Positions 1 through 64,000 of a stretch of 64,000 nt of DNA are shown here, in pieces. Every line of letters starts with the position of its first letter. Position 1 is the stretch's first letter. The DNA comes from a virus, in UHGV virus genome UHGV-1351770, one strand, 5' to 3'. The translations under genes were made by a program, and so were the position numbers. Below the pieces are notes generated by a model. That model saw nothing but the letters and a program-made list of their open reading frames with translations, did no database searches and had not been told where the DNA came from.

Positions 1-26
1 CGGTTTACTTAACTCTACACAGAATT

Positions 27-109
27 TGGCGGGCCGTGTAGGATTCGAACCTACGTTGTCTTTCGACATGGATTAACAGTCCACCGCCAAACCGCTTGGC
101 TAACGACCC
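27..109 (-). tRNA. tRNA with anticodon GUU (Asn-type) and an unusually long 13-nt variable region; CCA encoded
   Basis: Read on the minus strand. Acceptor 31-37 pairs with 103-109 (two G-U wobbles). T arm gtagg/attcgaa/cctac at 38-54. Anticodon arm 68-84, loop rc ctgttaa. D arm gcca/tggc at 86-100. tgg at 27-29 is the encoded CCA. Confidence 0.7.
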
Positions 110-261
110 TAAATTTACATTGCTGACTAGGATTTTCACCTAGACGGAGTTAGCACCGTAGCGTGTAGCGGCATACCTCTCCAAACCGTGCCTCATCTTT
201 CAATTACGGAGACAGTGTTCCTACGCGTGCCTGAATTGATTTAACAATTCTTTCAGCAAAT

Positions 262-337
262 TGGACGACCGCATGAGATTTGAACTCACATAAAAAGGAT
301 TTGCAATCCTTCGCCTAAGCCATTCAGCCAACGGTCG
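262..337 (-). tRNA. tRNA-Cys (GCA), 76 nt with encoded CCA
   Basis: Acceptor cgaccgc pairs with acggtcg. T loop atttgaa. Anticodon stem aagga/tcctt with loop rc ttgcaaa (U33, GCA, A37). Confidence 0.75.
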
Positions 338-359
338 ATTTATCTTGTTCTGTCATGTT

Positions 360-403
360 GCTTCTCCAGTTCAATTTATGTAATTATTATACAGAACTTT
401 TGG
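360..403 (-). promoter_or_regulatory. Conserved early promoter/leader driving a 10-codon micro-ORF and tRNA-Cys
   Basis: rc: TATAATAATTACATAAATTGAACTGGAGAAGCAACATG. Confidence 0.6.
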
Positions 404-695
404 AAACTAAGCAACTACATTTTTTAAGAATTTGATGCCTTTCTTTTTTCTTCTTATATTTCCACGTTAATGGATTCTGTCGATTATAAACGCTTGAGAT
501 CTTTGTCTCGTCAAAGTTCTTCAATATCATGTAATCACAGGATAATTGTTCTAGTGGAATGTGATCCCCGTCAAAAGCGTATACATAAGGCTGTTGACTA
601 ACACGATAATGATAGACTTTGTTAATTCTACGTTTCAGCGACTTATCCGCGCAGTAAATAAAGAAGTTTTCAGGATGCATCAGCATCTCCTTCAA
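387..695 (-). CDS. Hypothetical small protein (102 aa), immediately downstream of a tRNA
   Basis: ORF in the dominant minus orientation. Lys-rich C terminus. No recognisable motif. Confidence 0.4.
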   Translation of the reverse strand: MKEMLMHPENFFIYCADKSLKRRINKVYHYRVSQQPYVYAFDGDHIPLEQLSCDYMILKNFDETKISSVYNRQNPLTWKYKKKKERHQILKKCSCLVSKSSV

Positions 696-697
696 TT

Positions 698-772
698 TGG
701 TGCACCCTGTTCGTATCGAACGAACCTCTCAAGCTCTTCAGGCAAGCGCTAATCCATCTCAGCTAAAGGTGC
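698..772 (-). tRNA. tRNA, 75 nt, with perfect acceptor and T arm; anticodon uncertain (best fold gives CUG, Gln-type, with C at position 33)
   Basis: CCA (tgg at 698-700). Acceptor gcaccct pairs with aaggtgc. T arm gttcg/tatcgaa/cgaac. The anticodon arm folds only as a 4-bp stem with loop rc gcctgaa. Confidence 0.55.
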
Positions 773-779
773 AAATTTT

Positions 780-850
780 TGGCAGGGGTAAAGGTATTCG
801 AAACCTTTTCATGGGTTTTGGAGGCCCATTTGCAACCTATGCGTACCCCA
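780..850 (-). ncRNA. tRNA-like element: canonical CCA-acceptor-T arm but a shortened body and a 9-nt loop displaying CCUCC
   Basis: tgg at 780-782. Acceptor aggggta. Perfect T arm aaggt/attcgaa/acctt at 791-807. Hairpin atggg-ttttggagg-cccat at 811-829. Only about 14 nt remain for the D region. The acceptor 3' side tacccca has one mismatch. Confidence 0.35.
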
Positions 851-859
851 ATTATTAAT

Positions 860-934
860 TGGCACACCCAACGAGGATCGAACTCGTGTTCCCACTGTGA
901 AAGAGTGGTGTCCTAACCGCTAGACGATAGGTGC
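860..934 (-). tRNA. tRNA-Glu (UUC)
   Basis: CCA encoded. Acceptor acaccca pairs with taggtgc (two wobbles). T arm acgag/gatcgaa/ctcgt. Anticodon stem ccact/agtgg with loop rc ctttcac. Confidence 0.75.
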
Positions 935-942
935 ATTAAATT

Positions 943-1030
943 TGGTGGGCGTTAATGGAGTCGAACCACTCGAGTCGCAATGACCAGGGATTTACAATCC
1001 CCTCCGCTACCACTTACGGAATAAACGCCC
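943..1030 (-). tRNA. tRNA-Tyr (GUA), class II with long variable arm, 88 nt with CCA
   Basis: Acceptor gggcgtt pairs with aacgccc (perfect). T loop agtcgaa. 14-nt variable region. Anticodon loop rc ttgtaaa. 3-bp D stem typical of class II tRNAs. Confidence 0.75.
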
Positions 1031-1111
1031 ATATTTAGAAGTATTCAAATACTAGTTTAAACACTTTTAAATATGTTTCCAAATTAGATAACTATTATAT
1101 CAAGTTTTAAG

Positions 1112-1150
1112 GCACTGAGCAAGTCAGATTTTGAAGAACTTGCTCAGTGC
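1112..1150 (-). terminator. Perfect 13-bp hairpin (gcactgagcaagt / acttgctcagtgc) downstream of ORF 1159-1434
   Basis: Inverted repeat read directly. Weak U tract. Confidence 0.45.
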
Positions 1151-1158
1151 TGTATTAG

Positions 1159-1434
1159 TTAGTCGAATTTAGGAGTGACAGTTAAGGAGAACGGAAGTTC
1201 GAAAACCTCTTCACCCTCATTACTAACGGTAACTACACGACCTTTAAGTTCAGACATTGAAATATCAATATCAGCTTTTGCATCTGGAGCCATGCCAGCT
1301 TCAATACACTTAGCTTTAACTTCCGGTAAAAGCTCTACATTATAGAGATAAAGCCACTCAATCTCACCTTCCCAGTCTTCCCAGGATTTACAGATTGCAC
1401 TTTCAATACCAGTTGCTACAACACGATTTTGCAT
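1159..1434 (-). CDS. Hypothetical acidic protein (91 aa)
   Basis: ORF preceded by a conserved early promoter/leader at 1444-1482 and followed by a 13-bp perfect hairpin. Confidence 0.55.
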   Translation of the reverse strand: MQNRVVATGIESAICKSWEDWEGEIEWLYLYNVELLPEVKAKCIEAGMAPDAKADIDISMSELKGRVVTVSNEGEEVFELPFSLTVTPKFD

Positions 1435-1524
1435 TAGTTAATTCCTTCATCAATTTATATAACTATTATATCAGAAATTTAAAGTAAAAGGCAAGTACAT
1501 TTTTAAAAATTCTGTTTGGAGGAG

Positions 1525-1731
1525 CTAAACTCCAGATTCTTCGGCCAAGTCTAAACTAATAAGAGTTATAGCCATAATTGCCGCACCATGTTCTTTTTCT
1601 CCGGTGTTTTTAGCAGAGTCTATAATATCCTTAATCTGTTCGTAATAACTTTTTACTTCTTGTTCAATGCCTGCCTCGGCTATCATGCCTTTAGCCATGA
1701 ATCGTTGCATGGTAATTTCAGGATTAGCCAT
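1525..1731 (-). CDS. Hypothetical protein (68 aa)
   Basis: SD GGAGAAA 6 nt before the ATG. Translationally coupled to an upstream small ORF. Confidence 0.55.
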   Translation of the reverse strand: MANPEITMQRFMAKGMIAEAGIEQEVKSYYEQIKDIIDSAKNTGEKEHGAAIMAITLISLDLAEESGV

Positions 1732-1891
1732 GTTGTTTCTCCAGTTTCATTTTTAATAGTTTACAGATGAAATCAACGTCTTCATCTGTGCCTAAGTCTC
1801 TATCCTCAAGGGTCGCCTTGAAGTTTTTCGTCAATTCCATGAGGATGACTTCCCTAGAACGACGTGTTGGAGGCGGAGGAGGTCTATACAT
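1724..1891 (-). CDS. Small ORF not in the ORF track (55 aa, MYRPPPPPTRR...), stop overlaps the next ATG (ATGGCTAA)
   Basis: ATG at 1891 with AAGGAA SD. Proline run at the N terminus. Falls below the 60-aa cutoff of the ORF track. Confidence 0.4.
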   Translation of the reverse strand: MYRPPPPPTRRSREVILMELTKNFKATLEDRDLGTDEDVDFICKLLKMKLEKQHG

Positions 1892-1906
1892 CTTAATTCC
1901 TTAATT

Positions 1907-1983
1907 TGGTAGGGGTGGTGGGATTCGAACCCACAAAACCTGAATTTTAAGTCCAGTACCTATGCCAATTCGATTACACCCCC
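1907..1983 (-). tRNA. tRNA with anticodon UAA (Leu-type reading UUA) but class I size, 77 nt with CCA
   Basis: Acceptor aggggtg pairs with caccccc. T arm gtggg/attcgaa/cccac. 5-nt variable region. Anticodon stem ctgaa/tccag (one G-U) with loop rc cttaaaa. Confidence 0.6.
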
Positions 1984-2084
1984 ATGTAATCAGTTTATTA
2001 GTTGATACATATTATAGCCTAGAGAAAACCCTACTACTAATCCTACGAACCAACCAATATAATAATCTTTTAGTTTCACAGGTA

Positions 2085-2270
2085 TTATCCTCGTTCAATA
2101 TCTAGGGAAATACCGCAGTTAGGATTAATACCTGTACCCTTGCAATTTGGGCAAACCCAGATATTGCAAAAAGTATCTCCTGCTTCTGCATCAGAACTTT
2201 CACCAATTCCCCTACACTCAGGGCAGGCACATTCTTCTAGCTCTTGCTTGAGTTCTTGAAACTTAGACAT
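2085..2270 (-). CDS. Small Cys-rich zinc-ribbon-like protein (61 aa; CPEC...CPNC)
   Basis: Two CxxC pairs plus additional Cys residues. Same orientation as the neighbouring genes. Confidence 0.5.
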   Translation of the reverse strand: MSKFQELKQELEECACPECRGIGESSDAEAGDTFCNIWVCPNCKGTGINPNCGISLDIERG

Positions 2271-2279
2271 ATAGTCTCC

Positions 2280-2468
2280 TTAGTCAATTACTTTTGAGGC
2301 TTCAAGGTAGTCAATATAGTGTACGTTTTCTACCGTAATCATATAATCCGCCACTTTATCCATAGCTTGAGCTTCAGAGGTAGCTCTGACTAATCTATAT
2401 CCTTTTTTATATTCATCCGGGTATTCTCTATCTTGAATAAACACAACATAAACTATATATAGATCCAT
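2280..2468 (-). CDS. Hypothetical protein (62 aa)
   Basis: ORF lying between tRNAs in the gene-dense early region. Confidence 0.4.
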   Translation of the reverse strand: MDLYIVYVVFIQDREYPDEYKKGYRLVRATSEAQAMDKVADYMITVENVHYIDYLEASKVID

Positions 2469-2486
2469 TTGTGACCTCTATTTAAT

Positions 2487-2564
2487 TGGTGGCTCCCCGA
2501 GGATTCGAACCTACGTACCTTCCGGTTATGAGCCGGGTGCTCATACCATATGAGCTTGAGAACC
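2487..2564 (-). tRNA. tRNA-like gene with CAU anticodon (Met/Ile2-type) and a non-canonical D region (7-bp hairpin) and T stem
   Basis: CCA encoded. Acceptor ggctccc pairs with gagaacc (two wobbles). T loop attcgaa, but the T stem has a bulge. Anticodon stem ccgg/ccgg with loop rc ctcataa. D region gctcata-cca-tatgagc. Confidence 0.5.
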
Positions 2565-2570
2565 AAAATC

Positions 2571-2659
2571 TGGCGGAAGAAGTGGGAATCGAACCCACAA
2601 GGCTATATTTCAAACCGACAGATTAGCAATCTGCTGCAATACCATTATGCTATTCTTCC
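2571..2659 (-). tRNA. tRNA-Ser (GCU), class II, 89 nt with CCA
   Basis: Acceptor ggaagaa pairs with ttcttcc (perfect). T arm gtggg/aatcgaa/cccac. Anticodon loop rc ttgctaa. 19-nt variable region. 3-bp D stem. Confidence 0.75.
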
Positions 2660-2680
2660 GAATTTATAAGATATATTATA

Positions 2681-3199
2681 TTAGAAATTTAACTTCATAG
2701 CAAGAAAATTTTTCAAGTTTTCGGTAGACATCTCATCCACATCTACAGGAGAAACAAATCCATTTAATTGTCTAGCAAACTTTTCACCAGCAGGATCATT
2801 GTCCCCAACAGCTACCACTTTAAAAGGTAGTAATTTCAGTTGCTTTAATAACGCTTTTCCTGGAGAAGAGCCCAACATTGCCAGGGCTGGATAACCAGCA
2901 TTATGTAACGCAACTGCCTTAAATACAGATTCAGCGATCAATACTACTTTTTCATCTCCATTGAGAGTTTCTAGTCCCCATACACACTGGGTAGTAGAAT
3001 AAGTAAAGTATTTAGCTTCAAAGGGGCACTTACCATGACCTTTTGGAGCAGAAGGATTATAAGTTTGATAGCCCCTCAACATCCCAGAGAAGTCATACAA
3101 CGGGACTGTTAGCCATCCCTCCGGACTTAACCAGCAATGATATTTATCTGTATCAAACCCTCTAGATAAGAGGTGCTGTGTTAGCTCATCAACATTCAT
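2681..3199 (-). CDS. TOPRIM-fold protein (172 aa); true start MNVDEL at 3199, since the ORF-track N-terminus reads through the promoter
   Basis: Conserved Glu (LIAESVF) and DxD (VVAVGDNDPAGE) motifs. Promoter/leader TATAATATATCTATAAATTTGAGAGAGG lies directly upstream of the ATG at 3199. Confidence 0.55.
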   Translation of the reverse strand: MNVDELTQHLLSRGFDTDKYHCWLSPEGWLTVPLYDFSGMLRGYQTYNPSAPKGHGKCPFEAKYFTYSTTQCVWGLETLNGDEKVVLIAESVFKAVALHNAGYPALAMLGSSPGKALLKQLKLLPFKVVAVGDNDPAGEKFARQLNGFVSPVDVDEMSTENLKNFLAMKLNF

Positions 3200-3204
3200 A
3201 TCTG

Positions 3205-3259
3205 ATTCCTCTCTCAAATTTATAGATATATTATACAGAGAATTTAGCATTCAAGCAAT
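3205..3259 (-). promoter_or_regulatory. Conserved early promoter/leader (minus strand) for the TOPRIM gene
   Basis: rc: TTGCTT-17-TATAATATATCTATAAATTTGAGAGAGG, then ATG. Confidence 0.7.
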
Positions 3260-3373
3260 CAAATTTTTTAACTTTTAGAGGAAAATCATATGGCACTTAA
3301 GGGTAGCAGATAAGTGGTGAGGACCAAAATTTGTGACCCCACTAAAAATCCGGGGGCAATTTTTAAAGACCCC

Positions 3374-3402
3374 TTGACATTTTCGCGGGGGTAGTGTAAA
3401 GT
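3374..3402 (+). promoter_or_regulatory. Sigma70 promoter TTGACA-17-TAAAGT driving the plus-strand cassette
   Basis: Exact -35 hexamer with a 17-bp spacer. AGGAGG SD follows. Confidence 0.65.
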
Positions 3403-3464
3403 ATATGTTATGGATGAGTGATCAAAGAGACACACATTTTCTATATACTAGGAGGTGTCAAAAA

Positions 3465-4451
3465 ATGACAGAAGAAGTAGCTAAGAGTCCTGAGACCGTC
3501 GCTAGCGTTGCAGCAGAACTGCACCGTCACGAGGAATCAGATAAGAAAAAGTGGGAGAAGGTCAGAGCCTACGAAGAAAAACATCGTGAACACGATGATG
3601 AAGAAGATGACGATGATGAGCATTGTCATAAATATGGAAAACATAAAATGCAAGAACCAGTAAACGTATTCACTAGTGGCTTCCCTGGCCTACTGGGTGG
3701 TTACCCAGCAAACGCAGGTGCTTTCGGTGGGGAAGGTATGGGTCTATTCGGAGCTATCCTAATCGGTGCTCTATTAACAGGCGGATTCGGTGGTTTCGGT
3801 GGATTCGGTGGACGTGGTGTAGTTGGTGAAGGTACCGCAGTTGATGCAGTACTTCAGAACCAAGATACCGCTAGTATTCTAGCAGCTATTAATACTACTC
3901 GTACAGAAGCTAACCAGGGTACTGGAGCTGTTTTAAGCGCAGTTAACAATGGTTTTAGCCAGACATCCCAAAACCAGAGCCGTGATACTCAGTCTGTACT
4001 AACTACGATCTATGGTACAGGTGCTAATCTGTCTAATCAGATCTGCCAGGAAACTCGCAACGTTATTCAGGGTCAGTTCGATCTTTCTCGCCAGATTGAT
4101 CAATCTTTCGCAGCTAACCAGATAGCTCGTGCACAAGATAAGTTTGATTCTGCACAGATCGCTTTCCAGCAGACTTTACAAACTAATAACCAGTTTGCCG
4201 CTGTTCAGGCTCAGATGTGTGCTAACCAGAACTCTCTGGAACGTCAGATTGCTGAATGTTGCTGTGAACTTCAGACTGCGATCGCTGGTGTAACTACTGC
4301 GCGTATCCAGGATGAGTTAGATGCATGTCGCCTACGTGAAGCAATCGCTGCAGGTAGCGGTGCTAACGGTCAGGTAATTAATCAAATCGCTTTAAGTCTT
4401 GGTGCTATCACTCAGACTCTGGCTGGTCTGCAGGCTAAACTGCCTGCTTAA
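3465..4451 (+). CDS. Low-complexity protein (328 aa): acidic/His-rich N terminus, Gly-zipper hydrophobic segment (GLFGAILIGALLTGGFGGFGGFGG), Gln/Asn/Thr-rich C-terminal domain with CCCEL
   Basis: AGGAGG SD 8 nt before the ATG at 3465. Own sigma70 promoter at 3374-3402. Opposite strand to its neighbours. E. coli-optimal codons (ctg, gct, ggt). Confidence 0.65.
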   Translation: MTEEVAKSPETVASVAAELHRHEESDKKKWEKVRAYEEKHREHDDEEDDDDEHCHKYGKHKMQEPVNVFTSGFPGLLGGYPANAGAFGGEGMGLFGAILIGALLTGGFGGFGGFGGRGVVGEGTAVDAVLQNQDTASILAAINTTRTEANQGTGAVLSAVNNGFSQTSQNQSRDTQSVLTTIYGTGANLSNQICQETRNVIQGQFDLSRQIDQSFAANQIARAQDKFDSAQIAFQQTLQTNNQFAAVQAQMCANQNSLERQIAECCCELQTAIAGVTTARIQDELDACRLREAIAAGSGANGQVINQIALSLGAITQTLAGLQAKLPA

Positions 4452-4472
4452 TATTAAGGGGAGGAGCCCATT

Positions 4473-4889
4473 ATGAGTAAATATGGTTTTGTAAATAACG
4501 GACTTAATCAAAGTATGGGCTCCCAGCAGCCCATTCCGGGTCTGGATAACCCCTACTTACAACAATTGCAACAGCGTTTAGCAGAAGCGCAACAGATGCA
4601 GCAACAACTCCAGCAAAACCCTGGAAGTGTGAGTCCTATGCAAATGATGCAGCAAATGGGCGGGCAGTCGCAAATGCCTCAACAAATGCAGCAACAGGTG
4701 CCGCAGCAGCAAGTTCAGCAACAAACCCAACAACCGCAGGTTTCTGCGGAAGGACAGGCAGTACTAGCCCTTTTCGAAGACTTCGCAAAGACAGAGGATG
4801 GGAAACAGCTTGTATCACTTATGGGTAAGTTTAATAGCTTCTGCCAAAGCCAGGTTGCAAAAGCTCAAAATGGTGGTAATAACTCCTAA
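4473..4889 (+). CDS. Gln-rich low-complexity protein (138 aa)
   Basis: GGGGAGG SD. About 35% Gln (QQLQQRLAEAQQMQQQLQQ...). Second gene of the cassette. Confidence 0.6.
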   Translation: MSKYGFVNNGLNQSMGSQQPIPGLDNPYLQQLQQRLAEAQQMQQQLQQNPGSVSPMQMMQQMGGQSQMPQQMQQQVPQQQVQQQTQQPQVSAEGQAVLALFEDFAKTEDGKQLVSLMGKFNSFCQSQVAKAQNGGNNS

Positions 4890-4898
4890 GGAGGAATT

Positions 4899-5093
4899 AT
4901 GTGTTGCAGAAAATCTGTTTCGTGCTGCCCAATGCCTGTAGCACGTTGTTGCTCTCCAGCAATGTTTACGCAAATACCGGCGTTCAATCCGTTTGCCTTT
5001 AAGCCTACTCTTATCCTGCCCCCTAGAGTAGATTTTCAGTCAAGATTGGCCTCCCGTATGGGTGGTTGCTGTAATAAGAGTATATGGTTCTAA
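4899..5093 (+). CDS. Cys-pair-rich peptide (64 aa; CC...CC...CC...CC)
   Basis: AGGAGG SD. Four CC doublets. Followed by a rho-independent terminator at 5108-5146. Confidence 0.5.
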   Translation: MCCRKSVSCCPMPVARCCSPAMFTQIPAFNPFAFKPTLILPPRVDFQSRLASRMGGCCNKSIWF

Positions 5094-5107
5094 AGAACCA
5101 AACAATA

Positions 5108-5146
5108 AAGCCCCTAGTCGAAAGACTTAGGGGCTTTTCTTTTATC
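5108..5146 (+). terminator. Rho-independent terminator of the plus-strand cassette
   Basis: gcccctagtc...gacttaggggc followed by ttttcttttat. Confidence 0.7.
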
Positions 5147-5149
5147 TTA

Positions 5150-5190
5150 AATACAGAAAAGCCCTGCGCTCTCCAGGGAACGCAGGGCTT
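5150..5190 (-). terminator. Rho-independent terminator for the SPFH gene (minus strand)
   Basis: agccctgcg/cgcagggct 9-bp stem; T-run on the minus strand. Confidence 0.65.
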
Positions 5191-5335
5191 ACTTCAGATG
5201 TTACGTGCGGATATTATTTATTACGCATATCCATAATCATTTGGCCATCATAGCCAGTACCTACCACAGTCTGTGGTACACCACCTTGATATTTCTGAGC
5301 ACGAATCATTTCAACTTCCAATTGCTTCCAACGAA

Positions 5336-6172
5336 TCATTTCAGGAGTAATAGTACGTTGCAGTGCGGCGTTAGCTTCAGCTTCTTTCTTAGCTGCGTAC
5401 AGTTTAGCGTCTGCGTCACGTTCATTAGCAATAGCTTGGTTGTTGCGAGCTTCACGGTCTGCTTCTGCCTGTTTAACTTTTGCTGTGCTTCTTGTTCAAC
5501 ACGAGCAAGTTCAGCTTTCGCAGCATTAACTTGCTCTTCACGAACTTTGGTATTCTGTACCTGTTCCATGATTACTGGAGGCAGGGTAATATCCTGAAGA
5601 AACACCTGCTTAACTGTGTAACCATATGGGCGTGCATACTCTTCAACTTCCTGTTGAATTGCAGTTTGCAATTGAGCCTGAATTTTAGCATCAAACAAAT
5701 CTTGTGCTTTTGGTACAGACTTACCAAACTCACGAATAGTAGACAGTAATTTTTCAGTTACATACTTGTCTAGTGCCTGATCCTGAGTACCTGCGTTAAT
5801 ACGGTTAATCGGTGCCTTAGAACCATCAAACTGCAACATAACAGTCAGGTCAACAGTGGATTTAAACTTATCCTGGCTAGGAACCTGAAGTTTATCTAAT
5901 TTTACAGCAATATCTTTTGTACTAAAAGTATCGAAAGATGCAAACGGGTTTACAAGATGGAAACCAGGCAATACTGGATTAGGATCTACTTTACCCAGGA
6001 ATGTTTGGGTTTTAACCGTACCATCAGAAACAATAGTATATGAATTAAAAGCTAGAATCAAGCCTGCTAAACCAACTACAGCACCAACTACAGCACCAAT
6101 ACCCCAACGTTTAATAGTACGAATTACTTTCTGCTCAGAAGTCAGTTCTTTCATATTTTTAGTATTAAACAT
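5336..6172 (-). pseudogene. SPFH/band-7 (HflK/prohibitin-like) membrane protein, frameshifted near 5478-5481; reading continues in the -1 frame to a TAA at 5214
   Basis: N-terminal TM helix plus SPFH domain. After ...ARVEQEAQQK the current frame turns into non-homologous text. The alternative frame encodes VKQAEADREARNNQAIANERDADAKLYAAKKEAEANAALQ..., which is HflK-like coiled coil. Confidence 0.6.
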
Positions 6173-6205
6173 ATGTTTCCTTTGTTTTAGTTACAGTTAA
6201 TAAAA

Positions 6206-6280
6206 TTGGCCGAGGTGACAGGATTCGAACCTGCATAAAGAAATTTAGAAGACTCCTGCCTCTCCCTTAGACTACACCCC
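6206..6280 (-). tRNA. tRNA-Arg (UCU), 75 nt with CCA
   Basis: Sense strand: CGGGGTG acceptor, D stem gtct/aggc, anticodon stem ggagt/atttc with loop cttctaa (U33, UCU, A37), T arm gcagg/ttcgaat/cctgt, acceptor cacctcg, G discriminator, CCA. Confidence 0.65.
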
Positions 6281-6776
6281 GTTTAGGCATTTTTAAGAAC
6301 TCTTATAAAAGCTCTTAAAGATACCCGACGGTAGGTAGGGTTAGCCCCCTCAGATTAAGCTCTGCAGCCCTTCCGTCAGACAATATCTTCCAGTTTAAGT
6401 CAGGGTGACTTAGTGGTTATGTCCTGCGGTATATTGAGGACTCGGTTAGGCTTGGGGTCATGACTTCCCACCTTTTGCTGCTACTCAACAGGAGTTATCG
6501 CGAATTACCTGTGCTATTGTGCACCATTAGTGACATCTCTCATGTCAGCATTTCCCACTTTGTGGATAGCTTGAAAAACTACTCCGATATGGAGAAAGAA
6601 CTTCACTACCCTAGAATACCTTCTAAAGTTCTTCTTTAGCCTGGACATAGTTAAATCGTAATAAAACTATTCAGCAGACTGGTTGGTTAGTCTGGAACCA
6701 ACTACCGCGTGGTTTAGGCAGTGCGCAACTAACCTCGGAAGCTTTTACGTTAAAAGCATCAGTTATCCAGTTCTTA

Positions 6777-6850
6777 CCGACCGTAGTATTCGAACCTACA
6801 TCTTCCACCAGTTACGGCTTGATAATACCAATTATACTAGGACGGCAGTG
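6777..6850 (-). ncRNA. Degenerate tRNA-like remnant (T-arm-like gtagt/attcgaa/cctac only)
   Basis: Canonical T loop at 6789-6795 with a 4-bp stem. No convincing acceptor or anticodon arm was found nearby. Confidence 0.2.
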
Positions 6851-7069
6851 TTACTACATAAGTGATTTCCACACCCCACTATTTATAAATTAGAGAAGAG
6901 TTTAGGGGAGAGGTTTCAGACGCCTCATTTTACACGTTTTAGCCACTAACCGGGATTGCCGCCCCCTGTGTACTAGTTTTACAACTAACCCACCGACTCT
7001 ATTCAACGAATCTTAGTGCTCGACGCATCTTACATTAAGACAAGTTCAGCGTAATCGGCTCGCTGTTCC

Positions 7070-7112
7070 CTAATTTATGAATATATTATACAGAATTTAA
7101 AGGCATTTAGCA
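7070..7112 (-). promoter_or_regulatory. Conserved early promoter directed into the 6290-7060 non-coding/tRNA-like tract
   Basis: rc of ctaatttatgaatatattatacagaatttaaag. No CDS follows. Confidence 0.55.
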
Positions 7113-7121
7113 AATAAATTT

Positions 7122-7565
7122 TTAATTAAATTCGCCAGCAATCTGAGCAGCAGTACCACCATCATAACGCCCAGAAAATTCTTCCTTAATCGCTTTCATC
7201 AGCATACCCTTTGTAATTCCAGGGTTTAGCTTAACTAATTCTGCAAAGTATTTACGAATCTCAGTATCAGATAACTGAGGAGGCAGATACTCCTGCAACC
7301 ACTTATTTAGAATGTATTCATACTGAGCAGACTGTAAGCTATAGCTATCAAGATCTCGACCATGAAGTTTAGCTTTCATCTGGTTAATGCTTTTTAGTTG
7401 AGCTTTGAGATAAGACACAAATTGTTCAGAAGTGATGAAATCTTTATCAATACGCTGAAGATCCCCGATTATGGTCTGGTAGCTTTTAGCGACTTCTTTA
7501 TCAGAACCATTAAACTTAGAATCCTGCAAAGCTCTACGCAAAACATCTAAAATATTCTCTTCCAT
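7122..7565 (-). CDS. GatB/YqeY-domain protein (147 aa)
   Basis: Resembles E. coli YqeY over its full length (YLP...LSDTEI, C-terminal K/G-rich tail). Confidence 0.5.
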   Translation of the reverse strand: MEENILDVLRRALQDSKFNGSDKEVAKSYQTIIGDLQRIDKDFITSEQFVSYLKAQLKSINQMKAKLHGRDLDSYSLQSAQYEYILNKWLQEYLPPQLSDTEIRKYFAELVKLNPGITKGMLMKAIKEEFSGRYDGGTAAQIAGEFN

Positions 7566-7735
7566 TATTTCATTCCTAACGCTTGGTTAAAAGATTGTTC
7601 TGTCATAACTGCTGAGACTTTGGCGAAATCAAACTTTTTAGGGTTAGTAGTAATTTCAGCCACGTTAGATGTTTTAACAGTTTTCGTAGTACGAATACCG
7701 CGAGTGTTAACACCAATAATTACAACTGATTTCAT
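7565..7735 (-). CDS. Small ORF (56 aa, MKSVVIIGVNTRGIR...), TAATG-coupled to the yqeY-like gene
   Basis: Promoter/leader TATAATACTTCCATAAACTAATGAGAGGAAG directly upstream. ATG at 7735. Confidence 0.45.
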   Translation of the reverse strand: MKSVVIIGVNTRGIRTTKTVKTSNVAEITTNPKKFDFAKVSAVMTEQSFNQALGMK

Positions 7736-7803
7736 ATTTCGCTTCCTCTCATTAGTTTATGGAAGTATTATACAGAAATTTAAGTATTTAAGCAAGTAAA
7801 TTT

Positions 7804-8271
7804 TTAAGTTTTAGTGACAACAGGTTTATAAAACGTATGTCCCTTAATCTTAGTTGTTTTCTTAAATTTCTTTGTCCAGTAAGGTTTATCTTTACCACTA
7901 TGGAAGTATAGTGCTCCATGTGTAGGATCTTGTGGTAAATCAACGTAGTATATCACTCTAGCTAAATTCTTAGCGGTTTGCCAAGCCTCATCGGTTTTAT
8001 CAACTTTTGGTCTCTTAGATACCCAAGAGAACTGGTTAGACTGATATACTACTTTACAGTAGGAATCTGGGAATTTACCGGAGTTTACACGGTTTTTAGT
8101 AACATGTGCAATCGCCGTCATTCCCTTTATGCCCTCACCACGACTCTCGAAATAGATATTTTTAGCAATGCAATCTATTTCTTTTGCATCGTGCGATGCC
8201 TGACTACTAAAGCTGAAGGTAAGGGCAGCTACTAAAAGCAAAGCTGCCTTCATTCTTTTTACTCCTGCCAA
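7804..8271 (-). CDS. Secreted SleB-like cell-wall hydrolase (Hydrolase_2 family) with signal peptide
   Basis: N-terminal signal sequence MKAALLLVAALTFSFSSQA. Motif YFESRGEGIKGMTAIAHVTKNR. Confidence 0.6.
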   Translation of the reverse strand: MAGVKRMKAALLLVAALTFSFSSQASHDAKEIDCIAKNIYFESRGEGIKGMTAIAHVTKNRVNSGKFPDSYCKVVYQSNQFSWVSKRPKVDKTDEAWQTAKNLARVIYYVDLPQDPTHGALYFHSGKDKPYWTKKFKKTTKIKGHTFYKPVVTKT

Positions 8272-8576
8272 TCATATTCAACACGATTGGGATTTTCTTT
8301 ATACCCTAAGTCAAGCAAATCATTACGCATATTTTGCTTAGCTACTGGGTTCGAGGTTACTAGTACCACTTTCTTTGGTCTCTGCCCAAATTCTAAGAGT
8401 AAACGAAGAATTTGATAACCTTCCATACCGTCTACAGCCAAGTCATTATCCATATAAACGAAATGGCCTGTGGTATCAGTTTTATTCAGAAACTCTACAG
8501 CGGCTTCTGGGGTTCGAATGATAATGTCCATTCCGTGAAGATTACGCACATCATCAATCAAAATATGAAAAGTCAT
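8259..8576 (-). CDS. Stand-alone CheY-like receiver (REC) domain protein (105 aa)
   Basis: ILIDD, phospho-acceptor context VYMDNDL, MEGYQILRLL, VVLVTSNP and downstream Lys all match REC beta/alpha landmarks. Overlaps the preceding gene by 13 nt. Confidence 0.45.
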   Translation of the reverse strand: MTFHILIDDVRNLHGMDIIIRTPEAAVEFLNKTDTTGHFVYMDNDLAVDGMEGYQILRLLLEFGQRPKKVVLVTSNPVAKQNMRNDLLDLGYKENPNRVEYDWQE

Positions 8577-9019
8577 AATAGCCTCGTTTCATCAATTTAA
8601 AAAATATATTATACATATAATTTAGTAGATTAGCAAATACATTTTTAAATTGTGAAACTAGTAAACCGATAAACAGCCTAGAGGCGCCACAGGCCATATC
8701 TTATGAGCCATGTACCTTTGATCTAGGGTTTGAATCATCAACGAATACTTTGCATCTTTTAGCTTTAGAAGTTTAGAAGTTTGAGTTCTTTAAACTTTTC
8801 AGCTTTCATACTTAAATGTTGATCTTTGAAGTTGTGTCGGTAATATCAACGACGCTTTGTTCTTACGTATCAGCTTAAAAGGCTGGTGTAATAAACATAA
8901 TCTCCAATAGATTATACTTTATAGTATGGTCAGCGGTCTTATTTAACCTCGTATTTCAACCGCTGCTGCGAGGTAAGATGCTTGGGCTTTCGTCTACCGA
9001 TTTACTAGCTTTTAACTTA

Positions 9020-9658
9020 TTATTCTACTTCAATGAAAGTAGAGGCGTTAGACTCGGACAGAACAAAGTCAACATTTGTTGCAAAGTCCTGGTATTCCTC
9101 GTCATGCTGCTTAATCAGCTTCTCCAGTTCCAGAGGATCAATCAAGAATGGAGTATTCTTGAGTTCCAGCAGGTTGAGCTGCATTTTAACTTCATCTTCG
9201 GAAGTTTTCTTATCGCGGGTAGCCATGCTATCCTGCAAACGCTCATATTTAGCATCAAACTGTGCTTTCTGCGTATTAAACTTAACCGTAGCGGCATGGA
9301 ACTGCTTACGCATGTTAGCCAGCAGTTGGGCTTTAAGTTCCATAGAACGCTTAGCTTCAATTGCTTCCGCAACAGTCATTTTACGAGAACCGATCTCAAC
9401 TATTGTTTCTGCATTGCTCTTAATCAGAGCAGATTTGATACTATCACGCTTAGACATCATATCCAGCAGAGATTGGAAATCAGTCTTAATACGGGTAGAC
9501 AGGGCATCTACTTCGATTGCAGCGCCAACTACAACCTGGTTTTTATCCTTACCTTCACCAACAGCGATCAGAAGCTGCTGTTCAGTAGCTTTACGGATTT
9601 TAGCTTCCAGAGATTTGATGGTTGCCAGAGCGCGAGTTTTAGAAATACGAGTAGTCAT
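9020..9658 (-). CDS. Hypothetical coiled-coil protein (212 aa)
   Basis: AAGGAAG SD. Heptad-like charged sequence. The overlapping plus-strand ORFs are low-complexity antisense artefacts. Confidence 0.55.
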   Translation of the reverse strand: MTTRISKTRALATIKSLEAKIRKATEQQLLIAVGEGKDKNQVVVGAAIEVDALSTRIKTDFQSLLDMMSKRDSIKSALIKSNAETIVEIGSRKMTVAEAIEAKRSMELKAQLLANMRKQFHAATVKFNTQKAQFDAKYERLQDSMATRDKKTSEDEVKMQLNLLELKNTPFLIDPLELEKLIKQHDEEYQDFATNVDFVLSESNASTFIEVE

Positions 9659-9711
9659 TATTTGCTTCCTTATATGAAGTTTGAGATTTGAATTTGTTTA
9701 AATTTGGTCTG

Positions 9712-9894
9712 TTACAGACCAATTGCCAGCAGAGTGCGCAGAACAGTATCGTTACTGTTATCAATTTTAGGATTAGCACGATTTAGCAGATCAAAGATTT
9801 TCTGGATACCTGATTGACGTTCAGCCATACGACGGATACCCAGATTACGAGTAGCTTTCTTACCATTTTTACGAACATTTTTAGATACTGGCAT
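9712..9894 (-). CDS. Small basic protein (60 aa)
   Basis: AAAAGGAAAA SD. Conserved promoter motif at about 9920-9955. Confidence 0.5.
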   Translation of the reverse strand: MPVSKNVRKNGKKATRNLGIRRMAERQSGIQKIFDLLNRANPKIDNSNDTVLRTLLAIGL

Positions 9895-9964
9895 ATTTGT
9901 TTTCCTTTTATTGTTTTCTCAAATTTATGAATATATTATATAGAATTTTGGAGCCGGAAGCAAA

Positions 9965-10666
9965 TCAAATTTTCATTTTTTCGATCATAGCTGCAACACA
10001 ATAGCTCTCAACTAAGGCATCGAATGCTGGGTCGTGCTTAACCGGATAGATCCCATAACGAATGGTGTCCATCTTCTCCATTTTAGCTATTGCCCAGCTA
10101 ATACCTTCAGTTTCTAGAGCTTTATAACTATAGCCAGTTTGCATCCAGAGATTACGAAGAGATCTAACATTACCCAAGTTCCAGAATTTCCACGGAACTA
10201 TTTCTTCATTGGTTCCAGCATGGAAAGTGTTTGCAGAGTAGATAGTCATATCAAACTCTGGGCCATTGCCATAATACAAAGCATTTTCGCCTAGAGCCAA
10301 CTCCATAATATTTTGAGCCATAGAGAAGGCAGCATGGTTAGAGCCAAGTTTATTAGTGCAATGATGTTTACCATTTTGGAAGGCAATCAGTTTTGGATTA
10401 CGCTCATTCATAGCTTCCATAATGTGGATAGCAGACGGGCTATGTTTAGCCTGATCCATCCAGAATGCTAGAGTAGATGCTGTAACTTTGGCACCAGAAT
10501 TAAGTTGATCTTGTACATCTAAAGTAACAAATACTAGATCAGGGTCTTTATCAATTCCATGCATAGCCACAAAAGCGAATGAAGGCATTGCGATATGAGT
10601 AGTACCACAATCTCCTGGAGTTCCTAGAGATTCAATATCTAGCATACCAAATGGTTTTACTTTCAT
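9965..10666 (-). CDS. DEDDh-type 3'-5' exonuclease (DnaQ-like), 233 aa; start MKVKPF at 10666
   Basis: Exo I MLDIESLG, Exo II YYGNGPEFDMTIY, Exo III HDPAFDALVESY. AAGGA SD before the ATG at 10666. The ORF-track N-terminal extension overlaps the upstream gene. Confidence 0.6.
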   Translation of the reverse strand: MKVKPFGMLDIESLGTPGDCGTTHIAMPSFAFVAMHGIDKDPDLVFVTLDVQDQLNSGAKVTASTLAFWMDQAKHSPSAIHIMEAMNERNPKLIAFQNGKHHCTNKLGSNHAAFSMAQNIMELALGENALYYGNGPEFDMTIYSANTFHAGTNEEIVPWKFWNLGNVRSLRNLWMQTGYSYKALETEGISWAIAKMEKMDTIRYGIYPVKHDPAFDALVESYCVAAMIEKMKI

Positions 10667-10694
10667 AACGTATCCTTTATTGTGTAGAAAACTA

Positions 10695-10931
10695 TTAAAG
10701 AGCTGTCTCTTTAATAGACTCCCACTTCTTGGGGTCTTTAAAACCAGGAAGCATATCCTCACTGACATCCCAGTTCTCTTCCATAGAGAAGTCGGGCCAT
10801 TCATTCCAGCTACCTTCCAGCTCTTCATAACAGGTATCCATTACCTCATGACTAGAAAGTCGTGTATAATCTCTAGCGGACTTATGAGTGCTAGCACGGT
10901 TAAAATCATTCTTTGCTACAAAATTACGCAT
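10695..10931 (-). CDS. Hypothetical acidic protein (78 aa)
   Basis: GGAGAAA SD. Trp/acidic-rich. Confidence 0.5.
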   Translation of the reverse strand: MRNFVAKNDFNRASTHKSARDYTRLSSHEVMDTCYEELEGSWNEWPDFSMEENWDVSEDMLPGFKDPKKWESIKETAL

Positions 10932-10972
10932 AGTTTCTCCAAATAAGAGGGGCTTTCACCCCCTGATTTAAA

Positions 10973-11188
10973 TCACTTGCCCAGCAGTTTAAGGATATTT
11001 TCCATAATAGTTTGGGCAGATTTTTCACTCTTGTTGGTTTCAGCCAACTTTAAAGCGAGTTCTTCCTGCTGTTTCTGAATATCCGCAGCAATTTTTTGAT
11101 CAGCCTCAATACGAGCTTGAAGCTCATCAGTGATAGTGGTAAAGGAAGCAACGATTTCAGTAACGGAACGTGGTTTCTTAGAGAACAT
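10973..11188 (-). CDS. Hypothetical coiled-coil protein (71 aa)
   Basis: ORF followed by a GGGG/CCCC hairpin terminator at 10944-10968. Confidence 0.5.
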   Translation of the reverse strand: MFSKKPRSVTEIVASFTTITDELQARIEADQKIAADIQKQQEELALKLAETNKSEKSAQTIMENILKLLGK

Positions 11189-11252
11189 AAAAAATATCCT
11201 TGATTAGTTAGAGAATCAGTAGATTGTAGGGGCTCTCGCCCCTATTTATCTA

Positions 11253-11768
11253 TTACTTCGCTTTACGCTTGCGAGCTGGTTTAGCAGATTTACGAGCAGA
11301 ATCACCCGTGAACTTAATGCCTACACCGTAACACAGAGCACGAACATTATCTTTACTATACTCTACGCCAAAGATATTTGGCTTAACAGAACCAAACTGT
11401 CCACGAGTATTACGCAATACATCTGCTGTTGGTTTACGCTTCTGGTTAACTGCCTTCTCATAGTCTTTCATAGACATACCATTACGAGAGAACAATTCAG
11501 CCCCAGCGTTGAAGCTCAGGGAAACTGGGACAGATTTGTGGCCGTAATTTTCTACATACATAACCATTTTGTAGGATTTACGGGTGGCATTTTTAGCTTT
11601 AGGCTTCTGACGAATCGGAGCCGGATTATTCAGTGCTTGCGCAGCCTGAGCATCGGTAGGATGCTTACGCAGGTGACGTTCCAGACGAGCTTTGCGATTA
11701 GCCTCAGTCTTCTGGAAAGTTTTAACTGCCGGAGCTGCTTGAGTTTTTGCGTTTTTCTGCTTAGCCAT
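11253..11768 (-). CDS. Hypothetical basic protein (171 aa), Lys/Arg-rich at both termini
   Basis: ORF with a possible nucleic-acid-binding composition. Confidence 0.5.
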   Translation of the reverse strand: MAKQKNAKTQAAPAVKTFQKTEANRKARLERHLRKHPTDAQAAQALNNPAPIRQKPKAKNATRKSYKMVMYVENYGHKSVPVSLSFNAGAELFSRNGMSMKDYEKAVNQKRKPTADVLRNTRGQFGSVKPNIFGVEYSKDNVRALCYGVGIKFTGDSARKSAKPARKRKAK

Positions 11769-11843
11769 TATTTGTTTTCCTTTTTGTTTATCAATTTATG
11801 AAGTATATTATACGAGAATTTGAAGCGTTTAGCAAATGAATTT

Positions 11844-12293
11844 TTAATTTATTAACTGTAAGCTTCTTTTAATTTCAGACCTTACCTGCATCAAAAGAAC
11901 TCCTAAAGTATTATCCCCGATGCCTCGGCAAACACCCCAATATGTATCTCCCCAGGTATTTCCTTCAATCAAAGTTGCATTTTTTGTTGCTAACAGTTTG
12001 TCTCTCAAATCAGGGATTGCGAACTTTAACCGTAAAAGTTCTAGCATTACATCATCTTTTACTTTATCCCAGTCAGAGCGTAGAGTTAATTTACGTCCTC
12101 TACGTTTGGCAACTCCTGCGTTTAGAGAGCGTAGTACATGAGCTACATCATCTTTTTGGTCTGATTTCATAGCCTGAAAAGCATGTTCTACAGTATCAGC
12201 ATGCCATATTTCATTTAGATATTCGAAAGTAATTGGTGATAAATAAAAGTTTGATAAGAAACTATAAGCACCTTTAAATTCAGTAATCTTCAT
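11844..12293 (-). CDS. NADAR (YbiA-like, DUF1768) domain protein
   Basis: FKGAYSFLSNFY...EHAFQAMK matches the NADAR family N-terminal signature. Confidence 0.6.
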   Translation of the reverse strand: MKITEFKGAYSFLSNFYLSPITFEYLNEIWHADTVEHAFQAMKSDQKDDVAHVLRSLNAGVAKRRGRKLTLRSDWDKVKDDVMLELLRLKFAIPDLRDKLLATKNATLIEGNTWGDTYWGVCRGIGDNTLGVLLMQVRSEIKRSLQLIN

Positions 12294-12574
12294 TTTTTAC
12301 GCCCCGCATCTTTAGCCTCCTCGGCTGTATAAATATACTGATAAGCCCCTTTGGAGTAGGCTGGAGCAGTACACATTTTCTTACGCTCAATCTCTTCTTG
12401 AGCTTTTCTTTCGCGTTCAGCTAATTCTTCGTCCAGATAAACTAAACGTTGTTCTGGAGGAGGTGGAAGACGTGTCTCTGGCTCACCAATATTAGCCTTT
12501 CTTATTTGACGAGGTGATTGTGCACGTTTTCTCAATGGTTTAAATCCTGATGAATTTGAGTTATAAATTCGCAT
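12290..12574 (-). CDS. Hypothetical protein (94 aa)
   Basis: TTGCTT-17-TATAAT promoter plus leader with GAGGAGGG SD upstream at about 12575-12640. Confidence 0.5.
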   Translation of the reverse strand: MRIYNSNSSGFKPLRKRAQSPRQIRKANIGEPETRLPPPPEQRLVYLDEELAERERKAQEEIERKKMCTAPAYSKGAYQYIYTAEEAKDAGRKK

Positions 12575-12650
12575 AAAGCCCTCCTCACTTTCAATACGAA
12601 TATTATACTAAATTAGAGGGCTTTAAGCAAGAAAATTTTTAATTTATTTA

Positions 12651-13127
12651 TCACATCTCAGCCATTTCAGCTTCAGTAATAACAGTATTACACAATGCAT
12701 CTACAGCTTCATTACCACTAATACCAGAATGCCCTTTAACCTTAATAAAGGTAGGGTTAGTATTATGAAAGTTGATATACTGCTGTGTTAATTTAAATGC
12801 TTCCTGCCAAAGTTCTAGATTAAGTGGAACTTCACCATCTGCTTTCTTCCAGCCTTTTCTTTGCCAAGAAAACATCCAACTTTCCATGCCATTTTTGCAA
12901 TAAGCAGAGTCAGTATAGATAGCAATTGGTCTATTATCTTTTTTAACAGACCAACGTAGAGCTTCTACAATAGCTGTGAGTTCCATCTCATTATTTGTAG
13001 TTTTAGGATTATAACCAGATTTAGAGCCTAAACGATCGTCGTTATCATCATAGACAATAAAACCCCAAGCACCTGGACCTGGGTTAGACTTACAAGCACC
13101 ATCTGTGTAAATGTGGAAAACCGACAT
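12651..13127 (-). CDS. rnhA: Ribonuclease H (RNase HI-like), start at the ATG at 13127
   Basis: IYTDGACKSNPGPGAWG, ELTAIVEAL, YTDSAY, KVKGHSG...NE.VD (DEDD catalytic residues). GGGAGG SD. TAATG-coupled with the upstream ORF. Confidence 0.85.
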   Translation of the reverse strand: MSVFHIYTDGACKSNPGPGAWGFIVYDDNDDRLGSKSGYNPKTTNNEMELTAIVEALRWSVKKDNRPIAIYTDSAYCKNGMESWMFSWQRKGWKKADGEVPLNLELWQEAFKLTQQYINFHNTNPTFIKVKGHSGISGNEAVDALCNTVITEAEMAEM

Positions 13128-13408
13128 TATACCTCCCAACTAATTTTAAGACCCATGTCTACAAAGGCAGCTTCTCGGTAGTATTGAGAGATATGATACC
13201 CCTTATCCGATAAGGTTTTTAGTACCGATTTAGCTGCTCCTGGCATTTCTCTAGGATTATATAGCCACCTAGCGTAAGGATTATCTCGAATAATTACTTC
13301 TGTATTTCCAGACTTAGCAGCTTCTACAATCTTTTCTTCTATAAACTTTAGAAATGCGGGTACTTCTGTTAATCCTGCAAGTTCTTGAGCTTCTTTGGCT
13401 GAAATCAT
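13127..13408 (-). CDS. Hypothetical protein (93 aa)
   Basis: ORF with a conserved promoter motif at about 13410-13470. Confidence 0.5.
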   Translation of the reverse strand: MISAKEAQELAGLTEVPAFLKFIEEKIVEAAKSGNTEVIIRDNPYARWLYNPREMPGAAKSVLKTLSDKGYHISQYYREAAFVDMGLKISWEV

Positions 13409-13501
13409 TATATACCTCCAGTTTATAAAATATATTATATTTTAATTTCACTAAATAAGCAAATGAAATTTAAATATAATAGCCCCGAAGGGCTATTTAA
13501 A

Positions 13502-14356
13502 TTACACAGTGAATGGATACGCAATAGCAGGGTGGTGTTCGTAACCACGAACAGTAAAATCATCCTTACTTACCCAGGTCAATACATCCTCCAAAGTTCG
13601 GATATTTGGATTGATTTCTAGAGTAGGAGGTGCAAAAGGTTCACGATCGAATTGCTTATGCTCCATCAAAACATTATACTGATCCTCATAGATATGAAGA
13701 TTGATAATCTTCTGGCGTGCAATTCCTGGTTTAAGGCCTGTAATCTGTGCCATTAATGCTAGAAGCGTATAGCACTGAACCATGTTAAATACTTGGCCTA
13801 ACAGGAAGTCATTAGATCTCTGGAAAGAATTCAGGTATAATGTATCTCCCAAAATAGAGAACTGATGAGTGTGCATACATGGACGTAAGCAACCCTTTGA
13901 GAACTCTCCCGGATTCCAGAAAGTTAGAATTTCTCCACGATCATCAATGCCATTTTTCAGATTATGATAAATCTTGGCTAGTTGGTCAAACATAAGACCA
14001 TCGGAATTAGTCCACTGACGTCCTTGAACACCATAGACTCGTCCCATATCATCCTCACCTTTACGGTATGGATTGTCTAGCCAAGCTAAATTTTCATTTG
14101 CATTAGCATTCCATGTGTTAACACCAATAGCGCGGAACTGTGCTGCTGAATCATACCCACGTAGATACCCAATCATTTCCATTATTGCTTGTTTTGCAAA
14201 CGCCTTACGAGTAGTAATAAGGGGAAATTCACCTGCACCTACGTTAAAAGTAAAATCTGCGTCAATAATAGTGAGGCAACGAACCCCTGTTCTAGGATTC
14301 GTTACCCACTGACCCTCTGATAGAATACGTTTTCCAACTTCGATATACTGATCCAT
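13502..14356 (-). CDS. thyA: Thymidylate synthase
   Basis: Full-length similarity to ThyA, including the active-site region RPCMHTHQF. Confidence 0.9.
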
Positions 14357-14889
14357 TAATAAGTAACCAATTCCTGTACAAATCGCAGGCTGTTATCACT
14401 GTTTGCGCCGGTTGCGTAAACTAAACGCGTAGATTCATAGTTGTAATCTAGAATCGTATTATCCAGATGTACATCTGCCTCTAGTTTTTGATTACTAAAG
14501 ATTGTGGATACAAAAGCACTTTCAATATGTCCATGAATATACATTTCGTACAGTAATGTTGCACCACCTAAAACCACTGTCTGCTGATCTTTTAAGAACG
14601 TAGGTAATGTATCCCCAATCTTTGAAATTGGAGTATAGATACCATGTTTAATATCATCAGGCAGAGGACGATCCGCACGAATAAAGAGGTCAGATTCTCC
14701 AATCATACGTTGCCGAACAACTTCTGGAAGTGCTAAATAAGTACCTGCACCAATGATGATGTTATCTGGGTTCAACACGTCCAGTTGAGAGTAGAAAGCA
14801 TCTAGTTCTTCTTTGAAGGAACCCCATGGGAGTTTGCCTCGGAGGCCGAACTCCCCATTCGGCCCAACTGCATATAATGCCGTTATCAT
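14356..14889 (-). CDS. frd: Dihydrofolate reductase
   Basis: [12 protein letters not shown] and matching size; adjacent to thyA as in T4 and T5. Confidence 0.8.
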
Positions 14890-16031
14890 AAGAAATCTCC
14901 AAATTCATTGCCCAGATCTTTCAGAGTATCCGTAGAGGTCTCAGTTACCTGACCTACACGGTAGGCTGCACCAATCTGGATTTCTTGTGGAGCAGGCTGT
15001 AAAGAAGTGGTATCCAACCAGTTCATGATCCACGGAATAGGGTTTTTGGTGATTACTGGTAAATGACTAGGCCATTCTACACCAATGTGCATAAACGCAT
15101 TACGCCCCACAAAATATAGGTACTCTTCTAGAAGTTCTGCGTTCAAACCAATCAGACTACGACCTTTGAAAATGAAATGACCCCATTCAATTTCAGTTTT
15201 TAGAGTTTTCAGGAGCTGTGCTGGTGCTTTAGCCACTGCTTCCTCTACCAGATCTTTGTCAAATTGTTGAAACATAATCTGGATGATTGCTTTGGACATC
15301 TGAGTGTGCAGAGCTTCATCTTTAGCGATTAATTGCAGATTTTTAGCAATACCTTGCAGAATATCGTTTTCTGCTAATGCAAAGGTACATGCAAAGGATG
15401 CGTAAAACTGCATTGCTTCCAGACCGTAGATCGCAAAGTAAGCATCTAATAGCTTAGCCTGAGTTTCACGTTTAACTTCGGGGAACTCAGTTTCTGGATA
15501 TGTATTGTCGCCACGATGATCGCGTACTGCGATGAAATACTGACCTAACTGGTACAGTTCATCGAATAGTTCAACAGAATCAGCTATGCGTGCGAATGCT
15601 TCTTGGTTTTTGGTTACAGAATCAATAAATTCTGCTGGATCAGTTAGCACATTACGAATAATATTGCTATAAGCACGACTATGCAGATCTTCGAAGTAGC
15701 TCCACTGCTTGAGCATACCTTCCAATTCTGGACGACTTACAAGCGGCATAATAGCCGCTTCAGGAGCACGACTGATAAAGGAATCTGTTTGAGTCTGCCA
15801 TGCTAAGTTCAGGAGTGTAATTTCCTGAATTTCACGTGGGAGATTAGGCCATTGTTTCTTATCTGCTTCCAGACTGATTTCAGTTTCAGTCCAAAATTGA
15901 GAGCGTTGCAGAAGTGCCAGACGTTCTAGTTCTGGATGTGCTACACGTACATAATCTGCGATACCGAGAGAATCGCCCAGGAAAAGATCAGCGTTAGTAT
16001 GATCCCAATTCAGGTTTAGTAAAGTAGTCAT
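14886..16031 (-). CDS. nrdB: Ribonucleotide reductase small subunit (class Ia beta)
   Basis: Di-iron ligand motifs (E..H) and matching size; upstream partner of nrdA. Confidence 0.85.
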   Translation of the reverse strand: MTTLLNLNWDHTNADLFLGDSLGIADYVRVAHPELERLALLQRSQFWTETEISLEADKKQWPNLPREIQEITLLNLAWQTQTDSFISRAPEAAIMPLVSRPELEGMLKQWSYFEDLHSRAYSNIIRNVLTDPAEFIDSVTKNQEAFARIADSVELFDELYQLGQYFIAVRDHRGDNTYPETEFPEVKRETQAKLLDAYFAIYGLEAMQFYASFACTFALAENDILQGIAKNLQLIAKDEALHTQMSKAIIQIMFQQFDKDLVEEAVAKAPAQLLKTLKTEIEWGHFIFKGRSLIGLNAELLEEYLYFVGRNAFMHIGVEWPSHLPVITKNPIPWIMNWLDTTSLQPAPQEIQIGAAYRVGQVTETSTDTLKDLGNEFGDFL

Positions 16032-16137
16032 TGATTTTCCTCTTTCTCACTATTTCAGGAATATTATAGCAAATCTGGTAGCGATTAGCAAGTAAAATTT
16101 CAAAGAAAAAGGAGACCCGAAGATCTCCTTGTTTTTA

Positions 16138-18468
16138 TTAAATAGTACAACCACCGGATGCACAACCGGCTGCTTCTTCTCCAGCACCTCCACCATTTGC
16201 GGTATTGAAGTTAGCATAATACCAAGTTTTCCACCCATACTTAACAGCAGTCATGAAATCACGAACTACTACTGGGCCAGGAATGATTTCATTCTCAAAC
16301 TTGGTGTAGTCATAGTACATATTCGTACTGATAGACTGGCTGAAGAATTTCTGCATAGTTGCTACCCACTTGATCCACTCGATACGATCTACATCATAAG
16401 CCAGTTTATAGCTCATTAACGTTTCCCAATCGGTTGCACCTGGAGCAATTGCAATTACTTTATTAACTGCACTACCCTTGATAGATACAATCTTACGGGG
16501 TGGTTCGATAGAGTTAGTAACACCTAACAGAACGGAAGAACTTTCTCCCGGCATCTGAGCAGTCAGAACAGAGTTACGCATACCATATTTCAAAATATCT
16601 GCACGCAGAGACTCCCAATCTATTTCTAGACCTACGGATACCAGTTCATCAACAGTTTTCTTGTACGTGTCGATTACCAGAATTCCTTTAGATGGTTTAG
16701 TACGATCAAACCACTCACATGCACCCTGTTCTTTAGCTAGGCGTACAGAGGCTTTATGCAGGAAGTAAGACAGTTTTTCAGCCTCACGGTGAATCCAGTT
16801 ACGGGCTTCAATACCTTCGTAAGCCAGACCTTCTGCTGCCATTGCACCTGCTGCGTTCATCAGGCCAATACCAACATTACGACGTTTCTTAGCCGTATAT
16901 TCCATAGTTGGGAACGGATAATCCTGAATTTCAATAATTGTATCAACGAATTTCAGAAGGATGTAGCAAGTTTTTTCCCACTCAGCCAGAGATTCCATGC
17001 GTCCAAGTACAACACCCCCGAGGTTACACAGAGATACTTCACCAATATCCTCCGGCTTCATTTGATCAAGCTGCTCTTTTGTCTTATACAGCTCTGTGAT
17101 ATGATGGAACGGGCGAGTAGGCTGAGTAATTTCAACACAAAGGTTTGTCATACGGATCGGATCAAGGAAGTTACCGTGACGGTTAGATTCCCCAATGTGA
17201 TGAGCATACATACGTCCTGTTTCCATTCGGATACGTAGCCAAGTATCTAGGATTTCTTTTGCAGAGACTTTAGGAGCTGCAGGAACAGTTTTTCCTTCGT
17301 GGTCGATCTTTGTAAGAGATGCCACACGTTTCTCCGCTGCCACGTAGATTTCTTCAAATTTAGCCTCGTCATCACTATAAAACGCTTCATGAACTTCTGG
17401 AGCATAGAAGTATGACATTAGCGTAATATCTTCGTTTTTAAGATAACGTTTTAACAAAAGATTGTTAAAGCTCAGAGAATAATCCATCTTATCGATTTTA
17501 TTCTCGTCTGTAGCACGTTGTTGCTTAACCTGCATCAATTGAATGATTTCAGGGTCGAAGTACGGATAAGACACTGTGGCAGAACCACCACGAGTTTGCT
17601 GAGTATTGGCCTTTACTGAGCGGTCAATGTGTCGATAATATGGCAGTTTTCCGGAATGCGGGAATGCCCCATTTCGCACCGGATCAGCAATTGATCGGCT
17701 TTCAAGATGATACCCGATTCCCGCTCTGGCTGCGACCATTTTGAAGACGATGTGCTCGGCGGTGTCGATTGAATCCAACGTGTCAGTGGAATCCACGAGG
17801 CAGCAACTAGCAAATCCACGGTCACTAGAGCGCAGACCAACCAGTGGCGGCGTAGGAACGTTGATTTTGTGGAGTGACATTGCGTTGTAGAGGTCGATTG
17901 CATCTAGAATTGTCCAGTTAGGTTGAGATAACATCGCCATTGCCATACCCATATAGGCAAACTGCGGAGTTTCATAAATTTCACCAGTGGCTATATTACG
18001 ACGGGAATACTTATCAAAGAACTGCTTCAGCCCACCACTAGTAAAAAGACGGTCACGATCATGGTCGATAACCTGATTCAGAGCTTCAAATTGCTCATCG
18101 GTAATCCATGCACTCATGTCTTCCCATGCACCTACGCTAACCATATGGTCATGGAAGAAGCGCAGAGAAGGCGGTTCGAAGGAATCATAGAGGCGTTTAC
18201 GCATTTGCGCAAGACGTAATTCCTTTGCTGGCACATCATATGCTGGATTATCTTTGATAAGACTTTCAGCAGCTTTAATTAATGCATCCATCAGAGTGTC
18301 GGAATCTACAACCCCTTTAGGCAGAGTTTTTTGAGCAGCCATAGTAATGGCTGACCAACTTACATCAACTGTTTTGCAACCATACTCCGCCCAACCATTG
18401 AGTTTTTCAGGAGCAAAGTCTTCTACAGTACCGTCACGTTTAATTACTTTTTCAATGCGATGGCTCAT
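16138..18468 (-). CDS. nrdA: Ribonucleotide reductase large subunit (class Ia alpha); start MSHRIEKVIKRDG at 18468
   Basis: ATP-cone VIKRDGTVEDF. C-terminal Cys pair tail. AAGGAAAG SD before the ATG at 18468. The ORF-track extension is 5' UTR. Confidence 0.9.
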   Translation of the reverse strand: MSHRIEKVIKRDGTVEDFAPEKLNGWAEYGCKTVDVSWSAITMAAQKTLPKGVVDSDTLMDALIKAAESLIKDNPAYDVPAKELRLAQMRKRLYDSFEPPSLRFFHDHMVSVGAWEDMSAWITDEQFEALNQVIDHDRDRLFTSGGLKQFFDKYSRRNIATGEIYETPQFAYMGMAMAMLSQPNWTILDAIDLYNAMSLHKINVPTPPLVGLRSSDRGFASCCLVDSTDTLDSIDTAEHIVFKMVAARAGIGYHLESRSIADPVRNGAFPHSGKLPYYRHIDRSVKANTQQTRGGSATVSYPYFDPEIIQLMQVKQQRATDENKIDKMDYSLSFNNLLLKRYLKNEDITLMSYFYAPEVHEAFYSDDEAKFEEIYVAAEKRVASLTKIDHEGKTVPAAPKVSAKEILDTWLRIRMETGRMYAHHIGESNRHGNFLDPIRMTNLCVEITQPTRPFHHITELYKTKEQLDQMKPEDIGEVSLCNLGGVVLGRMESLAEWEKTCYILLKFVDTIIEIQDYPFPTMEYTAKKRRNVGIGLMNAAGAMAAEGLAYEGIEARNWIHREAEKLSYFLHKASVRLAKEQGACEWFDRTKPSKGILVIDTYKKTVDELVSVGLEIDWESLRADILKYGMRNSVLTAQMPGESSSVLLGVTNSIEPPRKIVSIKGSAVNKVIAIAPGATDWETLMSYKLAYDVDRIEWIKWVATMQKFFSQSISTNMYYDYTKFENEIIPGPVVVRDFMTAVKYGWKTWYYANFNTANGGGAGEEAAGCASGGCTI

Positions 18469-18610
18469 TTGGCTTTCCTTTTTATAGTTATCAGGATTTA
18501 AGGAATATTCTACTTTATTATCGGTCATTAGGCAAATAAAATTTTCTGATAGAAAAGGCCCGAGTATTTTCATACCCAGGCCCTGTATATTACCAGTCTA
18601 GCTTTTTAGC

Positions 18611-18832
18611 TTATTCAATTACTTTAGCTCTAGCTACTTCTTTTAATAGAATATCTATGGAGGTGCTCAGCTCGTTATAATTGAATGGTTTATTTGGATT
18701 TGAGGTTACAATTTTCCACGCTAGGGTTGTCTTAGGACTTTCTTCCCCTTCCTTACGTGTAATCATATTAGCAGCACTCAGTGAAGTACGATGTATTTTA
18801 GTTTTACGGCTCAGATGAACGACGTTTCCCAT
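18611..18832 (-). CDS. Hypothetical protein (73 aa), start MGNVVHL immediately after the phoH stop
   Basis: ATG at 18832, one nt after the phoH TAA. Confidence 0.4.
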   Translation of the reverse strand: MGNVVHLSRKTKIHRTSLSAANMITRKEGEESPKTTLAWKIVTSNPNKPFNYNELSTSIDILLKEVARAKVIE

Positions 18833-18833
18833 A

Positions 18834-19595
18834 TTACACCTTCCCCATGTCTTTAAAAATATCATAGAATGCTTTAGACTCAACAGAACGAACGTTATCA
18901 ATCAATTCGATCATTGAGAATGGGGCATTTTCGTATTTCTCATAGACTTCCATAAGGAGTGCTAGACCTGAGTCACCTTTAATGTCTTTCTGAGCTATAT
19001 CTCCGCAGATAATTAAACGGCAGTCTTGTCCTACACGAGTTAGGAGACAAATCATTGCCTCAACGGAAATATTCTGAGCTTCATCGACAATTACATAGGA
19101 GTTGTTGAAAGTTCTGCCACGAGCATGTTCGATAGCCAAAAATTTAATTTTCTGACGTTCGACATATCCCTTATAGGCATGATCGCCGATGGCCCATTTC
19201 ATACCATCAGCTATTGGCTCCAACCAAGGCTCTAGCTTTTCTGCTAGATCACCAGGAAGCATACCAAGAGACTTACCTAGAGGTTCATTAGGACGTACGA
19301 GGATCACTTGCTCAATATCTGAGTGAATGTCTACGAGTTCCTGAGCTGCAAGAACGGACGGAATAAAGGTTTTACCAGTACCTGGCTCACCGATACCCAC
19401 AGTCACTGTGTTGTTCTTGATCATATTGATATATGATTTTTGCTCGCGGTTTTTACCTACTAGGGATTTAGCAACTGGGTTAGCGTAATCATTAGAAAAA
19501 TCAGCCTGAATTACGTTGTTCTCATATTTGTTGCCACGCTTTCTTGAACCATTGCGGTTCTCTCTTTTTTGACGTGCTTTTCCCATAAATAACAC
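18834..19595 (-). CDS. phoH: PhoH-like ATPase
   Basis: Walker A GEPGTGKTF; PhoH family length. Confidence 0.85.
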   Translation of the reverse strand: MLFMGKARQKRENRNGSRKRGNKYENNVIQADFSNDYANPVAKSLVGKNREQKSYINMIKNNTVTVGIGEPGTGKTFIPSVLAAQELVDIHSDIEQVILVRPNEPLGKSLGMLPGDLAEKLEPWLEPIADGMKWAIGDHAYKGYVERQKIKFLAIEHARGRTFNNSYVIVDEAQNISVEAMICLLTRVGQDCRLIICGDIAQKDIKGDSGLALLMEVYEKYENAPFSMIELIDNVRSVESKAFYDIFKDMGKV

Positions 19596-19879
19596 TCCTA
19601 TAGTGTACTTCGCTAACAGAGGATCAACAAAAAGATCTTGTTTATCAACTTACAAATATATTATACCAATATATACAGTAAAAAGCAACTACAATTTTAA
19701 ATAAGCCTATGATATTGCATTTAAATAAAAATTTGCTTGCTTTTAGCGTGAGATGTGTGATACTAGATAATCATTTTATATCGCGTGCACGAGTGCGTGA
19801 TTATACAATTTTTAATAGAGATTGGCAAATAAAATTTTTTGACTCAGATCATGTTACAGAACTTTATAGTAAAATATTG

Positions 19880-19908
19880 TTGACATCCGCCCTCGAATGA
19901 GTTATAAT
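19880..19908 (+). promoter_or_regulatory. Consensus sigma70 promoter TTGACA-17-TATAAT for nrdD
   Basis: Perfect hexamers and spacer. AAGGAG SD follows. Confidence 0.75.
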
Positions 19909-19937
19909 AGTAGTCTTAGTTAGAGAAGGAGAGTGTA

Positions 19938-21812
19938 ATGAATCGTAATGAAGAACTAAAATATAAAGAAATGCAGGCGTTAATTAGAAACTGCAAAGAG
20001 ATTATCGAAGGGTCAGCAGATGAAGAGCTGCTGTTTAATAATGCTAATAAACCCTCAGAACGTTTCCCTACACAAAGGGATATGCTTGCAGGTGAATTGA
20101 GTAAGTATCTGATTCTAGAAGAAATGCCAATTCAGATTCGAAATGCTCATATGATTGGGGATATTCATTTCCATGATGCTGATTATGCTGCATTAGGCAT
20201 GACTAACTGTTGTCTGGTAGCTCTGGAAGATATGTTGAAGAATGGTATGAAGGTTGGTAATGCTGAAATTAGCACTCCAAACTCTATCACTACTGCGGCG
20301 GCTATTACTGCCCAGATTATCACTCAGGTTAGCTCCCATCAGTATGGTGGTACTTCTGTAGATCGCCTTGATGAAGTATTAGCCCCTTATGTTCGTAAAT
20401 CCTATGACAAAAATCATGCGTTTGCAAAACGTTGGACTAAGGATGAAGCCAAAGCATCAGTAATGGCTACGGAGATGACTGAAAAGGAAGTCTATGATGC
20501 CTGTCAGGGTCTGGAGTATGAAATCAATACGATGTTCAACTCTAATGGTCAGAGTCCATTTATTACCTTTGGTTTTGGTCTAGGAACTTCTTGGGAAGCA
20601 CGTCTAGTACAGAAAGCAATACTGAAAGTACGCATGGATGGTTTAGGTATCAATAAACGTACAGCTATCTTCCCTAAACTAGTATTTGTACTTCGTGATG
20701 GCGTAAATATGAAGCCAGGAGATGTTAATTATGACATCAAGAAGTTAGCTATGAAATGTACTGCTGAACGTATGTATCCAGATTATATCAGCTATGATAA
20801 GGTTGTGGAAGTTACTGGAGACTATAAAGTTTCTATGGGCTGCCGTTCATTCCTAGCTGCTACAGAAGATGGTGAAACTGCCGGTCGTAATAACTTAGGT
20901 GTTGTTTCTGTAAACTTGCCTAGAATTGCTATCGAAGCTGAAGGAAATATTGACCTATTCTTTGATTTGCTTGAGCTACGTGTAGATACAGCATTAAAAG
21001 CGTTGGAGTGGAGAGTTGATCGCTTAAAATACATTCAAGCTAAAGCTGCACCCATCCTCTATATGTCAGGAGCCTTTGGGTTGCGCTTGGAGCCTGATGA
21101 ATATGTATTCGATCATTTCTATAACCGTGCTTCTGTATCTCTAGGGTATATTGGCTGCCATGAAATGCTACAGTTCATGTTTGGCAAAGATGTAGACACA
21201 ATGTCCGAGACCTGCATCAAGTTTGTTCAGCGTGTATTGCAGTACATGCGGGATAGGGTCGATCAGAAGAAGGAAGAAACTAAATTAGGTTATAGCCTGT
21301 ATGCTACACCATCAGAATCCCTATGTGACCGTTTTTGTCGTCTAGACCGTGAATATTTCCCGGAGTATGAAGATATTCTGTCTAAAGGATACTACACTAA
21401 CTCTCACCACCTTGATGTGGAACGTAAAGTTGCTCCTAACGTGAAATTTGATTATGAGTCTAACTTTACTCCGATTGCTTCTGGTGGGTGTATTTCCTAC
21501 GTAGAATTACCGGATATGAAACGATTCCCAGATGCACTGGAATGGGTTATTAATTATGCTGCTAGTAAGGTTCATTACTTCGGTATTAATACCCCAGTGG
21601 ATTCTTGTGGTAAATGTGGATTCTTAGGTGAAACAATAGCATCCGAAGATGGATTTAAGTGCCCTATCTGTGGTAATCATGACCCCGAAACTCTTGAAGT
21701 AACTCGTCGAGTTTGTGGGTATCTTGGAAATCCTGGTGCTCGTCCATTTAACCCCGGCAAACAGCACGAGGTGATGGGCAGAGTGAAACATCAGGATATT
21801 CGAGCTAAATAA
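19938..21812 (+). CDS. nrdD: Anaerobic ribonucleoside-triphosphate reductase (class III)
   Basis: C-terminal Cys cluster CGKCGF...CPICG and the glycyl-radical motif RVCGY. Confidence 0.9.
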   Translation: MNRNEELKYKEMQALIRNCKEIIEGSADEELLFNNANKPSERFPTQRDMLAGELSKYLILEEMPIQIRNAHMIGDIHFHDADYAALGMTNCCLVALEDMLKNGMKVGNAEISTPNSITTAAAITAQIITQVSSHQYGGTSVDRLDEVLAPYVRKSYDKNHAFAKRWTKDEAKASVMATEMTEKEVYDACQGLEYEINTMFNSNGQSPFITFGFGLGTSWEARLVQKAILKVRMDGLGINKRTAIFPKLVFVLRDGVNMKPGDVNYDIKKLAMKCTAERMYPDYISYDKVVEVTGDYKVSMGCRSFLAATEDGETAGRNNLGVVSVNLPRIAIEAEGNIDLFFDLLELRVDTALKALEWRVDRLKYIQAKAAPILYMSGAFGLRLEPDEYVFDHFYNRASVSLGYIGCHEMLQFMFGKDVDTMSETCIKFVQRVLQYMRDRVDQKKEETKLGYSLYATPSESLCDRFCRLDREYFPEYEDILSKGYYTNSHHLDVERKVAPNVKFDYESNFTPIASGGCISYVELPDMKRFPDALEWVINYAASKVHYFGINTPVDSCGKCGFLGETIASEDGFKCPICGNHDPETLEVTRRVCGYLGNPGARPFNPGKQHEVMGRVKHQDIRAK

Positions 21813-21818
21813 GCCAAT

Positions 21819-21856
21819 CAGCCGGGTTGCTAGTCGACCTGGCTTTTATTTTATTT
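21819..21856 (+). terminator. Terminator after nrdD
   Basis: gccgggt...acctggc stem followed by ttttattttattt. Confidence 0.6.
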
Positions 21857-21911
21857 GCTTTCAGCCAAAAATTTATATATAATAGATTTATAAATTTGAG
21901 AGGAGAAAGCT

Positions 21912-22193
21912 ATGAGCGAATTGCTTCCTAAAATAGATGTCTCCCATCTTGGAGAGCCTAGTGAAGAACGTAAGGCTCTAGATTGGTTGGGCGGATTTGA
22001 TTATCGTCGTGTTGTTGCAACATGGAATGATAAGAAAGTTAAGAAGTTTCGGGTACATTATGTAGGTAAAGACAAGTGGCTCTGGATTGATTATGAAGAA
22101 TCGAATGGGTATACTAAGGCTGTGAAAATTTATCGCATGTATGGGTATTATTACGCTCACTGTGATAAGAATGAATTTACAGTACAGAACTAA
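21912..22193 (+). CDS. Hypothetical protein (93 aa)
   Basis: TTGCTT-17-TATAAT promoter plus conserved leader GAGAGGAG upstream. Confidence 0.5.
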   Translation: MSELLPKIDVSHLGEPSEERKALDWLGGFDYRRVVATWNDKKVKKFRVHYVGKDKWLWIDYEESNGYTKAVKIYRMYGYYYAHCDKNEFTVQN

Positions 22194-22202
22194 GGAACAA
22201 GA

Positions 22203-22406
22203 ATGAAAAACGTAAAACATCTTAAATATCGCTTAATTTACAACGGACGTATGGAAACAGAAGACCTGGCCCAATTAGCTATTAATTCTAATGAGGTTAC
22301 AGTGCGTGCGCTGGCAATTGAAAAGTTGCGTGCCTCTTATGAAAATCGTGTTATGGAACTAGAGGAGAAACTTTATGGCATTCTCGAAGCCGATGCTACC
22401 AGATAA
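22203..22406 (+). CDS. Hypothetical protein (67 aa)
   Basis: AAGGAA SD; operon member. Confidence 0.45.
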   Translation: MKNVKHLKYRLIYNGRMETEDLAQLAINSNEVTVRALAIEKLRASYENRVMELEEKLYGILEADATR

Positions 22407-22596
22407 GGGTTTAAACTCCGCTTTGGAAAACGCATTAATGCAGCACTGGGAAACTGGCTATAAGGATGGTGTTGAATCCTGCGCTACTATGCTAGAAGTT
22501 ATTGCTAATACCTTAATGGAGAAAGGTAACAAAGAATTAGCTGAGCTGTTAGACAGTATTGGGCAAAACTTTAGAGAACAGGTGAAAAATGCGTAG
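22375..22596 (+). CDS. Hypothetical protein (73 aa)
   Basis: Overlaps its neighbours; operon member. Confidence 0.4.
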   Translation: MAFSKPMLPDKGLNSALENALMQHWETGYKDGVESCATMLEVIANTLMEKGNKELAELLDSIGQNFREQVKNA

Positions 22597-23404
22597 ATTA
22601 ATTATTATTAGCGGTGCAGGTTTGAGTGTTGAAAGTGGTGTACGAGCCTTCCGTACTGATACTACTAGTGGTAAAGCATTATGGGATGATTATGATCTAG
22701 AAGAAGTATGTAATATTCATGCCTTTCGTGGTAATTTTTATCATAAAACCCATATGTTTTACAACAAGCGTCGTGAAGAGCTAAAAACTGTTGAACCCAA
22801 TCTTGCGCATTTGCGTATTGGTGAATGGTATAAACAATACCCTGGTCAAGTAGTAAACTTGACCACCAACGTAGATGACCTTATTGAGCGTGCTGGCGTT
22901 CCACATAATGACATTCTGCACATTCACGGATATTTAAAAGAGGTTGTTGTAGCTGATAGCTACAATAGTAGCAATAAACGGATTATTGACGTAGGATACA
23001 ATTCTATTGATCCAGATGATTATAAATGGGTTAAACCTAATGTAATCTTCTTTGGAGAGCATGCTCCTGCATATGCAGAAATGTACAATGTTTTTGATGG
23101 TATTACCAGTCAGGATATGATCGTTGTGGTTGGTTGCTCTAACCAAGTAATTAACTTCTACTGGGAATTATTTCCTGTTCTTAATTTGACTGCTGCCAAG
23201 CTAATGATTGTTAACTACTATGATAGTGCACTAGCGGAGGAACCGGGCTATCAAGGTATGACTCGTAGTGAGATGTACCAGCTGGAAGAACGCGGTATCC
23301 CTTACTGGAGTAAAGGTGCGGTAGATGCTTTCAGTGATCCTGATTTTATTGCTCGTGTAGAAGCTCATTTAGGGGGTAGACCTTATGTGTCAGGAAATAA
23401 GTAA
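22589..23404 (+). CDS. Sir2-family (sirtuin-like) NAD-binding protein lacking the Zn-ribbon Cys tetrad
   Basis: GAGLSVESGVRAFR, TTNVDDLIERAG, HIHG (catalytic His), NVIFFGE. Confidence 0.7.
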   Translation: MRRLIIISGAGLSVESGVRAFRTDTTSGKALWDDYDLEEVCNIHAFRGNFYHKTHMFYNKRREELKTVEPNLAHLRIGEWYKQYPGQVVNLTTNVDDLIERAGVPHNDILHIHGYLKEVVVADSYNSSNKRIIDVGYNSIDPDDYKWVKPNVIFFGEHAPAYAEMYNVFDGITSQDMIVVVGCSNQVINFYWELFPVLNLTAAKLMIVNYYDSALAEEPGYQGMTRSEMYQLEERGIPYWSKGAVDAFSDPDFIARVEAHLGGRPYVSGNK

Positions 23405-23897
23405 TACTCCAATTATTTTTCTAGACATTGATGGGGTGCTCAATTCGAGCATCTCCCACCATCATGCACCTGATGATGAAAAGATTTTCTTTGGAAGTGA
23501 CTGGGTTTTCAAACCGCTTCTCAAGGCTTTTCAGGACTTTATTCGTCCTTCTCCGATAATGATTGTTGGAGTATCATCTTGGTTCTCTGTCAGGAATGAG
23601 ATGGAGAACGTTCAGATTATGACCAGATTAGGTCTTATCGATCGTTTTCTTGGTACAACGGATTTTACTGGTGGTGGATTATCTAGGGGTAATTCTGTTC
23701 TTCGCTTCGTTGAAAAGCATAAGCTCAAACATTGGTGTGTGCTGGATGATGCCGGTGCTATGATGTATCAGTATCCAACGGTTATAGTCAATGGTAGGAC
23801 TGGGATAAATCTTCAAGATTTAAAAGCTGTTAGCTATATGCTAGAATTTAGTCCAGATCTTGAAATGTGTAAATCCTTGCAACAATTTAAGGTGTAA
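23385..23897 (+). CDS. HAD-superfamily phosphatase-like protein
   Basis: Motif I IIFLDIDGVLN; downstream Asp-containing motifs. Overlaps the Sir2-like gene. Confidence 0.55.
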   Translation: MCQEISNTPIIFLDIDGVLNSSISHHHAPDDEKIFFGSDWVFKPLLKAFQDFIRPSPIMIVGVSSWFSVRNEMENVQIMTRLGLIDRFLGTTDFTGGGLSRGNSVLRFVEKHKLKHWCVLDDAGAMMYQYPTVIVNGRTGINLQDLKAVSYMLEFSPDLEMCKSLQQFKV

Positions 23898-23899
23898 AT

Positions 23900-24328
23900 A
23901 TGTTCAATAATGTATTCTCTAAAGAAGCTAACCCAATTTTGGTTAACTTTTGGCGTACTCTCCCAGCTAGCCTGTATAATGAGGTTATTAACTCTTTGAA
24001 AATATGGTGTGAGAATAACGAAATCTCCTTTGCTTTTAAAGATGATATTGATGAGGCTCCCTGTATTGGTTTAATTGTGCAGGTAGAGGAGGGTCTTGAA
24101 GAGATTGTCGGCTGGAAAGAGTTAGATGAAATGGGCTTAGTTTTTGCGTTAAACTATAAGCTGTTTATGCCTGCTAAGCATCGCCTCGTTGTTAATTATA
24201 AAACTAGTGAATCTCCTGGTTTTCAGGTTAATGAACGTTATGGTTGGTCTTACTCACCGGAAGAAGTAAATGAGGGGATTCAGAAACTTCGCCGTTTTGG
24301 TTATCAAATTCCGGGTTTAACTGCCTAA
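23900..24328 (+). CDS. Hypothetical protein (142 aa), paralog of the next gene
   Basis: Shares PCIG, EL..MGL..ALN and IPGL blocks with 24338-24727. Confidence 0.5.
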   Translation: MFNNVFSKEANPILVNFWRTLPASLYNEVINSLKIWCENNEISFAFKDDIDEAPCIGLIVQVEEGLEEIVGWKELDEMGLVFALNYKLFMPAKHRLVVNYKTSESPGFQVNERYGWSYSPEEVNEGIQKLRRFGYQIPGLTA

Positions 24329-24337
24329 GGGGGCATA

Positions 24338-24727
24338 ATGGAACAAGTATATTGGCGTCAGATTGACCCTAGTTTGGTGAAACGTGCGGAGAAGCTGCTA
24401 CAACGTTGGTTGGGGGTAAGACAAGCCTCCTTCACTTTTCCTGAGCAGCAAACGGATGATCCATGTATTGGCGTTTTCCTGTCTGGATATGCCGAGGAAT
24501 GGGAGATGGATTGGAATGAATTGTCCGCTATGGGTTTAATTGTTGCCCTAAACTTCTCTATATTCCATCCACGTGGTTTGGCCATATGTCGTGTGCCGGA
24601 TGATGGTTGTTCGCCCCATCTTTTACAGGTGGAAGATGATATTTGGGAGTACACTCCAGATATTCTCAAAGAAGCTAAAGAACAGTTAAACCGTGTTGGG
24701 ATCTATGTTCCGGGATTAAATGACTAA
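24338..24727 (+). CDS. Hypothetical protein (129 aa), paralog of the previous gene
   Basis: Same conserved blocks. Followed by a terminator at 24752-24780. Confidence 0.5.
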   Translation: MEQVYWRQIDPSLVKRAEKLLQRWLGVRQASFTFPEQQTDDPCIGVFLSGYAEEWEMDWNELSAMGLIVALNFSIFHPRGLAICRVPDDGCSPHLLQVEDDIWEYTPDILKEAKEQLNRVGIYVPGLND

Positions 24728-24751
24728 TGATTTTTATTAGCTGAACTCTGA

Positions 24752-24780
24752 TTACCGAGTCATTTTGGCTCGGTTTTATC
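24752..24780 (+). terminator. Terminator after the Sir2-like/HAD-like operon
   Basis: accgag-tcattttgg-ctcggt followed by tttt. Confidence 0.6.
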
Positions 24781-25349
24781 CGTACTCAAGACCAATGATA
24801 GCACCATCCGGAAAATTTTACTTGCAGGATGCTCAAAATCTTGATATAATATTTATATTGAATTGAGAGACATTAGTAAAAATTGATTTTGCTAATTTTT
24901 CTTGTTTACAATCCGCGATACGGAACAGTTAGGCTGCCCCATTAAGGGTTGTTTTAACTGTTACGTGTTAGTTTTTAAACAAATAGTTAATAGAATACTT
25001 AGCGATCTGCGTCCCGTAGGAACCCTGGTAAGGCCTCGAAGCAACCTAGATAGAGGTGGTTGTGAAGTGAGACGGGAGGAGTGAAAAACTCCGAGACGTG
25101 ATTCTGTAAGTTATACTGCATCTAGTATGAGCTAGTATATGAAGCATTAGGTGAGCAAATCTGGCTTAGCGGCCATCCTCAAGGATTTGTGCGGTATAGC
25201 AAAGCAGCAGCGCAGCGTGAAAGTGGAAGTTGCCACCCCACTTCAGTATTTGCGATTAATTTGTTGAGAAATTGACAGTAACAGTTGTTCTATTCTTTCT
25301 GAATAGTCCTAAAGAAAACTTATTTCATTTCCAACACAGGAGTATTGTT

Positions 25350-28139
25350 GTGTTCTCAATCCTACAAGGTCATGCAGGATTTCATCGCGATTTAGCTACA
25401 GGCAATTGGCGAGAAGTTAAAGCAGAAGACTATCTTTTTGCTAAAAGATTTTCCTCAAAGCATCCTGAAGGTAAACCAGCTTCAATGCCCTTCAAGTTTG
25501 ATGTAATTGATGAAGTTGATCCGCAAACCCTAGTAGAAATGCTTCCTCTTATGAGACGTTTAACGTCTGACCCTCATATCGTTGCGGTACGAGGTAGATG
25601 TCTTGCACCTAAAAATAATGTGCGACGTAAGAAGGGCAACTTTAATGTATCTAACCCAAGCAATATAATTGCAATGGACGTGGATGGTATTGTAGATACA
25701 GGTGGTTGTAACAAGTTTGATCTTGTTGGCATGGCTCGACATATTATTAGAATGTTAAATAGTATTAGTGAGGATATGTTTCCTCTTGATGCAGGGTTTA
25801 TCGCTCATGCATCGTCTTCGGCTGGGCTAAAACCGGGTATCCGAATGCACTTAATACTAGAATCTAATGTTAAAGTAACTCAGGGTCAAATCAAATTCTT
25901 ATTTACATCTATCAACGAAAGTAGTAGACAAAAGTATGGCTTTGATATTGCCGACTTAGCTTATTACTCTTCCGTACAGCTCCATTATTTTGCAGATCCG
26001 TTATTTACCGATGGTATAGTAGATCCGTTTAAAGCGGAGGGTGCTTCACGTCTGGTATTTGTTAAGGGTTCTAAAGTAAATTTACCCAATAATCTGGTTG
26101 ACTATGAAACAGCTAGAGGTGAGTTTAAGGAGGAGTTTTACTCTTTACTCGATCAAATTAAAGGTAAAAAAGCTGCCTCTGATAAAGTAGAGGAAACTAT
26201 CAGCGAACTAGAAGAAGCTGAGGATGGAGTGTATCTACGTATCATACCTAAACTCTATCACAGAGCCTTAGAGGATGGTGTTGATTTTGCATGGCTAGAA
26301 AAAGAAATCCGTCCAGCCTTATCAGAATATATTGCAACTAAAGATAACAGTCGCAATATTCAAGATTACTTTAATAACGGTCGTAAACAGGCTCTGAAAG
26401 CATTTGTTAATAATTCTAAACGTGATATACCTGATGTTTTAAAGGGTATTCCACTCAAAAAGCTAGAAACTAATTCTCTAGAAACTGATAACTTCTTGAA
26501 ATTAAATACTGTACCACCAGAAGGTTATATGACTTTTGTAAAAGCAAGTCTAGGTACAGGTAAAACTACAGCGGTTGTGCGTTGGTTAGATTCAGGAGTT
26601 ATTAAAGGTAATTTCTTAGCAATTACCAATACTCGAGCACTGGTATCTTCAAATGCTAAGAAATTTAGTGCAGGACAATATGATAAGTCTGTAGATATGC
26701 TTAATTTTAAGCGTGGTGCTATTGACCGTATGTCCACAACTATTCACTCTTTGCATAAGTTCAAGAGTTTTATTGGTCAAATCGATGCAATCTTTATCGA
26801 TGAATGTGATGCTGTAATGAATGACCTACTATTCGCCCCGGTTGTTAAACAACGTCGTGAATGTATTCAGGTTCTTCGGGATATTCTTGCAACTGCAAAA
26901 ATCATTATATTATCTGATGGGGATATTAGTGCAGAAACAATTGAAGCATATGGTTCTTTGATTGAGTTTGATAAACCAGTAGCATTTTATAATCATCACC
27001 GTAAGATGCTGTCAAAAGCTCATGCTTATGAGTTTCCTGATGAATCCAGTATTTGGGTTGCACTTCAGACTTCTCTAGAAATGGGGGAGAAATCTATTCT
27101 GGTATCTGATTGTGGCCCGGATGAACTGAATGAGAAGGGCATGGCGTTGCGTCGTAATACTGGTGCGTTAGTTAAGGAAATCCACTCAAATTCTACATCC
27201 GATGTAGATATTCGACGTATTCTGGATTACACAACTAATGAGCTAATTGATCAACAAATTGATTGCTTATTATGTAGTCCATCCGTAACAAGTGGTGTTG
27301 ACTTCAACTATTTTGATAACGTATTCGTTATTACTAGAACCAGCAACCAAGCGCCAAACATGCGTTTCCAAGCAATCAGGCGCGACCGTGGCGCTCAGAA
27401 CATTTATTATTTTATTGATAAATCTACGAGTGGATTCTCCGCAGGTTCTGAGCAATATAACATTGATGAAGGTTGGCTGGAGTTAGCACAGCAATTATAC
27501 GCACGTCGCAGGGAGCTGGAATCTAGAAACTATACTAGTACTTTACGTTATTACTTGCTTGATCAGGGTGCAACTATTGATATTTTCAGCGAAAGCTGGG
27601 GAACTATCGAAGGTGCAGGAAAAGAGTATACGGAAGAGCGAATCAAAGCTATTTTGTATTCAACCCCTGATTATTGTGCTCCACGCCATGCAGATGCGTA
27701 TGAAGCTAAACTACTTCTTGTTCGCTATTATCATCTTGAGTCTATTAAAGATGTAACAGTTGAGCATGTTGAACAATATATCAAGGATAAACCGAATGAT
27801 CGAGCGGCATTCTTCCATAAAATGCACGAGATGTTCTGGGAAGATATTAAGAAGTGTTCAAATGTCACTATCAAACCATTCATAGAAGCTCTGAAAGGTA
27901 AGAAGAAAGATTTCTTCCTTAAAACAGGTCAGAGTGCTAACCCAAAATATGCTAGAATGTATCTTGGTATGATGGGTATTGGTAAGGATATGAACACGGA
28001 GAATATTGTAGACTGGTACAGAACCTATTGTAAAATCGAGTGTATGCCAATCCCGTATAAGTTTATGACTGATGAGGAGAAACATATGCATGATGAAGCA
28101 ATGGCAGAGCTAGGTGCTAGAAATGACAGTGAAGAATAA
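25350..28139 (+). CDS. Putative replication initiation protein: AEP-like primase-polymerase N-terminal domain plus P-loop NTPase (929 aa from GTG at 25350)
   Basis: AGGAG SD 7 nt before the GTG. DxD (IIAMDVDG), SSAGLKPGIRMH and D motifs in the N-terminal domain. Walker A GTGKTT and Walker B IFIDECD in the C-terminal domain. Confidence 0.5.
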   Translation: MFSILQGHAGFHRDLATGNWREVKAEDYLFAKRFSSKHPEGKPASMPFKFDVIDEVDPQTLVEMLPLMRRLTSDPHIVAVRGRCLAPKNNVRRKKGNFNVSNPSNIIAMDVDGIVDTGGCNKFDLVGMARHIIRMLNSISEDMFPLDAGFIAHASSSAGLKPGIRMHLILESNVKVTQGQIKFLFTSINESSRQKYGFDIADLAYYSSVQLHYFADPLFTDGIVDPFKAEGASRLVFVKGSKVNLPNNLVDYETARGEFKEEFYSLLDQIKGKKAASDKVEETISELEEAEDGVYLRIIPKLYHRALEDGVDFAWLEKEIRPALSEYIATKDNSRNIQDYFNNGRKQALKAFVNNSKRDIPDVLKGIPLKKLETNSLETDNFLKLNTVPPEGYMTFVKASLGTGKTTAVVRWLDSGVIKGNFLAITNTRALVSSNAKKFSAGQYDKSVDMLNFKRGAIDRMSTTIHSLHKFKSFIGQIDAIFIDECDAVMNDLLFAPVVKQRRECIQVLRDILATAKIIILSDGDISAETIEAYGSLIEFDKPVAFYNHHRKMLSKAHAYEFPDESSIWVALQTSLEMGEKSILVSDCGPDELNEKGMALRRNTGALVKEIHSNSTSDVDIRRILDYTTNELIDQQIDCLLCSPSVTSGVDFNYFDNVFVITRTSNQAPNMRFQAIRRDRGAQNIYYFIDKSTSGFSAGSEQYNIDEGWLELAQQLYARRRELESRNYTSTLRYYLLDQGATIDIFSESWGTIEGAGKEYTEERIKAILYSTPDYCAPRHADAYEAKLLLVRYYHLESIKDVTVEHVEQYIKDKPNDRAAFFHKMHEMFWEDIKKCSNVTIKPFIEALKGKKKDFFLKTGQSANPKYARMYLGMMGIGKDMNTENIVDWYRTYCKIECMPIPYKFMTDEEKHMHDEAMAELGARNDSEE

Positions 28140-28356
28140 AAAATGGGAAACAAGGAAGTTTCCAGTAAAAGAACGTAAAGTTCCTGTTTACGACACTTCG
28201 GAAAAGCTATGTAGGGTGGTACCGCATAGATTAGCTGGCATCCCTAACATATCCGAGTGGCTACTTAAACAACGGAAAACTAATGTGTCTCTTCGCATCG
28301 GCTTTGAGTTAGATAAAGTCTATGCTGAACTTGCTTCTTTGCTCAAGGAATCGTAA
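28114..28356 (+). CDS. Hypothetical basic protein (about 77-80 aa)
   Basis: Overlaps the 3' end of the upstream gene. Confidence 0.4.
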   Translation: MLEMTVKNKKWETRKFPVKERKVPVYDTSEKLCRVVPHRLAGIPNISEWLLKQRKTNVSLRIGFELDKVYAELASLLKES

Positions 28357-28424
28357 AAATTTATTTGCATAGTGCAAATAATTTCTGTATAATAGATTCA
28401 TAAATTTGAGAGAGGAGTTTAAAT

Positions 28425-29129
28425 ATGGCTGGTTCTCGTAGAAAGAAACATATCCATGAAATCCCAGATGAAGTCTTTAAAAAGGTTATAGAGCATCTGG
28501 AGAACGGTGGTACTAAGAAAGCAGCATGTGAAATGCTCGGCGTATCCTCTAATCCAACTATGGAAAGGATGATTGAAGAGTGGCAAGATCGCCAAATTCA
28601 AGTTGCCGAAATGAAGAAAAAGAAACGTGGCACACTAATTGAAGGCATCGAGTTAGCCAACGTTATTGAGCAGTATTTATCTGGTGATTCTTTTGAAGAA
28701 ATTGCCGATCGTAATTATCGCTCTGTAGCAATGGTTAAATCTGTTCTGGAACGCTACGGTGCTCTACTTCGTTTGAATGATATTGTAGATCCACTGAATC
28801 CTCCGATTATTCCTGATGATGCTGTAGCAGAAGAATTTGCAGTTGGTGAGCTTGTTTGGGTTCCTGGATACCAGTGTATCGGTGAAATCAAAAAAGCAAT
28901 GGATAACCCTGTTGGTTGCTACCGTGTATGGCTCCTATCAGAAGGCAAACAACAGAACGTCCATTATATGAATTACGAGCTGGCTTCTGTTAAACATCTG
29001 GAAAAGCTAGGGGTTGACGTAAAATCTCTAGGGTACAAGTGGACTCGTGAAGAAATTATTACGTTGATTAACGAAGCTGTTAAGGCCGCCTTGAAACTTG
29101 ATAAAGAAAAAGGAAAACGCCGTGAGTAG
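28425..29129 (+). CDS. DNA-binding protein with two helix-turn-helix motifs (234 aa)
   Basis: GTKKAACEMLGVSSNPTMERMI and FEEIADRNYRSVAMVKSVLERYG. Conserved promoter/leader directly upstream. Confidence 0.55.
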   Translation: MAGSRRKKHIHEIPDEVFKKVIEHLENGGTKKAACEMLGVSSNPTMERMIEEWQDRQIQVAEMKKKKRGTLIEGIELANVIEQYLSGDSFEEIADRNYRSVAMVKSVLERYGALLRLNDIVDPLNPPIIPDDAVAEEFAVGELVWVPGYQCIGEIKKAMDNPVGCYRVWLLSEGKQQNVHYMNYELASVKHLEKLGVDVKSLGYKWTREEIITLINEAVKAALKLDKEKGKRRE

Positions 29130-29373
29130 ACTAACTGATTTACTTAAAGATGGGGAAGTAAAAACACTATATCGTAGAAGCTGGGATAACGATAATAACG
29201 GCTTAGTGTTACTAACTTTAGATGCTGACTCGGATGTAGCTACTCAGCATACCTGGGTAGCCGGTAACTATCCATATAGCGAGGTTGTTTCATTAACAGT
29301 ATGCGAAGCTATTGCAGACGATTGGGAGGTTGCCAGCATCGAGGATATGCTCGCTGTTGGCCTGGTGGAGTAA
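29122..29373 (+). CDS. Hypothetical protein (probable GTG start at 29122 after an AAGGAAA SD; the ORF-track ATG at 29098 is the alternative)
   Basis: SD spacing favours the GTG. Confidence 0.4.
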   Translation: MSRLTDLLKDGEVKTLYRRSWDNDNNGLVLLTLDADSDVATQHTWVAGNYPYSEVVSLTVCEAIADDWEVASIEDMLAVGLVE

Positions 29374-29476
29374 CTACTTAAAAATTTCAGTTGCTTAATC
29401 CTACAATTCTTGATATAATATTCTCATAGTTTGAAAGAACTATTCTGTTTAATTCTTAATTAAGGAAATATAAAAT

Positions 29477-29887
29477 ATGACTACTCCAACTCAGTGGACT
29501 GATGAACTGTTCGAAAAAATGTCTTCCGAATATGTTGCTCGTATGGAGCAATTCCCAGAGGATGAACGTCCCGGTGTTAGCATGGAAATTGTTAGCGAAA
29601 TTGCCCAGGAAAATGGCGTAACTCCGAACGGTTTTCGTATGAAGCTGACTAAAGCAGGTTTGTATATCAAGAAAGCTGCTGGTTCTACTTCTAAATCTAG
29701 CGCATCTACTGGAGAAAAAGCTTCCGGTGGTTCTCGTACCTCCAAAGCACAAGCCCATGCCGACCTTCGCGCAGCATTCTCTGACGCTGGCTTAGCACCA
29801 GATTTTCTGGATGATGCAATTATCGACAAACTGACCGGTAAAGCGGCTGCTCATCTGGCAGAAGCAATCCGAGCTATCACTAAGTAA
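29477..29887 (+). CDS. Hypothetical protein (136 aa) with a Ser/Gly-rich linker
   Basis: TTGCTT-17-TATAAT promoter plus AAGGAAA SD upstream. Antisense ORFs here are rejected. Confidence 0.55.
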   Translation: MTTPTQWTDELFEKMSSEYVARMEQFPEDERPGVSMEIVSEIAQENGVTPNGFRMKLTKAGLYIKKAAGSTSKSSASTGEKASGGSRTSKAQAHADLRAAFSDAGLAPDFLDDAIIDKLTGKAAAHLAEAIRAITK

Positions 29888-29924
29888 TATTTAGATAAAT
29901 CCACCAACAAAAGGAACTACAGTT

Positions 29925-30221
29925 ATGACCAAAGCTGAAATTATCGCACAATGTGAAAAATTTGGTGAGTTTTATCTTCATTACGAGAAACTTCGTCAGA
30001 AAGGAACCACGTACCTTCAGGGTACGATGGAATTTGATCCAGCCCAAGATAAATATCTGGCTGAGCGTATTAAACGTGAACGTATTCGTAAAGAGAAAGA
30101 TGATGAGATCCTTGTCTTCTCTCGTACTAATGATAGCTTCCGTTTTATTCCTGTCGAGAAAGTCCGTCGTGTGACTAGCCTCCAATCAGAGTTAGATCGT
30201 GCTTCTCCAGTAGGCCGATAA
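29925..30221 (+). CDS. Hypothetical protein (98 aa)
   Basis: Terminator at 30229-30256 downstream. Confidence 0.5.
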   Translation: MTKAEIIAQCEKFGEFYLHYEKLRQKGTTYLQGTMEFDPAQDKYLAERIKRERIRKEKDDEILVFSRTNDSFRFIPVEKVRRVTSLQSELDRASPVGR

Positions 30222-30228
30222 GAAACCA

Positions 30229-30256
30229 ATTAGCCCCTATATGGGGCTTTTTGTGT
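30229..30256 (+). terminator. Rho-independent terminator
   Basis: agcccc-tatat-ggggct followed by ttttgtg. Confidence 0.7.
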
Positions 30257-30271
30257 ATTTGGGATATGTAA

Positions 30272-30580
30272 ATGAGCGAACAGGTAAATCAAAACTATGA
30301 AGGACACGTTGATGACCAGTCCATCATACTTTGGGAGAAGGAGGGAGAACAAGTAAGATTAACAGTATCTGAATTTCGTGGGAATCTATACATGGGTATT
30401 CGTTACTGGCTTCTTGATATTAATGATGAATGGTTTCCAACGAAATCTGGCTTCTCTTTTCCTTACACCCTAGAAACAACATCACAGCTTTTCTATGCGT
30501 TTACACAGATTCTTAGCGAATCTGAGGTTTTACATGAAGTACAGAAACGAGCTGAAGAACTCAAAGCCAAGAATGCCTAG
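30272..30580 (+). CDS. Hypothetical protein (102 aa)
   Basis: Terminator hairpin at 30563-30600 overlaps the stop. Confidence 0.5.
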   Translation: MSEQVNQNYEGHVDDQSIILWEKEGEQVRLTVSEFRGNLYMGIRYWLLDINDEWFPTKSGFSFPYTLETTSQLFYAFTQILSESEVLHEVQKRAEELKAKNA

Positions 30581-30600
30581 TTCTTGGCTTTTTCTTTATA
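30563..30600 (+). terminator. Rho-independent terminator
   Basis: aagccaagaa-tgcctag-ttcttggctt followed by tttctttat. Confidence 0.7.
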
Positions 30601-30667
30601 AATGTATTTGCTTTCAACTCAGTTTTGTTATATAATATTTATATAAATTAATGAGAGATACAAATAA

Positions 30668-31639
30668 ATGACTAATGTAAAAGAATTTATTAAACGCTGT
30701 CAAGAAGCATACTATCAAGGCATGTCTTTAATCTCTGATGAAGAATATGATTGCTTAGTAAAACGCTTCCCACTAGAAGAAGAGATCGGGCCTAAGGGTG
30801 ATATTCCACATCTGTATCGTATGTATTCTTTGCAGAAAGTTTACTATAATCGTGGAGACAAACCACCATTCAATCCATTAGGACAAGTAGAAACAGATAA
30901 ACTGGATGGGTGTGCAATTTCTCTACTGTATATTGATGGTGAATTTGTCCAAGCACTAACTCGTGGTAACGGTATTTTAGGAAATGATGTCACAAGCAAC
31001 GTAAGATTGCTGAACATACCTAAAAAGATTTCTCAAAAAGTACCAACCCAAATCACTGGTGAAGTTCTAATTACAAAAGAAGTAGAAAATAAACGTAACT
31101 TTGCCTCTGGTGCTATTAACCTCAAAGATAGCGATGATTTCGTACAACGTATTGGAGAAGGTGGTTTAATCTTCGTTGCATATGGTATTCAGTGTTCTGC
31201 CGAATCTGTAGGTATTACAGAATCGTATTTAAAAGATATGCTTTGGCTAGAGAATGAGGACTTCTTAACAGTTGTTAATGTGCGTTCCTTCTTTAAATGG
31301 ATTCCTACGGACGGTAAAGTTGTTCGTATTAATGACAACAACAAATTCTTCCGAGAAGGCTGGACTAATAAATTCCCTCGTGGAGCATTCGCTATTAAAG
31401 AGGATGAAGAAGGCGAGATTACAACTCTTACTAAAGTTGAATGGCAGGTAGGGGCTTCTGGTAAAGTAACTCCAGTTGGCTATTTCGAACCGGTAATTAT
31501 TGATGATGCTACAATTGTTAAGGCGACTCTTAATAACGTTGATTATATTAACTCTCTTGATCTAGAGATCGGTTGCCAGATTCGAGTGATTCGTGCTGGT
31601 GGTGTAATCCCGTGCATAGTAGAGCGAGTATACGATTAA
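30668..31639 (+). CDS. ligA: NAD-dependent DNA ligase, N-terminal part (Ia/adenylation/OB domains)
   Basis: KxDG motif KLDGCAISL. OB-domain ending ...RVIRAGGVIPCIVERV aligns to the end of the E. coli LigA OB fold. Confidence 0.8.
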   Translation: MTNVKEFIKRCQEAYYQGMSLISDEEYDCLVKRFPLEEEIGPKGDIPHLYRMYSLQKVYYNRGDKPPFNPLGQVETDKLDGCAISLLYIDGEFVQALTRGNGILGNDVTSNVRLLNIPKKISQKVPTQITGEVLITKEVENKRNFASGAINLKDSDDFVQRIGEGGLIFVAYGIQCSAESVGITESYLKDMLWLENEDFLTVVNVRSFFKWIPTDGKVVRINDNNKFFREGWTNKFPRGAFAIKEDEEGEITTLTKVEWQVGASGKVTPVGYFEPVIIDDATIVKATLNNVDYINSLDLEIGCQIRVIRAGGVIPCIVERVYD

Positions 31640-31689
31640 TACATAACCCTTTGCTACCCATCTACCATATCGGAATTATAAAGTGGTTA

Positions 31690-31718
31690 TTGACATTTTC
31701 GCCGCTTAGGTATATACT
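31690..31718 (+). promoter_or_regulatory. Sigma70 promoter TTGACA-17-TATACT in the spacer between the ligase halves
   Basis: Exact -35 hexamer with a 17-bp spacer. Confidence 0.55.
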
Positions 31719-31782
31719 ATTATCATTCAGTTGAGGGATAGAAAGTTATGGCGAGGGTAAGCAAAGTTAGTTAAAATTGTAG

Positions 31783-31838
31783 TTGCTAAATGCTTAAATA
31801 CTTGCTATAATATTTATATAAATTGATAAGGAAGAAAT
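31783..31838 (+). promoter_or_regulatory. Conserved phage early promoter/leader (TTGCTA-17-TATAAT + ATTTATATAAATTGATAAGG) for the ligase C-terminal part
   Basis: One instance of the motif that recurs about 25 times in the window. Confidence 0.7.
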
Positions 31839-32621
31839 TTGATGAAAATCGAAATTCCAACACAATGTCCCTCTTGTGGTTCTAAGCTAGATCTTGTCAA
31901 CGGACAATTATTCTGTCGGAATAAGTCCAACTGTCCAGCGCAATCAAGTAAGTTAATTGAGAACTTCTGTTCAAAAATGAAGTTAAAGGGCTTTGGCCCA
32001 AAAACTATTGAGAAGCTGGAGCTGACGAAGATTTCAGAACTATTTTATCTAACCGAAGAAGATTTGGTTAGAGCCGTGGGTAGCAAGGTTGCCGCTAAGT
32101 TAATTAGCGAATTAAATACTAAAGTTCGCGGAGACATTGACTTTGGTTCAGTTCTCGGTTCTTTAGGAATCCCTCTAATTGGAGAGGTTGCAGCAAAGAA
32201 ATTATCCCAAAATTGCACTAGCTTCCATGATGTGAAGGCTGACGGCAAAGCTGGAGAAAACTATAGAGCCTGGCTAAATTCCCCACAAGGCAAGGATGTT
32301 ATTGAACTACCGTGGAAATTTTCAACTGGTATTAAGGGCACTAAAGCTAATATTATCACTACGGATGAATTAGTTGCCCAGCCAAATGGAATCGCGGTAT
32401 GTATTACCGGATCTTTGCAAGATTTTGCAAATAGAACGGATGCAACAAACTATTTAGAAAGTCTAGGGTATACGGTTAAGAAATCCGTTACTAAAGACGT
32501 CAAATACCTAATCTGTGAGGATGAATCAAAACGTTCTTCCTCATCTTATAAGAAAGCCGAAACGAATGGGATAGAAATCCTGTCGATTAAAGAACTATTG
32601 GAGAAAAATAATAATGTCTAA
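31839..32621 (+). CDS. ligA: NAD-dependent DNA ligase, C-terminal part (Zn finger, HhH, BRCT)
   Basis: CPSCGSKLDLVNGQLFCRNKSNCPAQ (Cys4 Zn finger), HhH region, BRCT-like ending. Confidence 0.75.
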   Translation: MMKIEIPTQCPSCGSKLDLVNGQLFCRNKSNCPAQSSKLIENFCSKMKLKGFGPKTIEKLELTKISELFYLTEEDLVRAVGSKVAAKLISELNTKVRGDIDFGSVLGSLGIPLIGEVAAKKLSQNCTSFHDVKADGKAGENYRAWLNSPQGKDVIELPWKFSTGIKGTKANIITTDELVAQPNGIAVCITGSLQDFANRTDATNYLESLGYTVKKSVTKDVKYLICEDESKRSSSSYKKAETNGIEILSIKELLEKNNNV

Positions 32622-33381
32622 ACTGAACTGGAACGTAGAAGGTGTAACCGAGTCTCTGAAAGCAAAAGCCACTGCTCTGGGTGTTTCTGTAATCTCTCAA
32701 GAACAAGTAGCTGCTATCGCTGCTGAACTGGCTGCTGAAACTGGCAAAGATGTTACTGCTCGCTCTGTTGGCTCTAAACTGCGTAAAGAAGGTTTTGAAG
32801 TACAAAAAGCTAACGAAGTACAGAAATCTCCGTGGACTCCTGAGCAGGAAGCTGAACTGGTTGATTTCCTGAATGCTCATGCTGGTCAGTATACCTATGC
32901 TGAAATCGCTGCTGCTGTAGCTGGGGGTCAGTTCGGTGCTAAACAGGTACAGGGTAAGATCCTGAGTCTGGAAATGACCGCTTCTGTTAAGCCAACCGAA
33001 AAAGCTGCTGCTGTTCGTTCCTTCACTCCGGATGAAGAAACTGATTTTGTTAATCAGGTTGTTGCTGGTGCTACTATTGAAGCTATCGCTGCTCACTTCG
33101 GTCGTAATATCAAGCAGATCCGTGGTAAAGCTCTGAGCCTGCTTCGTGAAGGTCGTATCGCTGCTATGCCGGTACAGGAAACCTCAAGTGCTAAAACTCG
33201 TGAAGATCTGTTAGAAGGTCTGGATCTGGTTAACATGACTGTTGCTGAGATCGCTGAGAAAACTGGTAAATCTGAGCGCGGTGTTAAATCTATGCTGTCT
33301 CGTCGTGGTCTGGTTGCTAAGGACTATGATGGTGCCGCTAAGCGTGCTAAACTGGATGCAAAAGCTGCGGCTGCTGAATAA
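32614..33381 (+). CDS. Repeat-containing protein (255 aa) with three approximately 30-aa HTH-like repeats
   Basis: Repeats TYAEIAAAVAG..GAKQVQGKILSLE, TIEAIAAHFGRNIKQIRGKALSLL and TVAEIAEKTGKSERGVKSMLSRRGL. Strongly biased E. coli-optimal codons (ctg, cgt, gct). Confidence 0.6.
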   Translation: MSKLNWNVEGVTESLKAKATALGVSVISQEQVAAIAAELAAETGKDVTARSVGSKLRKEGFEVQKANEVQKSPWTPEQEAELVDFLNAHAGQYTYAEIAAAVAGGQFGAKQVQGKILSLEMTASVKPTEKAAAVRSFTPDEETDFVNQVVAGATIEAIAAHFGRNIKQIRGKALSLLREGRIAAMPVQETSSAKTREDLLEGLDLVNMTVAEIAEKTGKSERGVKSMLSRRGLVAKDYDGAAKRAKLDAKAAAAE

Positions 33382-33412
33382 TCTGGTAAATTAAACCTAA
33401 GGGGAGGGGGCT

Positions 33413-34936
33413 ATGCTCCTTCCCCTTTTTGCATTTAGAAGGCACGAAAGCGTGCAAAGGAGAATGACCTTGTTTAACGTGCAAGCTGTAGTGTTGAAGA
33501 TGCTTCTAGCTTCCGAACAGAAGCAAATAGCATTGGAAACATTCTCAAAACTGCATAAAGATCATTTTAATGACGCTTTCTCCTCAATTTACCAAGCCGT
33601 CCAGAATTATTATAAAAAATATAACACAATGCCGTCCATTGACGCACTTATGCTTGAAGCTAATAGGAACGCCCGCCTTTCTCAAGCTCTAGTCGTCTTA
33701 GCTAACACTCAAATTCCAGAAGTGAGCATGGAACAGGCACTTGAAGTCCTAGAAGCCGAATATACACAGGATTTATTCCTGAAGCTTCTAGAAACAGACG
33801 TGCTTCAAGATTTAACAATGCTGGATCAGGGAGAAATTCTCAACCGAGTTGCCTCCCTTCACTTAAAATTAGAAGAGAAAGTAACGAATACTGGAAAAGT
33901 ATTCAACGCAGATAACATGCGTATTTTCCAGAGAGAAGAAGATACCAAACTGAACTTAATCGCTCTTGGTATTTGTAATGAGTTCGACGCTCAAATCGGT
34001 TTAGCTCGCACAGAAACGTTACTGCTTGGTGGTTGGCGTGGTACTGGTAAATCCATTATCTGTTCAAACATACAGGTTCAGCAATATTTGAATGGGGATA
34101 TTGCTCCATACTTCTCAATTGAGATGAAAGAACATGAAGTATTTAGACGTAATCTAGCCATGTTAGCTGGTGTATCAGCACTAGCAATGCGTAATAATAC
34201 TCTAGAAGGTGCAGCTCTGTTGAGATTAGCCAGAACTAGAGCCAGAATGTTTAATGGTGGTGAAGAGCTTTTTGATAACTTCGTTAAACAGTACACAATG
34301 GCTAAGATGAGTGATTTCTACGATATGGAGAGTAAGCTAATAGAAGGATATGAACTACATACTCCTATGATTATCGTTTATGACCCTGAACTGTCCATTA
34401 CAACAGTTGACGTAGAATTAAATAAATTAGTTGCTAGATATGGTGATAAAGTTACAGTAGCTTTACTGGACTATATTAACCAAACCCGACTTCCAGACTC
34501 TAAAACCATTGATATGTATGACTGGAAAGAACAGATGGTTGTTAGCTCGTCTTTCAAATCTATCTGCCAGAAACATAACGTGGCTGGTGTAGCTCCTTAC
34601 CAGATCGATCAAGATGGTAGAACACGTATGTCAAAGGGTATTCTCGATTCCGCAGACATGGCTGCTAATCTTAATGCTGCAAAAGCTGATAATGGTCAAG
34701 GTGCTATTATGTTTGACTTCGTTAAGACTCGTTCTTCTGATAGCGTGAAGTTTATGCCTAAAATGAACTGGGAAACCTTGCGGATGGATAACACTACCAA
34801 CCTAGCAATGGAAGATATATCTCAAATGGAAGCTGAGTTCGTTATCCCTATTGAGAAGGATAAGCCGGCTCAACCTAAACGTGCTAAGAAAGATAAAACT
34901 GAAAATTCAACAGGTGAACAGGCCAGCGATATATGA
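33413..34936 (+). CDS. DnaB-family replicative helicase-like protein
   Basis: Walker A GWRGTGKSI. RecA-like C-terminal domain. GGGGAGGGGG SD. Confidence 0.55.
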   Translation: MLLPLFAFRRHESVQRRMTLFNVQAVVLKMLLASEQKQIALETFSKLHKDHFNDAFSSIYQAVQNYYKKYNTMPSIDALMLEANRNARLSQALVVLANTQIPEVSMEQALEVLEAEYTQDLFLKLLETDVLQDLTMLDQGEILNRVASLHLKLEEKVTNTGKVFNADNMRIFQREEDTKLNLIALGICNEFDAQIGLARTETLLLGGWRGTGKSIICSNIQVQQYLNGDIAPYFSIEMKEHEVFRRNLAMLAGVSALAMRNNTLEGAALLRLARTRARMFNGGEELFDNFVKQYTMAKMSDFYDMESKLIEGYELHTPMIIVYDPELSITTVDVELNKLVARYGDKVTVALLDYINQTRLPDSKTIDMYDWKEQMVVSSSFKSICQKHNVAGVAPYQIDQDGRTRMSKGILDSADMAANLNAAKADNGQGAIMFDFVKTRSSDSVKFMPKMNWETLRMDNTTNLAMEDISQMEAEFVIPIEKDKPAQPKRAKKDKTENSTGEQASDI

Positions 34937-35823
34937 GTAGAATAACAGAACTACTTGATCTGAAAGGCATTGAATATAAAGACACAGGTGGGGACATCCT
35001 CATCTGTTGTCTCAATCCAGATCATGACGATAAACACCCAAGTTTGCGTATTGATCCTGAAACAGGTATTATGCACTGCTTGAGTTGTGGCTTCGGTAAA
35101 GGTATACCGAGCATTTACCATTATTTTAATGAGACTCAGTACCGACAGTCCCCAAGACTATCGCAGGTACGTAAAAAGATTTCAGAGATTAGGAATGGAT
35201 CTACGAATCTTGCAATTCCTGAATCTGCTTACCTTTTCGAAGGTGATTTCCGAGGTATAAGTTCTAAGACCTTGAAGAAATATTTTGCTTTCCAACACCA
35301 AGCAGACTGGGAAGGCAGAATTGTATTCCCAATCACAGATGCTGTTGGACGCAATATCCTATTTTTGGGTCGTTCTATAAACAGTTCTGCCCCTCCTAAA
35401 TACTTAGTAAAACCAAAACAAGTTTCACCACCGATTTTCCCTGTACGATATAATACTCCAGTTCTTATTCTAGTTGAAGGTATCTTTGATATGCTGAACC
35501 TAGAGGATAATGGTATAGACTATGCTTCTTGCTGCTTTGGTACACATCAGTTTACTTCGGATAACATTGCGGATAAGTTCAGCCCTTATATTATTGCTGG
35601 CGTAAAAGTTGTTGTTATCTTACTAGATAATGATGCTTCTGGTAATAAGGCTGCACAAGCACTGGCCAAGTTAATTCGTACAAAAACGCGTTTAACACCT
35701 GTAGTTGCTAACTTTCTTCTGCCCGAAGGTAAAGATCCGGGTGATTTAAACAAAGATGAAATTGATATGTTAGCAAAACGTATTGAAATTTTAGTTGCTG
35801 AATCGCTTAAAGATTTGGTATAA
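34933..35823 (+). CDS. DnaG-like DNA primase (CHC2 zinc finger plus TOPRIM)
   Basis: CCLNPDHDDKHPSLRIDPETGIMHCLSCG. TOPRIM ILVEGIFDMLNL...LLDNDASGNKAA. Confidence 0.8.
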   Translation: MSRITELLDLKGIEYKDTGGDILICCLNPDHDDKHPSLRIDPETGIMHCLSCGFGKGIPSIYHYFNETQYRQSPRLSQVRKKISEIRNGSTNLAIPESAYLFEGDFRGISSKTLKKYFAFQHQADWEGRIVFPITDAVGRNILFLGRSINSSAPPKYLVKPKQVSPPIFPVRYNTPVLILVEGIFDMLNLEDNGIDYASCCFGTHQFTSDNIADKFSPYIIAGVKVVVILLDNDASGNKAAQALAKLIRTKTRLTPVVANFLLPEGKDPGDLNKDEIDMLAKRIEILVAESLKDLV

Positions 35824-35851
35824 TATTTTCATAAATAACTGAGGAGTCACT

Positions 35852-36181
35852 ATGGAATATGTATATATTTATGAGGATGTTCCAGTATACGACAGTACAA
35901 CACATGAAAGAGTGGAATTAGAACGGTTTACGGTACTAGAATCCCTTAATAAACGAAAGGATTTCCATCTATTTGGAGACTCTAAATTACCAGCATCATA
36001 TATTTATTTTATAGTAAAAGATACTGGTCAAGAGGTATATCTAACGTATGATTGGGCTGTTGTAGAAAATACTGAGCAATCTATGAAAGTACTCAGAGCT
36101 TTCTTGCGCATAGATGAAGAACTTAAGGCAGTAGAAAAGCAGCGCAACGAAATGCTTAAACTACTACACACATATAAATAG
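35852..36181 (+). CDS. Hypothetical protein (109 aa)
   Basis: GAGGAG SD. Confidence 0.5.
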   Translation: MEYVYIYEDVPVYDSTTHERVELERFTVLESLNKRKDFHLFGDSKLPASYIYFIVKDTGQEVYLTYDWAVVENTEQSMKVLRAFLRIDEELKAVEKQRNEMLKLLHTYK

Positions 36182-36274
36182 TATTTGCTATTATCCTAAT
36201 ACTTTGATATAATATATTGGTAAGTTAGAGAAGAAACACTGAAGTTATACTTACTTACCAAGAGGAGATTAAAT

Positions 36275-38842
36275 TTGAAAATCGCAGTAGTTGATAAAGC
36301 TCTAAACAACACTCGTTATGATAAACACTTCCAGCTATACGGCGAGGAAGTTGATGTATTCCATATGTGTAACGAGAAGTTATCTGGTCGTTTGCTTAAA
36401 AAGCACATTACTATTGGAACACCAGAAAACCCATTTGATCCGAATGATTATGATTTTGTTATACTAGTAGGTGCTGAACCTTTCCTGTACTTTGCAGGTA
36501 AGAAAGGCATTGGTGACTATACTGGTAAACGTGTAGAGTATAATGGATATGCTAACTGGATTGCGAGTATCAGCCCAGCCCAGTTACACTTTAAGCCTGA
36601 AATGAAACCAGTTTTTGATGCAACAGTAGAGAATATCCACGATATTATCAATGGTCGTGAGAAGATTGCAAAAGCGGGTGATTACCGCCCTATTACTGAC
36701 CCTGATGAGGCGGAAGAATATATCAAGATGGTGTATAACATGGTTATCGGACCTGTCGCATTCGACTCCGAAACCTCAGCACTATACTGTCGAGATGGTT
36801 ATCTGCTTGGTGTTTCTATATCTCACCAAGAGTATCAGGGTGTGTATATCGATTCTGATTGTCTCACAGAGGTTGCAGTATATTATCTCCAGAAAATTCT
36901 GGATAGTGAAAACCACACTATTGTTTTTCACAACTTGAAGTTTGATATGCACTTTTATAAGTACCATCTGGGACTTACTTTTGATAAAGCACATAAAGAA
37001 CGCAGGCTCCATGATACCATGTTGCAGCATTATGTTCTAGATGAGCGTCGTGGTACTCATGGCTTGAAATCTCTAGCAATGAAGTATACCGATATGGGCG
37101 ACTATGACTTTGAACTAGATAAGTTCAAGGAGGATTACTGCAAAGCACATAAAATCAAGAAAGAAGATTTCACCTATGATTTAATTCCGTTTGATATTAT
37201 GTGGCCTTACGCTGCAAAAGATACCGATGCCACCCTACGTTTGCACAACTTCTTCTTACCAAAAATTGAGAAGAATGAAAAACTTTGTAGTCTGTATTAT
37301 GATGTCCTAATGCCTGGTTGCGTGTTCCTGCAACGTGTTGAAGATCGTGGTGTACCAATTTCTATTGATCGCTTGAAAGAAGCACAGTACCAGTTAACTC
37401 ATAATCTGAATAAAGCTCGTGAAAAGCTGTATACTTATCCAGAAGTCGTTCAGCTAGAGAAAGATCAGAACGAAGCATTTAACCCAAACTCTGTTAAACA
37501 ACTCCGTGTTCTTCTGTTTGATTATGTTGGCTTAACTCCAACAGGTAAATTGACGGATACTGGAGCAGACTCTACAGATGCAGAAGCTCTGAACGAATTG
37601 TCTACGCAGCATCCAATTGCTAAGACCCTACTAGAGATTCGTAAGCTGACTAAGCTGATCTCTACTTACGTTGAGAAGATTCTTCTGAGTATTGATGCTG
37701 ATGGTTGCATTCGTACTGGCTTCCACGAACACATGACTACTTCTGGTCGTCTGAGTTCTTCTGGTAAACTGAACCTACAACAGTTACCTCGTGATGAATC
37801 TATTATCAAGGGTTGTGTAGTAGCTCCTCCCGGGTATCGTGTAATCGCATGGGACTTAACAACTGCGGAAGTTTATTATGCTGCTGTTCTATCTGGTGAT
37901 AGAAATATGCAACAAGTATTTATCAACATGAGAAATGAACCTGATAAATACCCTGACTTCCACTCTAACATCGCACATATGGTATTTAAGCTCCAATGCG
38001 AGCCTCGTGATGTTAAAAAGTTATTCCCCGCTCTGCGTCAAGCAGCTAAGGCAATTACCTTCGGTATTTTGTATGGTTCCGGCCCGGCTAAAGTAGCTCA
38101 TTCTGTTAACGAAGCTCTTTTGGAACAGGCTGCTAAGACAGGCGAACCGTTTGTAGAGTGTACGGTTGCAGATGCTAAAGAGTACATTGAAACTTACTTC
38201 GGTCAGTTCCCGCAGCTTAAGCGTTGGATTGATAAGTGCCACGATCAGATCAAGAATCATGGATTTATCTATAGTCACTTTGGTCGTAAACGTCGTCTGC
38301 ATAATATCCACTCCGAAGACCGTGGTGTTCAGGGTGAAGAAATCCGTTCTGGATTTAACGCAATCATTCAGTCTGCTTCTTCTGATAGTCTCCTTTTAGG
38401 GGCTGTAGATGCGGATAATGAGATCATTTCTCTAGGCCTAGAACAAGAGATGAAGATTGTTATGCTGGTTCACGACTCCGTAGTTGCTATTGTTCGTGAG
38501 GATTTGATCGACCAATACAATGAAATCCTGATTCGTAATATTCAGAAAGACCGTGGTATCAGTATTCCTGGCTGTCCGATTGGTATTGATTCAGATTCTG
38601 AAGCTGGAGGTTCTCGTGACTACTCTTGTGGTAAGATGAAGAAACAGCACCCATCAATCGCTTGTATTGATGATGATGAATATACTCGCTATGTCAAAGG
38701 TGTGTTACTTGACGCAGATTTCGAGTATAAGAAACTAGCTGCAATGGATAAAGAGCATCCAGACCACAGCAAATACAAGGATGATAAATTTATCGCTGTA
38801 TGTAAAGATCTGGATAACGTGAAGAGGATTCTCGGTGCTTAA
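36275..38842 (+). CDS. Family A DNA polymerase with 3'-5' exonuclease domain (T5 D9-like, 855 aa, TTG start)
   Basis: Exo I AFDSETSALY. Motif B KAITFGILYGSG. Motif C LVHDSVV. AGGAG SD before the TTG. The 855-aa length matches T5 DNA polymerase. Confidence 0.9.
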   Translation: MKIAVVDKALNNTRYDKHFQLYGEEVDVFHMCNEKLSGRLLKKHITIGTPENPFDPNDYDFVILVGAEPFLYFAGKKGIGDYTGKRVEYNGYANWIASISPAQLHFKPEMKPVFDATVENIHDIINGREKIAKAGDYRPITDPDEAEEYIKMVYNMVIGPVAFDSETSALYCRDGYLLGVSISHQEYQGVYIDSDCLTEVAVYYLQKILDSENHTIVFHNLKFDMHFYKYHLGLTFDKAHKERRLHDTMLQHYVLDERRGTHGLKSLAMKYTDMGDYDFELDKFKEDYCKAHKIKKEDFTYDLIPFDIMWPYAAKDTDATLRLHNFFLPKIEKNEKLCSLYYDVLMPGCVFLQRVEDRGVPISIDRLKEAQYQLTHNLNKAREKLYTYPEVVQLEKDQNEAFNPNSVKQLRVLLFDYVGLTPTGKLTDTGADSTDAEALNELSTQHPIAKTLLEIRKLTKLISTYVEKILLSIDADGCIRTGFHEHMTTSGRLSSSGKLNLQQLPRDESIIKGCVVAPPGYRVIAWDLTTAEVYYAAVLSGDRNMQQVFINMRNEPDKYPDFHSNIAHMVFKLQCEPRDVKKLFPALRQAAKAITFGILYGSGPAKVAHSVNEALLEQAAKTGEPFVECTVADAKEYIETYFGQFPQLKRWIDKCHDQIKNHGFIYSHFGRKRRLHNIHSEDRGVQGEEIRSGFNAIIQSASSDSLLLGAVDADNEIISLGLEQEMKIVMLVHDSVVAIVREDLIDQYNEILIRNIQKDRGISIPGCPIGIDSDSEAGGSRDYSCGKMKKQHPSIACIDDDEYTRYVKGVLLDADFEYKKLAAMDKEHPDHSKYKDDKFIAVCKDLDNVKRILGA

Positions 38843-39332
38843 TTTCAAACTGCCCGTATATGCTTTACGGGCATTTGTATCAATTGAGCAAGAAGGTGAT
38901 TATTCCGTAATTACAACAAGATATAATAAATATGTGTTAGATAACAGGAAGTTGCCTGGCACTTTTTCTCAACGTAGACTTATTCTATTTGAGAGACGGA
39001 AAGAATTACCGTACAAGCTCTATCCTATTAGAGGTAGAATATCAATGTTGTCTCAATTAGTTGGGTCAAAGCGTAACCAATTTATAGATTCTGATGGAAA
39101 TCTTATCAATTGGAAGAAAACTACGTTCTATGATGTTGTCACCTCTAAAGTTTTGCATTCAGCTAGAATTTATAACGGAAAATACCAATGCTATGTAGCT
39201 AAAGTTCCATACCCATTTGTGTTATCCTATGTTCCAGCTTATATAAGCTATATTCTGGTAAATAATAGCCCTGTTATTTATCAAGTCCATCAAGAGGAGC
39301 CTGAAATTCCTAGACTTAGAATAAAATTATGA
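38835..39332 (+). CDS. Hypothetical protein (165 aa), AT-rich, Tyr/Lys/Asn-rich
   Basis: Lies between the polymerase and the D10-like helicase. Composition differs from its neighbours. Confidence 0.4.
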   Translation: MLNFKLPVYALRAFVSIEQEGDYSVITTRYNKYVLDNRKLPGTFSQRRLILFERRKELPYKLYPIRGRISMLSQLVGSKRNQFIDSDGNLINWKKTTFYDVVTSKVLHSARIYNGKYQCYVAKVPYPFVLSYVPAYISYILVNNSPVIYQVHQEEPEIPRLRIKL

Positions 39333-40681
39333 AGGTTGTTATATCTAATAAAGCCTATTTCAAGCCCGATGATGAACTTTGGGATTATTGTAGTAAACAA
39401 ACTACTTATCACATTGAGACAATGACTAGTAAATACCCTATTATGTATAAAAATAGTGGTGTTGTTGCCAAAGAGATTAAGTGGATTCCTATCACGCGTC
39501 TAGATTTATTAGATGCTAAAGGAGTAAAATACGAATTAGTAGATAAACGTACATTAGCTCCGGTAGATATACCAAAACCTAAGTTCAAATTGCGTGAAGA
39601 AGACCAGCTCCCAATATATGAAGAGTGTGATGATACCTGTATTATTAATGGTAAGCCTGGATTTGGTAAAACTATACTAGCACTTGCACTTGCGTATAAA
39701 TTTGGCCAGAAAACTTTGGTAATTTGTACCAACACATCTATTCGTGAAATGTGGGCGGCAGAAGTTCGTAAATGGTTTGGGTTTGAACCAGGTATCATAG
39801 GTTCTGGGAAATACAATATTGATCCACCAATTGTGGTCAGTAATATTCAAACAGTGAATAAACATGCGAATAATCTTTCTAAAGTATTCGGTACTGTTAT
39901 AGTTGATGAAGTTCACCATTGTGTGGCTACAACTTTCACTAACTTCCTAGAAATATCATGTGCTCGCTATAAGATTGGACTATCCGGTACATTAAAAAGA
40001 AAAGATGGTCTACAAGTTATGTTCAAAGATTTCTTTGGATATAAGATCTTTAGCCCACCGGTTAATAATACTGTTGCACCTACAATCCATAGGTATTCCG
40101 TACCTGTTGAGTTATCAGGGAACCAAAACGTACCATGGGCATTACGTGCTAACGATGTATACAATCATCCTGAATATCGAGAGACTATTATAAATCTAGC
40201 ACATTTATACGTGAATATGGGGCATAAAGTACTCATTGTAAGTGACAGAACAGAGTTAATCCAAACAGTACTAGAAGCTCTTGCGCAGCGTGGTGTTACA
40301 ACGTATGAAATTATAGGGGCAACCCACTTAGATGATCGATTAAAAATTCAGGAAGATATAGCAAAAGGTGGGCCTTGCGTACTTGCAGCCGCTCAAAGTA
40401 TCTTCTCTGAAGGTATTTCCCTTAACGAGCTGTCTTGTTTAATAATGGGAAGTCTTATTAATAATGAATCTCTCATTGAACAGCTTGCAGGACGTGTTCA
40501 ACGTATTGTCGAGGGTAAACTCGATCCTATTGTTGTAGATCTAATTATGAAAGGTGGTACTGGGCTAAGACAGGCTTCTGGACGTATGGCAGTATATCGT
40601 AACAACGGGTGGAAAACTATTACCATGACTCCTGAGAAAGCAGTTCAATTAGCTAAAATTGCATTTGTCAACAGCGCATAA
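39329..40681 (+). CDS. SF2 helicase (T5 D10-like branch-migration helicase)
   Basis: Walker A GKPGFGKT; DExH VDEVHH; helicase C-terminal domain. Confidence 0.8.
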   Translation: MKVVISNKAYFKPDDELWDYCSKQTTYHIETMTSKYPIMYKNSGVVAKEIKWIPITRLDLLDAKGVKYELVDKRTLAPVDIPKPKFKLREEDQLPIYEECDDTCIINGKPGFGKTILALALAYKFGQKTLVICTNTSIREMWAAEVRKWFGFEPGIIGSGKYNIDPPIVVSNIQTVNKHANNLSKVFGTVIVDEVHHCVATTFTNFLEISCARYKIGLSGTLKRKDGLQVMFKDFFGYKIFSPPVNNTVAPTIHRYSVPVELSGNQNVPWALRANDVYNHPEYRETIINLAHLYVNMGHKVLIVSDRTELIQTVLEALAQRGVTTYEIIGATHLDDRLKIQEDIAKGGPCVLAAAQSIFSEGISLNELSCLIMGSLINNESLIEQLAGRVQRIVEGKLDPIVVDLIMKGGTGLRQASGRMAVYRNNGWKTITMTPEKAVQLAKIAFVNSA

Positions 40682-40689
40682 ATAATGTA

Positions 40690-40830
40690 TAATATATACA
40701 TAAATTTGAGAGAGAAAGTTTCGGATTGATAAGAAAGTCCGAAGCAGAAAAATAAAAATTTTAGTTGCTAAATTCTCTCGAAATCTAGTATAATATATAC
40801 ATAAATTCGAGGAGAAAACAAAAATTAAAT
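40690..40830 (+). promoter_or_regulatory. Two tandem copies of the conserved early promoter/leader separated by a hairpin
   Basis: tgtataatatatacataaatttgagagag at about 40690 and tagtataatatatacataaattcgaggag at about 40785, each with TTGCTA-like -35. Confidence 0.6.
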
Positions 40831-40901
40831 TCTTCGATTATGAAAAGCTATATTTACTAGCTAGAGGAAATTCCGACCTAATTATTAAGCTCTTCAAAAG
40901 A

Positions 40902-41186
40902 ATGCTTACAGAGCCTGATGCTCACCAATTATTGGTCGGTTCCTCATTCATTTTAAATGAATCAACAATAGTTGATAATCCAAATAAATTGTCTAATAGA
41001 CAACTGGCAGAATATCTAGGAATTTTAAGTCTACGAAATTATGCCGAATACAAGTTTACAAACGATCCTAGTTTGGACATACAATATGTTCCAGTATGGA
41101 TACCACGTTTAGTAATCGACACTAACCCACTAATCGCAATTAACAAATCGAAATTAATCTTTAAAGAGGAAATAAAATATGGCTAA
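40902..41186 (+). CDS. Hypothetical protein (94 aa); start uncertain
   Basis: No SD at the ATG at 40902. The frame is open upstream to 40794 without an ATG. Confidence 0.35.
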   Translation: MLTEPDAHQLLVGSSFILNESTIVDNPNKLSNRQLAEYLGILSLRNYAEYKFTNDPSLDIQYVPVWIPRLVIDTNPLIAINKSKLIFKEEIKYG

Positions 41187-41952
41187 GTCTTGGGGCGAAA
41201 CTACTGGCGGTTCTAACGATAAAATCGAATTCCTGAAGTTCAACAACGGTATCACTCGTGTTCGTATCGTTTCTGGTGTTCTTCCACGTTATGTCTATTG
41301 GCTGACTAATAAAGAGGGTAGCGTAGCTCCTTTCGAATGTCTACGTTTTAACCGTGACAAAGAGAGCTTTGTTCGTGGTAAAGCTGATCCGGTTCATGAG
41401 ATGGGCTTCTTCGAGAAAGAGCTGGATAAAGATGGTAATCGTGTTCCGCTGAAACCGAAGAAAAACTATATCGCTTTTGTTATTGACCGTTCTGATAACA
41501 AACTGAAAGTAATGGAAGTCAAGGCTACTATTCTGAAAGGCATCCAGTCTATCATGAAGCAGCTGAGTCTGGCAACTCCGTTTGATATTGATATTTCTAT
41601 CGAGAAAAAAGGTAAAGGTTTCGATACTGAGTATGATGTACAGCAGATTGCTGCTATGCAGTTCCAGATTAAGCTGCAAGATCCTAACAGTGCGGAATCT
41701 AAGCAATATGCTGCGGATGTCGATCTGATCGGTGAAGCTATGTGTGATGAAGATGGCGACATCATTAAGTTCGAAAAAGTTCCTTCTCTAGAACAAACCT
41801 ATCCGGTTCCTACCTATGAAGAGCAGAAAGAGGCAATTCTAGCCTTCATGGAGGGTCGTGAGAATAAAGATGATGATGCCAAATCTGGTAATAGCAATGC
41901 AGGCTCCCAAAAAGGTATTGACTCAGAAGCTGCAAGCGATCTGGACGACTAA
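41179..41952 (+). CDS. Hypothetical abundant protein with an acidic C-terminal tail (possible ssDNA-binding protein)
   Basis: E. coli-optimal codon bias. C terminus ...DSEAASDLDD. Strong terminator at 41957-41986. Confidence 0.45.
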   Translation: MAKSWGETTGGSNDKIEFLKFNNGITRVRIVSGVLPRYVYWLTNKEGSVAPFECLRFNRDKESFVRGKADPVHEMGFFEKELDKDGNRVPLKPKKNYIAFVIDRSDNKLKVMEVKATILKGIQSIMKQLSLATPFDIDISIEKKGKGFDTEYDVQQIAAMQFQIKLQDPNSAESKQYAADVDLIGEAMCDEDGDIIKFEKVPSLEQTYPVPTYEEQKEAILAFMEGRENKDDDAKSGNSNAGSQKGIDSEAASDLDD

Positions 41953-41956
41953 TAAA

Positions 41957-41986
41957 TAGAGGGGCTTCGGCCCCTTTCTTTTTAAC
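41957..41986 (+). terminator. Rho-independent terminator
   Basis: gaggggc-ttcg-gcccct followed by ttctttttaa. Confidence 0.75.
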
Positions 41987-41988
41987 CA

Positions 41989-42966
41989 ATGAGAATATTA
42001 TTTAGTGCTGATCATCATATCAAACTAGGGCAAGATAAAGTTCCAAAGGAATGGCAGAAGCGTCGTTTCCTGATGCTAGGAGAACGGTTAAATGATATAT
42101 TCCATAATCATAACTGTGATCTTCATATTGCTGGTGGTGATATTCTTGATGTTGCCGACCCGTCGTCAGAAGAAATAGAACTGCTTGAACAGTTCATGTC
42201 AAGACTTGACCACCCAGGTAAAATCTTTACTGGAAATCATGAAATGTTAACTAAAACGATTTCATGTCTATATCATTATGCAGGAGTTATTAATAAAGTA
42301 ACTAGTGGAAAGTGGGAAGTAATTACCAAACCATATCGTTCTCCTGAATTTGATATTGTTCCGTATGATGAGATCCATAAATCCAAATGGAAACCGTCTG
42401 AATCAAAACTATGTTTCACGCATGTTCGTGGTGAAATCCCTCCACATGTAAAACCAGAAATTGATCTAACTAAGTATAACTGTTATGATACTGTAATTGC
42501 TGGCGATTTACATTCTTATACTAATAGCCAGACTATAGGATCTACTAGACTTCTCTACCCAGGCTCTCCATTAACTACATCGTTCCATAGAGAACGCACA
42601 AAAGGTACAAATGGTTGCTTTATCGTTGATACCGACACATTAAAAGTAGAATGGATTGAACTAGGTGATTTACCACAACTGATTCGTAAAACAATCGGAG
42701 CTGGTGAAGAGATGGAACCTAGTGATTATGATCGTGTAGTCTATGAAGTTACTGGTGACGTTGTTCAATTAAAGTCAATCAAAGACTCTGATTTATTAGA
42801 TAAGAAGATTAACCATCGAGTTACTAAAGATGCTAAGTTAAATCTTGTTGATCTTGATATGTTAGGTGAACTTGAACTTTACTTCCGTGAAGTCGAGAAG
42901 CTATCTCAAGGCGACATTGATAGAATCTTGGCTAGAGCTGCGAAATATGTCAAAGATTACAATTAA
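41989..42966 (+). CDS. SbcD/Mre11-like nuclease (T5 D12-like)
   Basis: Calcineurin-like phosphoesterase motifs: FSADHH, GGDILD, GNHE. Confidence 0.8.
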   Translation: MRILFSADHHIKLGQDKVPKEWQKRRFLMLGERLNDIFHNHNCDLHIAGGDILDVADPSSEEIELLEQFMSRLDHPGKIFTGNHEMLTKTISCLYHYAGVINKVTSGKWEVITKPYRSPEFDIVPYDEIHKSKWKPSESKLCFTHVRGEIPPHVKPEIDLTKYNCYDTVIAGDLHSYTNSQTIGSTRLLYPGSPLTTSFHRERTKGTNGCFIVDTDTLKVEWIELGDLPQLIRKTIGAGEEMEPSDYDRVVYEVTGDVVQLKSIKDSDLLDKKINHRVTKDAKLNLVDLDMLGELELYFREVEKLSQGDIDRILARAAKYVKDYN

Positions 42967-44785
42967 GACACTAAAATTTAGTAACGTTATGTCTTACGGT
43001 AAGGACATCGTAATTCATTTCGATAAGAATCCAGTTACTCAACTAATTGGTGGCAATGGATTAGGGAAATCCACCATCGCTACGGTTATCGAGGAGCTGT
43101 TTTATAATAAGAACTCACGTGGTATTAAGAAGGATGCTCTGTTCTCTTGGTCCTCTCCGAAAAAAGAGTATGATATGCACGCTTACTTCTCGAAAGATGA
43201 AGATGAGTACGAACTGCATAAAGTAGTTAAATCAACTGCTAAAGTAACTCTTATTAAGAATGGGGAAGATATTAGTGGGCATACGGCAACCCAAACGTAC
43301 AAGATGATTGAGGAGATTATGGGTGGTGACTTCCAAACATTCACCAAATTAATTTATCAATCAGTGGGTTCCAATCTAGACTTTCTAAAAGCAACAGATG
43401 CAACACGTAAGGCTTTTCTTGTTAACTTGTTCAATCAAGAACAGTATAAAGAAATGTCAGAAACTATTAAGGCTGACCGTAAAGAAATAGCAAATACCCT
43501 AAATAATTTGCAGGGCCAAATGGCTGTAATTACGAAAATCCTTAGTGGAAAGAATAACTTGGGAACCTTACAAGAACCAGTCGAAGTGCCTGAGTTTGAT
43601 GAAGAACCCTTAGCACAAGAACTTACTGAATCGAAAATTAAGGCGGCATTAGCCAAGTCACAAGAGGCTAATATTACTAAATTGCGTAATTTGGACAAAG
43701 CTGTACAAGTTGCTGAACAATCTTTCGAGCCTTTCAAAAATTTGCCCGCGCCCACCGACCAAAATGAAGAGATCTCGAGTGTTACGCGTGACCTAACGAT
43801 TGTGACCTCACGTGCGGGCGAAGTTAAGAAACGTTATCAGAAGTTCAAGCAGGAGGCTTCAAATACTGAATGTCCTACTTGTGGTACTCATCTGGATACA
43901 ACTGCTGCTCAAAAAGCAATGGATATGGCTAGAACAGAATATGATCCTCTGTTCAAAGAGAAACAATCTCTTGAAGCTAAGTTAGAACAGTTGAAGAAAG
44001 AACAACTTGAGTACACTACTTATATTAGAGCAAAGGATGCTTTGGATAAAGCAGTGGCAGCTAGAGACGAGTTCAAAAATTCAATGAGTGATGCTTCTTT
44101 TGAAGAACTCAATGTGCAAAACCTACAGGTGCAAATCCGACAACTAGAACAGGAAATCGCTGACGGACGTTCTAAGGTTGCAATTGCCAAAGAGCATAAT
44201 GCAAATGTTGAATTAGCCAATGCAAAATATAAAGCGAAACTAGAACAGATTGAGAAAGCTGAGGCAGAAATGTCTGAGATTACTTCCAAACTGGATGGAG
44301 TATCAGAAGCTGTTGCTGATCTCGATATTCTGATCGCCGCATTGAAAAATCTGGTAGGGTATAAACTAGAGCATAGTGTGAAAGTATTTGAAGAATTAAT
44401 TAATAAATACCTTTCTATTATGACTGGTGGTAAGTTCGCACTTGGATTTGAACTTGATGAAACAAAATTACAAGTAGTAATCTTCAATGATGGAAACCGT
44501 ACCAGTATGGAGAACTGCTCCACTGGTCAACAAAGTAGAATTAATTTAGCAACTCTGTTAGCTATTCGAATGCTACTAACATCTATTAGTAAAGTTAATA
44601 TTAATCTTCTATTCCTTGATGAAGTAATCAGCTTTATTGATACGAAAGGACTTGACACCCTTGTTGAATTATTAAATGAGGAAGAAAGTCTAAATTCTAT
44701 CATTGTTTCTCATGGGCATACGCATCCATTGGCCCATAGGATTACCGTCAAAAAAGATGCAGAAGGATTTTCCTACTTAGATTAA
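42947..44785 (+). CDS. SbcC/Rad50-like ATPase (T5 D13-like); probable start MSKITIK at 42947
   Basis: Walker A GGNGLGKST. Long coiled coil. Signature and Walker B region LLFLDEVISFID. Confidence 0.8.
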   Translation: MSKITIKTLKFSNVMSYGKDIVIHFDKNPVTQLIGGNGLGKSTIATVIEELFYNKNSRGIKKDALFSWSSPKKEYDMHAYFSKDEDEYELHKVVKSTAKVTLIKNGEDISGHTATQTYKMIEEIMGGDFQTFTKLIYQSVGSNLDFLKATDATRKAFLVNLFNQEQYKEMSETIKADRKEIANTLNNLQGQMAVITKILSGKNNLGTLQEPVEVPEFDEEPLAQELTESKIKAALAKSQEANITKLRNLDKAVQVAEQSFEPFKNLPAPTDQNEEISSVTRDLTIVTSRAGEVKKRYQKFKQEASNTECPTCGTHLDTTAAQKAMDMARTEYDPLFKEKQSLEAKLEQLKKEQLEYTTYIRAKDALDKAVAARDEFKNSMSDASFEELNVQNLQVQIRQLEQEIADGRSKVAIAKEHNANVELANAKYKAKLEQIEKAEAEMSEITSKLDGVSEAVADLDILIAALKNLVGYKLEHSVKVFEELINKYLSIMTGGKFALGFELDETKLQVVIFNDGNRTSMENCSTGQQSRINLATLLAIRMLLTSISKVNINLLFLDEVISFIDTKGLDTLVELLNEEESLNSIIVSHGHTHPLAHRITVKKDAEGFSYLD

Positions 44786-44788
44786 AAC

Positions 44789-45271
44789 ATGGCTGTAGAT
44801 AGTAGAGAGAAAGGTAAACGTGGCGAATATCAGGTAAGAGATATTCTACGTGAGCGTACAGGTCTTGAGTGGGAACGTGTTCCTGGCTCTGGTGCTTTTG
44901 GCCAGAGCCATGGACTAAAAGGTGACATCTACCTTCCACCACAAAGTGGACACATTAGTAAATACTGCTTCGAAGTTAAGTGGTATAAAGATGATAATAT
45001 ATCAAGTAATTTATTTAATGTTGGTGAATCCACTCTAGAGAAGTGGTGGCAGCAATGCTCACGTGAAGGTGAGCAGATGAACTCCAAACCTGCATTAATA
45101 TTCAAGAAAGACAGAGGACAGTGGTTAATAGCTTTGGATAGCTCAGACCCGATGGTTGACAACTTAATGAGTCGTACCCATATGGTGTTAAATAAGAAAG
45201 ACATGGAAATCGTAATTGGTTTATTTGAGCCGTGGCTACATCATGCATCTGTTGAGGACTTAATTAAATAA
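44789..45271 (+). CDS. PD-(D/E)xK nuclease, Holliday-junction-resolvase-like (T5 D14-like)
   Basis: GKRGEY...D(I)...FEVKW arrangement typical of Hjc/RecB-like nucleases. Confidence 0.5.
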   Translation: MAVDSREKGKRGEYQVRDILRERTGLEWERVPGSGAFGQSHGLKGDIYLPPQSGHISKYCFEVKWYKDDNISSNLFNVGESTLEKWWQQCSREGEQMNSKPALIFKKDRGQWLIALDSSDPMVDNLMSRTHMVLNKKDMEIVIGLFEPWLHHASVEDLIK

Positions 45272-46146
45272 TGAGTAAATCCTGGGGAAAATTTATTGAA
45301 GAAGAGGAAGCTGAAATGGCTTCCCGTCGTAACCTAATGATTGTCGATGGAACTAACTTAGGCTTTCGCTTCAAGCATAATAACAGTAAAAAACCATTTG
45401 CCTCAAGTTATGTTTCCACTATTCAGTCTCTAGCAAAATCTTATTCCGCTAGAACTACAATAGTTTTAGGAGATAAAGGAAAGTCTGCATTCCGCTTAGA
45501 GCATCTCCCCGAGTATAAAGGGAACCGAGATGAGAAATACTCTCAGCGTACGGAAGAGGAGAAAGCATTAGATGAGCAGTTCTTCGAGTATTTGAAAGAT
45601 GCTTTCGAATTATGTGAAACTACATTCCCAACTTTCACTATTCGTGGTGTAGAAGCAGATGATATGGCGGCTTATATTGTTAAACTCATTGGACATCTGT
45701 ATGATCACGTTTGGTTGATTTCTACTGATGGTGACTGGGATACTTTATTAACTGATAAAGTTTCTCGTTTTTCTTTTACAACACGTCGTGAATATCATCT
45801 TCGTGATATGTATGAGCATCATAATGTTGACGATGTAGAGCAGTTTATCTCTCTGAAAGCAATTATGGGTGATTTAGGGGATAATATCCGAGGTGTTGAA
45901 GGTATTGGGGCAAAACGCGGGTATAATATTATTCGTGAATTTGGTAACGTTCTGGATATTATTGATCAGCTTCCACTACCTGGAAAACAGAAATATATAC
46001 AGAATTTAAATGCTTCGGAAGAATTACTTTATCGAAACTTAATTCTGGTTGATTTACCAACCTACTGTGTAGATGCTATCGCCGCTGTAGGTCAAGATGT
46101 ATTAGATAAGTTTACAAAAGATATTTTGGAGATTGCAGAACAATGA
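45271..46146 (+). CDS. D15: Flap endonuclease / 5'-3' exonuclease (T5 D15, 291 aa)
   Basis: N-terminal MIVDGTNL and the H3TH region. The 291-aa length matches T5 D15 exactly. Confidence 0.9.
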   Translation: MSKSWGKFIEEEEAEMASRRNLMIVDGTNLGFRFKHNNSKKPFASSYVSTIQSLAKSYSARTTIVLGDKGKSAFRLEHLPEYKGNRDEKYSQRTEEEKALDEQFFEYLKDAFELCETTFPTFTIRGVEADDMAAYIVKLIGHLYDHVWLISTDGDWDTLLTDKVSRFSFTTRREYHLRDMYEHHNVDDVEQFISLKAIMGDLGDNIRGVEGIGAKRGYNIIREFGNVLDIIDQLPLPGKQKYIQNLNASEELLYRNLILVDLPTYCVDAIAAVGQDVLDKFTKDILEIAEQ

Positions 46147-46589
46147 TTAAAATTAAATTAACTCATCCAGATTGTATGCCTAAGATTGGTTCCGAAGATG
46201 CTGCAGGTATGGATCTGCGAGCATTCTTTGGTACTAACCCTGCTGCAGATTTACGTGCTATTGCACCAGGCAAATCCTTAATGATTGACACCGGTGTCGC
46301 GGTAGAAATTCCGCGAGGTTGGTTCGGTTTGGTAGTTCCTCGTAGCTCCTTAGGTAAGCGTCATCTGATGATTGCAAACACCGCAGGAGTGATCGACTCA
46401 GACTATCGTGGAACTATTAAGATGAACCTATTCAATTACGGTTCCGAAATGCAAACCCTGGAAAATTTTGAAAGACTTTGTCAGCTAGTGGTACTACCAC
46501 ACTATTCAACTCATCATTTTGAAATCGTTGATGAACTAGAGGAGACAGAACGTGGAGAAGGTGGATTTGGAAGTTCAGGAAACAAATAA
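46143..46589 (+). CDS. dut: dUTPase
   Basis: dUTPase motifs AAGMDLRA, VVPRSSLG, IDSDYRGT and a C-terminal G-rich motif 5. Confidence 0.9.
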   Translation: MIKIKLTHPDCMPKIGSEDAAGMDLRAFFGTNPAADLRAIAPGKSLMIDTGVAVEIPRGWFGLVVPRSSLGKRHLMIANTAGVIDSDYRGTIKMNLFNYGSEMQTLENFERLCQLVVLPHYSTHHFEIVDELEETERGEGGFGSSGNK

Positions 46590-46815
46590 TTTTACTAACC
46601 CTAGTATGGTAGGTATTGTTAATACCAATATGTCTACTTATCAGATTAAAACCACTGAATCCTAAAAGTTTGTGCTGAAAACAGATAAAGAAGGTAATGT
46701 TACTTTTTGGGATCCTGAAGGTTTTATAGAACTTTGCACTAATAGTGACAATGAGCATTTAAAATTCCTTTTAGCCATTTATAATCTTGGTATTATAGAA
46801 GGCAGTAAATAAATA

Positions 46816-46856
46816 ATAAAACCCCAGTGGATTTTGTCCACTGGGGTTTTCTTTTA
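46816..46856. terminator. Bidirectional terminator between the convergent dut (+) and ltfB (-) genes
   Basis: aaaccccagtgga-ttttg-tccactggggttt with T/A runs on both sides. Confidence 0.8.
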
Positions 46857-48602
46857 TTACTGTACTAATTGTATTTTTAATTGTTTGAGTTCTTCTTCCA
46901 AAGATTCAATCCGTTTTATAAGTTCTTGCACGACATGCATAGTGTCAAGAAGCATTGGAGTCGTATCTAATTCCTTCTGTTCTTGCTCCACCCCATCATT
47001 ATTATAAAATCTTCTAGTTTTTACATAAAGTGGTTCTATAGTCTCTACTTGCTGAGCAATAACCCCACGTCGGACGCGAGATTTTTCATCGTTATTATAT
47101 ACAAAGGATTGGAATTCTAATCCTTTTAATACCTCGATGGACTTAGTTGCGTCTATAGCCTTAATATCATGCTTTAAGCGAGAATCAGATACAGCATTTA
47201 ATTGCAAAGTATAGACTGCTGAAGCACCAGGCCACCAAGAATAGAAATAAATACTGTTATTATTAGGCTGAATTTTTAAACGTACACCATATTTGTTATC
47301 ATCATCACCTGCAACATGCCAGCAGCTATCAGCAAATGAACCGTTATCATTGTGGATTTGACCAATATGGGTATGAGTTTTATAGCCCGTGCTTGAACTT
47401 TGGGAGCCGCTAAGAATACTGTAGAAACTGTAGTCGTTACCGATGGCTTGGTGGGCTTGGGAAAATGTGCCATAGGCCCAGCCGGTCTGAACCCAAGCCA
47501 TACGGGTGCCAAATCTAGCCTTAAAGCGGTCGGACCACAGATCACCATCTTCTGTGACGCTGATATCTTTCTCTTTGCCCGTAGTGGCATTTTTAACAGA
47601 GAGCTGGGTAGAATATGCTCCGCCCATTGTTGCAGCAGTATAGACATTACCCTGCGCCTCAATAGCCGTTCCAATCTTATATTCTACACTTACTTTCCCT
47701 GATTCAACTCTTGTGCCGTCTATCGGTCTGGTCGCATCGCCGTTAATAACACTCCATGATGTATTTGCTGCAACGAAACCACCAGATGCACGAATCACCC
47801 ATACACCTACAAAATTTCGTGTAAGAATCTCATCATTTGATGCTCCGTAAATTGGACTTGAACGTGAGGCGTCAAAATTTAGCGTGTTACAACGGCCAGT
47901 AAGCGGTGTCTTACCTGCAGGGATGACATCCCCATCCCCGTTAGGAAAAAGCATATTATCAGAAAAGAATGCACCTCTAGCAGCAGAACCGAATACCTGA
48001 GCATACATACCTCCTGAGTAGCTAGGAACAGCACCTGTAATATTCGGTGCAGCGGATTCAAAAGCACGACCGTTAGCGTCGGACATACCGCCATCACCAC
48101 GACCATAAAGAGCGCGTATTGACCCTTGCTGTACCCCATTCCTATCTGGAACACGAAAAGTTGTTGTTCCATCTCCTGATGAGTATTTACCACGCTGGAA
48201 TTTATCCGCTAACCAGACGGAATCCTCTATAAGCCCAACCATCTGAGCATAAGCCCAAAGCTCAGGCCAGTCAGCCCTATTAAGAAGCTGTCCGTCAGAA
48301 ACGACTTCGTATGGTTGAATATATGCACGACTATCTCGGAGGTGAAAATCACCAACACCGTAGTTCATAACACCATTCATAGTGGGTCCAACTGTACCAG
48401 TGTTAATCTTATTCTCTACCCAACGTTTAGTTGCGGCATCATAGTCCCCAACAGGATCCCCCGCAAGAGGGGTGGATCCAATAGGACGCACATTTAGCCA
48501 TGCTGCTGCACGGTCTGCTAAGTCACTCAGGTTATTATTCTTATTAAGTGACTCGTTTTTAAGTTTTGTAATATCCGTAGGAATTACTGTTTTAGTTACC
48601 AT
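46857..48602 (-). CDS. L-shaped tail fibre distal protein (LtfB-like) with C-terminal intramolecular chaperone (peptidase S74-like) domain
   Basis: C-terminal ...SDSRLKHDIKAIDATKSIEVLKGLEF... resembles the autocleaving chaperone domain of T5 pb1. First gene after the convergent terminator. Confidence 0.7.
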   Translation of the reverse strand: MVTKTVIPTDITKLKNESLNKNNNLSDLADRAAAWLNVRPIGSTPLAGDPVGDYDAATKRWVENKINTGTVGPTMNGVMNYGVGDFHLRDSRAYIQPYEVVSDGQLLNRADWPELWAYAQMVGLIEDSVWLADKFQRGKYSSGDGTTTFRVPDRNGVQQGSIRALYGRGDGGMSDANGRAFESAAPNITGAVPSYSGGMYAQVFGSAARGAFFSDNMLFPNGDGDVIPAGKTPLTGRCNTLNFDASRSSPIYGASNDEILTRNFVGVWVIRASGGFVAANTSWSVINGDATRPIDGTRVESGKVSVEYKIGTAIEAQGNVYTAATMGGAYSTQLSVKNATTGKEKDISVTEDGDLWSDRFKARFGTRMAWVQTGWAYGTFSQAHQAIGNDYSFYSILSGSQSSSTGYKTHTHIGQIHNDNGSFADSCWHVAGDDDNKYGVRLKIQPNNNSIYFYSWWPGASAVYTLQLNAVSDSRLKHDIKAIDATKSIEVLKGLEFQSFVYNNDEKSRVRRGVIAQQVETIEPLYVKTRRFYNNDGVEQEQKELDTTPMLLDTMHVVQELIKRIESLEEELKQLKIQLVQ

Positions 48603-48611
48603 TATAAAACC

Positions 48612-48890
48612 TTATGCCCACTCTCTAAGAGGCTGTTCTAGCTGAACTATAAAAGGCTCAAAGTATTCGTAAGTAAAGGATTCATCAAGAATCCTTACAT
48701 TAACATAATACCCTTCATTACGGATGCCTCTAGGCTCATCATCACCTAGCGGAGAGATTTCAGTATAAGTATAGCCAATTTCATCAAGCATTATTTGGTT
48801 TTGCAAAGTTTCATTAGTATCCCACTCTATTTTTAAGAGAAAATCTTTATATGCTGATTTATCCGTGAATTTTAGGATTATATCTCTCAT
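48612..48890 (-). CDS. Small ORF (92 aa) within the tail-fibre locus
   Basis: ATGA overlap with the upstream ORF. Confidence 0.4.
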   Translation of the reverse strand: MRDIILKFTDKSAYKDFLLKIEWDTNETLQNQIMLDEIGYTYTEISPLGDDEPRGIRNEGYYVNVRILDESFTYEYFEPFIVQLEQPLREWA

Positions 48891-49111
48891 ACATACTCCT
48901 TCATTTGTCTATCAGTTAGTTCCTTATGCCAGATTCTAAAGTTTCTAACGTGCCCGAAAAGATGACGTTCGCCCGTAGTTGTTTGTCCGCCAATCCTTAT
49001 AGTAGCCGTTGATTGTATGTATCTCCATTCCGTTTTTGTTTCGCTTGATATTCTGGCATTACTTACACAGCAATTATTATAATCACTCTTTACTCTCATT
49101 CCTATGATCAT
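48887..49111 (-). CDS. Small ORF (74 aa) within the tail-fibre locus; resembles the C-terminal strands of a LamG/ConA-like domain
   Basis: ATGA overlap with ltfA. ...GHVRNFRIWHKELTDRQM motif. Confidence 0.4.
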   Translation of the reverse strand: MIIGMRVKSDYNNCCVSNARISSETKTEWRYIQSTATIRIGGQTTTGERHLFGHVRNFRIWHKELTDRQMKEYV

Positions 49112-51279
49112 CTTTTTAGTTTTGCATTCTCGTAAACCCTTCTGTTTGATTTACCTATATCGCAATAAGGGAATCCATCATTATCGCCTTCGGCAGATCC
49201 GAAAGCAAGAATAATTGCCGCACCAGATTGATGACCTCTAGTATCGAAAACACGAGGCGCAGCATTTGGCGTTATACTCCAGTTTTTATTAGCTTCCACA
49301 AGTATTGTAAACGGCAAATTGTAAAGGTTGTTTTTTATTGGCAATGTAACCATATCACTTGCCCGTGTAACTGGAGTTGCTTCTGTAATAATAAATGATG
49401 AAGCGCACGCCCCGCCTTCAACTTGAGGGGTAGCAATATAAATATAATCATCTGCACCAGTGCCCTCTCCCTCTTTTGCTGGTGCATACTGCACCATTGC
49501 ACCGATCATATTTTCTGTATCAAGCGCTTTAATTGTTGCCTCAAAGAAAATCCATTTGCTTGCTTCATCTTTAACAGCCCTTGCAGTAATACGATTTGCA
49601 GCGCCGCCAGATTTTTCAATTGATAAATCTGTCAGATTTACGTAAGCATCACCCAAAAATGTATAAGCAGATCCATCGTAGTTTTCAAATCGTAATCGGC
49701 ATCTTAAATTTGGAGTCCCACTTTGCGCCCTGCATGATATGGTTACATACTTTTCATTTCCTGTTACATCAAAACCTCTACTGCCGGAAACGGTTACTAT
49801 GTTAATCGCTGAAGTTTGCCCTACCATTTCTGGTTTTAATGTAAATTTTGCGTACTGGAATCCGAAATCATCTACACCTGATCTATCTAAGATCATATTT
49901 GATGACTTGTTCCATTTTGAAGGATTGGTGCTATTTATAAGAAGGTTTGTTCTTTGCCCCTCAATGAGCAAACCATCCTTTTCAAATCTAGGTTCATCAA
50001 TCCCCGCAACAGTTAATACACCTGATTTATTAATATATGTCGCAGTTGATGCACGTGTAAAGCTAACAATCTTATCACTAGGCAGTGTTATTTCCTCATC
50101 ACCGACTGTTATTTTTTTATAGCCTGGTGCAAAGCCGGTGATCATATCTAGAGAATCGTTAAACGGTATCCATACATCTGGAAGAGGTTGAATGTCGGGG
50201 GTAGAATTAGCAGCAGCTTCTGATCTATCAGCCTCAGTTTTTGAACGATCGGCTTCAGTTTTAGCAGTATTAGCACTATTAGCAGCAGCAGTAGCCTGTC
50301 TCCCCGCTTCTGCTGCAGAATTAGCAGCATTAGTTGCAGAAGTTGCAGCTTGGTTTTTTAAAGTTGTTGTCTCAGCTACCGCGCTATCTTTAATACCTTG
50401 TGTATCCGTTTTTAACTGCGCAACATCTGCCTTTATAGCTGTTGTCTCTGTTACAGCACTGTTTTTAATGGCCTGAGTATCTGATTTTAGCTGCTCAACA
50501 TCTGATTTTAAGCCTTGAATAGTAGTTACTGACTGCCTAGCTGAAGTTGCGGAACTAGCTGCGTTAGTCTCACTAGCTTTGGCTTTAGTCTCACTAGCTT
50601 TTGCATTAGTTTCGCTAGTTTTAGCCTTTGTTTCGGAAGTTTTTGCAGCAGAAGCTGATGTGGCAGCTTGTGTAGAGAATGTTTCCGCCTCATTCCTAAA
50701 ACCACTGGAATCCGCAGCGGATGCAGCAGCATTAGTCTCACTGATTTTTGCATTATCCTCACTAAGTTTTGCCGCTGCAGCCGAAGCAGCAGCATTAGTT
50801 TCACTAGCCTTAGCATTAGTCTCGGAGGCCTTAGCTTTGATTTCACTAGACTTTGTATTAGTTTCTGATGTTTTTGCATTAGTCTCGGAGGTTTTAGCCT
50901 TAGTTTCACTAGCTTTCGCATTAGTCTCGGATACTTTAGCTGCTGCGGCTGATTCTGCAGATCTATCCGCTGATGCAGCAGATTGAGTAGCAGATGTAGC
51001 AGACTGAGTAGCAGAAGCTTCTGAAGCTACGGCAGAAATAGCAGCTTCCTGCTCCGAATTCTTAGCATTAAGCTCTGAGGTCTTAGCTGCTATCTCAGAA
51101 TCTTTTGCAGCCGCAGCAGATTTAGCAGCGGCCTCTATAGAAGATACTAACTCACTAGCAGTAATAGAACTAATAGAATTTCCAAGAATTACTGTATATC
51201 TAGGAAATTTACTAGCAGTAGCTTTCGTATCATCTATATTCAGTATTTGTTGCACAATAATTTTAGTAGTTACTGCCAT
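49108..51279 (-). CDS. ltf: L-shaped tail fibre proximal protein (LtfA-like, pb1 N-terminal homolog) with Ser/Ala/Thr tandem repeats
   Basis: Position after p132. Repeats SETNAK(A/T)SETKAK encoded by 21-nt DNA repeats. T5 pb1-like organisation split as in LtfA/LtfB phages. Confidence 0.7.
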   Translation of the reverse strand: MAVTTKIIVQQILNIDDTKATASKFPRYTVILGNSISSITASELVSSIEAAAKSAAAAKDSEIAAKTSELNAKNSEQEAAISAVASEASATQSATSATQSAASADRSAESAAAAKVSETNAKASETKAKTSETNAKTSETNTKSSEIKAKASETNAKASETNAAASAAAAKLSEDNAKISETNAAASAADSSGFRNEAETFSTQAATSASAAKTSETKAKTSETNAKASETKAKASETNAASSATSARQSVTTIQGLKSDVEQLKSDTQAIKNSAVTETTAIKADVAQLKTDTQGIKDSAVAETTTLKNQAATSATNAANSAAEAGRQATAAANSANTAKTEADRSKTEADRSEAAANSTPDIQPLPDVWIPFNDSLDMITGFAPGYKKITVGDEEITLPSDKIVSFTRASTATYINKSGVLTVAGIDEPRFEKDGLLIEGQRTNLLINSTNPSKWNKSSNMILDRSGVDDFGFQYAKFTLKPEMVGQTSAINIVTVSGSRGFDVTGNEKYVTISCRAQSGTPNLRCRLRFENYDGSAYTFLGDAYVNLTDLSIEKSGGAANRITARAVKDEASKWIFFEATIKALDTENMIGAMVQYAPAKEGEGTGADDYIYIATPQVEGGACASSFIITEATPVTRASDMVTLPIKNNLYNLPFTILVEANKNWSITPNAAPRVFDTRGHQSGAAIILAFGSAEGDNDGFPYCDIGKSNRRVYENAKLKR
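50560..50945 (-). repeat. Tandem approximately 21-nt repeats (gcattagtctcggaggNtttagc-like) encoding the (A/T)SETNAK heptads of LtfA
   Basis: Visible by eye. Generates many spurious antisense ORFs in the ORF track. Confidence 0.8.
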
Positions 51280-51701
51280 TATTTAGTTACCCCATCACTG
51301 ATAAATACTTTACCCTCCATTATACGAAAGGAGCTAATTGCAGATCCTATAACATCTCTAGTCATAATTATATCATAGTATCCTGCGAATCGCTGACGAG
51401 GGTTATATCTATCTCTTTCTTTGGTGGCTTTTTCACCAATATTCTCTACCGCTTCTATGGGTAAACTTATAGCTATAGCACCTTGAGCAGCATCAATAAT
51501 TTTAGTAGTAAAAGATGCTAAAGTTTCCGCAGTCTCATCAAGGCTATTCTTTATAGTACCCCTTAGAGAATACCCCGTTAAGTTAACAGGGGTATTTGTA
51601 GGGGGATAAGTACTATCATCAACATCTAAGAATTGCATTAGTAGACCATAAGGCACTTTCTCATCTATTACTAAGTCTATAACTCTATTTTCAGTACTCA
51701 T
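51279..51701 (-). CDS. Tail collar protein (T5 p132-like, 140 aa)
   Basis: Size and position between pb4 and ltf match T5 p132. Confidence 0.6.
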
Positions 51702-51707
51702 TATTAA

Positions 51708-53780
51708 TTACCTTATATGGATATACCCATTATTTAGGTCTATCTTCATCTTGTAGTATGCCTCAGGGTTACCTGATAGTGCGGCGTTCCTATCATAAAT
51801 AATGTTAACACCGATCTGAGATAAGAAAGCATTTCCTGCTACAATTTTATCTGCCGTCACTGTACCATTAACAATCATATTTCCGTGGAGAACCATTGCA
51901 GGGTTAACCCAACTAGACCCATTCCATTGCCGTGTAAATGCTGATTGTGGGGCATTACTATTAAATTCAGTTAATACATCATATTTAACTGGGGAAGAAC
52001 CGAAATTACTTTGAAAGAAGGAATTAGCTTGTCCATCGTCCCAACCACCTAAACCTGGTATACCTACAGAGTACATCCCAGGACCACGTTGTCCATCATG
52101 TCCTATAGTGCCTTCAGTACCACTCCACTGAACTACATCAGACCAGCTAGTACCCTCTAATAATCTATTAGTCACAGGATCTAAAGTACCAGTAGTAGCA
52201 TAGATATTCTGAGTCATATCAGTACGATTAGGCGGTGTTTTAGACCAACCAGGAGGGGGATAATCTTGCTCTAATGGTTTTGCTGGCAAACTTTTACCAA
52301 GTTTATAAATAAATACGGTTTGTTTGCCTTGCAAACCAGTTTCAATATCTACGTCACCATTTGGTGTTCCAATTACTACACCGCTAGAAATACGTAGCAC
52401 ATCACCATCATAACGAATCCACTGTGTGGCATTACCAATGTCTAACTTAGCTTTGGCAGAGGTATTATCCATGCCCATCCAAATACCGGAGTTATTATCC
52501 CCCCAAGATTTACCTTGAGTGTAAATTGCTGGATTATCCTTACCGGATAAGTTAGTCATAATAAAGTTTGCAGCATTAATATCTCTAGTAATTACTTTCC
52601 CATCAACGTTAACAACACGGTTTATAGGGTCAAAAGAAATAGATGCTTTTCCTTCTTCATCTAGCAGACCAATGTTAATAGCGCCAGTGGCTGCGTCGAT
52701 TAAGAATGTCTGCCTCCAGATTTCTCCATCTTTCATACTACCTCTAATAAAGGCATAATTAACATCAATACCCGTCTCATTGACAAAGCTGTTGTCTAGA
52801 GGAGTATCTTCATTCAATATAAATGTTACAGGAGCTGATTCTGTTATATCTTGCTTATTTGGTCCCCAGGCAATTGATGATACCTTAAAAGTATGCTCAA
52901 CTTTCCATGGGAATGATATGATCGTTGCAGCTCTAGCAGCCCCAACGTTTATCTTTTGAGCTTTAGCCCAGCCAGTCTTAGCATATTCCTCAGAGTTTAT
53001 ATAAGTGACTAGAAATTCACGGACATTAGCACCACCACCACGTTCCCAGTCCCACTCTATTCTAACATCATATCGTTCCTTACCGTCTGCGATTCGTGCA
53101 GCTTTAAAGGCAATGTTAGTAGGTGCAGTAGGTGGTACGAAATTATAAGCTACAGTGAAAACGCTAGGGTATTCATAATAACCAGATGAGTCAACTGTAA
53201 CACCATCTGGCATCGTAACTTGACCCGATATTCTGATCTTATAGTCGCCAACCGGAACACCACCAAATTTGATAGTAGATCCCAATGCGCCTATATAATA
53301 CTTAACCCATTCACTATCTTCTGATGCAGTACTTTTTAATTCAATAGTGCAGTAACTAGCTTCCCCAGTAGTATCTACAACAACTATTGGAGCACCAACA
53401 CCCACGTCGACGGGTTCTGATTCAGATCTTGCTGCAGTAATTATTGGCTTTTCCTTTGTTCTAAAGTTAGTTTCATTAGAGAGGTTGATACCAATCTTAG
53501 CTTCCAGTAACTCTGAGTCAATAATTGAGTCATAGAAAGCCCCCTGAACCCCGTAGGAGGTAGAAGGGGTTAGATTATTAATCATTACGAAGAAAGTATC
53601 TATACCAGTATAATCACGTCTATCTATACTTTCTTCTGTCTTTAACCAAAAAGATCTACCAATAACGTCATAGTCAGTATATATAGAGTGCTGGACATAT
53701 GCCATTGTATATCCAGTCATTATACTATTTAAGACCATTTTGGCTGGTGCATTATTCGAAATCATTAAATGGATGCCCAC
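51708..53780 (-). CDS. Baseplate/central fibre protein (T5 pb4-like, 690 aa)
   Basis: Size and synteny (downstream of pb3). FN3-like repeat content. Confidence 0.65.
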   Translation of the reverse strand: MGIHLMISNNAPAKMVLNSIMTGYTMAYVQHSIYTDYDVIGRSFWLKTEESIDRRDYTGIDTFFVMINNLTPSTSYGVQGAFYDSIIDSELLEAKIGINLSNETNFRTKEKPIITAARSESEPVDVGVGAPIVVVDTTGEASYCTIELKSTASEDSEWVKYYIGALGSTIKFGGVPVGDYKIRISGQVTMPDGVTVDSSGYYEYPSVFTVAYNFVPPTAPTNIAFKAARIADGKERYDVRIEWDWERGGGANVREFLVTYINSEEYAKTGWAKAQKINVGAARAATIISFPWKVEHTFKVSSIAWGPNKQDITESAPVTFILNEDTPLDNSFVNETGIDVNYAFIRGSMKDGEIWRQTFLIDAATGAINIGLLDEEGKASISFDPINRVVNVDGKVITRDINAANFIMTNLSGKDNPAIYTQGKSWGDNNSGIWMGMDNTSAKAKLDIGNATQWIRYDGDVLRISSGVVIGTPNGDVDIETGLQGKQTVFIYKLGKSLPAKPLEQDYPPPGWSKTPPNRTDMTQNIYATTGTLDPVTNRLLEGTSWSDVVQWSGTEGTIGHDGQRGPGMYSVGIPGLGGWDDGQANSFFQSNFGSSPVKYDVLTEFNSNAPQSAFTRQWNGSSWVNPAMVLHGNMIVNGTVTADKIVAGNAFLSQIGVNIIYDRNAALSGNPEAYYKMKIDLNNGYIHIR

Positions 53781-56614
53781 TCCACAGACTGTTCTCCATC
53801 ATCTCCTTCTGCTCTAATACGAAAATATAGTTTTCTATTGATTCCTAGAGCATCACTGTTATGAAGAGCAAAATCTGCCTTATTATACGTTAATAAATAG
53901 TCATAAGTATACTGATTTTCAATACGTACACTTCTTAGCATTCTATTCTGGGAATCATAGATCTCCAGAGTATAGAATATACTCTCTATTATATCTTCTT
54001 CTGGTATTCTATCCCAAGCTAGTTTTACATCTGGGCCTACAAACTCAGTTACATCCCCAGAAGCCGTATTAGTTACCCTAAAATTAGATACTACACTTAG
54101 GTTTTTAGCAGAGTTAAGTTCTATAGATAATGTTACTGGAGAACTTCTTCTACCGTTTATATCCACAGCCCTTATTTCAAATATTGCTAAACCTGCAGGC
54201 TCTCCAATTATCTCTTGGATCATCCGTTCGTTGGGATTTGTTTCTAGTTGCTGCACAATATAAGGTTCAGCATGACCGGAATGCACGATAGAGTAATAAA
54301 CTACGTTATTAGTTAAGCTTGGAAGCCAAGATAACTCACCATTTTTTCCTATAGAACCAACTAAGCCACCGGGTGTAGGAGTATACTTAAAATCTCTAGG
54401 AGGAAGAACATTGTTACTAATATCTGGTATATCATTACCACTATTATCTACTTGATCAGAGTTGATAAATACATCCTCCCCGTACTCCTGTAGAGTAACA
54501 TTTATCTTTCCTTCTCTAGAGTTTTCTACTTCATCTACTAAAAAGTATTTCTTATCCCATCCATAACGGTCGTATGTAAATGCAATAGCATCGTTAGGCT
54601 CAATACCAATGAATTGATATGGTAAAGAAAATGAGAGGGTTCTAGAATACCTAGATTTCTTAAGTTCTCTGTCTGCAAAACTTCTAGCAGTATAGTAGTT
54701 AGTTATATTTGCAAAAGATAATTGTAATTTTTTGTCTAAATTTTTATCTTGTTCTTTATATTTAGAGTTGTAAAAGGTAATAGAGTTAGTTTTCCAGCTA
54801 AGAGCTGGGTCTACGATGGATGCTTGAACTGAGTTGAATTTATTTCTACCAGTAGTATCTGATAGCTCTAAATCACCATAAGTATCCAGAAAATTAATCT
54901 CTAGTGGAGTATTAGAATATTTTTCTACAGTAATCCTATATTGACCAGATAAGTTGTTAATAGCCCCACCGTAGGACTCTAATAAACCTTGCACATTTTT
55001 AAATACTGATTCAGATGTATCCAGAATAGTATTCATTTGTACTATTTGTCTATTTTCTGCTAGTGGATCAGTCCACCCAACGTATCTCCAATATGGCTGC
55101 CAAGATACCTGATAGGATTCATCTATAATATCTAAAATAGCTGCTTCCTGTATTAATTGCTGAAGTGGGAACTGATCAATGGTAATATTAGCGCCATATC
55201 TATCAGAGGTTAAGTAATCAAGTGTTTGCCAAATACCATTTAAGCTAGTACTATTAGCAGTTACTCTACCATCAGAATGATAGACTTTTACTTTTTTACC
55301 TTGAATTTCAGCACTAACTTCTGGAATCTCAGTCCTATTTTCATTAATAGTGAAGCGCACCACTGCGTATGCAGTATCTAGTAGCTTATATCTAGCATCC
55401 CAGTATTCAGGCCCATTACCATTCATATTTTGAAGATAGAACCCACGTTCTTTAGCTATATCTACTAGTACTTCAGAAGCCGCTTGGTCAGATTTTCCAT
55501 GATACGTCCAAATTCTTATGTCCCCGTTACCATCATTATATTTATATTCCTGTCCATGCACGGATGGGCTACTAGAGGAGGTTCCAGATGCTATCCTCTG
55601 CATTGTATCCCCTACTACTTTTTTAGTACCAAAACAGGTTCTAGCAGAGCTATCATTAGCATCTATGCAGATCATAGGGTTATCACCAAAGGAGAAATCA
55701 AGAAAACCATCAATCTCTCCCTCAGCAAAGGCGTATACGACATAAACTATGTTGGGATTATGTAGTTCTGTATCCGCAAAAATAGGTATTCCTGGTATTT
55801 TCTGTACGCCATAAACTACTGGGATATATTTAGCAGCAAGGTTAAAATCTATATCTACTTCCTTAGTAACAGTTTCATAGTACTTTTTAAGGCTGTAGCT
55901 TCTAGATAAGCCAAATAGTTTTTTCTTTGATTTTAACTTGTATCTTTCTTCTTGAACCTGATATTTTGCCAGGATAGAGATACTTTTATTGGAGTGGAAG
56001 AACCCATAATCTTCTTGGTACTCAGGTCTTTTAGCTCCGTTAGATGGAACTAATTGTCCTGCTACAATTTCAAGCCCTCTATGGGAAGCGTCATCAGTAT
56101 ACCTACCATTAACTCTATCAAAGTCATAGAATTGGTTAGAACAATTCCAGGTAATTGTAGAGGTTCCTACTCCAGAGGTACTAATATTATCTTTAATACC
56201 CCCTCCAGTAATCCTCCCCCTAAAATATAGTAAAGGACCATTTGTATCTGGGTCTACTGGCAGAATAGAACCATCTTCGGTAATAATTGCTTGGTGGATT
56301 GATACTAGTCTATCTAAAAAGGACACACCATTCTGCACTAGTTTCAGTACTTCATCCTGCGCTGTACCTGTAATAGTAAAAGATAGACTGCCAATAGATA
56401 AATCTCTATTTTGTTTATGTGTGCTAATGGACTTAACCTTACCAGCCTGGTACAAAATACCATTATATAGTACATCTCTAAAATAATCAGTTAAATAAAT
56501 AAAAGCAGTACTAGTACCAGTAGAGCCAGGTAATTCTAGGGAAATTAGACTAGCAGTTTTTATTCTGCTATTATTTTTTAAGTAGTTTCTAGCACTATCT
56601 AGTATTTTCTTCAT
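53765..56614 (-). CDS. Baseplate hub protein (T5 pb3-like, 949 aa)
   Basis: The 949-aa length matches T5 pb3. Synteny after pb9. Confidence 0.7.
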   Translation of the reverse strand: MKKILDSARNYLKNNSRIKTASLISLELPGSTGTSTAFIYLTDYFRDVLYNGILYQAGKVKSISTHKQNRDLSIGSLSFTITGTAQDEVLKLVQNGVSFLDRLVSIHQAIITEDGSILPVDPDTNGPLLYFRGRITGGGIKDNISTSGVGTSTITWNCSNQFYDFDRVNGRYTDDASHRGLEIVAGQLVPSNGAKRPEYQEDYGFFHSNKSISILAKYQVQEERYKLKSKKKLFGLSRSYSLKKYYETVTKEVDIDFNLAAKYIPVVYGVQKIPGIPIFADTELHNPNIVYVVYAFAEGEIDGFLDFSFGDNPMICIDANDSSARTCFGTKKVVGDTMQRIASGTSSSSPSVHGQEYKYNDGNGDIRIWTYHGKSDQAASEVLVDIAKERGFYLQNMNGNGPEYWDARYKLLDTAYAVVRFTINENRTEIPEVSAEIQGKKVKVYHSDGRVTANSTSLNGIWQTLDYLTSDRYGANITIDQFPLQQLIQEAAILDIIDESYQVSWQPYWRYVGWTDPLAENRQIVQMNTILDTSESVFKNVQGLLESYGGAINNLSGQYRITVEKYSNTPLEINFLDTYGDLELSDTTGRNKFNSVQASIVDPALSWKTNSITFYNSKYKEQDKNLDKKLQLSFANITNYYTARSFADRELKKSRYSRTLSFSLPYQFIGIEPNDAIAFTYDRYGWDKKYFLVDEVENSREGKINVTLQEYGEDVFINSDQVDNSGNDIPDISNNVLPPRDFKYTPTPGGLVGSIGKNGELSWLPSLTNNVVYYSIVHSGHAEPYIVQQLETNPNERMIQEIIGEPAGLAIFEIRAVDINGRRSSPVTLSIELNSAKNLSVVSNFRVTNTASGDVTEFVGPDVKLAWDRIPEEDIIESIFYTLEIYDSQNRMLRSVRIENQYTYDYLLTYNKADFALHNSDALGINRKLYFRIRAEGDDGEQSVEWASI

Positions 56615-57225
56615 AAACTTTCCCGTAAATTTAATGAGATGCCGGAATATGTTCCGTTATTATTTAATGTAGATCCGAAAGCATCACCATTCATGAGTTT
56701 TGTTCTAAATAGTATTCCGTTAAACACTGGTTTCTCAGCCCCAGTAGTAGTTATAAATAAATCAGGGTATAAGTTTATAGACCACGTATTGCCTGATTTA
56801 TTGAATGATGTTATTTTATATACTTTTGGATGGTTAGATAGCTTAAATAGATCCCCTGGTTTTGGAATACCTGTGAGAAGTCCTTTTGTATCCATAGTTA
56901 TATTAGAACCCTTCTGTCCAGCAGGTATATTTACTAGGCTAGTATTACCTCTAACTCTAAAAGCTTCGTATTGGGGTAATATAACATCTATATAACCACC
57001 AGTCCTTTTGTATTCTAGAATAAAAGCATCTAGAACACTATATTCATCTGGAAATAATTCTGGATAAGAAATATTTATACCCCAGTATTGAGCAGATACC
57101 TTAACTTCGTTAACTTTACCATTTGGTAACTCATCACGAATTACTGGGTCATTATCAATCAGGTTAACACTTTCGAATCCTAATCCTGAAAGTTCTGGAT
57201 TCGTGTATGGGTCTGGTAATCTCAT
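56611..57225 (-). CDS. Distal tail protein (T5 pb9-like, 204 aa)
   Basis: The 204-aa length matches T5 pb9. Sits immediately after the tape measure protein. Confidence 0.7.
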   Translation of the reverse strand: MRLPDPYTNPELSGLGFESVNLIDNDPVIRDELPNGKVNEVKVSAQYWGINISYPELFPDEYSVLDAFILEYKRTGGYIDVILPQYEAFRVRGNTSLVNIPAGQKGSNITMDTKGLLTGIPKPGDLFKLSNHPKVYKITSFNKSGNTWSINLYPDLFITTTGAEKPVFNGILFRTKLMNGDAFGSTLNNNGTYSGISLNLRESL

Positions 57226-57228
57226 AGT

Positions 57229-57300
57229 TAATTTCTCCTCTTTAATAACAATATTATAATAGTATTAGAAAATTTTATCAAGAAATTTTTATTTTTCCAT
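57229..57300 (-). promoter_or_regulatory. Sigma70-like promoter (TTGATA-17-TATAAT) plus SD AAAGAGGAGAAA upstream of the pb9-like gene in the late block
   Basis: rc: ttgataaaattttctaatactattataat...aaagaggagaaattaacATG. Confidence 0.5.
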
Positions 57301-57328
57301 AAAGAAAAGGAGGACTCAAAGTCCTCCT
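57296..57328 (-). terminator. Terminator after the tape measure gene
   Basis: aggaggac-tcaaa-gtcctcct; U-run on the minus strand. Confidence 0.6.
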
Positions 57329-57334
57329 CCAGTT

Positions 57335-60300
57335 TTAAGAATTTCCTAATGTTTTCAGACTAGCACCGTTCTCATTCAGAGCTAATTCTACTGCGTCTCT
57401 TAGAGCACTACTATTACTAGAAGCAAACTCTCTAAAACTTGCAGCATCCATAGCACTAATATTCAGGATGATAGGTCTTCCTGAAGTTGAGTTAGATGAG
57501 GTTTTTAGCTCATCATTAGGTGTAGCTTTCATAGGAACCATAGGGGTAACTACTTCTGTACCATGTTCACCCATTTGGTAACTAACCCCTGGGTACATAT
57601 TACCACCCTCAGCACGAGGAACGAAAGAGTTGGCACTACCTATACCTTGATCGCCACGAATATAAGATAGTTCACCTGCATTAGCAGACATGGACACATC
57701 TATATTCTTTTGACGTTCTCCTAAGGTTAAGTAACTAGTTGTATCAGCTCCCGAATCAGCAATACTCGACATACTCGATGCAGAGGATGCTTGGGCGAGG
57801 GCCAGAGCACCTGCTAAACCTGCCGCTACCATCAGAGGAATAGAGAACGGGTATGGAACAGCTGTTGCCGCCTGCATTACAGCTACTGCAGTTTGGATGA
57901 TAATCTGCTTCTTAGCTGCGTCTTGTTGAATCTTCAGCTTTTCAGCTTCTAACTTTTTCAGTTTAGCTTTAGATGCTTCAGATTTACCATCTCGTTTCTG
58001 CTCTGCTGCAATAGCCTGATCAATTGCACTAACCTGTTGACTAGTACTATATTGAATCATAGAGGCCACAGTCTGCATACCGGAAGCAATCATAGATGTA
58101 GTATCTAAAGATCCCTGAGAGAATTGAATCATAGCATTGGTTAAGTTACCCATGCTTTGAGCTACAGCGGTTGCTTCAGAGTTTAGCTCAGATAGTTTAG
58201 AGATTGCCTGATCATAAGAAGCCATTCTATTTCCCATATCAGCAAAATCTTTATCTTCTCCAGATAGTCCAGTTGTAGGAGTATATACAGCACCTACAGA
58301 AGACCCTACCTGTTGCTGCATCTGGCTATCTCTCTGTTTTCTAAGCTGCTCTAAGGCTGCTGAAGTTTTATAAATCTCATTACGATATTTAATTTCTTCT
58401 TCAGTATTACCTTTAGACAGTTCCAGCTGCTGCTGCAGAATAGATAACCTTTCAGTGAGAATCTGTGACTGACCAGTGACATTTCTCTGCGTTTGGCTGA
58501 CCTCTAGCGCATCCATGAGAGCTGATACATGTGAGGCAGTTGCCTGTTTCTCCGCTTCCCATATTTCTCTGCTTATTTGTGCTTGAGCACGTCTAGACTG
58601 TTCTGCCTCTTTCTGTTTGTCCGCTTGTTTTGTATACCATTCGTACTTCTCTTTCTCTATAGTTAGTTCTAGTTTTAGCTGAGCTAATCTATATTGAGTA
58701 GTAGTCATAGTGCGGTCATTCAGAAGAGCTATCTCACGATCTACACCCAGGATTTTATCTGTATAATCCTTAACCTTCTTCTGGGCCTCCATACCCTGAT
58801 TGGTAAGTTTAAGTTTCTCCAGCTGAATTTTTTCAATTTCTTTCTCAACAGCTTTATTTCCCTGGTTTGTTTGAAGAACACGGCGTAAAGCAGCTTCTTG
58901 CTCTTCTAACTGTTGCAACTCTAAACGTCTACCAGCTTCCTGAGCCTTTTCCTTATCCTTAGTTTGGTTATATACATCAGCTATCTTCTGTTGAACTGCT
59001 AACTGGTTCTTAGTCTCATTACCGGTTAGTTTAACGTACTCAGATAAGGCCTGAGACGCAGTTTTCATTTCGGACAGAGTATTGTACCCTAGATTAAGAT
59101 TTTTAACGTATTCATCAGCACTCTTACCAGTACCTAGAGATAGAGATTCTATATTTTTTATAGCATCTGCTAAAGTAGCACTAGTTTTAGCAGCAGTATC
59201 TGTATTCTGAGCAACGTTCTGTATGTCATTAGCTAAGTCACTAGCCGTTTTCTTAGTCTGATTGTACGCTTTCTGCTGCTCAGTTAGTCCTTTTAATACA
59301 GTAGAGTTAAAATCGTATACAGCATCAGGATCAGTAGTATCTCTCTGTAGATTAATTTGCTTCTGAAACTCTGGACTAGCCTTTGCAGCAGCGGCCCCAG
59401 CAGCTTGATATGCTGATTTCCAGGCATTAAGGTTTTCAGTAGAATCCTCTACTTCCTTACCAAGTCTAGTTACTTGTAGACCCATAGCTGCAGTTTCTGC
59501 TACAAATTGCTTATTGGCCTCCGAAGCACCTGCTGCTGCAAGACCAACAGGAATACCTTCACCAACTTGACGTATAGCTAATTTTGTATAGAAATCTGCT
59601 TGTTCCATTCGTTTATCGAACTCAGATTTTAGCTTATTACGCTTATCAAGAGATTCCTTATACATATCTAGAGCTTTATTATAGCCTTCTTCAGAAGCAG
59701 CTAAACTTAAAGCAACAGCACCAACGTTGGTAGGGTCTATCTGTCTATTAGTTTTTTCTTGAGCTCTAGCTGCCTCAGCAGATATAGAAGCCTGAGATGT
59801 ATAAAATACTGTGTTGATAGCATCAATTACTGGCCCTAAATACTTAGCAGCAGCTTGTTGTATTTTTCTTAGTGCAGCATCTGCATTAGCAGCAAATTGC
59901 TCCCATGGAGTTGCACGTAGTACTTCATCTAGGTAGCCAAACCGCTTAGTAGATTCAGCAATTACCGCGTTAGCGTATGCTTGTTGTTTCTGGAAAGTGG
60001 TAAGACTATTAACATTATATGTTATACCTGTGTTTGCAGCATTTAACTGCTTAACGTAATCAGCGTATGCGTCATTAAGACGGATAGTGACACCAAGTTC
60101 ATCCAGAAGTTCGATTTCTTGTTTAGATACGCCCTTAATTACACGGTTAAGTGCATCAGTCATATCAACACCAAGAACAGCAGCAGCACGACGAGCTACT
60201 AAACCAAATTTATTAAGTTGTTCGGCATCAAATCCATAAGCAGATGCTGAAGATGCCTGTCTCATTGCTTCCTCAAAAGAAATAGCATATCCAGCAGCTT

Positions 60301-61015
60301 CTTGTAGTGACCTAGCAAGGGTCTGAACAGGAGTACCTGTCTGAGTACCTACTATAACACCAAATTTTTCTAGACGATTTAGCTGATCACCTAGTTTAAG
60401 TTGTTCAAATGCTGATTGCAAAACGAAGATGTTGGAAGCAAGAGCTGCGTACATAATAGGTAAACTACCACCGATCTTAGCCATTGCCGCAAAATCACGA
60501 GTTGCACCACGTGCTGAACCAGAAGTATTACCAATAGCTCTAGAAGCTCTACCAGCGGCACCAGCAGTATCATTAAAACCCCTAGCTGTGCCACCTAATG
60601 CTCTATTAGTATCGTATAATCTATCCTGGACTTTTTCTGTTGCAGCTGCAACATCATTACCCATTGTTTTAACAGATCTAGAAACTCCATCGAATCCAAT
60701 TTCTAGTTTATCTGTTACTTCAATAAGCTGGATAGCCAGGTAGTCTAGCTTATCACCAATACCATCAATGGATTTAGTGATACCAGCCATACCCCTACTA
60801 GCTTGCATTTTAGTAAGACTTTTCGCTGCTCTGTCTGCTGCCCTCTCAATGGAATAAAGAGTTCTGGGCATTTTACCTAACTGCTCATTTGTCAGTTCGG
60901 AAGCAGCAGCAGCATTTTCCAACGCATCAGATACGTTTTCAATAGACTTTGCAGTACGAGTTGCCCCCTTCTGTTTAACGTCTATTAGTAATTCTCGTAT
61001 TAGCTTATCAGTCAT
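57335..61015 (-). CDS. Tape measure protein (T5 pb2-like, 1226 aa)
   Basis: Long alpha-helical/coiled-coil protein with a hydrophobic C-terminal region. Size close to T5 pb2 (1219 aa). Confidence 0.85.
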   Translation of the reverse strand: MTDKLIRELLIDVKQKGATRTAKSIENVSDALENAAAASELTNEQLGKMPRTLYSIERAADRAAKSLTKMQASRGMAGITKSIDGIGDKLDYLAIQLIEVTDKLEIGFDGVSRSVKTMGNDVAAATEKVQDRLYDTNRALGGTARGFNDTAGAAGRASRAIGNTSGSARGATRDFAAMAKIGGSLPIMYAALASNIFVLQSAFEQLKLGDQLNRLEKFGVIVGTQTGTPVQTLARSLQEAAGYAISFEEAMRQASSASAYGFDAEQLNKFGLVARRAAAVLGVDMTDALNRVIKGVSKQEIELLDELGVTIRLNDAYADYVKQLNAANTGITYNVNSLTTFQKQQAYANAVIAESTKRFGYLDEVLRATPWEQFAANADAALRKIQQAAAKYLGPVIDAINTVFYTSQASISAEAARAQEKTNRQIDPTNVGAVALSLAASEEGYNKALDMYKESLDKRNKLKSEFDKRMEQADFYTKLAIRQVGEGIPVGLAAAGASEANKQFVAETAAMGLQVTRLGKEVEDSTENLNAWKSAYQAAGAAAAKASPEFQKQINLQRDTTDPDAVYDFNSTVLKGLTEQQKAYNQTKKTASDLANDIQNVAQNTDTAAKTSATLADAIKNIESLSLGTGKSADEYVKNLNLGYNTLSEMKTASQALSEYVKLTGNETKNQLAVQQKIADVYNQTKDKEKAQEAGRRLELQQLEEQEAALRRVLQTNQGNKAVEKEIEKIQLEKLKLTNQGMEAQKKVKDYTDKILGVDREIALLNDRTMTTTQYRLAQLKLELTIEKEKYEWYTKQADKQKEAEQSRRAQAQISREIWEAEKQATASHVSALMDALEVSQTQRNVTGQSQILTERLSILQQQLELSKGNTEEEIKYRNEIYKTSAALEQLRKQRDSQMQQQVGSSVGAVYTPTTGLSGEDKDFADMGNRMASYDQAISKLSELNSEATAVAQSMGNLTNAMIQFSQGSLDTTSMIASGMQTVASMIQYSTSQQVSAIDQAIAAEQKRDGKSEASKAKLKKLEAEKLKIQQDAAKKQIIIQTAVAVMQAATAVPYPFSIPLMVAAGLAGALALAQASSASSMSSIADSGADTTSYLTLGERQKNIDVSMSANAGELSYIRGDQGIGSANSFVPRAEGGNMYPGVSYQMGEHGTEVVTPMVPMKATPNDELKTSSNSTSGRPIILNISAMDAASFREFASSNSSALRDAVELALNENGASLKTLGNS

Positions 61016-61027
61016 GTTTTATTTTTC

Positions 61028-61063
61028 CCAATAAAAAAGGCTCTGGGCAAATCACCCAGAGCC
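61028..61063 (-). terminator. Strong hairpin plus U-tract between the T-like chaperone ORF and the tape measure gene
   Basis: ggctctggg-caaatca-cccagagcc, then tttttt on the minus strand. Confidence 0.65.
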
Positions 61064-61098
61064 AAGCCTCATCGTGGAACGCCCATTGGAGGAAACTT

Positions 61099-61467
61099 TT
61101 ACCGTGCACGAGATCTAGCATGTGGCTTAACGTTAGGAATCCTCCCGTTTTGCGGTTTATGCTTCTCAGCACGTTTACGTGCAGCGTCTACAGCTTTAGC
61201 ATCAAATATATTGATAATGTGTAGAACAAATTCTTTTTCTATAGGATCAGTAATCCCATAAATATCAAATAAAACACCTAATGCAGCTTTATCCTTACCT
61301 ATAAAAATAGGAAAGTCACCCGGTATGAAACAGTCAATCAGACTGTTATAAATATTCATACTAATAGATACAATAGGTGGAAAATCCTCAAGTTCAACGG
61401 GCATAGCCTTAGGATCAGGCTCTATACCCATTGACTCGCAAAGTATTAAATATTGTTGTTTGGTCAT
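61099..61467 (-). CDS. Tail assembly chaperone T-like segment (122 aa from its own ATG; frame open further upstream, overlapping the G-like ORF in the +1 frame)
   Basis: No SD before the ATG at 61467. The frame is open from 61553. Confidence 0.5.
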   Translation of the reverse strand: MTKQQYLILCESMGIEPDPKAMPVELEDFPPIVSISMNIYNSLIDCFIPGDFPIFIGKDKAALGVLFDIYGITDPIEKEFVLHIINIFDAKAVDAARKRAEKHKPQNGRIPNVKPHARSRAR

Positions 61468-61528
61468 TTTAGATGCTGAGCTCTTAATACATTTATCTGC
61501 AAAATCAGCAACAGCATCTAGGAGTTCT

Positions 61529-61933
61529 TTACGCTTTTGGGCTACGAAAAGTGTCTAAGTGGAACACTGTCTGGTTGATCCAAGAATCAAACGCAGCAGA
61601 GTTCTGCATGAGCATTACAGCATTATCGCGGCTAAAAGGAACTTCAGTAGCAGGATCAGCATCTGTTTCAATCAGCATCAGTTTTTCAACGTCACCTACA
61701 GTCAAACCGGTCCAACCTTTAATAGCTGCGTCAACAAAGGCTTCAATGAACTTATCATCATCCTGTACCTGAATCAAAGTACCATTAACCCATTCATCGC
61801 GTTTAGCAGAAGAAATAACACGTTTAGAGGTAGCACGAGACATATAGTTAAGTTCTAGTTTAAAGTTCGGCATACCCGGGTAGGAAAGAGTAATAGTACG
61901 AGTATCGAGAGTAATATCTTTTAAATTAATCAT
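61529..61933 (-). CDS. Tail assembly chaperone (gpG-like, 134 aa)
   Basis: Position between tube and TMP genes. Acidic. GGAGAAA SD. Confidence 0.6.
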   Translation of the reverse strand: MINLKDITLDTRTITLSYPGMPNFKLELNYMSRATSKRVISSAKRDEWVNGTLIQVQDDDKFIEAFVDAAIKGWTGLTVGDVEKLMLIETDADPATEVPFSRDNAVMLMQNSAAFDSWINQTVFHLDTFRSPKA

Positions 61934-62829
61934 TTTTTAATTTCTCCAAAGAAATCTATTCTCACTGGGTCTGAAGAAGCAGTAGGTATAATATCCCACT
62001 CAACTCTATACACATCTGAGAAATCTAGGCGTTTTGTAATACGTGCTGAAGGAAAATCTATAGAAATATTGTTGTTTCTTATATTTAAGGGTACATCTAT
62101 CTCCGGTTCGATATTGTAAACCATGTCTCCTGCAAAACGTTTTAAGTAGTACAGAGAAATGGTTGCCGAAGCATTCATTTCATTTACATAAGCTCTTTTA
62201 TTATTATAAATTTTATTTATATCAAAAACACTCTTATCCTCTCTCCAGGAGCACTGCTGTTGGAAAGATAAAGAGGCAGAAATAAGACCGGGTAAGATGC
62301 TGCCATTAGTAGAAGCTATTACTGGGCTGTAAGACATTACTTCACCCTGTATAATAGAAGCTGCTTCTCTATAGGTAGATACTTCTGAGAATTTCCCAGA
62401 CTCAATACCAATATTAAGAATTGGTATATTCTTATCTAAAGAAAAATCTACTGTAGATACATAACAGTTTTCAAAATATACACAGTTATTATCTTTGTTT
62501 ACTATATAGATATTGAACATAATAGGTTCAATATTATTACTATATAATGGGAGTAAGAAAGTATTACCTTTTCTATCAAAACCTAACCATTCAAAGAAGT
62601 TAGCTTCAGTAAGAGTATTACTAAAATTTACTGCTAGAGAGATAGAAGAAGGGGTTTGAGCATTTATAATAGAGTCTGCATAGTTAGTTCTACGATGAAC
62701 AGTCCTACGAAGAGTCTTGAATTCCTCGTAGGAAGTCTGTATATCATAGTTTGATAGGGCATCAAAATGAAATGCCCTACCATCATACTCAACTATAACT
62801 TTTGACTCTCGCATTAGAGAGTAGTACAT
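61930..62829 (-). CDS. Tail structural protein (299 aa), hypothetical
   Basis: Lies within the tail module between the tube and chaperone genes. Confidence 0.5.
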   Translation of the reverse strand: MYYSLMRESKVIVEYDGRAFHFDALSNYDIQTSYEEFKTLRRTVHRRTNYADSIINAQTPSSISLAVNFSNTLTEANFFEWLGFDRKGNTFLLPLYSNNIEPIMFNIYIVNKDNNCVYFENCYVSTVDFSLDKNIPILNIGIESGKFSEVSTYREAASIIQGEVMSYSPVIASTNGSILPGLISASLSFQQQCSWREDKSVFDINKIYNNKRAYVNEMNASATISLYYLKRFAGDMVYNIEPEIDVPLNIRNNNISIDFPSARITKRLDFSDVYRVEWDIIPTASSDPVRIDFFGEIKK

Positions 62830-62833
62830 TTAT

Positions 62834-64000
62834 TTAACCACCAGCACTAACTGTGATAGTTTTAGTACCTTCTACACCAGAACCGTCTTTAGCTACAGCC
62901 TTCACAGTAACTGCACCAGTTTTAGAGGCATCAGCTGTTAATAATCCAGATTCTGCATCAATCGTAGCTGCGTTACCGCTAGAAATAGACCAAATTACAG
63001 CCTTATTAGTAGCTTCTGGAGGTGTTACCTCAACAGACATCTGTAAAGTATTACTATTTGTTACAGAAGTAGCCTCACCAGCCGATTTAACTGTGATTGA
63101 TTCAACTAGTTTTGGTGGAGTTTTAGCACCATCCCCTGTAGCAATCAGATTAGCCACAGTAGTTTTTGTATACTTGTTAGAAAATCCGAGATAACCCTCG
63201 TCACCAGTATCCAAATCTGTAGGAATAGCCTTAAACTCTACTGAAGTACCAAGTACATCATCAGTCTCAATAGTAGGAATGTTAACGTGCGCCTGTTTAG
63301 CAACTAACACAGCTGCCGGACGTTCCTCGTCATATTCACCACCCAAAATAAGTGCGATTTCAAAACGGTTAACTACCTTAAGGGTTTTAATTAGATCTTT
63401 ATATAATTCCATAGATCCTAGAGACTTATCATTAAGGTATGCTGTCAAAGAACCCGTTAGTTCAAACGCACCAGTAAATGAGCCGATTGGAATATTTACA
63501 CGTGACATAATATTCGGGGTTAGGTACGTGATGTTGTTATTAATGGTAAAAGTACCACCAGTAATAGGAATATCATATGCCTTATCAGAATCCATATCCT
63601 TAATTTTTAGGATAGTTAACTTGTTCTTAATGTAAGAACTCTGAATAGTTATATAGGTTTCATCATCAATACCTAATGCATCAGGGTCAAATGGTTGGCT
63701 GTCTAACGGGATGAGCTGATTACCATTACCAGACCAAGTTACACGACCAATATCTTCAATATCAACGTTAACTTCTGCCTGGTTGATCTGGCAAGAGTCA
63801 ATGTAACTCCACGCATTGTCAGTTAGAATGTAAATATGCAGCATAGCCAGTTCGTGATATGCGTTATCTTTGAAGTTAACCATGAAGTTAGTAGCATTAT
63901 TATGTGCTCCGGTATCTCCATCAAGGTTAATAGCTTTACCACTAGAAAGTGCATGCCATAACATATAGTCAGGAACAATTTGTTTGCTAGTAGTTTTATC
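62834..64000 (-). CDS. Major tail tube protein (T5 pb6-like) with C-terminal Ig-like (BIG2) domain; 5' end lies beyond the window
   Basis: The C-terminal approximately 90 aa form a Thr/Val/Ser-rich Ig-like domain. The frame stays open upstream of the ATG at 63964 to the window edge. Confidence 0.65.
   Translation of the reverse strand, partial: DKTTSKQIVPDYMLWHALSSGKAINLDGDTGAHNNATNFMVNFKDNAYHELAMLHIYILTDNAWSYIDSCQINQAEVNVDIEDIGRVTWSGNGNQLIPLDSQPFDPDALGIDDETYITIQSSYIKNKLTILKIKDMDSDKAYDIPITGGTFTINNNITYLTPNIMSRVNIPIGSFTGAFELTGSLTAYLNDKSLGSMELYKDLIKTLKVVNRFEIALILGGEYDEERPAAVLVAKQAHVNIPTIETDDVLGTSVEFKAIPTDLDTGDEGYLGFSNKYTKTTVANLIATGDGAKTPPKLVESITVKSAGEATSVTNSNTLQMSVEVTPPEATNKAVIWSISSGNAATIDAESGLLTADASKTGAVTVKAVAKDGSGVEGTKTITVSAGG

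What the first reader, a model, noticed from the sequence alone, without database searches (positions are those of the whole stretch)
3374..5146. Inverted, self-contained three-gene cassette encoding low-complexity proteins (Gly-zipper/His-acidic, Gln-rich, Cys-pair) inside the minus-strand early region
All neighbouring genes run on the minus strand. This 1.8-kb unit alone is on the plus strand. It has its own sigma70 promoter (TTGACA-17-TAAAGT) rather than the TTGCTw/TATAATA early motif used everywhere else. Every gene has a strong AGGAGG-type SD, and the unit has a private rho-independent terminator (5108-5146). A back-to-back terminator (5150-5190) serves the oppositely oriented SPFH gene. 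Codon usage is E. coli-optimal (ctg, ggt, gct) against the AT-rich surroundings. Protein 1 (328 aa) has an acidic His-rich N terminus (HRHEESDKKKWEK...HREHDDEEDDDDEHCHKYGKHK), a glycine-zipper hydrophobic segment (GLFGAILIGALLTGGFGGFGGFGG) and a Gln/Asn/Thr-rich helical C-terminal domain containing CCCEL. Protein 2 is about 35% Gln (prion-like composition). Protein 3 is a 64-aa peptide with four CC doublets. I cannot place any of the three in a known family. The architecture (membrane-targeted low-complexity protein, Q-rich partner, Cys-rich peptide) looks like a moron-type accessory module such as superinfection exclusion, envelope modification, toxin or metal handling.
Basis: seen in the sequence. 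Interest (0 to 1): 0.78.

Follow-up and report, generated by a model that had tools for sequence, protein, structure and literature searches.

The report
Conserved mobile three-gene phage membrane operon
The flagged unit is a real, self-contained three-gene operon, already annotated without a function in phages T5 and BF23, that is dispensable in the laboratory, recurs as the same gene trio in several unrelated phage lineages, and probably builds an abundant cysteine-studded helical protein assembly on the host membrane.

Summary
A plus-strand unit at 3360-5146 has its own promoter, three Shine-Dalgarno-led ORFs (328, 138 and 64 aa) and its own terminator, inside a minus-strand tRNA/early region of a T5-like phage.

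It is not new as a feature. GenBank records of T5 and BF23 already annotate promoter P12, the three ORFs (T5.077, T5.078 and an untagged 64-aa CDS) and a bidirectional terminator. It is not an insertion specific to this genome: about 220-240 T5-like records carry it. The viable T5 st0 deletion removes it, so it is dispensable in the laboratory.

New here: the same trio, usually as an oppositely oriented island, occurs in distant ~110-kb relatives, KPP23-like Pseudomonas siphoviruses, an N4-like phage and a lambdoid-type contig between the antiterminator and the lysis genes. That is moron-like behaviour.

ORF1 has an acidic His-rich N-domain, one Gly/Phe-rich hydrophobic segment, and a long helical domain of period ~3.7 with an invariant C...CCC box. 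The box motif also occurs in Clostridium phage proteins and giant-virus bins. ORF3 is basic, and its cysteines come mostly as CC doublets.

No Pfam, NCBIfam, PADLOC or PDB match exists. Function is unproven. The best guess is a membrane-anchored accessory scaffold acting at the envelope; spanin and virion roles are disfavoured.

The parts
3360..3368 (+). A/T-rich upstream element (TTTTTAAAG) just 5' of the -35 hexamer; possible UP element
   Evidence: Columns invariant (TTTTAAAG) across window, T5, an Epseptimavirus-type locus, L005 and L006
3374..3402 (+). Sigma70-type promoter TTGACA-17-TAAAGT (= 'promoter P12' of the T5/BF23 records)
   Evidence: Scan, 10/12 match. Annotated P12 in AY543070 and AJ604530. 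Same hexamers and spacing upstream of ORF1 in L005 and L006. Distinct from the 18 TTGCT-N16-18-TATAAT early-type promoters in the window
3450..3455 (+). Shine-Dalgarno AGGAGG for ORF1
   Evidence: Read directly from the sequence; annotated as RBS in BF23
3465..4451 (+). ORF1, 328 aa (T5.077 / BF23 'ORF 326aa'; PHROG 8119). N-terminal helix, acidic His-rich tract, Gly/Phe-rich hydrophobic segment, long helical C-domain with the C...CCC box
   Evidence: (E 2.7e-204). Fop 0.66
3741..3797 (+). Predicted membrane segment of ORF1 (aa 93-111, GLFGAILIGALLTGGFGGF)
   Evidence: Kyte-Doolittle 19-residue maximum 1.72. Gly and Leu positions invariant in the family alignment
4218..4265 (+). Invariant cysteine box of ORF1 (C252 ... 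C265-C266-C267, 'QIAECCCELQ')
   Evidence: Invariant columns in A1. The same Q[IL]AECCCE[LV]K motif occurs in remote relatives
4457..4466 (+). Shine-Dalgarno (AAGGGGAGGAG) for ORF2
   Evidence: Read directly from the sequence; annotated as RBS in BF23
4473..4889 (+). ORF2, 138 aa (T5.078; PHROG 7894). N-terminal helix, variable Gln/Pro-rich linker, conserved C-terminal helical hairpin
   Evidence: (E 5.1e-80)
4887..4894 (+). Shine-Dalgarno TAAGGAGG for ORF3, overlapping the ORF2 stop codon
   Evidence: Read directly from the sequence; annotated as RBS in BF23
4899..5093 (+). ORF3, 64 aa. Basic (+7), Pro/Phe-rich peptide starting MCC, with four CC doublets. Unannotated in most records
   Evidence: tblastn finds it in 222 records at 80-100% identity. 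Annotated in T5 AY543070 and BF23. Counterparts lie after ORF2 in six other lineages
5107..5146 (+). Rho-independent terminator of the cassette
   Evidence: dG -20.2 kcal/mol, z -4.5. Annotated in T5 as an 'efficient bidirectional rho-independent terminator'
5150..5190 (-). Convergent terminator of the SPFH/band-7 gene. Boundary of the unit, not part of it
   Evidence: 13-bp stem. dG -24.8, z -4.3

Best explanation
This is the T5.077-T5.078-'ORF 64aa' operon of T5-like phages. It is an autonomous, non-essential, moron-like accessory module transcribed by host sigma70 RNA polymerase from its own conserved promoter and closed by its own terminator.

Shown:
- The three genes travel together as one unit through several unrelated phage lineages.
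- ORF1 has one hydrophobic Gly/Phe-rich segment between an acidic His-rich N-domain and a ~200-aa helical domain. The hydrophobic period of that domain (~3.7) is that of 11-residue repeats rather than classical heptads.
- This helical domain carries an invariant C...CCC box.
- ORF2 is helix, flexible linker, helical hairpin.
- ORF3 is a basic Pro/Phe-rich peptide whose cysteines are mostly vicinal pairs.

Inferred:
- ORF1 is made in large amounts (strong promoter, strong SD, high codon bias) and inserts into the cytoplasmic membrane as a bitopic protein.
- It oligomerises through the long helices. The Cys box, together with ORF3's CC pairs, staples or loads the assembly through disulfides or bound metal. 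ORF2 bridges or caps it.
- The resulting membrane-anchored scaffold alters the envelope of the infected cell to the phage's advantage. The most plausible roles are excluding competing phages or blunting membrane-acting host defences. It is not part of replication, lysis or the virion.

Topology (which domain faces the periplasm) is unresolved.
For: - Identity with the annotated T5/BF23 unit.
- Dispensability: the T5 st0 junction T5p066|T5p079 removes the region.
- Conserved cis-elements.
- Different promoter class from the 18 early-type promoters.
- Trio conserved, mostly as an opposite-strand island (in KPP23 the downstream genes share its strand):
  - distant ~110-kb relatives L005 and L006;
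  - KPP23/RSP Pseudomonas siphoviruses;
  - an N4-like contig next to the vRNAP gene;
  - a lambdoid-type contig between the antiterminator and holin/lysozyme/Rz genes;
  - a fifth contig of unidentified type.
- ORF2-like and MCC-ORF3-like genes occur only beside ORF1-type genes.
- Hydrophobic segment KD 1.72, period 3.7, Cys positions, charges -15 (ORF1) and +7 (ORF3).
- All-helical model.
- High Fop of ORF1.
- Family members lie in early/replication or accessory regions, not structural modules, in Clostridium phages.
- KPP23 virion mass spectrometry lists nine proteins, none of them KPP23_072-074 (PMC4031330).
Against: - There is no direct expression, localisation, interaction or phenotype data for any family member.
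- The one T5-like RNA-seq data set I could reach did not show these genes; the stored supplementary file is truncated.
- AlphaFold confidence for ORF1 is low (pLDDT 50), so oligomer state and fold are unknown.
- Many remote CCC-box relatives lack any hydrophobic segment (45 of 48), so membrane anchoring is not a family-wide property.
- ORF2 and ORF3 have no signal peptides, which sits awkwardly with a periplasmic Cys-stapled complex.
- No PADLOC or other defence or anti-defence match.
- The exclusion/defence role rests only on analogy with what dispensable, mobile, membrane-directed phage operons usually do.
Confidence: 0.4

Rival explanations
1. Metal or thiol handling. The assembly binds or buffers soft metals or metalloids, or acts as a redox switch. 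It would use the vicinal cysteine pairs of ORF3, the CCC box of ORF1 and the His/Asp/Glu-rich N-terminal tract.
For: - ORF3 cysteines are mostly CC doublets in all seven lineages: 8/8, 4/4, 4/4, 8/8, 8/11, 4/6 and 4/4.
- The CCC box is invariant.
- His-rich acidic tracts recur near the N-terminus in close homologues (HHYHHHHHEHYEED). 16 of 48 remote CCC-box proteins also have 3 or more His in the first 70 residues.
- From my own knowledge, vicinal Cys pairs bind As(III) and Hg(II) in ArsD and MerT.
Against: - No match to any metal-binding family in Pfam or NCBIfam.
- The His-rich tract is the least conserved part of ORF1 and is absent from L005/L006-type homologues.
- There is no obvious reason for a lytic phage to need metal handling.
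- No transporter or enzyme partner is present.
Confidence: 0.15
2. Cytoplasmic-face scaffold or tether. The CCC helical domain and the two small proteins stay in the cytoplasm, and the short or acidic N-terminus is the part that crosses the membrane. The complex would organise a phage process such as replication or transcription at the membrane, as phi29 p16.7 does.
For: - Most remote relatives have neither a membrane segment nor a signal peptide, so the CCC domain works in a reducing compartment in them.
- ORF2 and ORF3 lack signal peptides.
- An Arg directly follows the Gly-rich segment in many members.
- Genes lie among nucleotide-metabolism, replication and recombination genes in T5-likes and in Clostridium phages.
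Against: - ORF1 is strongly acidic (-15) and has no nucleic-acid-binding domain.
- The T5 st0 deletion replicates normally enough to be a standard laboratory strain (plus my own knowledge).
- In other lineages the trio sits next to terminase/portal, vRNAP or lysis genes, so the neighbourhood is not consistent.
Confidence: 0.1
3. Spanin-like or membrane-fusion lysis accessory. ORF1 acts like an i-spanin or a class-I fusion protein (fusion-peptide-like segment plus long helices, with cysteines for covalent oligomers), and ORF3 acts as the partner.
For: - The only PDB sequence matches are influenza HA2 fusion peptide plus helix. They are sub-threshold (E 0.11-0.7) and share the hexamer GLFGAI.
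- The long helical domain carries cysteines, as spanins do.
- In one contig the trio lies next to holin, lysozyme and Rz genes.
- Spanin loss is tolerated in shaken laboratory cultures (my own knowledge).
Against: - T5, EPS7, SPC35, Stitch and others already have a recognised overlapped two-component spanin pair (Kongari 2018, PMC6139136). KPP23 also has one.
- ORF3 has no signal peptide or lipobox; it starts MCC.
- ORF1 carries a ~90-aa N-domain before the hydrophobic segment.
- Homologues with the same segment and CCC box exist in phages of Gram-positive Clostridium perfringens, which has no outer membrane.
- In the lambdoid-type contig the trio is on the strand opposite to the lysis genes.
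Confidence: 0.06
4. Virion or assembly component, such as a fibre, decoration or scaffolding protein made of long helices cross-linked by disulfides after release.
For: - Strong expression signals and ORF1 codon bias resemble those of structural genes.
- Remote relatives in giant-virus bins carry Pro/Cys-rich or Arg/Ser-rich tails typical of cross-linked or nucleic-acid-binding virion proteins.
- Much structural work on T5 has used the st0 strain, which lacks the cassette (plus my own knowledge), so a non-essential component could have been missed.
Against: - T5 st0 makes infectious virions without the cassette.
- KPP23 virion mass spectrometry did not find KPP23_072-074.
- The genes lie outside the structural modules in T5-likes and in Clostridium phages.
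- A membrane-type hydrophobic segment is unusual for a tailed-phage virion protein.
Confidence: 0.05
5. A recent foreign insertion specific to this genome, or a set of spurious ORFs.
For: Opposite strand, different promoter type and higher GC than the surroundings.
Against: - Present at the same place and orientation in T5, BF23 and about 220-240 records.
- ORF-level conservation extends to GC-rich Pseudomonas phages with unrelated DNA sequence.
- In ORF3, third-position variable sites (12) exceed first (5) and second (6) positions.
Confidence: 0.02

Closest known systems
T5.077 / T5.078 / unnamed 64-aa CDS of phage T5 (AY543070), and 'ORF 326aa / 138aa / 64aa' of BF23 (AJ604530), with promoter P12 and bidirectional terminator ter1
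   Same: The same unit. ORF1 is 81% identical to T5 by tblastn and ORF3 is 100% identical. The promoter, RBSs, terminator, flanking Toprim-like gene and SPFH gene are the same.
   Different: Nothing of substance. ORF1 differs mainly in the low-complexity acidic/His tract. All records call the products hypothetical; some mislabel ORF2 as a 'cAMP-dependent protein kinase catalytic subunit', evidently a low-complexity artefact of its Gln-rich region.
Morons of tailed phages (for example lambda bor/lom, or stx between Q and the lysis genes)
   Same: Own promoter and terminator, dispensable, compositionally distinct, found sporadically in unrelated phages. In one contig it sits exactly between the antiterminator and the holin.
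   Different: It is a fixed, long-resident part of strictly lytic T5-like genomes, not a variable prophage cargo. It has three co-transferred genes. No benefit to a lysogen is known.
Membrane-anchored superinfection-exclusion proteins (T4 Imm/Sp, T5 Llp, lactococcal Sie2009)
   Same: Non-essential, phage-encoded, and predicted to act at the cytoplasmic membrane or envelope. A functional analogy only.
   Different: No sequence or fold relationship. Those are single small proteins. Here a 328-aa helical protein comes with two partners and a cysteine signature. No exclusion phenotype has been tested.
Two-component spanins (lambda Rz/Rz1; the T5 overlapped spanin pair)
   Same: A membrane segment followed by a long helical domain with cysteines, plus a small Pro-rich partner peptide.
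   Different: No lipobox or signal peptide in ORF3. ORF1 has a large N-terminal domain. T5 already has spanins. Relatives occur in Gram-positive phages.
11-residue-repeat amphipathic helix proteins (apolipoproteins, group 3 LEA proteins, perilipins)
   Same: Hydrophobic period 3.66-3.7 across ORF1's C-domain and 48 remote relatives. Visible 11-mer repeats such as ATEKTAAAxQL and AVERNGGETRN.
   Different: Not members. The best Pfam Apolipoprotein score, in a remote relative, is 40.5 bits against a cut-off of 90. None of those families has the CCC box.

Membership tests
PHROG 8119 (ORF1) and PHROG 7894 (ORF2), both 'unknown function' | Full-length profile match | tested here: met
   E 2.7e-204 over 1-328 of 332 profile positions; E 5.1e-80 over 1-138 of 139. 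ORF3 matches no PHROG.
Moron (autonomous accessory transcription unit in a phage genome) | Own promoter and own terminator flanking the genes | tested here: met
   Promoter at 3374-3402, conserved in distant relatives. Terminator dG -20.2, z -4.5. Terminators also follow ORF3 in L006 and L007.
Moron (autonomous accessory transcription unit in a phage genome) | Dispensable for lytic growth | tested here: met
   The T5 st0 deletion junction T5p066|T5p079 removes the region that holds the cassette in wild-type T5.
Moron (autonomous accessory transcription unit in a phage genome) | Patchy distribution across otherwise unrelated phages; composition differs from the host genome | tested here: met
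   The trio occurs in T5-like, KPP23-like, N4-like, lambdoid-type and other contigs. GC is 0.46-0.47 against ~0.39. Within T5-likes it is nearly fixed, not patchy.
Moron (autonomous accessory transcription unit in a phage genome) | Expressed independently of the surrounding operon (classically from the prophage) | not testable with these tools
   No transcript data could be obtained. The Bas33 data set did not show these genes.
Two-component spanin (Rz/Rz1 type) | o-spanin is an outer-membrane lipoprotein with a signal peptide and lipobox Cys | tested here: not met
   ORF3 starts MCC(R/G/S/N) with no hydrophobic leader (maximum KD19 0.85).
Two-component spanin (Rz/Rz1 type) | i-spanin has an N-terminal transmembrane domain followed by a periplasmic coiled coil | tested here: inconclusive
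   A hydrophobic segment and a long helical C-domain exist. However, the segment lies at aa 93-111, after a 90-aa charged domain, and the topology is unknown.
Two-component spanin (Rz/Rz1 type) | Part of the lysis cassette; restricted to phages of didermic hosts; one spanin system per phage | tested here: not met
   The cassette is in the tRNA/early region. Relatives occur in Clostridium perfringens phages. T5-likes and KPP23 already have spanins.
Class I viral fusion protein (influenza HA2-like) | Significant sequence or fold similarity over the fusion peptide plus heptad-repeat core | tested here: not met
   Best PDB profile hits are HA2 chains at E 0.11-0.7, with 0 stretches passing on their own. 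The hydrophobic period is 3.7, not 3.5.
Transmembrane glycine zipper ((G/A/S)xxxGxxxG) | Gly at i, i+4, i+8 along one helix face | tested here: not met
   Core Gly residues are at 95, 100 and 105 (i+5), followed by GGF repeats. The segment is Gly-rich but has no canonical zipper register.
Known anti-phage defence or candidate defence proteins (PADLOC-DB) | Profile match to any of 5027 models | tested here: not met
   0 families for all three proteins at E up to 1.
Vicinal-cysteine metallochaperones and transporters (ArsD, MerT/MerF type) | Membership of the corresponding Pfam/NCBIfam families | tested here: not met
   No hit in Pfam or NCBIfam. Only the CC-pair feature is shared.
Virion structural protein | Detected in purified virions | tested here: inconclusive
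   KPP23 virion MS lists 9 proteins, not KPP23_072-074. The AKFV33 study identified only 4 gel bands. No deep proteome of a cassette-bearing T5-like phage was found.

The most novel reading that the evidence does not exclude
ORF1 is the phage prototype of a large, unnamed, virus-restricted superfamily. Its members are 11-residue-repeat helical proteins ending in a Q[IL]AECCCE[LV]K ... RLRDEL box, and they are shared by phages of Gram-negative and Gram-positive bacteria and by giant viruses of eukaryotes. In the ORF1 branch the protein has gained a membrane anchor and two obligate partners, one of them a peptide built around vicinal cysteine pairs. Together these form a previously undescribed kind of cysteine-stapled or metal-loaded membrane scaffold that phages exchange horizontally as a weapon in phage-phage or phage-defence conflict.
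Probability: 0.2. Interest if true: 0.7.

Novelty: new member of a known kind. Interest (0 to 1): 0.45.

Why it matters
T5 is a seventy-year-old model phage, and this operon has sat in its records as three hypothetical ORFs.

Three results turn it from an orphan curiosity into a defined experimental target. The same trio moves between T5-like, N4-like, lambdoid-type and Pseudomonas phages. It keeps its own promoter. It belongs to an unnamed cysteine-box helical family that reaches Clostridium phages and probably giant viruses.

The standard laboratory strain T5 st0 lacks the cassette. Any contribution it makes to exclusion, defence evasion, envelope physiology or even virion composition would therefore have been invisible in work done with that strain.

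If the function is exclusion or counter-defence, it would matter for choosing and engineering T5-like therapeutic and biocontrol phages, most of which carry the cassette.

Tried and rejected
Searches that returned nothing usable:
- Pfam, NCBIfam, PADLOC and PDB sequence searches of all three proteins gave nothing at or near threshold.
- AlphaFold2 of ORF1 with a 17-sequence alignment gave pLDDT 50. I did not run fold searches on it, because matches to such a model are meaningless.
- AlphaFold2 of ORF2 gave a confident 42-residue helical hairpin only. Foldseek against PDB returned no match.
- The search for related loci with the ORF1 alignment in IMG/VR returned only close T5-likes.
- Cluster look-ups of ten remote relatives gave no names or organisms.
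- tblastn of a membrane-less CCC-box protein against isolated phages found nothing.

Literature that led nowhere:
- Searches for the T5 locus tags found no paper.
- Bas33 RNA-seq/proteomics supplement (PMC13250531): the genes in the expected interval are all on one strand and the stored file is truncated, so I obtained no expression evidence.
- AKFV33 virion proteomics covers only four gel bands.

Hypotheses rejected:
- Spanin. T5 has its own spanins, ORF3 has no lipobox, and homologues occur in Gram-positive phages.
- Genome-specific insertion.
- 'Prion-like' significance of ORF2's Gln content, because the Gln-rich stretch is a variable linker.
- Early versus late classification from the promoter discriminator. 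Klimuk 2020 reports an ATATT consensus for early promoters. P12 has ATATG, and the distant relatives differ, so this is inconclusive.


Full report
**1. What is there**

The window comes from a T5-like phage (Demerecviridae, Tequintavirus). Positions 3300-5200 are 98-99% identical to phages such as BUCT632 and SSP1.

Three plus-strand ORFs lie at 3465-4451 (328 aa), 4473-4889 (138 aa) and 4899-5093 (64 aa). Each is preceded by a strong Shine-Dalgarno sequence, read directly.

- **Neighbours.** The flanking protein genes and all eight tRNA genes in 1-9000 are on the minus strand.
- **Promoter.** A TTGACA-17-TAAAGT promoter sits at 3374-3402. It differs in kind from the T5 early-type TTGCT-N16-18-TATAAT motif. 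That motif occurs 18 times in the window against 0.38 expected, always in the direction of the local genes.
- **Terminators.** A hairpin plus T-run at 5107-5146 folds at -20.2 kcal/mol (z -4.5). The convergent SPFH-gene terminator at 5190-5159 folds at -24.8 kcal/mol (z -4.3).

There are four small corrections:
- ORF2 is 27.5% Gln, not 35%.
- Only ORF1 has marked E. coli-type codon bias: Fop 0.66, against 0.47 and 0.44 for ORF2 and ORF3.
- The higher GC of the cassette does not come from third codon positions in ORF1, so amino-acid composition is the likely source.
- The Gly-rich segment lacks a canonical GxxxG register.

**2. It is already annotated, conserved and dispensable**

T5 record AY543070 annotates promoter P12, T5.077, T5.078, an unnamed 64-aa CDS and an 'efficient bidirectional rho-independent transcription terminator'. 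It then places a major single-strand nick just downstream. BF23 record AJ604530 annotates the same elements as ORF 326aa, 138aa and 64aa, with ribosome-binding sites.

- **Distribution.** DNA or protein searches find the unit in 222-241 phage records from Escherichia, Salmonella, Shigella, Klebsiella and Citrobacter hosts. The neighbouring Toprim-like gene is found at 80% identity or more in about 271 records. The cassette is therefore nearly, but not completely, fixed in the Tequintavirus/Epseptimavirus group.
- **Unannotated ORF3.** Most records leave ORF3 unannotated, although it is 80-100% identical at the protein level everywhere.
- **Dispensability.** The T5 st0 record joins T5p066 to T5p079. 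In wild-type T5 the cassette, the SPFH gene and the RNAX region lie between those points. The cassette is therefore dispensable for growth on laboratory E. coli.

The other half, an assigned function, is not met.

**3. The three genes are a unit that moves between phages**

The closest ORF1 relatives are all on ~110-kb T5-like contigs. More distant ones were traced to their contigs:

| Context | ORF1 identity | Arrangement |
|---|---|---|
| Two ~110-kb contigs (L005, L006) | ~40-46% | Plus-strand island with ORF2 and an MCC-starting ORF3 among minus-strand genes; same TTGACA-17-TA(A/G)AGT promoter about 55 nt upstream |
| Pseudomonas siphoviruses KPP23 and RSP (56% GC by the published KPP23 figure, ~63 kb) | ~44% in the A1 alignment (the 59.5% tblastn figure covers only the C-terminal half) | All three genes (KPP23_074, 073, 072), divergent from the terminase and portal genes, bracketed by terminators |
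| N4-like contig | ~41% | Trio next to the virion RNA polymerase gene, on the opposite strand to its neighbours |
| Lambdoid-type contig | remote (profile E 2e-79) | Trio between an antiterminator gene and a holin/lysozyme/Rz cassette, on the opposite strand. This is the classical moron position |
| A further contig (L085) | remote (profile E 5e-68) | Trio present |

An HMM of ORF2 and a scan for MCC-starting small ORFs find partners only beside ORF1-type genes, never beside the remote CCC-box proteins.

ORF3 counterparts share several features:
- an MCC start (MSC in the lambdoid-type contig);
- a second CC doublet after a Pro-Val (for example CCPMPVARCC against CCPMPVPRCC);
- an FNPF-like motif in several lineages;
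- a net positive charge;
- cysteines mostly in vicinal pairs.

Within T5-likes, ORF3 variable sites number 5, 6 and 12 at codon positions 1, 2 and 3. Together this shows that ORF3 is a real gene and that the three products function together.

In four non-T5 contexts a ~50-aa double zinc-ribbon protein with a basic tail is encoded divergently just upstream of ORF1. It gives only generic sub-threshold zinc-ribbon matches.

**4. The proteins**

*ORF1.* The family alignment and composition analysis show five parts:
- a conserved N-terminal helix;
- a variable acidic, often His-rich tract;
- a conserved KMQEPVNVFTNG motif;
- a Gly/Phe-rich hydrophobic segment (aa 93-111, Kyte-Doolittle 1.72);
- a ~200-residue Gln/Asn/Thr/Ala-rich domain with invariant C252 and C265-C267 and a nearly invariant C-terminal helix.

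AlphaFold2 predicts long helices throughout, at low confidence (pLDDT 50). The hydrophobic period of the C-domain is 3.7, the value for 11-residue repeats rather than heptads. ORF1 is acidic (net -15) and ORF3 is basic (+7).

*ORF2.* It is predicted as helix 27-48, a disordered Gln/Pro linker of variable length, and a confident helical hairpin at 92-133. Foldseek finds no PDB match.

None of the three proteins matches Pfam, NCBIfam, PADLOC or PDB sequences. The only PDB profile hits are influenza HA2 fusion peptide plus helix at E 0.11-0.7, which is a compositional resemblance and not homology.

**5. A wider family**

A profile search of 1.8 billion representative proteins gave 109 hits. The remote hits share a Q[IL]AECCCE[LV]K box followed by RLRDEL or GEATRALI. 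They match only unknown-function PHROGs: 8119, 9288, 16490 and 9415.

An exact scan of IMG/VR for DNA encoding AECCCExK found 48 loci, at least 12 of them in giant-virus bins. The 48 distinct proteins have these properties:
- median hydrophobic period 3.66;
- obvious 11-mer repeats;
- only 3 have a membrane-type segment;
- 16 have His-rich N-termini;
- many end in Pro/Cys-rich or Arg/Ser-rich tails.

Their scores against the ORF1 profile are marginal at database scale (best E 1.8e-4). I therefore treat the giant-virus link as probable, not proven.

Clostridium perfringens phages encode a 204-aa member with a clear membrane segment, GGFGGFGG, a CCC box and a Pro/Cys tail. The gene lies among anti-repressor, methyltransferase, recombination and thymidylate-synthase genes.

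Two environmental homologues contain in-frame TGA codons where relatives have Trp.

**6. What it most likely does**

*Shown:*
- an autonomous, conserved, dispensable transcription unit;
- co-inheritance of three genes across unrelated phages;
- one hydrophobic segment;
- a long 11/3-periodic helical domain;
- invariant cysteine patterns;
- expression signals and codon bias typical of an abundant product.

*Inferred:* ORF1 is an abundant bitopic inner-membrane protein that oligomerises through its helices. The CCC box and ORF3's CC pairs staple or load the assembly through disulfides or metal, and ORF2 bridges it. The scaffold changes the infected cell's envelope to the phage's benefit. Exclusion of competitors or protection against membrane-acting defences is the most plausible role.

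I put this at 0.4 overall. The structural half is much better supported than the functional half. Topology is open. The charge distribution around the segment is ambiguous. The existence of anchor-less, signal-less relatives and partners argues that the CCC domain may stay in the cytoplasm.

**7. Rivals**

- **Metal or thiol handling (0.15).** It is suggested by the vicinal cysteines and His-rich tracts. It has no family support, and the His tract is the least conserved part.
- **Cytoplasmic-face tether for a phage process (0.10).** It fits the anchor-less relatives and some neighbourhoods. ORF1 is acidic and has no nucleic-acid-binding domain.
- **Spanin-like or fusion role (0.06).** It is largely refuted. 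T5-likes and KPP23 have recognised spanins, ORF3 has no lipobox, and relatives occur in Gram-positive phages.
- **Virion component (0.05).** It is disfavoured by st0 viability, by KPP23 virion mass spectrometry and by gene position. Work done with st0 could not have detected such a component.
- **Genome-specific insertion or spurious ORFs.** Refuted.

**8. Novelty and score**

As a sequence feature this is already in GenBank. As biology it is uncharacterised.

What this analysis adds:
- the demonstration of dispensability from the st0 junction;
- the portability of the trio across at least five phage types;
- the reality and signature of ORF3;
- the 11-residue periodicity;
- the placement of ORF1 in a broad, unnamed cysteine-box family.

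I file it as a new member of a known kind, a moron-like accessory operon, whose proteins belong to no named family. Interest is 0.45: a specialist would find the cross-lineage trio and the cysteine signature intriguing and readily testable, but nothing here overturns current understanding.

Noticed in passing
window 5214-6172 (- strand), around 5476: The SPFH/band-7 gene (T5.080 homologue) has a 1-nt deletion relative to phage VAH1 (AACTTTTGC against AACCTTCTGC). The reading frame breaks: a 278-aa ORF with an out-of-frame tail, plus a separate 41-aa ORF carrying the true C-terminus. This is either a sequencing error or a pseudogene. A 12-nt in-frame insertion also lies near 6071-6082.
   Followed up: partly
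window 5159-5190, GCGC at 5166-5169: T5 and BF23 records place a major single-strand DNA interruption (the '32.6% nick', consensus PuGCGC) inside or next to the second terminator hairpin, just downstream of the cassette. The same GCGC-containing hairpin is present here.
   Followed up: no
window 386-36213: There are 18 exact TTGCT-N16-18-TATAAT early-type promoters against 0.38 expected. Thirteen are on the - strand up to 19.7 kb and five on the + strand from 21.9 kb, which marks a divergence point of early transcription near 19.7-21.9 kb.
   Followed up: partly
window 31690-31718 (+): A second promoter-like site shares the unusual start TTGACATTTTCGC, and an upstream AATTaTAAAG, with the cassette promoter. 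It lies upstream of the genes at 31842-33381, one of which has the highest codon bias in the window (Fop 0.83). It may define a small separate promoter class.
   Followed up: partly
L084 3744-3917 (-), L085 3759-3914 (-), L086 3756-3911 (-), L007 4746-4892 (-) / KPP23_075: In the non-T5 contexts a ~50-aa protein with two CxxC pairs and a basic C-terminal tail (...YC.P.C..RK.RR.KK) is encoded divergently, immediately upstream of ORF1. It may be a regulator of the cassette. It is absent from T5-likes.
   Followed up: partly
L010 4001-4786 and L012 5524-6327: Two environmental ORF1-family genes contain in-frame TGA codons at positions where relatives have Trp. This implies TGA-to-Trp decoding (code 4 hosts or recoded phages).
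   Followed up: partly
L081 4090-4530 (Clostridium phage HMD-PC1): The gene just upstream of the Clostridium CCC-box gene encodes a protein with a Gln/Pro-rich stretch (ALEQQFNQQQQPQPIQQVQQPQ) reminiscent of ORF2's N-terminal helix plus linker. It could be an analogous partner or a coincidence.
   Followed up: no
window 8978-9691: The strand here is ambiguous. One T5 record (st0, T5p083) annotates a + strand gene, while two others (AY587007 ORF080, VAH1_00096) annotate a 639-nt - strand gene over the same DNA. The + strand ORF has an atypical GC3 of 0.53.
   Followed up: no
T5 AY587007 38160-38950 against AY543070 38064-39029: One T5 genome record splits ORF1 into two ORFs (ORF072 and ORF073) and labels ORF2 'kapc, cAMP-dependent protein kinase catalytic subunit'. 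This spurious label has propagated to several newer phage records.
   Followed up: partly
window 6282-7100: The stretch between tRNA-Arg (6207-6281) and the gene at 7122-7565 holds only short ORFs (59 aa or fewer). It corresponds to 'RNAX, stable RNA with unknown functions' in the T5/BF23 records. This region is also removed by the st0 deletion.
   Followed up: no

What the first reader, a model, noticed from the sequence alone, without database searches (positions are those of the whole stretch)
5214..6172. SPFH/HflK-like membrane protein gene disrupted by a 1-nt frameshift in an A4 run
The annotated frame (ending TGA at 5336) turns into LNRQKQTVKLATTKLLLMNV..., which is not SPFH-like. The -1 frame from about 5490 onward reads VKQAEADREARNNQAIANERDADAKLYAAKKEAEANAALQRTITPEMIRWKQLEVEMIRAQKYQGGVPQTVVGTGYDGQMIMDMRNK and runs to a TAA at 5214. 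That is a textbook HflK/HflC C-terminal coiled coil. Restoring one A in the minus-strand AAAA run at 5478-5481 (plus cttttg) yields a continuous approximately 320-aa protein (...EQEAQQKVKQAEAD...). The cause is either a homopolymer sequencing error, a recent pseudogenisation, or slippage-dependent expression.
Basis: seen in the sequence. Interest (0 to 1): 0.55.

Follow-up and report, generated by a model that had tools for sequence, protein, structure and literature searches.

The report
Frameshifted SPFH gene in T5-like phage
A conserved membrane-scaffold (SPFH) gene of a T5-like phage is broken by the loss of one A from a five-A run, a change seen in no other phage; it is either a very recent knockout or a base-calling error, not a programmed frameshift, so the finding is ordinary.

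Summary
On the minus strand, the ORF at 6172-5336 (278 aa) is the ortholog of phage T5 gene T5.080, an SPFH/Band-7 membrane protein. It leaves the conserved frame at an A4 run (5478-5481). Restoring one A gives a 319-aa protein that is identical to the commonest ortholog protein, apart from a second private change: an in-frame 12-nt tandem duplication (GAVV) in the membrane helix.

All 25 complete orthologs I extracted are intact at 948 nt. The A4 allele was found in no annotated phage record probed, and in no IMG/VR, metagenome or GTDB contig.

All substitutions private to this gene are synonymous on both sides of the shift, so the lesion is very young or not real. Programmed frameshifting is not supported: the arrangement is not conserved, the site is only a bare A_AAG tetramer, and there is no downstream structure. 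Trace −1 slippage (about 0.1%) would nonetheless restore the exact ancestral protein.

I cannot separate a real mutation from a consensus error:
- For a real mutation: the assembly is otherwise clean, and the same gene carries a second private lesion.
- For an error: all three private 1-nt indels in the window are deletions in A/T runs, and two share the context TTTAAC-T5.

Reads or Sanger sequencing would settle it. Interest is low.

The parts
5336..6172 (-). Actual ORF, 278 aa. Residues 1-232 are authentic T5.080-type SPFH protein: membrane helix, SPFH domain, and the first ~34 residues of the long helix. Residues 233-278 are 46 out-of-frame residues, ending at TGA 5338-5336.
   Evidence: (Band_7 E=4e-20)
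5478..5481 (-). A4 run (T4 on the plus strand) where every ortholog has one more base (CAA AAA G, CAG AAG G or CAG AAA G). This is the frameshift site. In the zero frame it reads CA A_AA.G.
   Evidence: allele absent from public collections
5214..5477 (-). Stranded 3' part of the gene in the -1 frame: 87 codons plus TAA (VKQAEADREA...DMRNK). It encodes the rest of the long helix, a second helix and the C-terminal strands. It is 100% identical in protein to the orthologs despite 12-29 nucleotide differences.
6076..6099 (-). In-frame 12-nt tandem duplication (TTGGTGCTGTAG x2, followed by a partial third copy TTGGT). It adds GAVV to the N-terminal membrane helix and is private to this genome.
   Evidence: all full-coverage hits among 337 records are split and span 84 nt instead of 96
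6178..6182 (-). Shine-Dalgarno-like AAGGA, 5 nt upstream of the ATG at 6172-6170.
   Evidence: Phage Lindwurm annotates a ribosome-binding site 5 nt before the start codon of its ortholog.
6207..6281 (-). tRNA-Arg(TCT) immediately upstream on the same strand, as in T5 (T5t25 precedes T5.080).
5159..5190 (-). Intrinsic terminator hairpin (13-bp stem plus T tract), 24 nt after the native TAA. A second hairpin lies at about 5110-5134. This corresponds to T5's 'efficient bidirectional terminator'.
5336..5339 (-). ATGA overlap: the premature TGA of the shifted frame overlaps the in-frame Met codon (PEMIRW) of the native frame. This creates a 41-codon ORF (5339..5214) that termination-reinitiation could in principle translate. 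I take the overlap to be incidental.
   Evidence: sequence only; translation not tested

Best explanation
This is a genuine and very recent loss-of-function mutation. Replication slippage removed one A from the A5 run (codons Gln231-Lys232, CAA AAA) of the phage's T5.080-type SPFH gene.

The intact protein has an N-terminal membrane helix, an SPFH alpha/beta domain, a ~76-residue helix, a second helix and short C-terminal strands. That is the protomer plan of cage-forming SPFH proteins (erlin, prohibitin, HflK/C, stomatin, QmcA).

The shift cuts the long helix about 43% of the way along and replaces the remaining 87 residues with 46 unrelated ones. The product keeps its membrane anchor and SPFH domain but should no longer build the helical wall and cap of an oligomeric cage. 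That last step is inferred from family knowledge and was not tested.

The phage tolerates the loss because the gene is an accessory early gene at the edge of the tRNA region. This too is inferred.

The site happens to read A_AA.G in the zero frame. A spontaneous -1 slip of tRNA-Lys there would recreate exactly the ancestral sequence (...AQQK VKQAEAD...), but only at background frequency, about 0.1%.
For: - The allele is private. All 31 annotated phage records reached by an 81-nt probe carry one more base. The allele has 0 hits in IMG/VR, metagenome and GTDB contigs, against 24 IMG/VR hits for the intact pattern. All 25 complete orthologs (24 distinct sequences) are intact at 948 nt.
- The lesion is young. 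The repaired protein equals the commonest ortholog protein except for GAVV. All 4 private substitutions are synonymous, 2 on each side of the shift.
- The assembly is otherwise sound. Of 86 ORFs of at least 80 aa in a relative, only this gene changes frame. Of 109 flank-matched A/T runs of at least 5 nt, 106 keep their length. Private substitutions number 401 synonymous, 100 non-synonymous and 60 non-coding, similar to two relatives. With 60 private non-coding substitutions, two private non-coding 1-nt deletions are a natural ratio.
- Small indels avoid coding DNA. Only 2 of the 6 events private in the four-genome comparison are coding, although 76-82% of A/T runs are coding (P=0.01-0.03). All 6 lie in the gene-sparse first 20 kb (P=0.002-0.004).
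- The same gene carries a second private change of a type sequencers do not produce: the 12-nt tandem duplication.
- Natural lesions occur elsewhere in this family: an in-frame TAA two codons upstream of the equivalent site in a T4-like contig, an 11-aa deletion just after the site, and a deletion of the membrane segment.
- Structure.
Against: - Every strictly private 1-nt indel in the 64 kb is a -1 deletion in an A/T run of 5-6 nt (3277, 5482, 19731). That is the classic signature of homopolymer under-calling.
- Two of them share the plus-strand context TTTAAC-T5. The relative has exactly two copies of that 11-mer in the syntenic 65 kb, and both are shortened in the window. A context-free process would give such a shared flank only ~0.5% of the time.
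- The gene is intact in every other genome examined, so loss is presumably costly in nature.
- The known viable T5 deletions (30661-38625 and 29191-32442) stop short of T5.080 at 39791-40738. Dispensability is therefore not documented.
- With only three strictly private events, the placement test is not significant (P=0.08-0.14).
Confidence: 0.5

Rival explanations
1. This is a consensus (base-calling or assembly) error. The phage really has A5 and an intact 319-aa gene, and the sequencing chemistry under-called a 5-nt homopolymer in a particular sequence context.
For: - The site is a homopolymer -1, and the downstream frame is perfectly preserved at the protein level.
- The allele is unique among hundreds of relatives.
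- All three strictly private 1-nt indels in the window are deletions in A/T runs of 5-6 nt.
- Both occurrences of the 11-mer TTTAACTTTTT are shortened. The chance expectation for such a shared context is ~0.5%. Context-specific homopolymer deletion is typical of nanopore and flow-based chemistries (my own knowledge).
Against: - The error rate would have to be very low: 106 of 109 matched runs are correct, and five other AAC-T5 sites are retained.
- No other gene is broken.
- Private substitutions look normal.
- The putative errors avoid coding sequence and the essential 20-64 kb part of the window.
- The error would have to fall by chance in the very gene that carries the window's private 12-nt duplication. 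By gene length that is roughly a 2-6% chance.
- Two private non-coding 1-nt deletions are what 60 private non-coding substitutions predict for natural divergence.
Confidence: 0.44
2. This is programmed or otherwise functional slippage. The gene is meant to produce two products: a 278-aa zero-frame protein and a 319-aa full-length protein made by -1 ribosomal frameshifting on A_AA.G, or by transcriptional slippage in the A run.
For: - The zero frame does present A_AA.G, the most shift-prone tetramer in E. coli (PMC4066793).
- A -1 slip there restores exactly the ancestral protein.
Against: - The two-frame arrangement is not conserved. None of the 25 complete orthologs, the 31 probed annotated records or the three large DNA collections has it.
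- The site is a tetramer only. The P-site codon CAA cannot re-pair with GCA.
- The 87 nt downstream fold less stably than their shuffles (z=+1.66). That sequence is the same one intact orthologs use for coding.
- I read no Shine-Dalgarno-like element upstream.
- Without a stimulator, tetramers shift at about 0.15% against 0.11% background.
- Four A are far too few for efficient RNA-polymerase slippage (my own knowledge).
Confidence: 0.02
3. This is a real and selected truncation. Losing the C-terminal coiled coil is advantageous in this phage's host or laboratory history, for example as escape from a host system that senses or is blocked by the assembled phage SPFH cage, or because the SPFH-only fragment has its own activity.
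For: - There are two private lesions in one gene.
- An independent nonsense codon lies two codons from the equivalent position in an unrelated T4-like phage contig, with its downstream frame intact.
- An 11-aa in-frame deletion lies directly after the site in a metagenomic T5-like contig.
Against: - The sample is n=2-3, was noticed post hoc, and came from inspecting only proteins of unusual length.
- There is no literature on the function of this phage protein or on it acting as a defence trigger, and no PADLOC match.
- The truncated allele is not seen in any other isolate.
Confidence: 0.04

Closest known systems
Phage T5 gene T5.080 (YP_006908.1, named 'lipoprotein' in RefSeq; PHROG phrog_200)
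   Same: It is the ortholog by sequence and by position. The gene order is the same: promoter, stable-RNA region, tRNA-Arg(TCT), this gene, bidirectional terminator. Nucleotide identity to Tequintavirus relatives is 89-98%. The phrog_200 match has E=3e-85.
   Different: T5.080 and all other orthologs examined are intact at 948 nt / 315 aa. The window's copy has a -1 frameshift at codon 232 and a 4-codon duplication in the membrane helix.
Cage-forming SPFH proteins: E. coli QmcA, HflK/HflC; eukaryotic prohibitins, erlins, stomatin, flotillins
   Same: - Pfam Band_7 domain.
- By sequence, the best solved relatives are QmcA (E=1.8e-6) and prohibitin-2.
- The AlphaFold model of the intact ortholog (pLDDT 81) has a membrane helix, an SPFH domain, a long helix and a C-terminal segment. 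It aligns over 260-310 columns with erlin, prohibitin, HflK/C, stomatin and QmcA protomers (Foldseek E=1e-14 to 1e-9).
   Different: - Sequence identity is only 14-20%.
- No NCBIfam family matched, so the HflK and HflC equivalog models I recall being in that library did not match either.
- No NfeD or FtsH partner gene was seen next to it.
- Oligomerisation and any protease link are untested.
- In the window the coiled-coil half is out of frame.
Programmed -1 ribosomal frameshift sites of bacteria and phages (dnaX, IS3/IS911, phage tail-chaperone G/GT)
   Same: It contains the A_AA.G slippery tetramer in the zero frame. A -1 shift yields a longer, meaningful product.
   Different: There is no heptamer, no stimulatory structure and no Shine-Dalgarno-like element. 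Above all, the arrangement is not conserved among relatives.
'Leaky' frameshift mutations and translational correction of indels (reviewed in PMC5009743)
   Same: A 1-nt deletion in a Lys-codon A run leaves a slippery site at which rare -1 slippage rebuilds the wild-type protein.
   Different: The expected level here is background, about 0.1%. There is no sign that the phage depends on it.

Membership tests
SPFH / Band 7 superfamily (Pfam PF01145) | Band_7 domain scoring above Pfam's gathering threshold | tested here: met
   73 bits against a 23.6-bit cut-off, E=4e-20, residues 56-229 of the actual 278-aa ORF.
SPFH / Band 7 superfamily (Pfam PF01145) | Protomer architecture of the cage formers: N-terminal membrane anchor, SPFH alpha/beta domain, long coiled-coil helix, C-terminal cap segment | tested here: met
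   Met for the intact ortholog P0002. The model gives H12-38, SPFH 41-192, H195-270, H273-290 and C-terminal strands. Full-length Foldseek matches to erlin, prohibitin, HflK/C, stomatin and QmcA have E=1e-14 to 1e-9. In the window itself, everything after residue 232 is encoded only in the -1 frame.
SPFH / Band 7 superfamily (Pfam PF01145) | Assembly into a large homo- or hetero-oligomeric ring or cage on a membrane | not testable with these tools
   Only a monomer was modelled. Testing this needs biochemistry or cryo-EM.
HflK / HflC proper (FtsH-modulating pair) | Match to the HflK or HflC equivalog models, or closest sequence relationship to them | tested here: not met
   The NCBIfam scan returned no family at E<=0.01. 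A phmmer search against PDB sequences lists QmcA and prohibitins but not HflK or HflC at E<=0.01.
HflK / HflC proper (FtsH-modulating pair) | Paired K and C genes | tested here: not met
   This is a single SPFH gene flanked by a tRNA-Arg and a terminator. No second SPFH ORF lies in 4500-7000, and none appears in the T5 annotation of the region.
Programmed -1 ribosomal frameshift | Slippery motif in the zero frame | tested here: inconclusive
   The A_AA.G tetramer is present (CA A_AA.G). There is no X_XXZ_ZZN heptamer, because CAA cannot re-pair with GCA.
Programmed -1 ribosomal frameshift | Stimulatory element: downstream hairpin or pseudoknot, or an upstream Shine-Dalgarno-like sequence | tested here: not met
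   The 87 nt downstream have an MFE of -13.4 kcal/mol against a shuffle mean of -17.9 (z=+1.66). Upstream I read only AAGAAG, not an SD-like sequence.
Programmed -1 ribosomal frameshift | Conservation of the two-frame arrangement among relatives | tested here: not met
   0 of 25 complete orthologs have it. All 31 probed records carry the extra base. There are 0 hits in IMG/VR, metagenome and GTDB contigs.
Bacterial lipoprotein (the name RefSeq/PHROG gives the orthologs) | Signal peptide ending in a lipobox with an invariant Cys | tested here: not met
   By my reading, the repaired 319-aa sequence and the commonest ortholog sequence contain no cysteine at all (output). The N-terminal hydrophobic segment is modelled as a membrane helix.
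Pseudogene (decaying gene) | Relaxed constraint after the lesion: non-synonymous changes or further stops downstream | tested here: not met
   The downstream 87 codons are 100% identical in protein to the orthologs. Both private substitutions there are synonymous. If the lesion is real, it is too recent to show decay.

The most novel reading that the evidence does not exclude
The boundary between the SPFH domain and the coiled coil of this phage protein family may be a recurrent target of selected truncation. Three lesions would then be parallel events: the window's frameshift, an independent in-frame nonsense codon two codons away in a T4-like phage (L032), and an 11-aa deletion just after the site in a metagenomic T5-like contig. 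Such truncations would disable cage assembly while keeping a membrane-anchored SPFH domain, for instance to escape a host system that detects the phage cage. The A_AA.G site would supply a trickle of full-length protein by -1 slippage.
Probability: 0.04. Interest if true: 0.5.

Novelty: already known. Interest (0 to 1): 0.12.

Why it matters
It matters very little beyond annotation. If the deletion is an error, the record should be corrected and the gene annotated as an intact 319-aa SPFH protein. If it is real, this isolate is a natural knockout of a gene conserved in all T5-like phages examined whose function is unknown, and I found no knockout of that gene in the papers searched. That would make it a free reagent for asking what the phage SPFH protein does. 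The observation that rare -1 slippage on A_AAG would rebuild the wild-type protein is a neat textbook illustration of a leaky frameshift, not a new mechanism.

Tried and rejected
- **Source genome.** I looked for the source genome or an independent assembly through the exact 278-aa product and found none on record.
- **A4 allele.** I scanned IMG/VR, metagenome and GTDB contigs for it and found none.
- **12-nt duplication as a lineage marker.** I scanned IMG/VR and metagenomes and got 19 hits. All are unrelated tandem repeats with no SPFH homology by blastn or tblastn. A probe of the annotated phage collection found only split matches lacking the duplication.
- **Dispensability of T5.080.** The published viable T5 deletions (30661-38625 and 29191-32442; PMC11464382) do not reach T5.080 at 39791-40738. 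Dispensability stays an inference.
- **Literature.** Searches for a function of phage SPFH proteins, or for a role as defence triggers, found nothing relevant. PADLOC gave no match.
- **Other coding indels.** I suspected the +1 at window 449 and the +1 at 61933 were further private coding frameshifts, which would have favoured sequencing error. Both are alleles shared with other phages.
- **Recombination junction.** I considered that the shift sits at a recombination junction. By my reading of the alignment, the change in closest relative occurs about 120 nt upstream of the site, so I rejected this.
- **Programmed frameshift.** Rejected on conservation, motif and structure.

Full report
**1. 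What is in the sequence**

The window is a T5-like phage (Tequintavirus, Demerecviridae). A 1.2-kb probe around the finding matches 447 annotated phage records, the best at 96.4%, so the genome itself is not in that collection.

On the minus strand the layout is as follows:
- a tRNA-Arg(TCT) at 6281-6207;
- an AAGGA ribosome-binding site;
- an ATG at 6172 opening a 278-codon ORF that stops at TGA 5338-5336.

A different frame continues from 5477 to TAA 5216-5214 and reads VKQAEADREARNNQAIANERD...DMRNK. That frame is open only from 5495. A strong intrinsic terminator follows at 5190-5159. The actual ORF carries a Band_7/SPFH domain (PF01145, E=4e-20).

**2. Comparison with orthologs**

The gene is the ortholog of T5.080 (YP_006908.1), which sits in T5 in the same order: tRNA-Arg, gene, bidirectional terminator.

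Four close relatives annotate an intact 948-nt CDS. The alignment shows two length differences in the window:
- a single missing base in CAGCA-AAAG, the minus-strand A4 at 5481-5478;
- an in-frame 12-nt tandem duplication, TTGGTGCTGTAG x2 at 6099-6076.

From the loci I gathered I extracted 25 complete orthologs (24 distinct sequences). All are 948 nt, none has an internal stop, and none has the duplication. The site reads CAA AAA (13), CAG AAG (9) or CAG AAA (2), always Gln-Lys.

Inserting one A gives a 319-aa protein. It is identical to the protein encoded by 11 of the 24 distinct orthologs, except for the extra GAVV.

**3. Is the allele found anywhere else?**

No.
- An 81-nt probe hits 31 annotated records, and every match spans one base more than the query.
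- A degenerate pattern for the A4 allele has 0 matches in IMG/VR, in 241 million metagenome records and in GTDB genomes. The intact pattern has 24 IMG/VR matches.
- No protein among 5.8 billion shares the out-of-frame tail, and the exact product is on record nowhere.
- The duplication is equally private. In 337 records the 96-nt probe aligns only as two pieces spanning 84 nt. Exact-pattern hits in IMG/VR and metagenomes are unrelated repeats.

**4. Age of the lesion**

The window's gene has four substitutions not seen in any of the 24 orthologs. All four are synonymous, two upstream and two downstream of the shift. The 87 downstream codons differ from individual orthologs at 12-29 nucleotides and at no amino acid.

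The stranded frame was therefore under purifying selection until essentially the present. The deletion is either extremely recent or not in the DNA at all.

**5. What the shift removes**

An AlphaFold model of the intact T5-type ortholog was built from a 41-sequence family alignment (mean pLDDT 81). It shows:
- a membrane helix (12-38);
- an SPFH alpha/beta domain (41-192);
- one 76-residue helix (195-270);
- a second helix (273-290);
- short C-terminal strands.

Foldseek aligns it over 260-310 columns with protomers of erlin1/2, prohibitin, HflK/C, stomatin, QmcA and flotillin (E=1e-14 to 1e-8). By sequence the nearest solved chains are QmcA (E=1.8e-6) and prohibitin-2. No NCBIfam family matched. 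The protein is therefore a generic cage-type SPFH protein, not specifically HflK/C.

It has no cysteine by my reading of the sequence, so the database name 'lipoprotein' is unfounded.

The shift falls at residue 232 (228 in 315-aa numbering), inside the long helix. SPFH proteins assemble into domed rings (abstract of PMC12624060). In the solved cages the long helices form the wall and the C termini form the cap; that detail is from my own knowledge of those structures. I infer that the truncated product cannot form a closed cage. This was not tested.

**6. Programmed frameshift?**

The zero frame reads CA A_AA.G. A -1 slip of tRNA-Lys from AAG to AAA followed by GTT would give ...AQQK-VKQAEAD..., exactly the ancestral protein.

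A_AA.G is the most shift-prone tetramer in E. coli, but only with a strong downstream pseudoknot (up to 5.6%). Without a stimulator, tetramers give about 0.15% against 0.11% background (PMC4066793).

Here the 87 nt downstream are less structured than their shuffles (z=+1.66). There is no heptamer and no upstream SD-like element. No relative has the two-frame arrangement. This is at most a leaky frameshift, not a programmed one.

**7. Real mutation or consensus error?**

*For a sound assembly:*
- Of 86 ORFs of at least 80 aa in Kenya-K37's syntenic 68 kb, only this gene (and its antisense shadow ORF) changes frame in the window.
- Of 109 flank-matched A/T runs of at least 5 nt, 106 have the same length.
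- Private substitutions (401 synonymous, 100 non-synonymous, 60 non-coding) resemble those of two relatives.

*From a four-genome comparison:*
- The window has six private indels, all +/-1 in A/T runs.
- Only 2 of the 6 are coding although 76-82% of such runs are coding (P=0.01-0.03). All six lie in the gene-sparse first 20 kb (P=0.002-0.004).
- Two of the six are alleles shared with other phages: 8604 and 449. The 61933 difference belongs to Kenya-K37 rather than to the window.

*What remains strictly private:*
- Three -1 deletions remain: 3277 (0 of 111 records share it), 5482, and 19731 (0 of 376).
- For three events the placement test is not significant (P=0.08-0.14).

*For error:*
- All three are deletions in A/T runs of 5-6 nt.
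- Sites 3277 and 5482 share the plus-strand context TTTAAC-T5. Kenya-K37 has exactly two copies of that 11-mer in the region, and both are T4 in the window.
- Three runs drawn at random from the 209 would include a pair sharing at least 6 nt of flank only 0.5% of the time.

*Against error:*
- The frameshift lies in the same 948-nt gene as the private 12-nt duplication, which is not a sequencing-type change. By gene length that is roughly a 2-6% coincidence.
- Two private non-coding 1-nt deletions beside 60 private non-coding substitutions is a natural ratio.

These arguments roughly cancel. I put a real mutation at about 0.5 and a consensus error at about 0.44.

**8. Other lesions in the family**

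Family members are 297-315 aa almost without exception. The proteins of unusual length include:
- a T4-like Logan contig with an in-frame TAA replacing the first Gln of the QQ pair, two codons before the equivalent of the window's site, with the downstream frame intact;
- a metagenomic T5-like contig with an in-frame 11-aa deletion directly after QQKVKQA;
- a protein lacking the membrane segment.

This shows that real lesions of this gene occur. The apparent clustering near the SPFH/coiled-coil boundary is post hoc and rests on two or three cases.

**9. Verdict**

The finding is accurate and well described, but ordinary. It is a lineage-private single-base deletion in a homopolymer of a conserved accessory gene, with no evidence of recoding.

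Whether the deletion is in the phage or only in the consensus cannot be settled from sequence alone. A read pile-up or Sanger sequencing across 5478-5481, ideally also across 3277, decides it.

Noticed in passing
window 6076-6099 (minus strand): A private in-frame 12-nt tandem duplication (TTGGTGCTGTAG x2, then a partial TTGGT) adds GAVV to the membrane helix of the same SPFH gene. It is absent from 25 complete orthologs and from 337 annotated records.
   Followed up: yes
window 3273-3277 and 19727-19731: There are two further strictly private -1 deletions in A/T runs, both non-coding. Site 3277 (T5 to T4) shares the context TTTAAC-T5 with the SPFH site, and these are the only two copies of that 11-mer in the relative. 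This may be a context-specific base-calling artefact or a slippage hotspot.
   Followed up: partly
L032 1169-1171 (Logan ERR13713442_542, T4-like phage contig): The homologous SPFH gene carries an in-frame TAA in place of the first Gln of 'QQ', two codons before the position of the window's frameshift. Its downstream frame is intact to the native stop at 1436-1438. This is an independent truncation at nearly the same boundary.
   Followed up: partly
L033 3001-3915 (ENA ERZ28643530 scaffold_3084, T5-like): This ortholog (P0001, 304 aa) has an in-frame 11-aa deletion (EADREARNNQA) immediately after QQKVKQA, just downstream of the window's frameshift site. The deletion lies between the short repeats KQA and NQA.
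   Followed up: no
window 5165-5171 (minus strand), inside the terminator hairpin 5159-5190: The sequence GAGCGCA matches the T5 nick-site consensus (Pu-pGCGC). It lies about 45 nt after the gene's stop, the same offset at which T5 annotates a 'major DNA single-chain interruption' after T5.080.
   Followed up: no
window 5336-5339 (minus strand): The premature TGA overlaps the native-frame Met codon as ATGA, the classic translational-coupling overlap. This creates a 41-codon ORF encoding the authentic C-terminal 41 residues. It is probably incidental.
   Followed up: no
orthologs of window 5214-6172 in RefSeq records (e.g. NC_005859 T5.080): RefSeq and PHROG name this protein 'lipoprotein', yet the sequence contains no cysteine and so has no lipobox. 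The name appears to be a propagated mis-annotation. Other records call it an SPFH/Band 7 protein.
   Followed up: yes
window 6282-7085 (minus strand): The stretch between the promoter-like site (7113-7085) and the tRNA-Arg corresponds in position to T5's 719-nt 'RNAX, stable RNA with unknown functions'. In the window its two ends (about 6326-6385 and 7011-7042) are strongly diverged from Kenya-K37, with many small indels.
   Followed up: no
window 61933 (T6) and 449 (T6): These are homopolymer-length polymorphisms that change the 3' ends of small or tail genes and are shared among natural isolates. The T6 allele at 61933, at the overlap between the tail-protein gene and the tail-assembly-chaperone gene, matches 5 records at 100%. 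The T6 allele at 449 is shared with Kenya-K36, which annotates the CDS there as at least 294 nt, against 273 nt in Kenya-K37.
   Followed up: partly

Follow-up and report, generated by a model that had tools for sequence, protein, structure and literature searches.

The window analyzed here, a 64,000-nucleotide stretch of the virus genome UHGV-1351770, contains a pair of small ORFs, G-like and T-like, within a run of tail genes. All genes in this region lie on the minus strand, in the order major tail protein, p140-like baseplate tube protein (PF23779, E = 4e-140), G, T, and tape measure, with the tape measure protein as the presumed client of G and GT (Table 1). The G protein matches the PHROG family phrog_313, "tail assembly chaperone" (E = 1e-33, profile positions 12-139 of 258), and T matches phrog_3914 (E = 1e-56) as well as positions 170-258 of phrog_313 (E = 3e-17). 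Because this single 258-position profile covers both the G and the T part, fused G-T homologues belong to the phrog_313 family. G and T are the counterparts of T5.143 and T5.142 of phage T5 (NC_005859), and the identical layout is found in 446 phage records. The matches of both ORFs to chaperone families, together with the recurrence of the layout in these records, indicate that the arrangement did not arise by chance, and we conclude that the pair represents the tail-assembly-chaperone module (G/GT) of a T5-like (Tequintavirus-type) phage. The original prediction of a G/T-type chaperone pair is upheld by the family matches and by the position of the pair between the tail-tube and tape-measure genes. 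No match to Pfam or NCBIfam was obtained for the G and T proteins of the window, and a PDB sequence search returned no relative of either. Of 11 relatives, 4 matched PF08890 (XkdN-like chaperone) faintly, the best E-value being 0.018, and an AlphaFold2 model of G built from the single sequence was unusable (mean pLDDT 34.5).

Table 1. Coordinates of the genes and sequence features around the G/T pair in the window.
Feature	Position	Strand	Basis and remarks
Tape measure protein, pb2-like, 1226 aa	57335..61015	-	ORF list and annotation of homologous records
Rho-independent terminator-like hairpin and T-run	61029..61063	-	Pattern scan; GGCTCTGGGTGATTTGCCCAGAGCC then TTTTTTATT
Conserved non-coding block TTTCCTCCAATGGGCGTTCCACGATGAGGC	61066..61095	-	Directly upstream of the terminator
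T-like ORF, usual annotation	61099..61467	-	122 aa; ATG 61467, stop 61101..61099
+1-only linker, 26 codons, VAQKRKELLDAVADFADKCIKSSASK	61468..61545	-	From GTA 61545 to the codon before ATG 61467
Predicted hairpin, 9-bp stem	61470..61520	-	UAGAUGCUG (61520..61512) pairs with CAGCAUCUA (61478..61470)
G-like tail assembly chaperone ORF	61529..61933	-	134 aa, product of standard decoding; ORF list
-1 heptamer C_CCA_AAA, correct register	61535..61541	-	Dead end; not conserved
Proposed +1 shift cassette UUU_CGU	61544..61549	-	TTT_CG followed by T, A, or C in all 12 divergent +1 lineages
Codon ACT (would-be E site), 61552..61550, and +1-frame stop TAG, 61557..61555	61550..61557	-	Upstream edge of the shift site

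Frame arithmetic, (61933-61467) mod 3 = 1, places T in the +1 frame relative to G. This frame opens after the TAG at 61557..61555, with ACA (61554..61552) as its first sense codon, and overlaps G by 23 nt that take in the last seven G codons (ACT TTT CGT AGC CCA AAA GCG), ahead of the G stop, a TAA at 61531..61529. The original prediction had assigned T to the +1 rather than the -1 frame, which both this arithmetic and the coding constraint on the linker confirm. Its coordinates for the G stop (61529-61531) and the T ATG (61467) are correct, its +1 reading ...AQKRKELLDAVADFADKCIKSSASK-MTKQQY was reproduced exactly, and its seven-codon overlap stands, although it placed the opening of the T frame one base off, at 61553 instead of 61554.

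Downstream of the pair, a terminator-like hairpin occupies the gap that separates the T stop from the tape-measure ATG (61015). The 86-nt T/tape-measure intergenic region folds with -31.6 kcal/mol (z = -3.85), the stem covaries between genera, and the homologous site in T5 is annotated as a putative terminator; the strong terminator hairpin that had been placed at 61028-61063, separating the pair from the tape measure gene, is real (61063..61029). As the original prediction suggested, it might serve to set product stoichiometry. The non-coding block next to it is nearly identical in Eos and in the Klebsiella, Proteus, and Vibrio Chester phages. A search of 60950..61650 against Rfam gave chance-level matches only, with none for this block.

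The linker and the T start codon

All public records that we inspected annotate G and T as separate genes, and none of them carries a joined CDS annotation of G+T. According to this reading, no recoding takes place and translation of T begins at ATG 61467, through de novo initiation or through re-initiation 61 nt past the G stop. In agreement with it, an ATG is kept at the T "start" in 7 of 12 divergent lineages, the window included, and, according to the Sugarland genome paper, no frameshift signal is predicted in T5. The 61-nt "intergenic spacer" between the G stop and the T ATG, which forms part of the +1-only linker, was compared among 25 distinct T5-like sequences. It has 21 variable columns, which split 5/1/15 over the +1 codon positions 1/2/3, and the codon variants comprise 18 synonymous and 4 non-synonymous changes in the +1 frame, compared with synonymous to non-synonymous ratios of 1:24 and 1:22 in the two other frames. 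That is, the spacer evolves as +1-frame coding sequence, yet it would remain untranslated if G and T were produced separately.

No ATG, GTG, or TTG occurs within the window linker ahead of the T ATG, and no good Shine-Dalgarno sequence precedes ATG 61467, as had been predicted; the sole purine run, AAGAG, ends 13 nt upstream. Furthermore, the 9-bp hairpin in the linker ends 4 nt short of this ATG, the 4 nt being AAA and the closing A, and it could mask internal initiation. Its folding z-score is -2.35, and an alignment fold of the region revealed one compensatory change (U-A to C-G) and one wobble change. The ATG is gone in 5 of the 12 lineages: Eos and the Klebsiella phages have ATA there, Vibrio Chester has TTC, valsw3 has CTA, and L118 has TTA. 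In Eos, the open +1 stretch that precedes this position lacks any start codon. In the Klebsiella phages, a GTG lies directly after the shift-site TTC and is taken as the start by gene callers. Homologues that use canonical -1 frameshifting (see below) also read the equivalent linker within GT. Together, these comparisons suggest that T cannot be explained as a free-standing gene, and we consider separate production of G and T, as the sole outcome, quite improbable. Retention of the ATG in seven lineages indicates that some free T may be made too.

Conserved sequences within the G/T overlap

An in-frame TTT_CGN at the homologous Phe-Arg is present in 12 of 12 divergent +1 lineages, namely the window/T5 group, Eos, L087, Klebsiella Sugarlandvirus, Pectobacterium My1, Proteus Stubb, Vibrio Chester, valsw3, Vibrio 70E37-4, L092, L096, and L118. 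The same holds for 66 of 66 unique marine metagenomic relatives that are 65-100% identical in G. In the window, TTT occupies 61549..61547 (Phe129 of G) and CGT 61546..61544, with the slippery tetranucleotide U_UUC at 61549..61546 and the cassette five codons ahead of the G stop. The Arg codon is CGT in the window and CGT, CGA, or CGC in the relatives, and never AGR. At the would-be E site, the window has ACT, My1 and L087 alone have UCC, and AAC, AAT, or CGA is found elsewhere. Codon tallies drawn from 63 of the 66 marine sequences show that the neighboring codons vary (Asn, AAC 52 and AAT 11; Arg, CGT 58 and CGC 5; next codon, GTA, GTG, GTT, GTC, or GCA), with the Phe codon being TTT in all 63; the other three sequences carry TTT_CGT also. 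In most lineages, the +1 frame opens just 6 nt before the TTC codon. The tightest limits come from My1 and Vibrio 70E37-4, whose shift window spans only 11 nt around TTT_CGT: because the +1 frame becomes open 6 nt ahead of TTC and the G stop follows CGT immediately, a shift in these phages is confined to xxC_TTT_CGT. In the genes of this phage, TTT makes up only 36% of Phe codons where the next base is C, and it is avoided before pyrimidines (33% before Y versus 68% before R; Fisher p = 5e-19). The Phe-Arg pair could be conserved partly for protein reasons.

A +1 (or -2) shift elsewhere in the 23-nt overlap could also generate GT, for example at AAA_G (61537..61534), which the original prediction had offered as an example of a fusion site, two codons before the stop. 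This sequence lies within the overlap and is conserved inside the T5-like group, and tRNA-Lys would be able to re-pair there from AAA to AAG. However, AAA_G is missing from the Klebsiella phages (AAA_C, AAA_T) and L087 (AAA_A), as well as from Eos, My1, Stubb, Chester, valsw3, 70E37-4, L092, L096, and L118, although the +1 frames of all of these are collinear; TTT_CGN, by comparison, is common to every +1 lineage. In addition, a CCA/TCA polymorphism just upstream of AAA exchanges Pro and Ser in frame 0 and is synonymous (GCC/GCT) in the +1 frame, which fits a +1 frame that is already being read before AAA. A -2 shift likewise finds no acceptable re-pairing at AAC_TTT_CGT. When the sequences were read by eye for a Mu-type -2 event, the -2 codons ACT or CTT, and TTC, were found to mismatch the tRNA-Phe and tRNA-Arg anticodons at AAC_TTT_CGT or ACT_TTT_CGT. 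Hence, we judge a shift elsewhere in the overlap to be very unlikely.

A further candidate in the overlap is the heptamer C_CCA_AAA, which is canonical and in the correct register. A -1 slip on it would alter G or extend it by five residues, with T unrelated to the event. As the original prediction had pointed out, the -1 frame shuts after five codons, reading SVKNS before a stop. The heptamer is also unconserved: approximately half of T5-like sequences, T5 included, have CTCAAAA instead, and it is absent from all lineages beyond the T5-likes. We find it hardly credible that this slip is the functional event.

No canonical X_XXY_YYZ heptamer leading into the T frame exists in the G/T overlap here, whereas sister lineages do have such heptamers. 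In approximately 45 metagenomic sister relatives, a G_GGA_AAC or A_AAT_TTT heptamer lies one codon upstream of this Phe and gives access to a T in the -1 frame. In this -1 group, the Phe codon varies (TTT 29, TTC 7), and the residue after Phe is Ser or Thr, never Arg. The predicted GT proteins of the -1 and +1 kinds align gap-free across the junction, and the predicted +1 site is the positional homologue of the canonical -1 sites in the sister group.

Proposed +1 slippage and its relation to known recoding systems

Based on this pattern of sequence conservation, we propose that a +1 slip of the P-site tRNA-Phe from UUU to UUC (61549..61546) probably yields a GT fusion of 277 aa. The majority of ribosomes would synthesize G and terminate at TAA 61531..61529. 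A minority would shift +1 while tRNA-Phe (anticodon GAA) occupies the P-site UUU (61549..61547) and the A-site CGU is still empty, whereupon the anticodon would re-pair on the overlapping UUC 61548..61546, with a G:C pair in place of the G:U wobble. Decoding would then resume at GUA (Val), pass through the 26 linker codons and the T domain, and end at TAA 61101..61099. The +1 ORF is open for 148 codons after the shift and displays both homology and coding constraint. The predicted GT comprises G residues 1-129 followed by VAQKRKELLDAV..., and a shift at UUU_C predicts the tryptic junction peptide DNAVMLMQNSAAFDSWINQTVFHLDTFVAQK. We infer, again from the sequences, that the event would be ribosomal P-site slippage; transcriptional slippage was ruled out, the T-run being just 3-4 nt long.

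Stimulators of the shift were sought in the form of an upstream Shine-Dalgarno-like sequence or a structure at a useful distance, and neither was found. The 9-bp linker hairpin, the only stable one, starts 26 nt after the UUU codon and was rejected as a downstream stimulator because this is too far. A small CUUUU/AAAAG hairpin encompassing the shift site was also rejected, as it is invariant, and therefore uninformative, in the T5-likes and its pairing partner is missing in other lineages. In phage lambda, only about 1 GT is required per 30 G. Considering this lambda requirement together with the lack of a stimulatory element, the efficiency of the shift is probably low. UUU_Ynn sites have been described as especially +1-prone in bacteria (Atkins et al. 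2016, PMC5009743).

The predicted 277-aa GT gave no significant match in an index of 5.8 billion proteins, apparently owing to a limitation of the word index, and the extended T ORF retrieved close relatives only from the same index. An exhaustive HMMER search with the extended T ORF returned 147 matches, nearly all of them ORFs of 90-150 aa, with no natural single-ORF G-T fusion among them.

If the analogy with lambda gpG/gpGT holds, the G part common to both products would bind the tape-measure protein, while the T part would recruit the tail-tube protein. The tail-assembly-chaperone frameshift is conserved in long-tailed phages (Levin 1993; Xu, Hendrix & Duda 2004; both cited via PMC5009743). 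As in lambda, the tape-measure gene follows directly downstream of the pair, the first ORF is short and is overlapped at its 3' end by a second ORF in another frame, and the fusion is expected as a minor product; G_GGA_AAC heptamers resembling that of lambda occur in the metagenomic sister lineages of the window family. In contrast to lambda, the window shift would be +1 rather than -1 and would use the tetranucleotide U_UUC followed by CGN rather than a lambda-type X_XXY_YYZ heptamer, the T-frame linker runs 61 nt past the G stop, and the window proteins lack a match to the lambda-type families of Pfam.

The core UUU_CGU is identical to that of the influenza A PA-X +1 cassette UCC_UUU_CGU, and sites of the UUU_CGN class have been predicted in further RNA viruses of eukaryotes (Firth et al. 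2012, PMC3498833). The same P-site tRNA-Phe slip from UUU to UUC is proposed for PA-X, the outcome there is a low-efficiency alternative C-terminus, as we propose here, and My1 and L087 carry the full UCC_UUU_CGU. The UCC of PA-X modulates frameshifting and is inessential (PMC3498833). The phage site differs in that it would act on bacterial ribosomes in a dsDNA phage, in that its E-site codon varies (ACU, AAC, AAU, UCC, CGA), and in that CGU is rare in vertebrates and common in E. coli (PMC3498833). The PA-X resemblance is convergent, not homologous. CGU is the commonest Arg codon in this phage (46%), and because it is also common and well decoded in E. coli, the usual "hungry A-site" logic for +1 shifts does not apply.

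Schwartz & Curran are said to have described, in 1997, a +1-prone site of the UUU_Ynn type in E. coli argI. That site and Yersinia YopN-TyeA share with the window the slippery tetranucleotide and enterobacterial ribosomes, and TTT before a pyrimidine is avoided in the genes of this phage also. Bacterial UUU_Ynn sites need no adjacent stop codon to be +1-prone (PMC5009743). Unlike these sites, which are errors or of doubtful function, the window site is conserved across the family and leads into an essential-looking domain; mutation of UUU_UGG, the proposed site of YopN-TyeA, left the YopN-TyeA hybrid in place. Recoding other than -1 is documented in further phage tail genes, including Mu gpGT (-2), the tail proteins of Listeria PSA and SPP1 (+1), haloarchaeal HSTV-2 (probable +1), and actinobacteriophages, in which roughly 350 "forward" chaperone frameshifts are annotated. 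These cases likewise involve +1 or -2 recoding in chaperone or tail genes, but they differ in using shifty stops, CCC_U, or identical-base runs. A prfB-type arrangement of a shifty stop with a Shine-Dalgarno sequence does not fit the site, as the stop in the window lies five codons past TTT and no GGAGG-like sequence is found upstream in any lineage. We found no published account of +1 chaperone recoding in T5-like phages or of a UUU_CGN site in a phage.

Implications for T5 and for phage-encoded tRNA

The tail of the model phage T5 has been studied intensively with respect to both assembly and structure, yet its chaperone genes are annotated as two separate proteins. The view that there is "no frameshift signal in T5" reportedly goes back to a passage in Zivanovic et al. 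2014. A UUU_CGU site would explain why T5 is said to be without the frameshift signal of other long-tailed phages, and the defined site, together with the predicted 277-aa GT, makes the T5 question directly testable. If the proposal is true, the annotation of roughly 900 Demerecviridae genomes would be corrected, and the site would represent a natural, conserved, bacterial-system case of the UUU_CGN +1 motif, already familiar from influenza PA-X. Furthermore, -1 and +1 shifts located within one codon of each other in homologous genes would constitute a clean system for studying the evolutionary exchange of recoding signals.

The proposed mechanism also prompts one to ask how +1 slippage could be set at a useful level without a rare A-site codon. 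The phage encodes a tRNA-Phe(GAA) (window 698..772) that is atypical, with G37 at the position of the bacterial ms2i6A37 and two U.U mismatches in the anticodon stem. It is conceivable, if unlikely, that UUU_CGN is a self-sufficient +1 cassette on bacterial and eukaryotic ribosomes alike, that it replaces, family-wide in the T5-likes, the canonical -1 heptamer to which the sister group still resorts at this codon, and that the phage's own tRNA-Phe(GAA) tunes it. If this tRNA does tune the shift, it would be an instance of a virus-encoded tRNA programming a frameshift.

The chaperone locus and its terminator

All genes of the chaperone region lie on the minus strand, in the order major tail protein, p140-like baseplate tube protein (PF23779), first chaperone ORF (G), second chaperone ORF (T) and tape measure protein. 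The 1.1-kb region was found in 446 phage records and shares 98–99% identity with many T5-like (Tequintavirus) phages. G matches phrog_313, 'tail assembly chaperone' (E = 1e-33), while T matches phrog_3914 (E = 1e-56). G and T moreover occupy two halves of the 258-position phrog_313 profile (12–139 and 170–258, respectively), indicating that this profile contains fused G-T sequences. The T5 reference annotates two separate ORFs, T5.143 and T5.142, and no joined G-T coding sequence was annotated among the public records inspected.

Coordinates of features in the window
Feature	Position	Strand	Remarks
G-like ORF	61933..61529	minus	134 aa; 3' end ...GAC ACT TTT CGT AGC CCA AAA GCG TAA
Opening of +1 frame	ACA 61554..61552		preceded by TAG 61557..61555
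Proposed shift cassette UUU_CGU	61549..61544	minus	
T-like ORF	ATG 61467, stop 61101..61099	minus	frame +1 vs G
30-nt non-coding block	61066..61095	minus	directly upstream of terminator
Terminator hairpin	61063..61029	minus	before tape measure ATG
Tape measure	ATG 61015	minus	1226 aa; after T
tRNA-Phe(GAA)	698..772	minus	
Seven more tRNA genes	27..6281		

Because (61933-61467) mod 3 = 1, T lies in the +1 frame relative to G, as the original prediction held, and this open frame overlaps the last seven G codons. Our analysis likewise confirmed that the T ATG has no usable Shine-Dalgarno sequence and that the -1 frame closes soon after CCCAAAA: from the in-register C_CCA_AAA it reads SVKNS and then stops. 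The heptamer is replaced by CTCAAAA in many T5-likes, T5 itself included.

The terminator proposed to separate the pair from the tape measure gene was also recovered. The hairpin (GGCUCUGGGU/GCCCAGAGCC plus a U-run) has a folding z of -3.85 over the 86-nt intergenic region, and the T5 record annotates a putative terminator at the homologous site. The hairpin might serve to set the ratio of chaperone to tape measure protein. Its stem changes on both arms between genera, from GGCTCTGGG in T5-likes to GGCCTAGGG in Eos and Klebsiella phages, GCTCTAGGCG in Proteus and GCTCTGGG in Vibrio Chester. The adjoining 30-nt block, TTTCCTCCAAYGGGCGTTCCACG(A)TGAGGC, includes an anti-Shine-Dalgarno-like CCUCC, has no Rfam match, and is near-identical in E. 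coli, Klebsiella, Proteus and Vibrio phages (L055, L056, L058, L059) whose flanking proteins are only 30–40% identical. In T5 (NC_005859, 95777..96529), endonuclease gene T5.141 is inserted between terminator and tape measure gene; the window phage lacks it (61016..61098 compared), so T lies only 83 nt from the tape measure gene.

Coding constraint on the spacer between G and T

We compared the 61 nt from the G stop to the T ATG across 25 distinct T5-like sequences. The 21 variable columns fall 5/1/15 on +1-frame codon positions 1/2/3, and distinct codon variants are synonymous versus non-synonymous at 18:4 in this frame, compared with 1:24 and 1:22 in the other two. This constraint indicates that +1-frame translation already covers the spacer, before the ATG is reached. 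The window's spacer contains no ATG, GTG or TTG. At the position of ATG 61467, 7 of 12 divergent lineages have ATG; the lineages are akin to one another, so that lineage counts throughout are not fully independent. Eos and the Klebsiella Sugarlandviruses have ATA there, Vibrio Chester TTC, valsw3 CTA and the marine locus L118 TTA, and the open +1 stretch of Eos lacks a start codon altogether. Spacer constraint, startless spacer and unconserved ATG together argue against independent expression of T as a free-standing gene. Lineages that keep the ATG may make some free T as well. A predicted 9-bp hairpin with one compensatory pair, starting 26 nt downstream of the UUU codon and ending 4 nt before the T ATG, might suppress internal initiation.

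In the Klebsiella Sugarlandviruses (L056, L150, L151), the codon directly after the shift site is GTG, taken as the T start by gene callers, and the ATA that takes the place of the T ATG has a strong AAGGAGG 10 nt ahead of it. Separately, a 1455-aa database protein (P0009) carries eight separate T-domain-like stretches in a repeat architecture.

A candidate shift site at TTT_CGN

An in-frame TTT_CGN occurs at the homologous Phe-Arg near the G 3' end in every lineage with a +1 T.

Sequence at the 3' end of G in lineages with a +1 T
Lineage	G 3' end
Window / T5	ACT TTT CGT
Eos	ACT TTT CGT AAG TAA
Klebsiella	ACT TTT CGT GAC
L087	TCC TTT CGT
Pectobacterium My1	TCC TTT CGT TAA
Proteus Stubb	AAC TTT CGT
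Vibrio Chester	AAC TTT CGA
valsw3	AAC TTT CGA
Vibrio 70E37-4	AAC TTT CGT TAA
L092	CGA TTT CGA
L096	AAT TTT CGT
L118	AAC TTT CGT

The shift is confined to 11 nt in My1 and 70E37-4, where the +1 frame has a stop 6 nt before TTC and G stops immediately after CGT. Another 66 unique marine relatives (G identity 65–100%) came from a metagenome scan, all with T in +1 and all with TTT as the Phe codon (66/66); among the 63 tallied, nearby synonymous sites vary (AAC 52, AAT 11; CGT 58, CGC 5), and the codon that follows can be GTA, GTG, GTT, GTC or GCA. The invariant TTT is contrary to the phage's own codon habits: TTT makes up 54% of the window phage's Phe codons overall and only 36% when C is the next base. 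Across all long window ORFs its share is 33% before pyrimidine versus 68% before purine (Fisher p = 5e-19), which fits a genome-wide avoidance of shift-prone UUU_Y. The originally suggested shift at AAA_G, two codons before the G stop, gained no support, as none of the non-T5 lineages has this motif (Klebsiella phages have AAA_C or AAA_T). In the marine clade (L096, L118 and relatives L152–L231), the G frame stays open 19–26 codons beyond TTT_CGT, giving G and GT (the predicted fusion) long, different tails from overlapping frames.

A sister group of about 45 metagenomic relatives (G identity 33–39%) carries the T domain in the -1 frame, with G 3' ends of ...CTG GGA AAC TTY TCN... or ...GCA AAT TTT ACG... 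and canonical heptamers (G_GGA_AAC, A_AAT_TTT). When GT proteins are predicted for a +1 slip at UUU_C and for the -1 slips, their alignment is gap-free across the junction, with junctions at most one residue apart. Among the -1 relatives, Phe is encoded freely by TTT (29) or TTC (7) and is followed by Ser or Thr, not Arg; TTT_CGN is thus tied to the +1 arrangement rather than to the protein fold.

Proposed mechanism and relation to known recoding

P-site slippage is the simplest reading of the evidence, all of it comparative: with CGN waiting in the A site, tRNA-Phe(GAA) would re-pair from UUU to UUC, one base downstream, and GUA or GAA would be decoded next. The predicted window product comprises G residues 1–129 plus 148 more (277 aa). 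Slippage at UUU_C is plausible given the literature: UUU_Ynn is reported to be notably liable to +1 shifts in bacteria (Atkins et al. 2016, PMC5009743), and influenza PA-X slips on UUU_C within UCC_UUU_CGU, as shown by protein sequencing, and a wider class of such cassettes was predicted (Firth et al. 2012, PMC3498833). A low efficiency would agree with the lambda G:GT ratio of roughly 30:1 (PMC5009743). A weak point of slippage is that CGU is common both in E. coli (PMC3498833) and in the window phage's genes, making slow A-site decoding no obvious driver. We found neither a Shine-Dalgarno-like stimulator near the site nor structure at a useful distance from it. The window phage carries a gene of its own for tRNA-Phe(GAA), the species that would have to slip. 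In its ARAGORN structure the anticodon stem contains two U.U mismatches and position 37 is G, whereas bacterial tRNA-Phe has A37.

In the literature searched, neither a +1 frameshift in T5-like chaperone genes nor a UUU_CGN site in a phage is described; the only explicit remark encountered, in the Sugarland genome paper, is that T5 and Sugarland have no predicted frameshift signal. Recoding by +1 or -2 is already known in the tail genes of Mu, PSA, SPP1 and HSTV-2, and actinobacteriophage annotations hold about 350 'forward' frameshift cases. The predicted T5-like chaperone shift would thus be classed as a variant of known +1/-2 tail-gene recoding.
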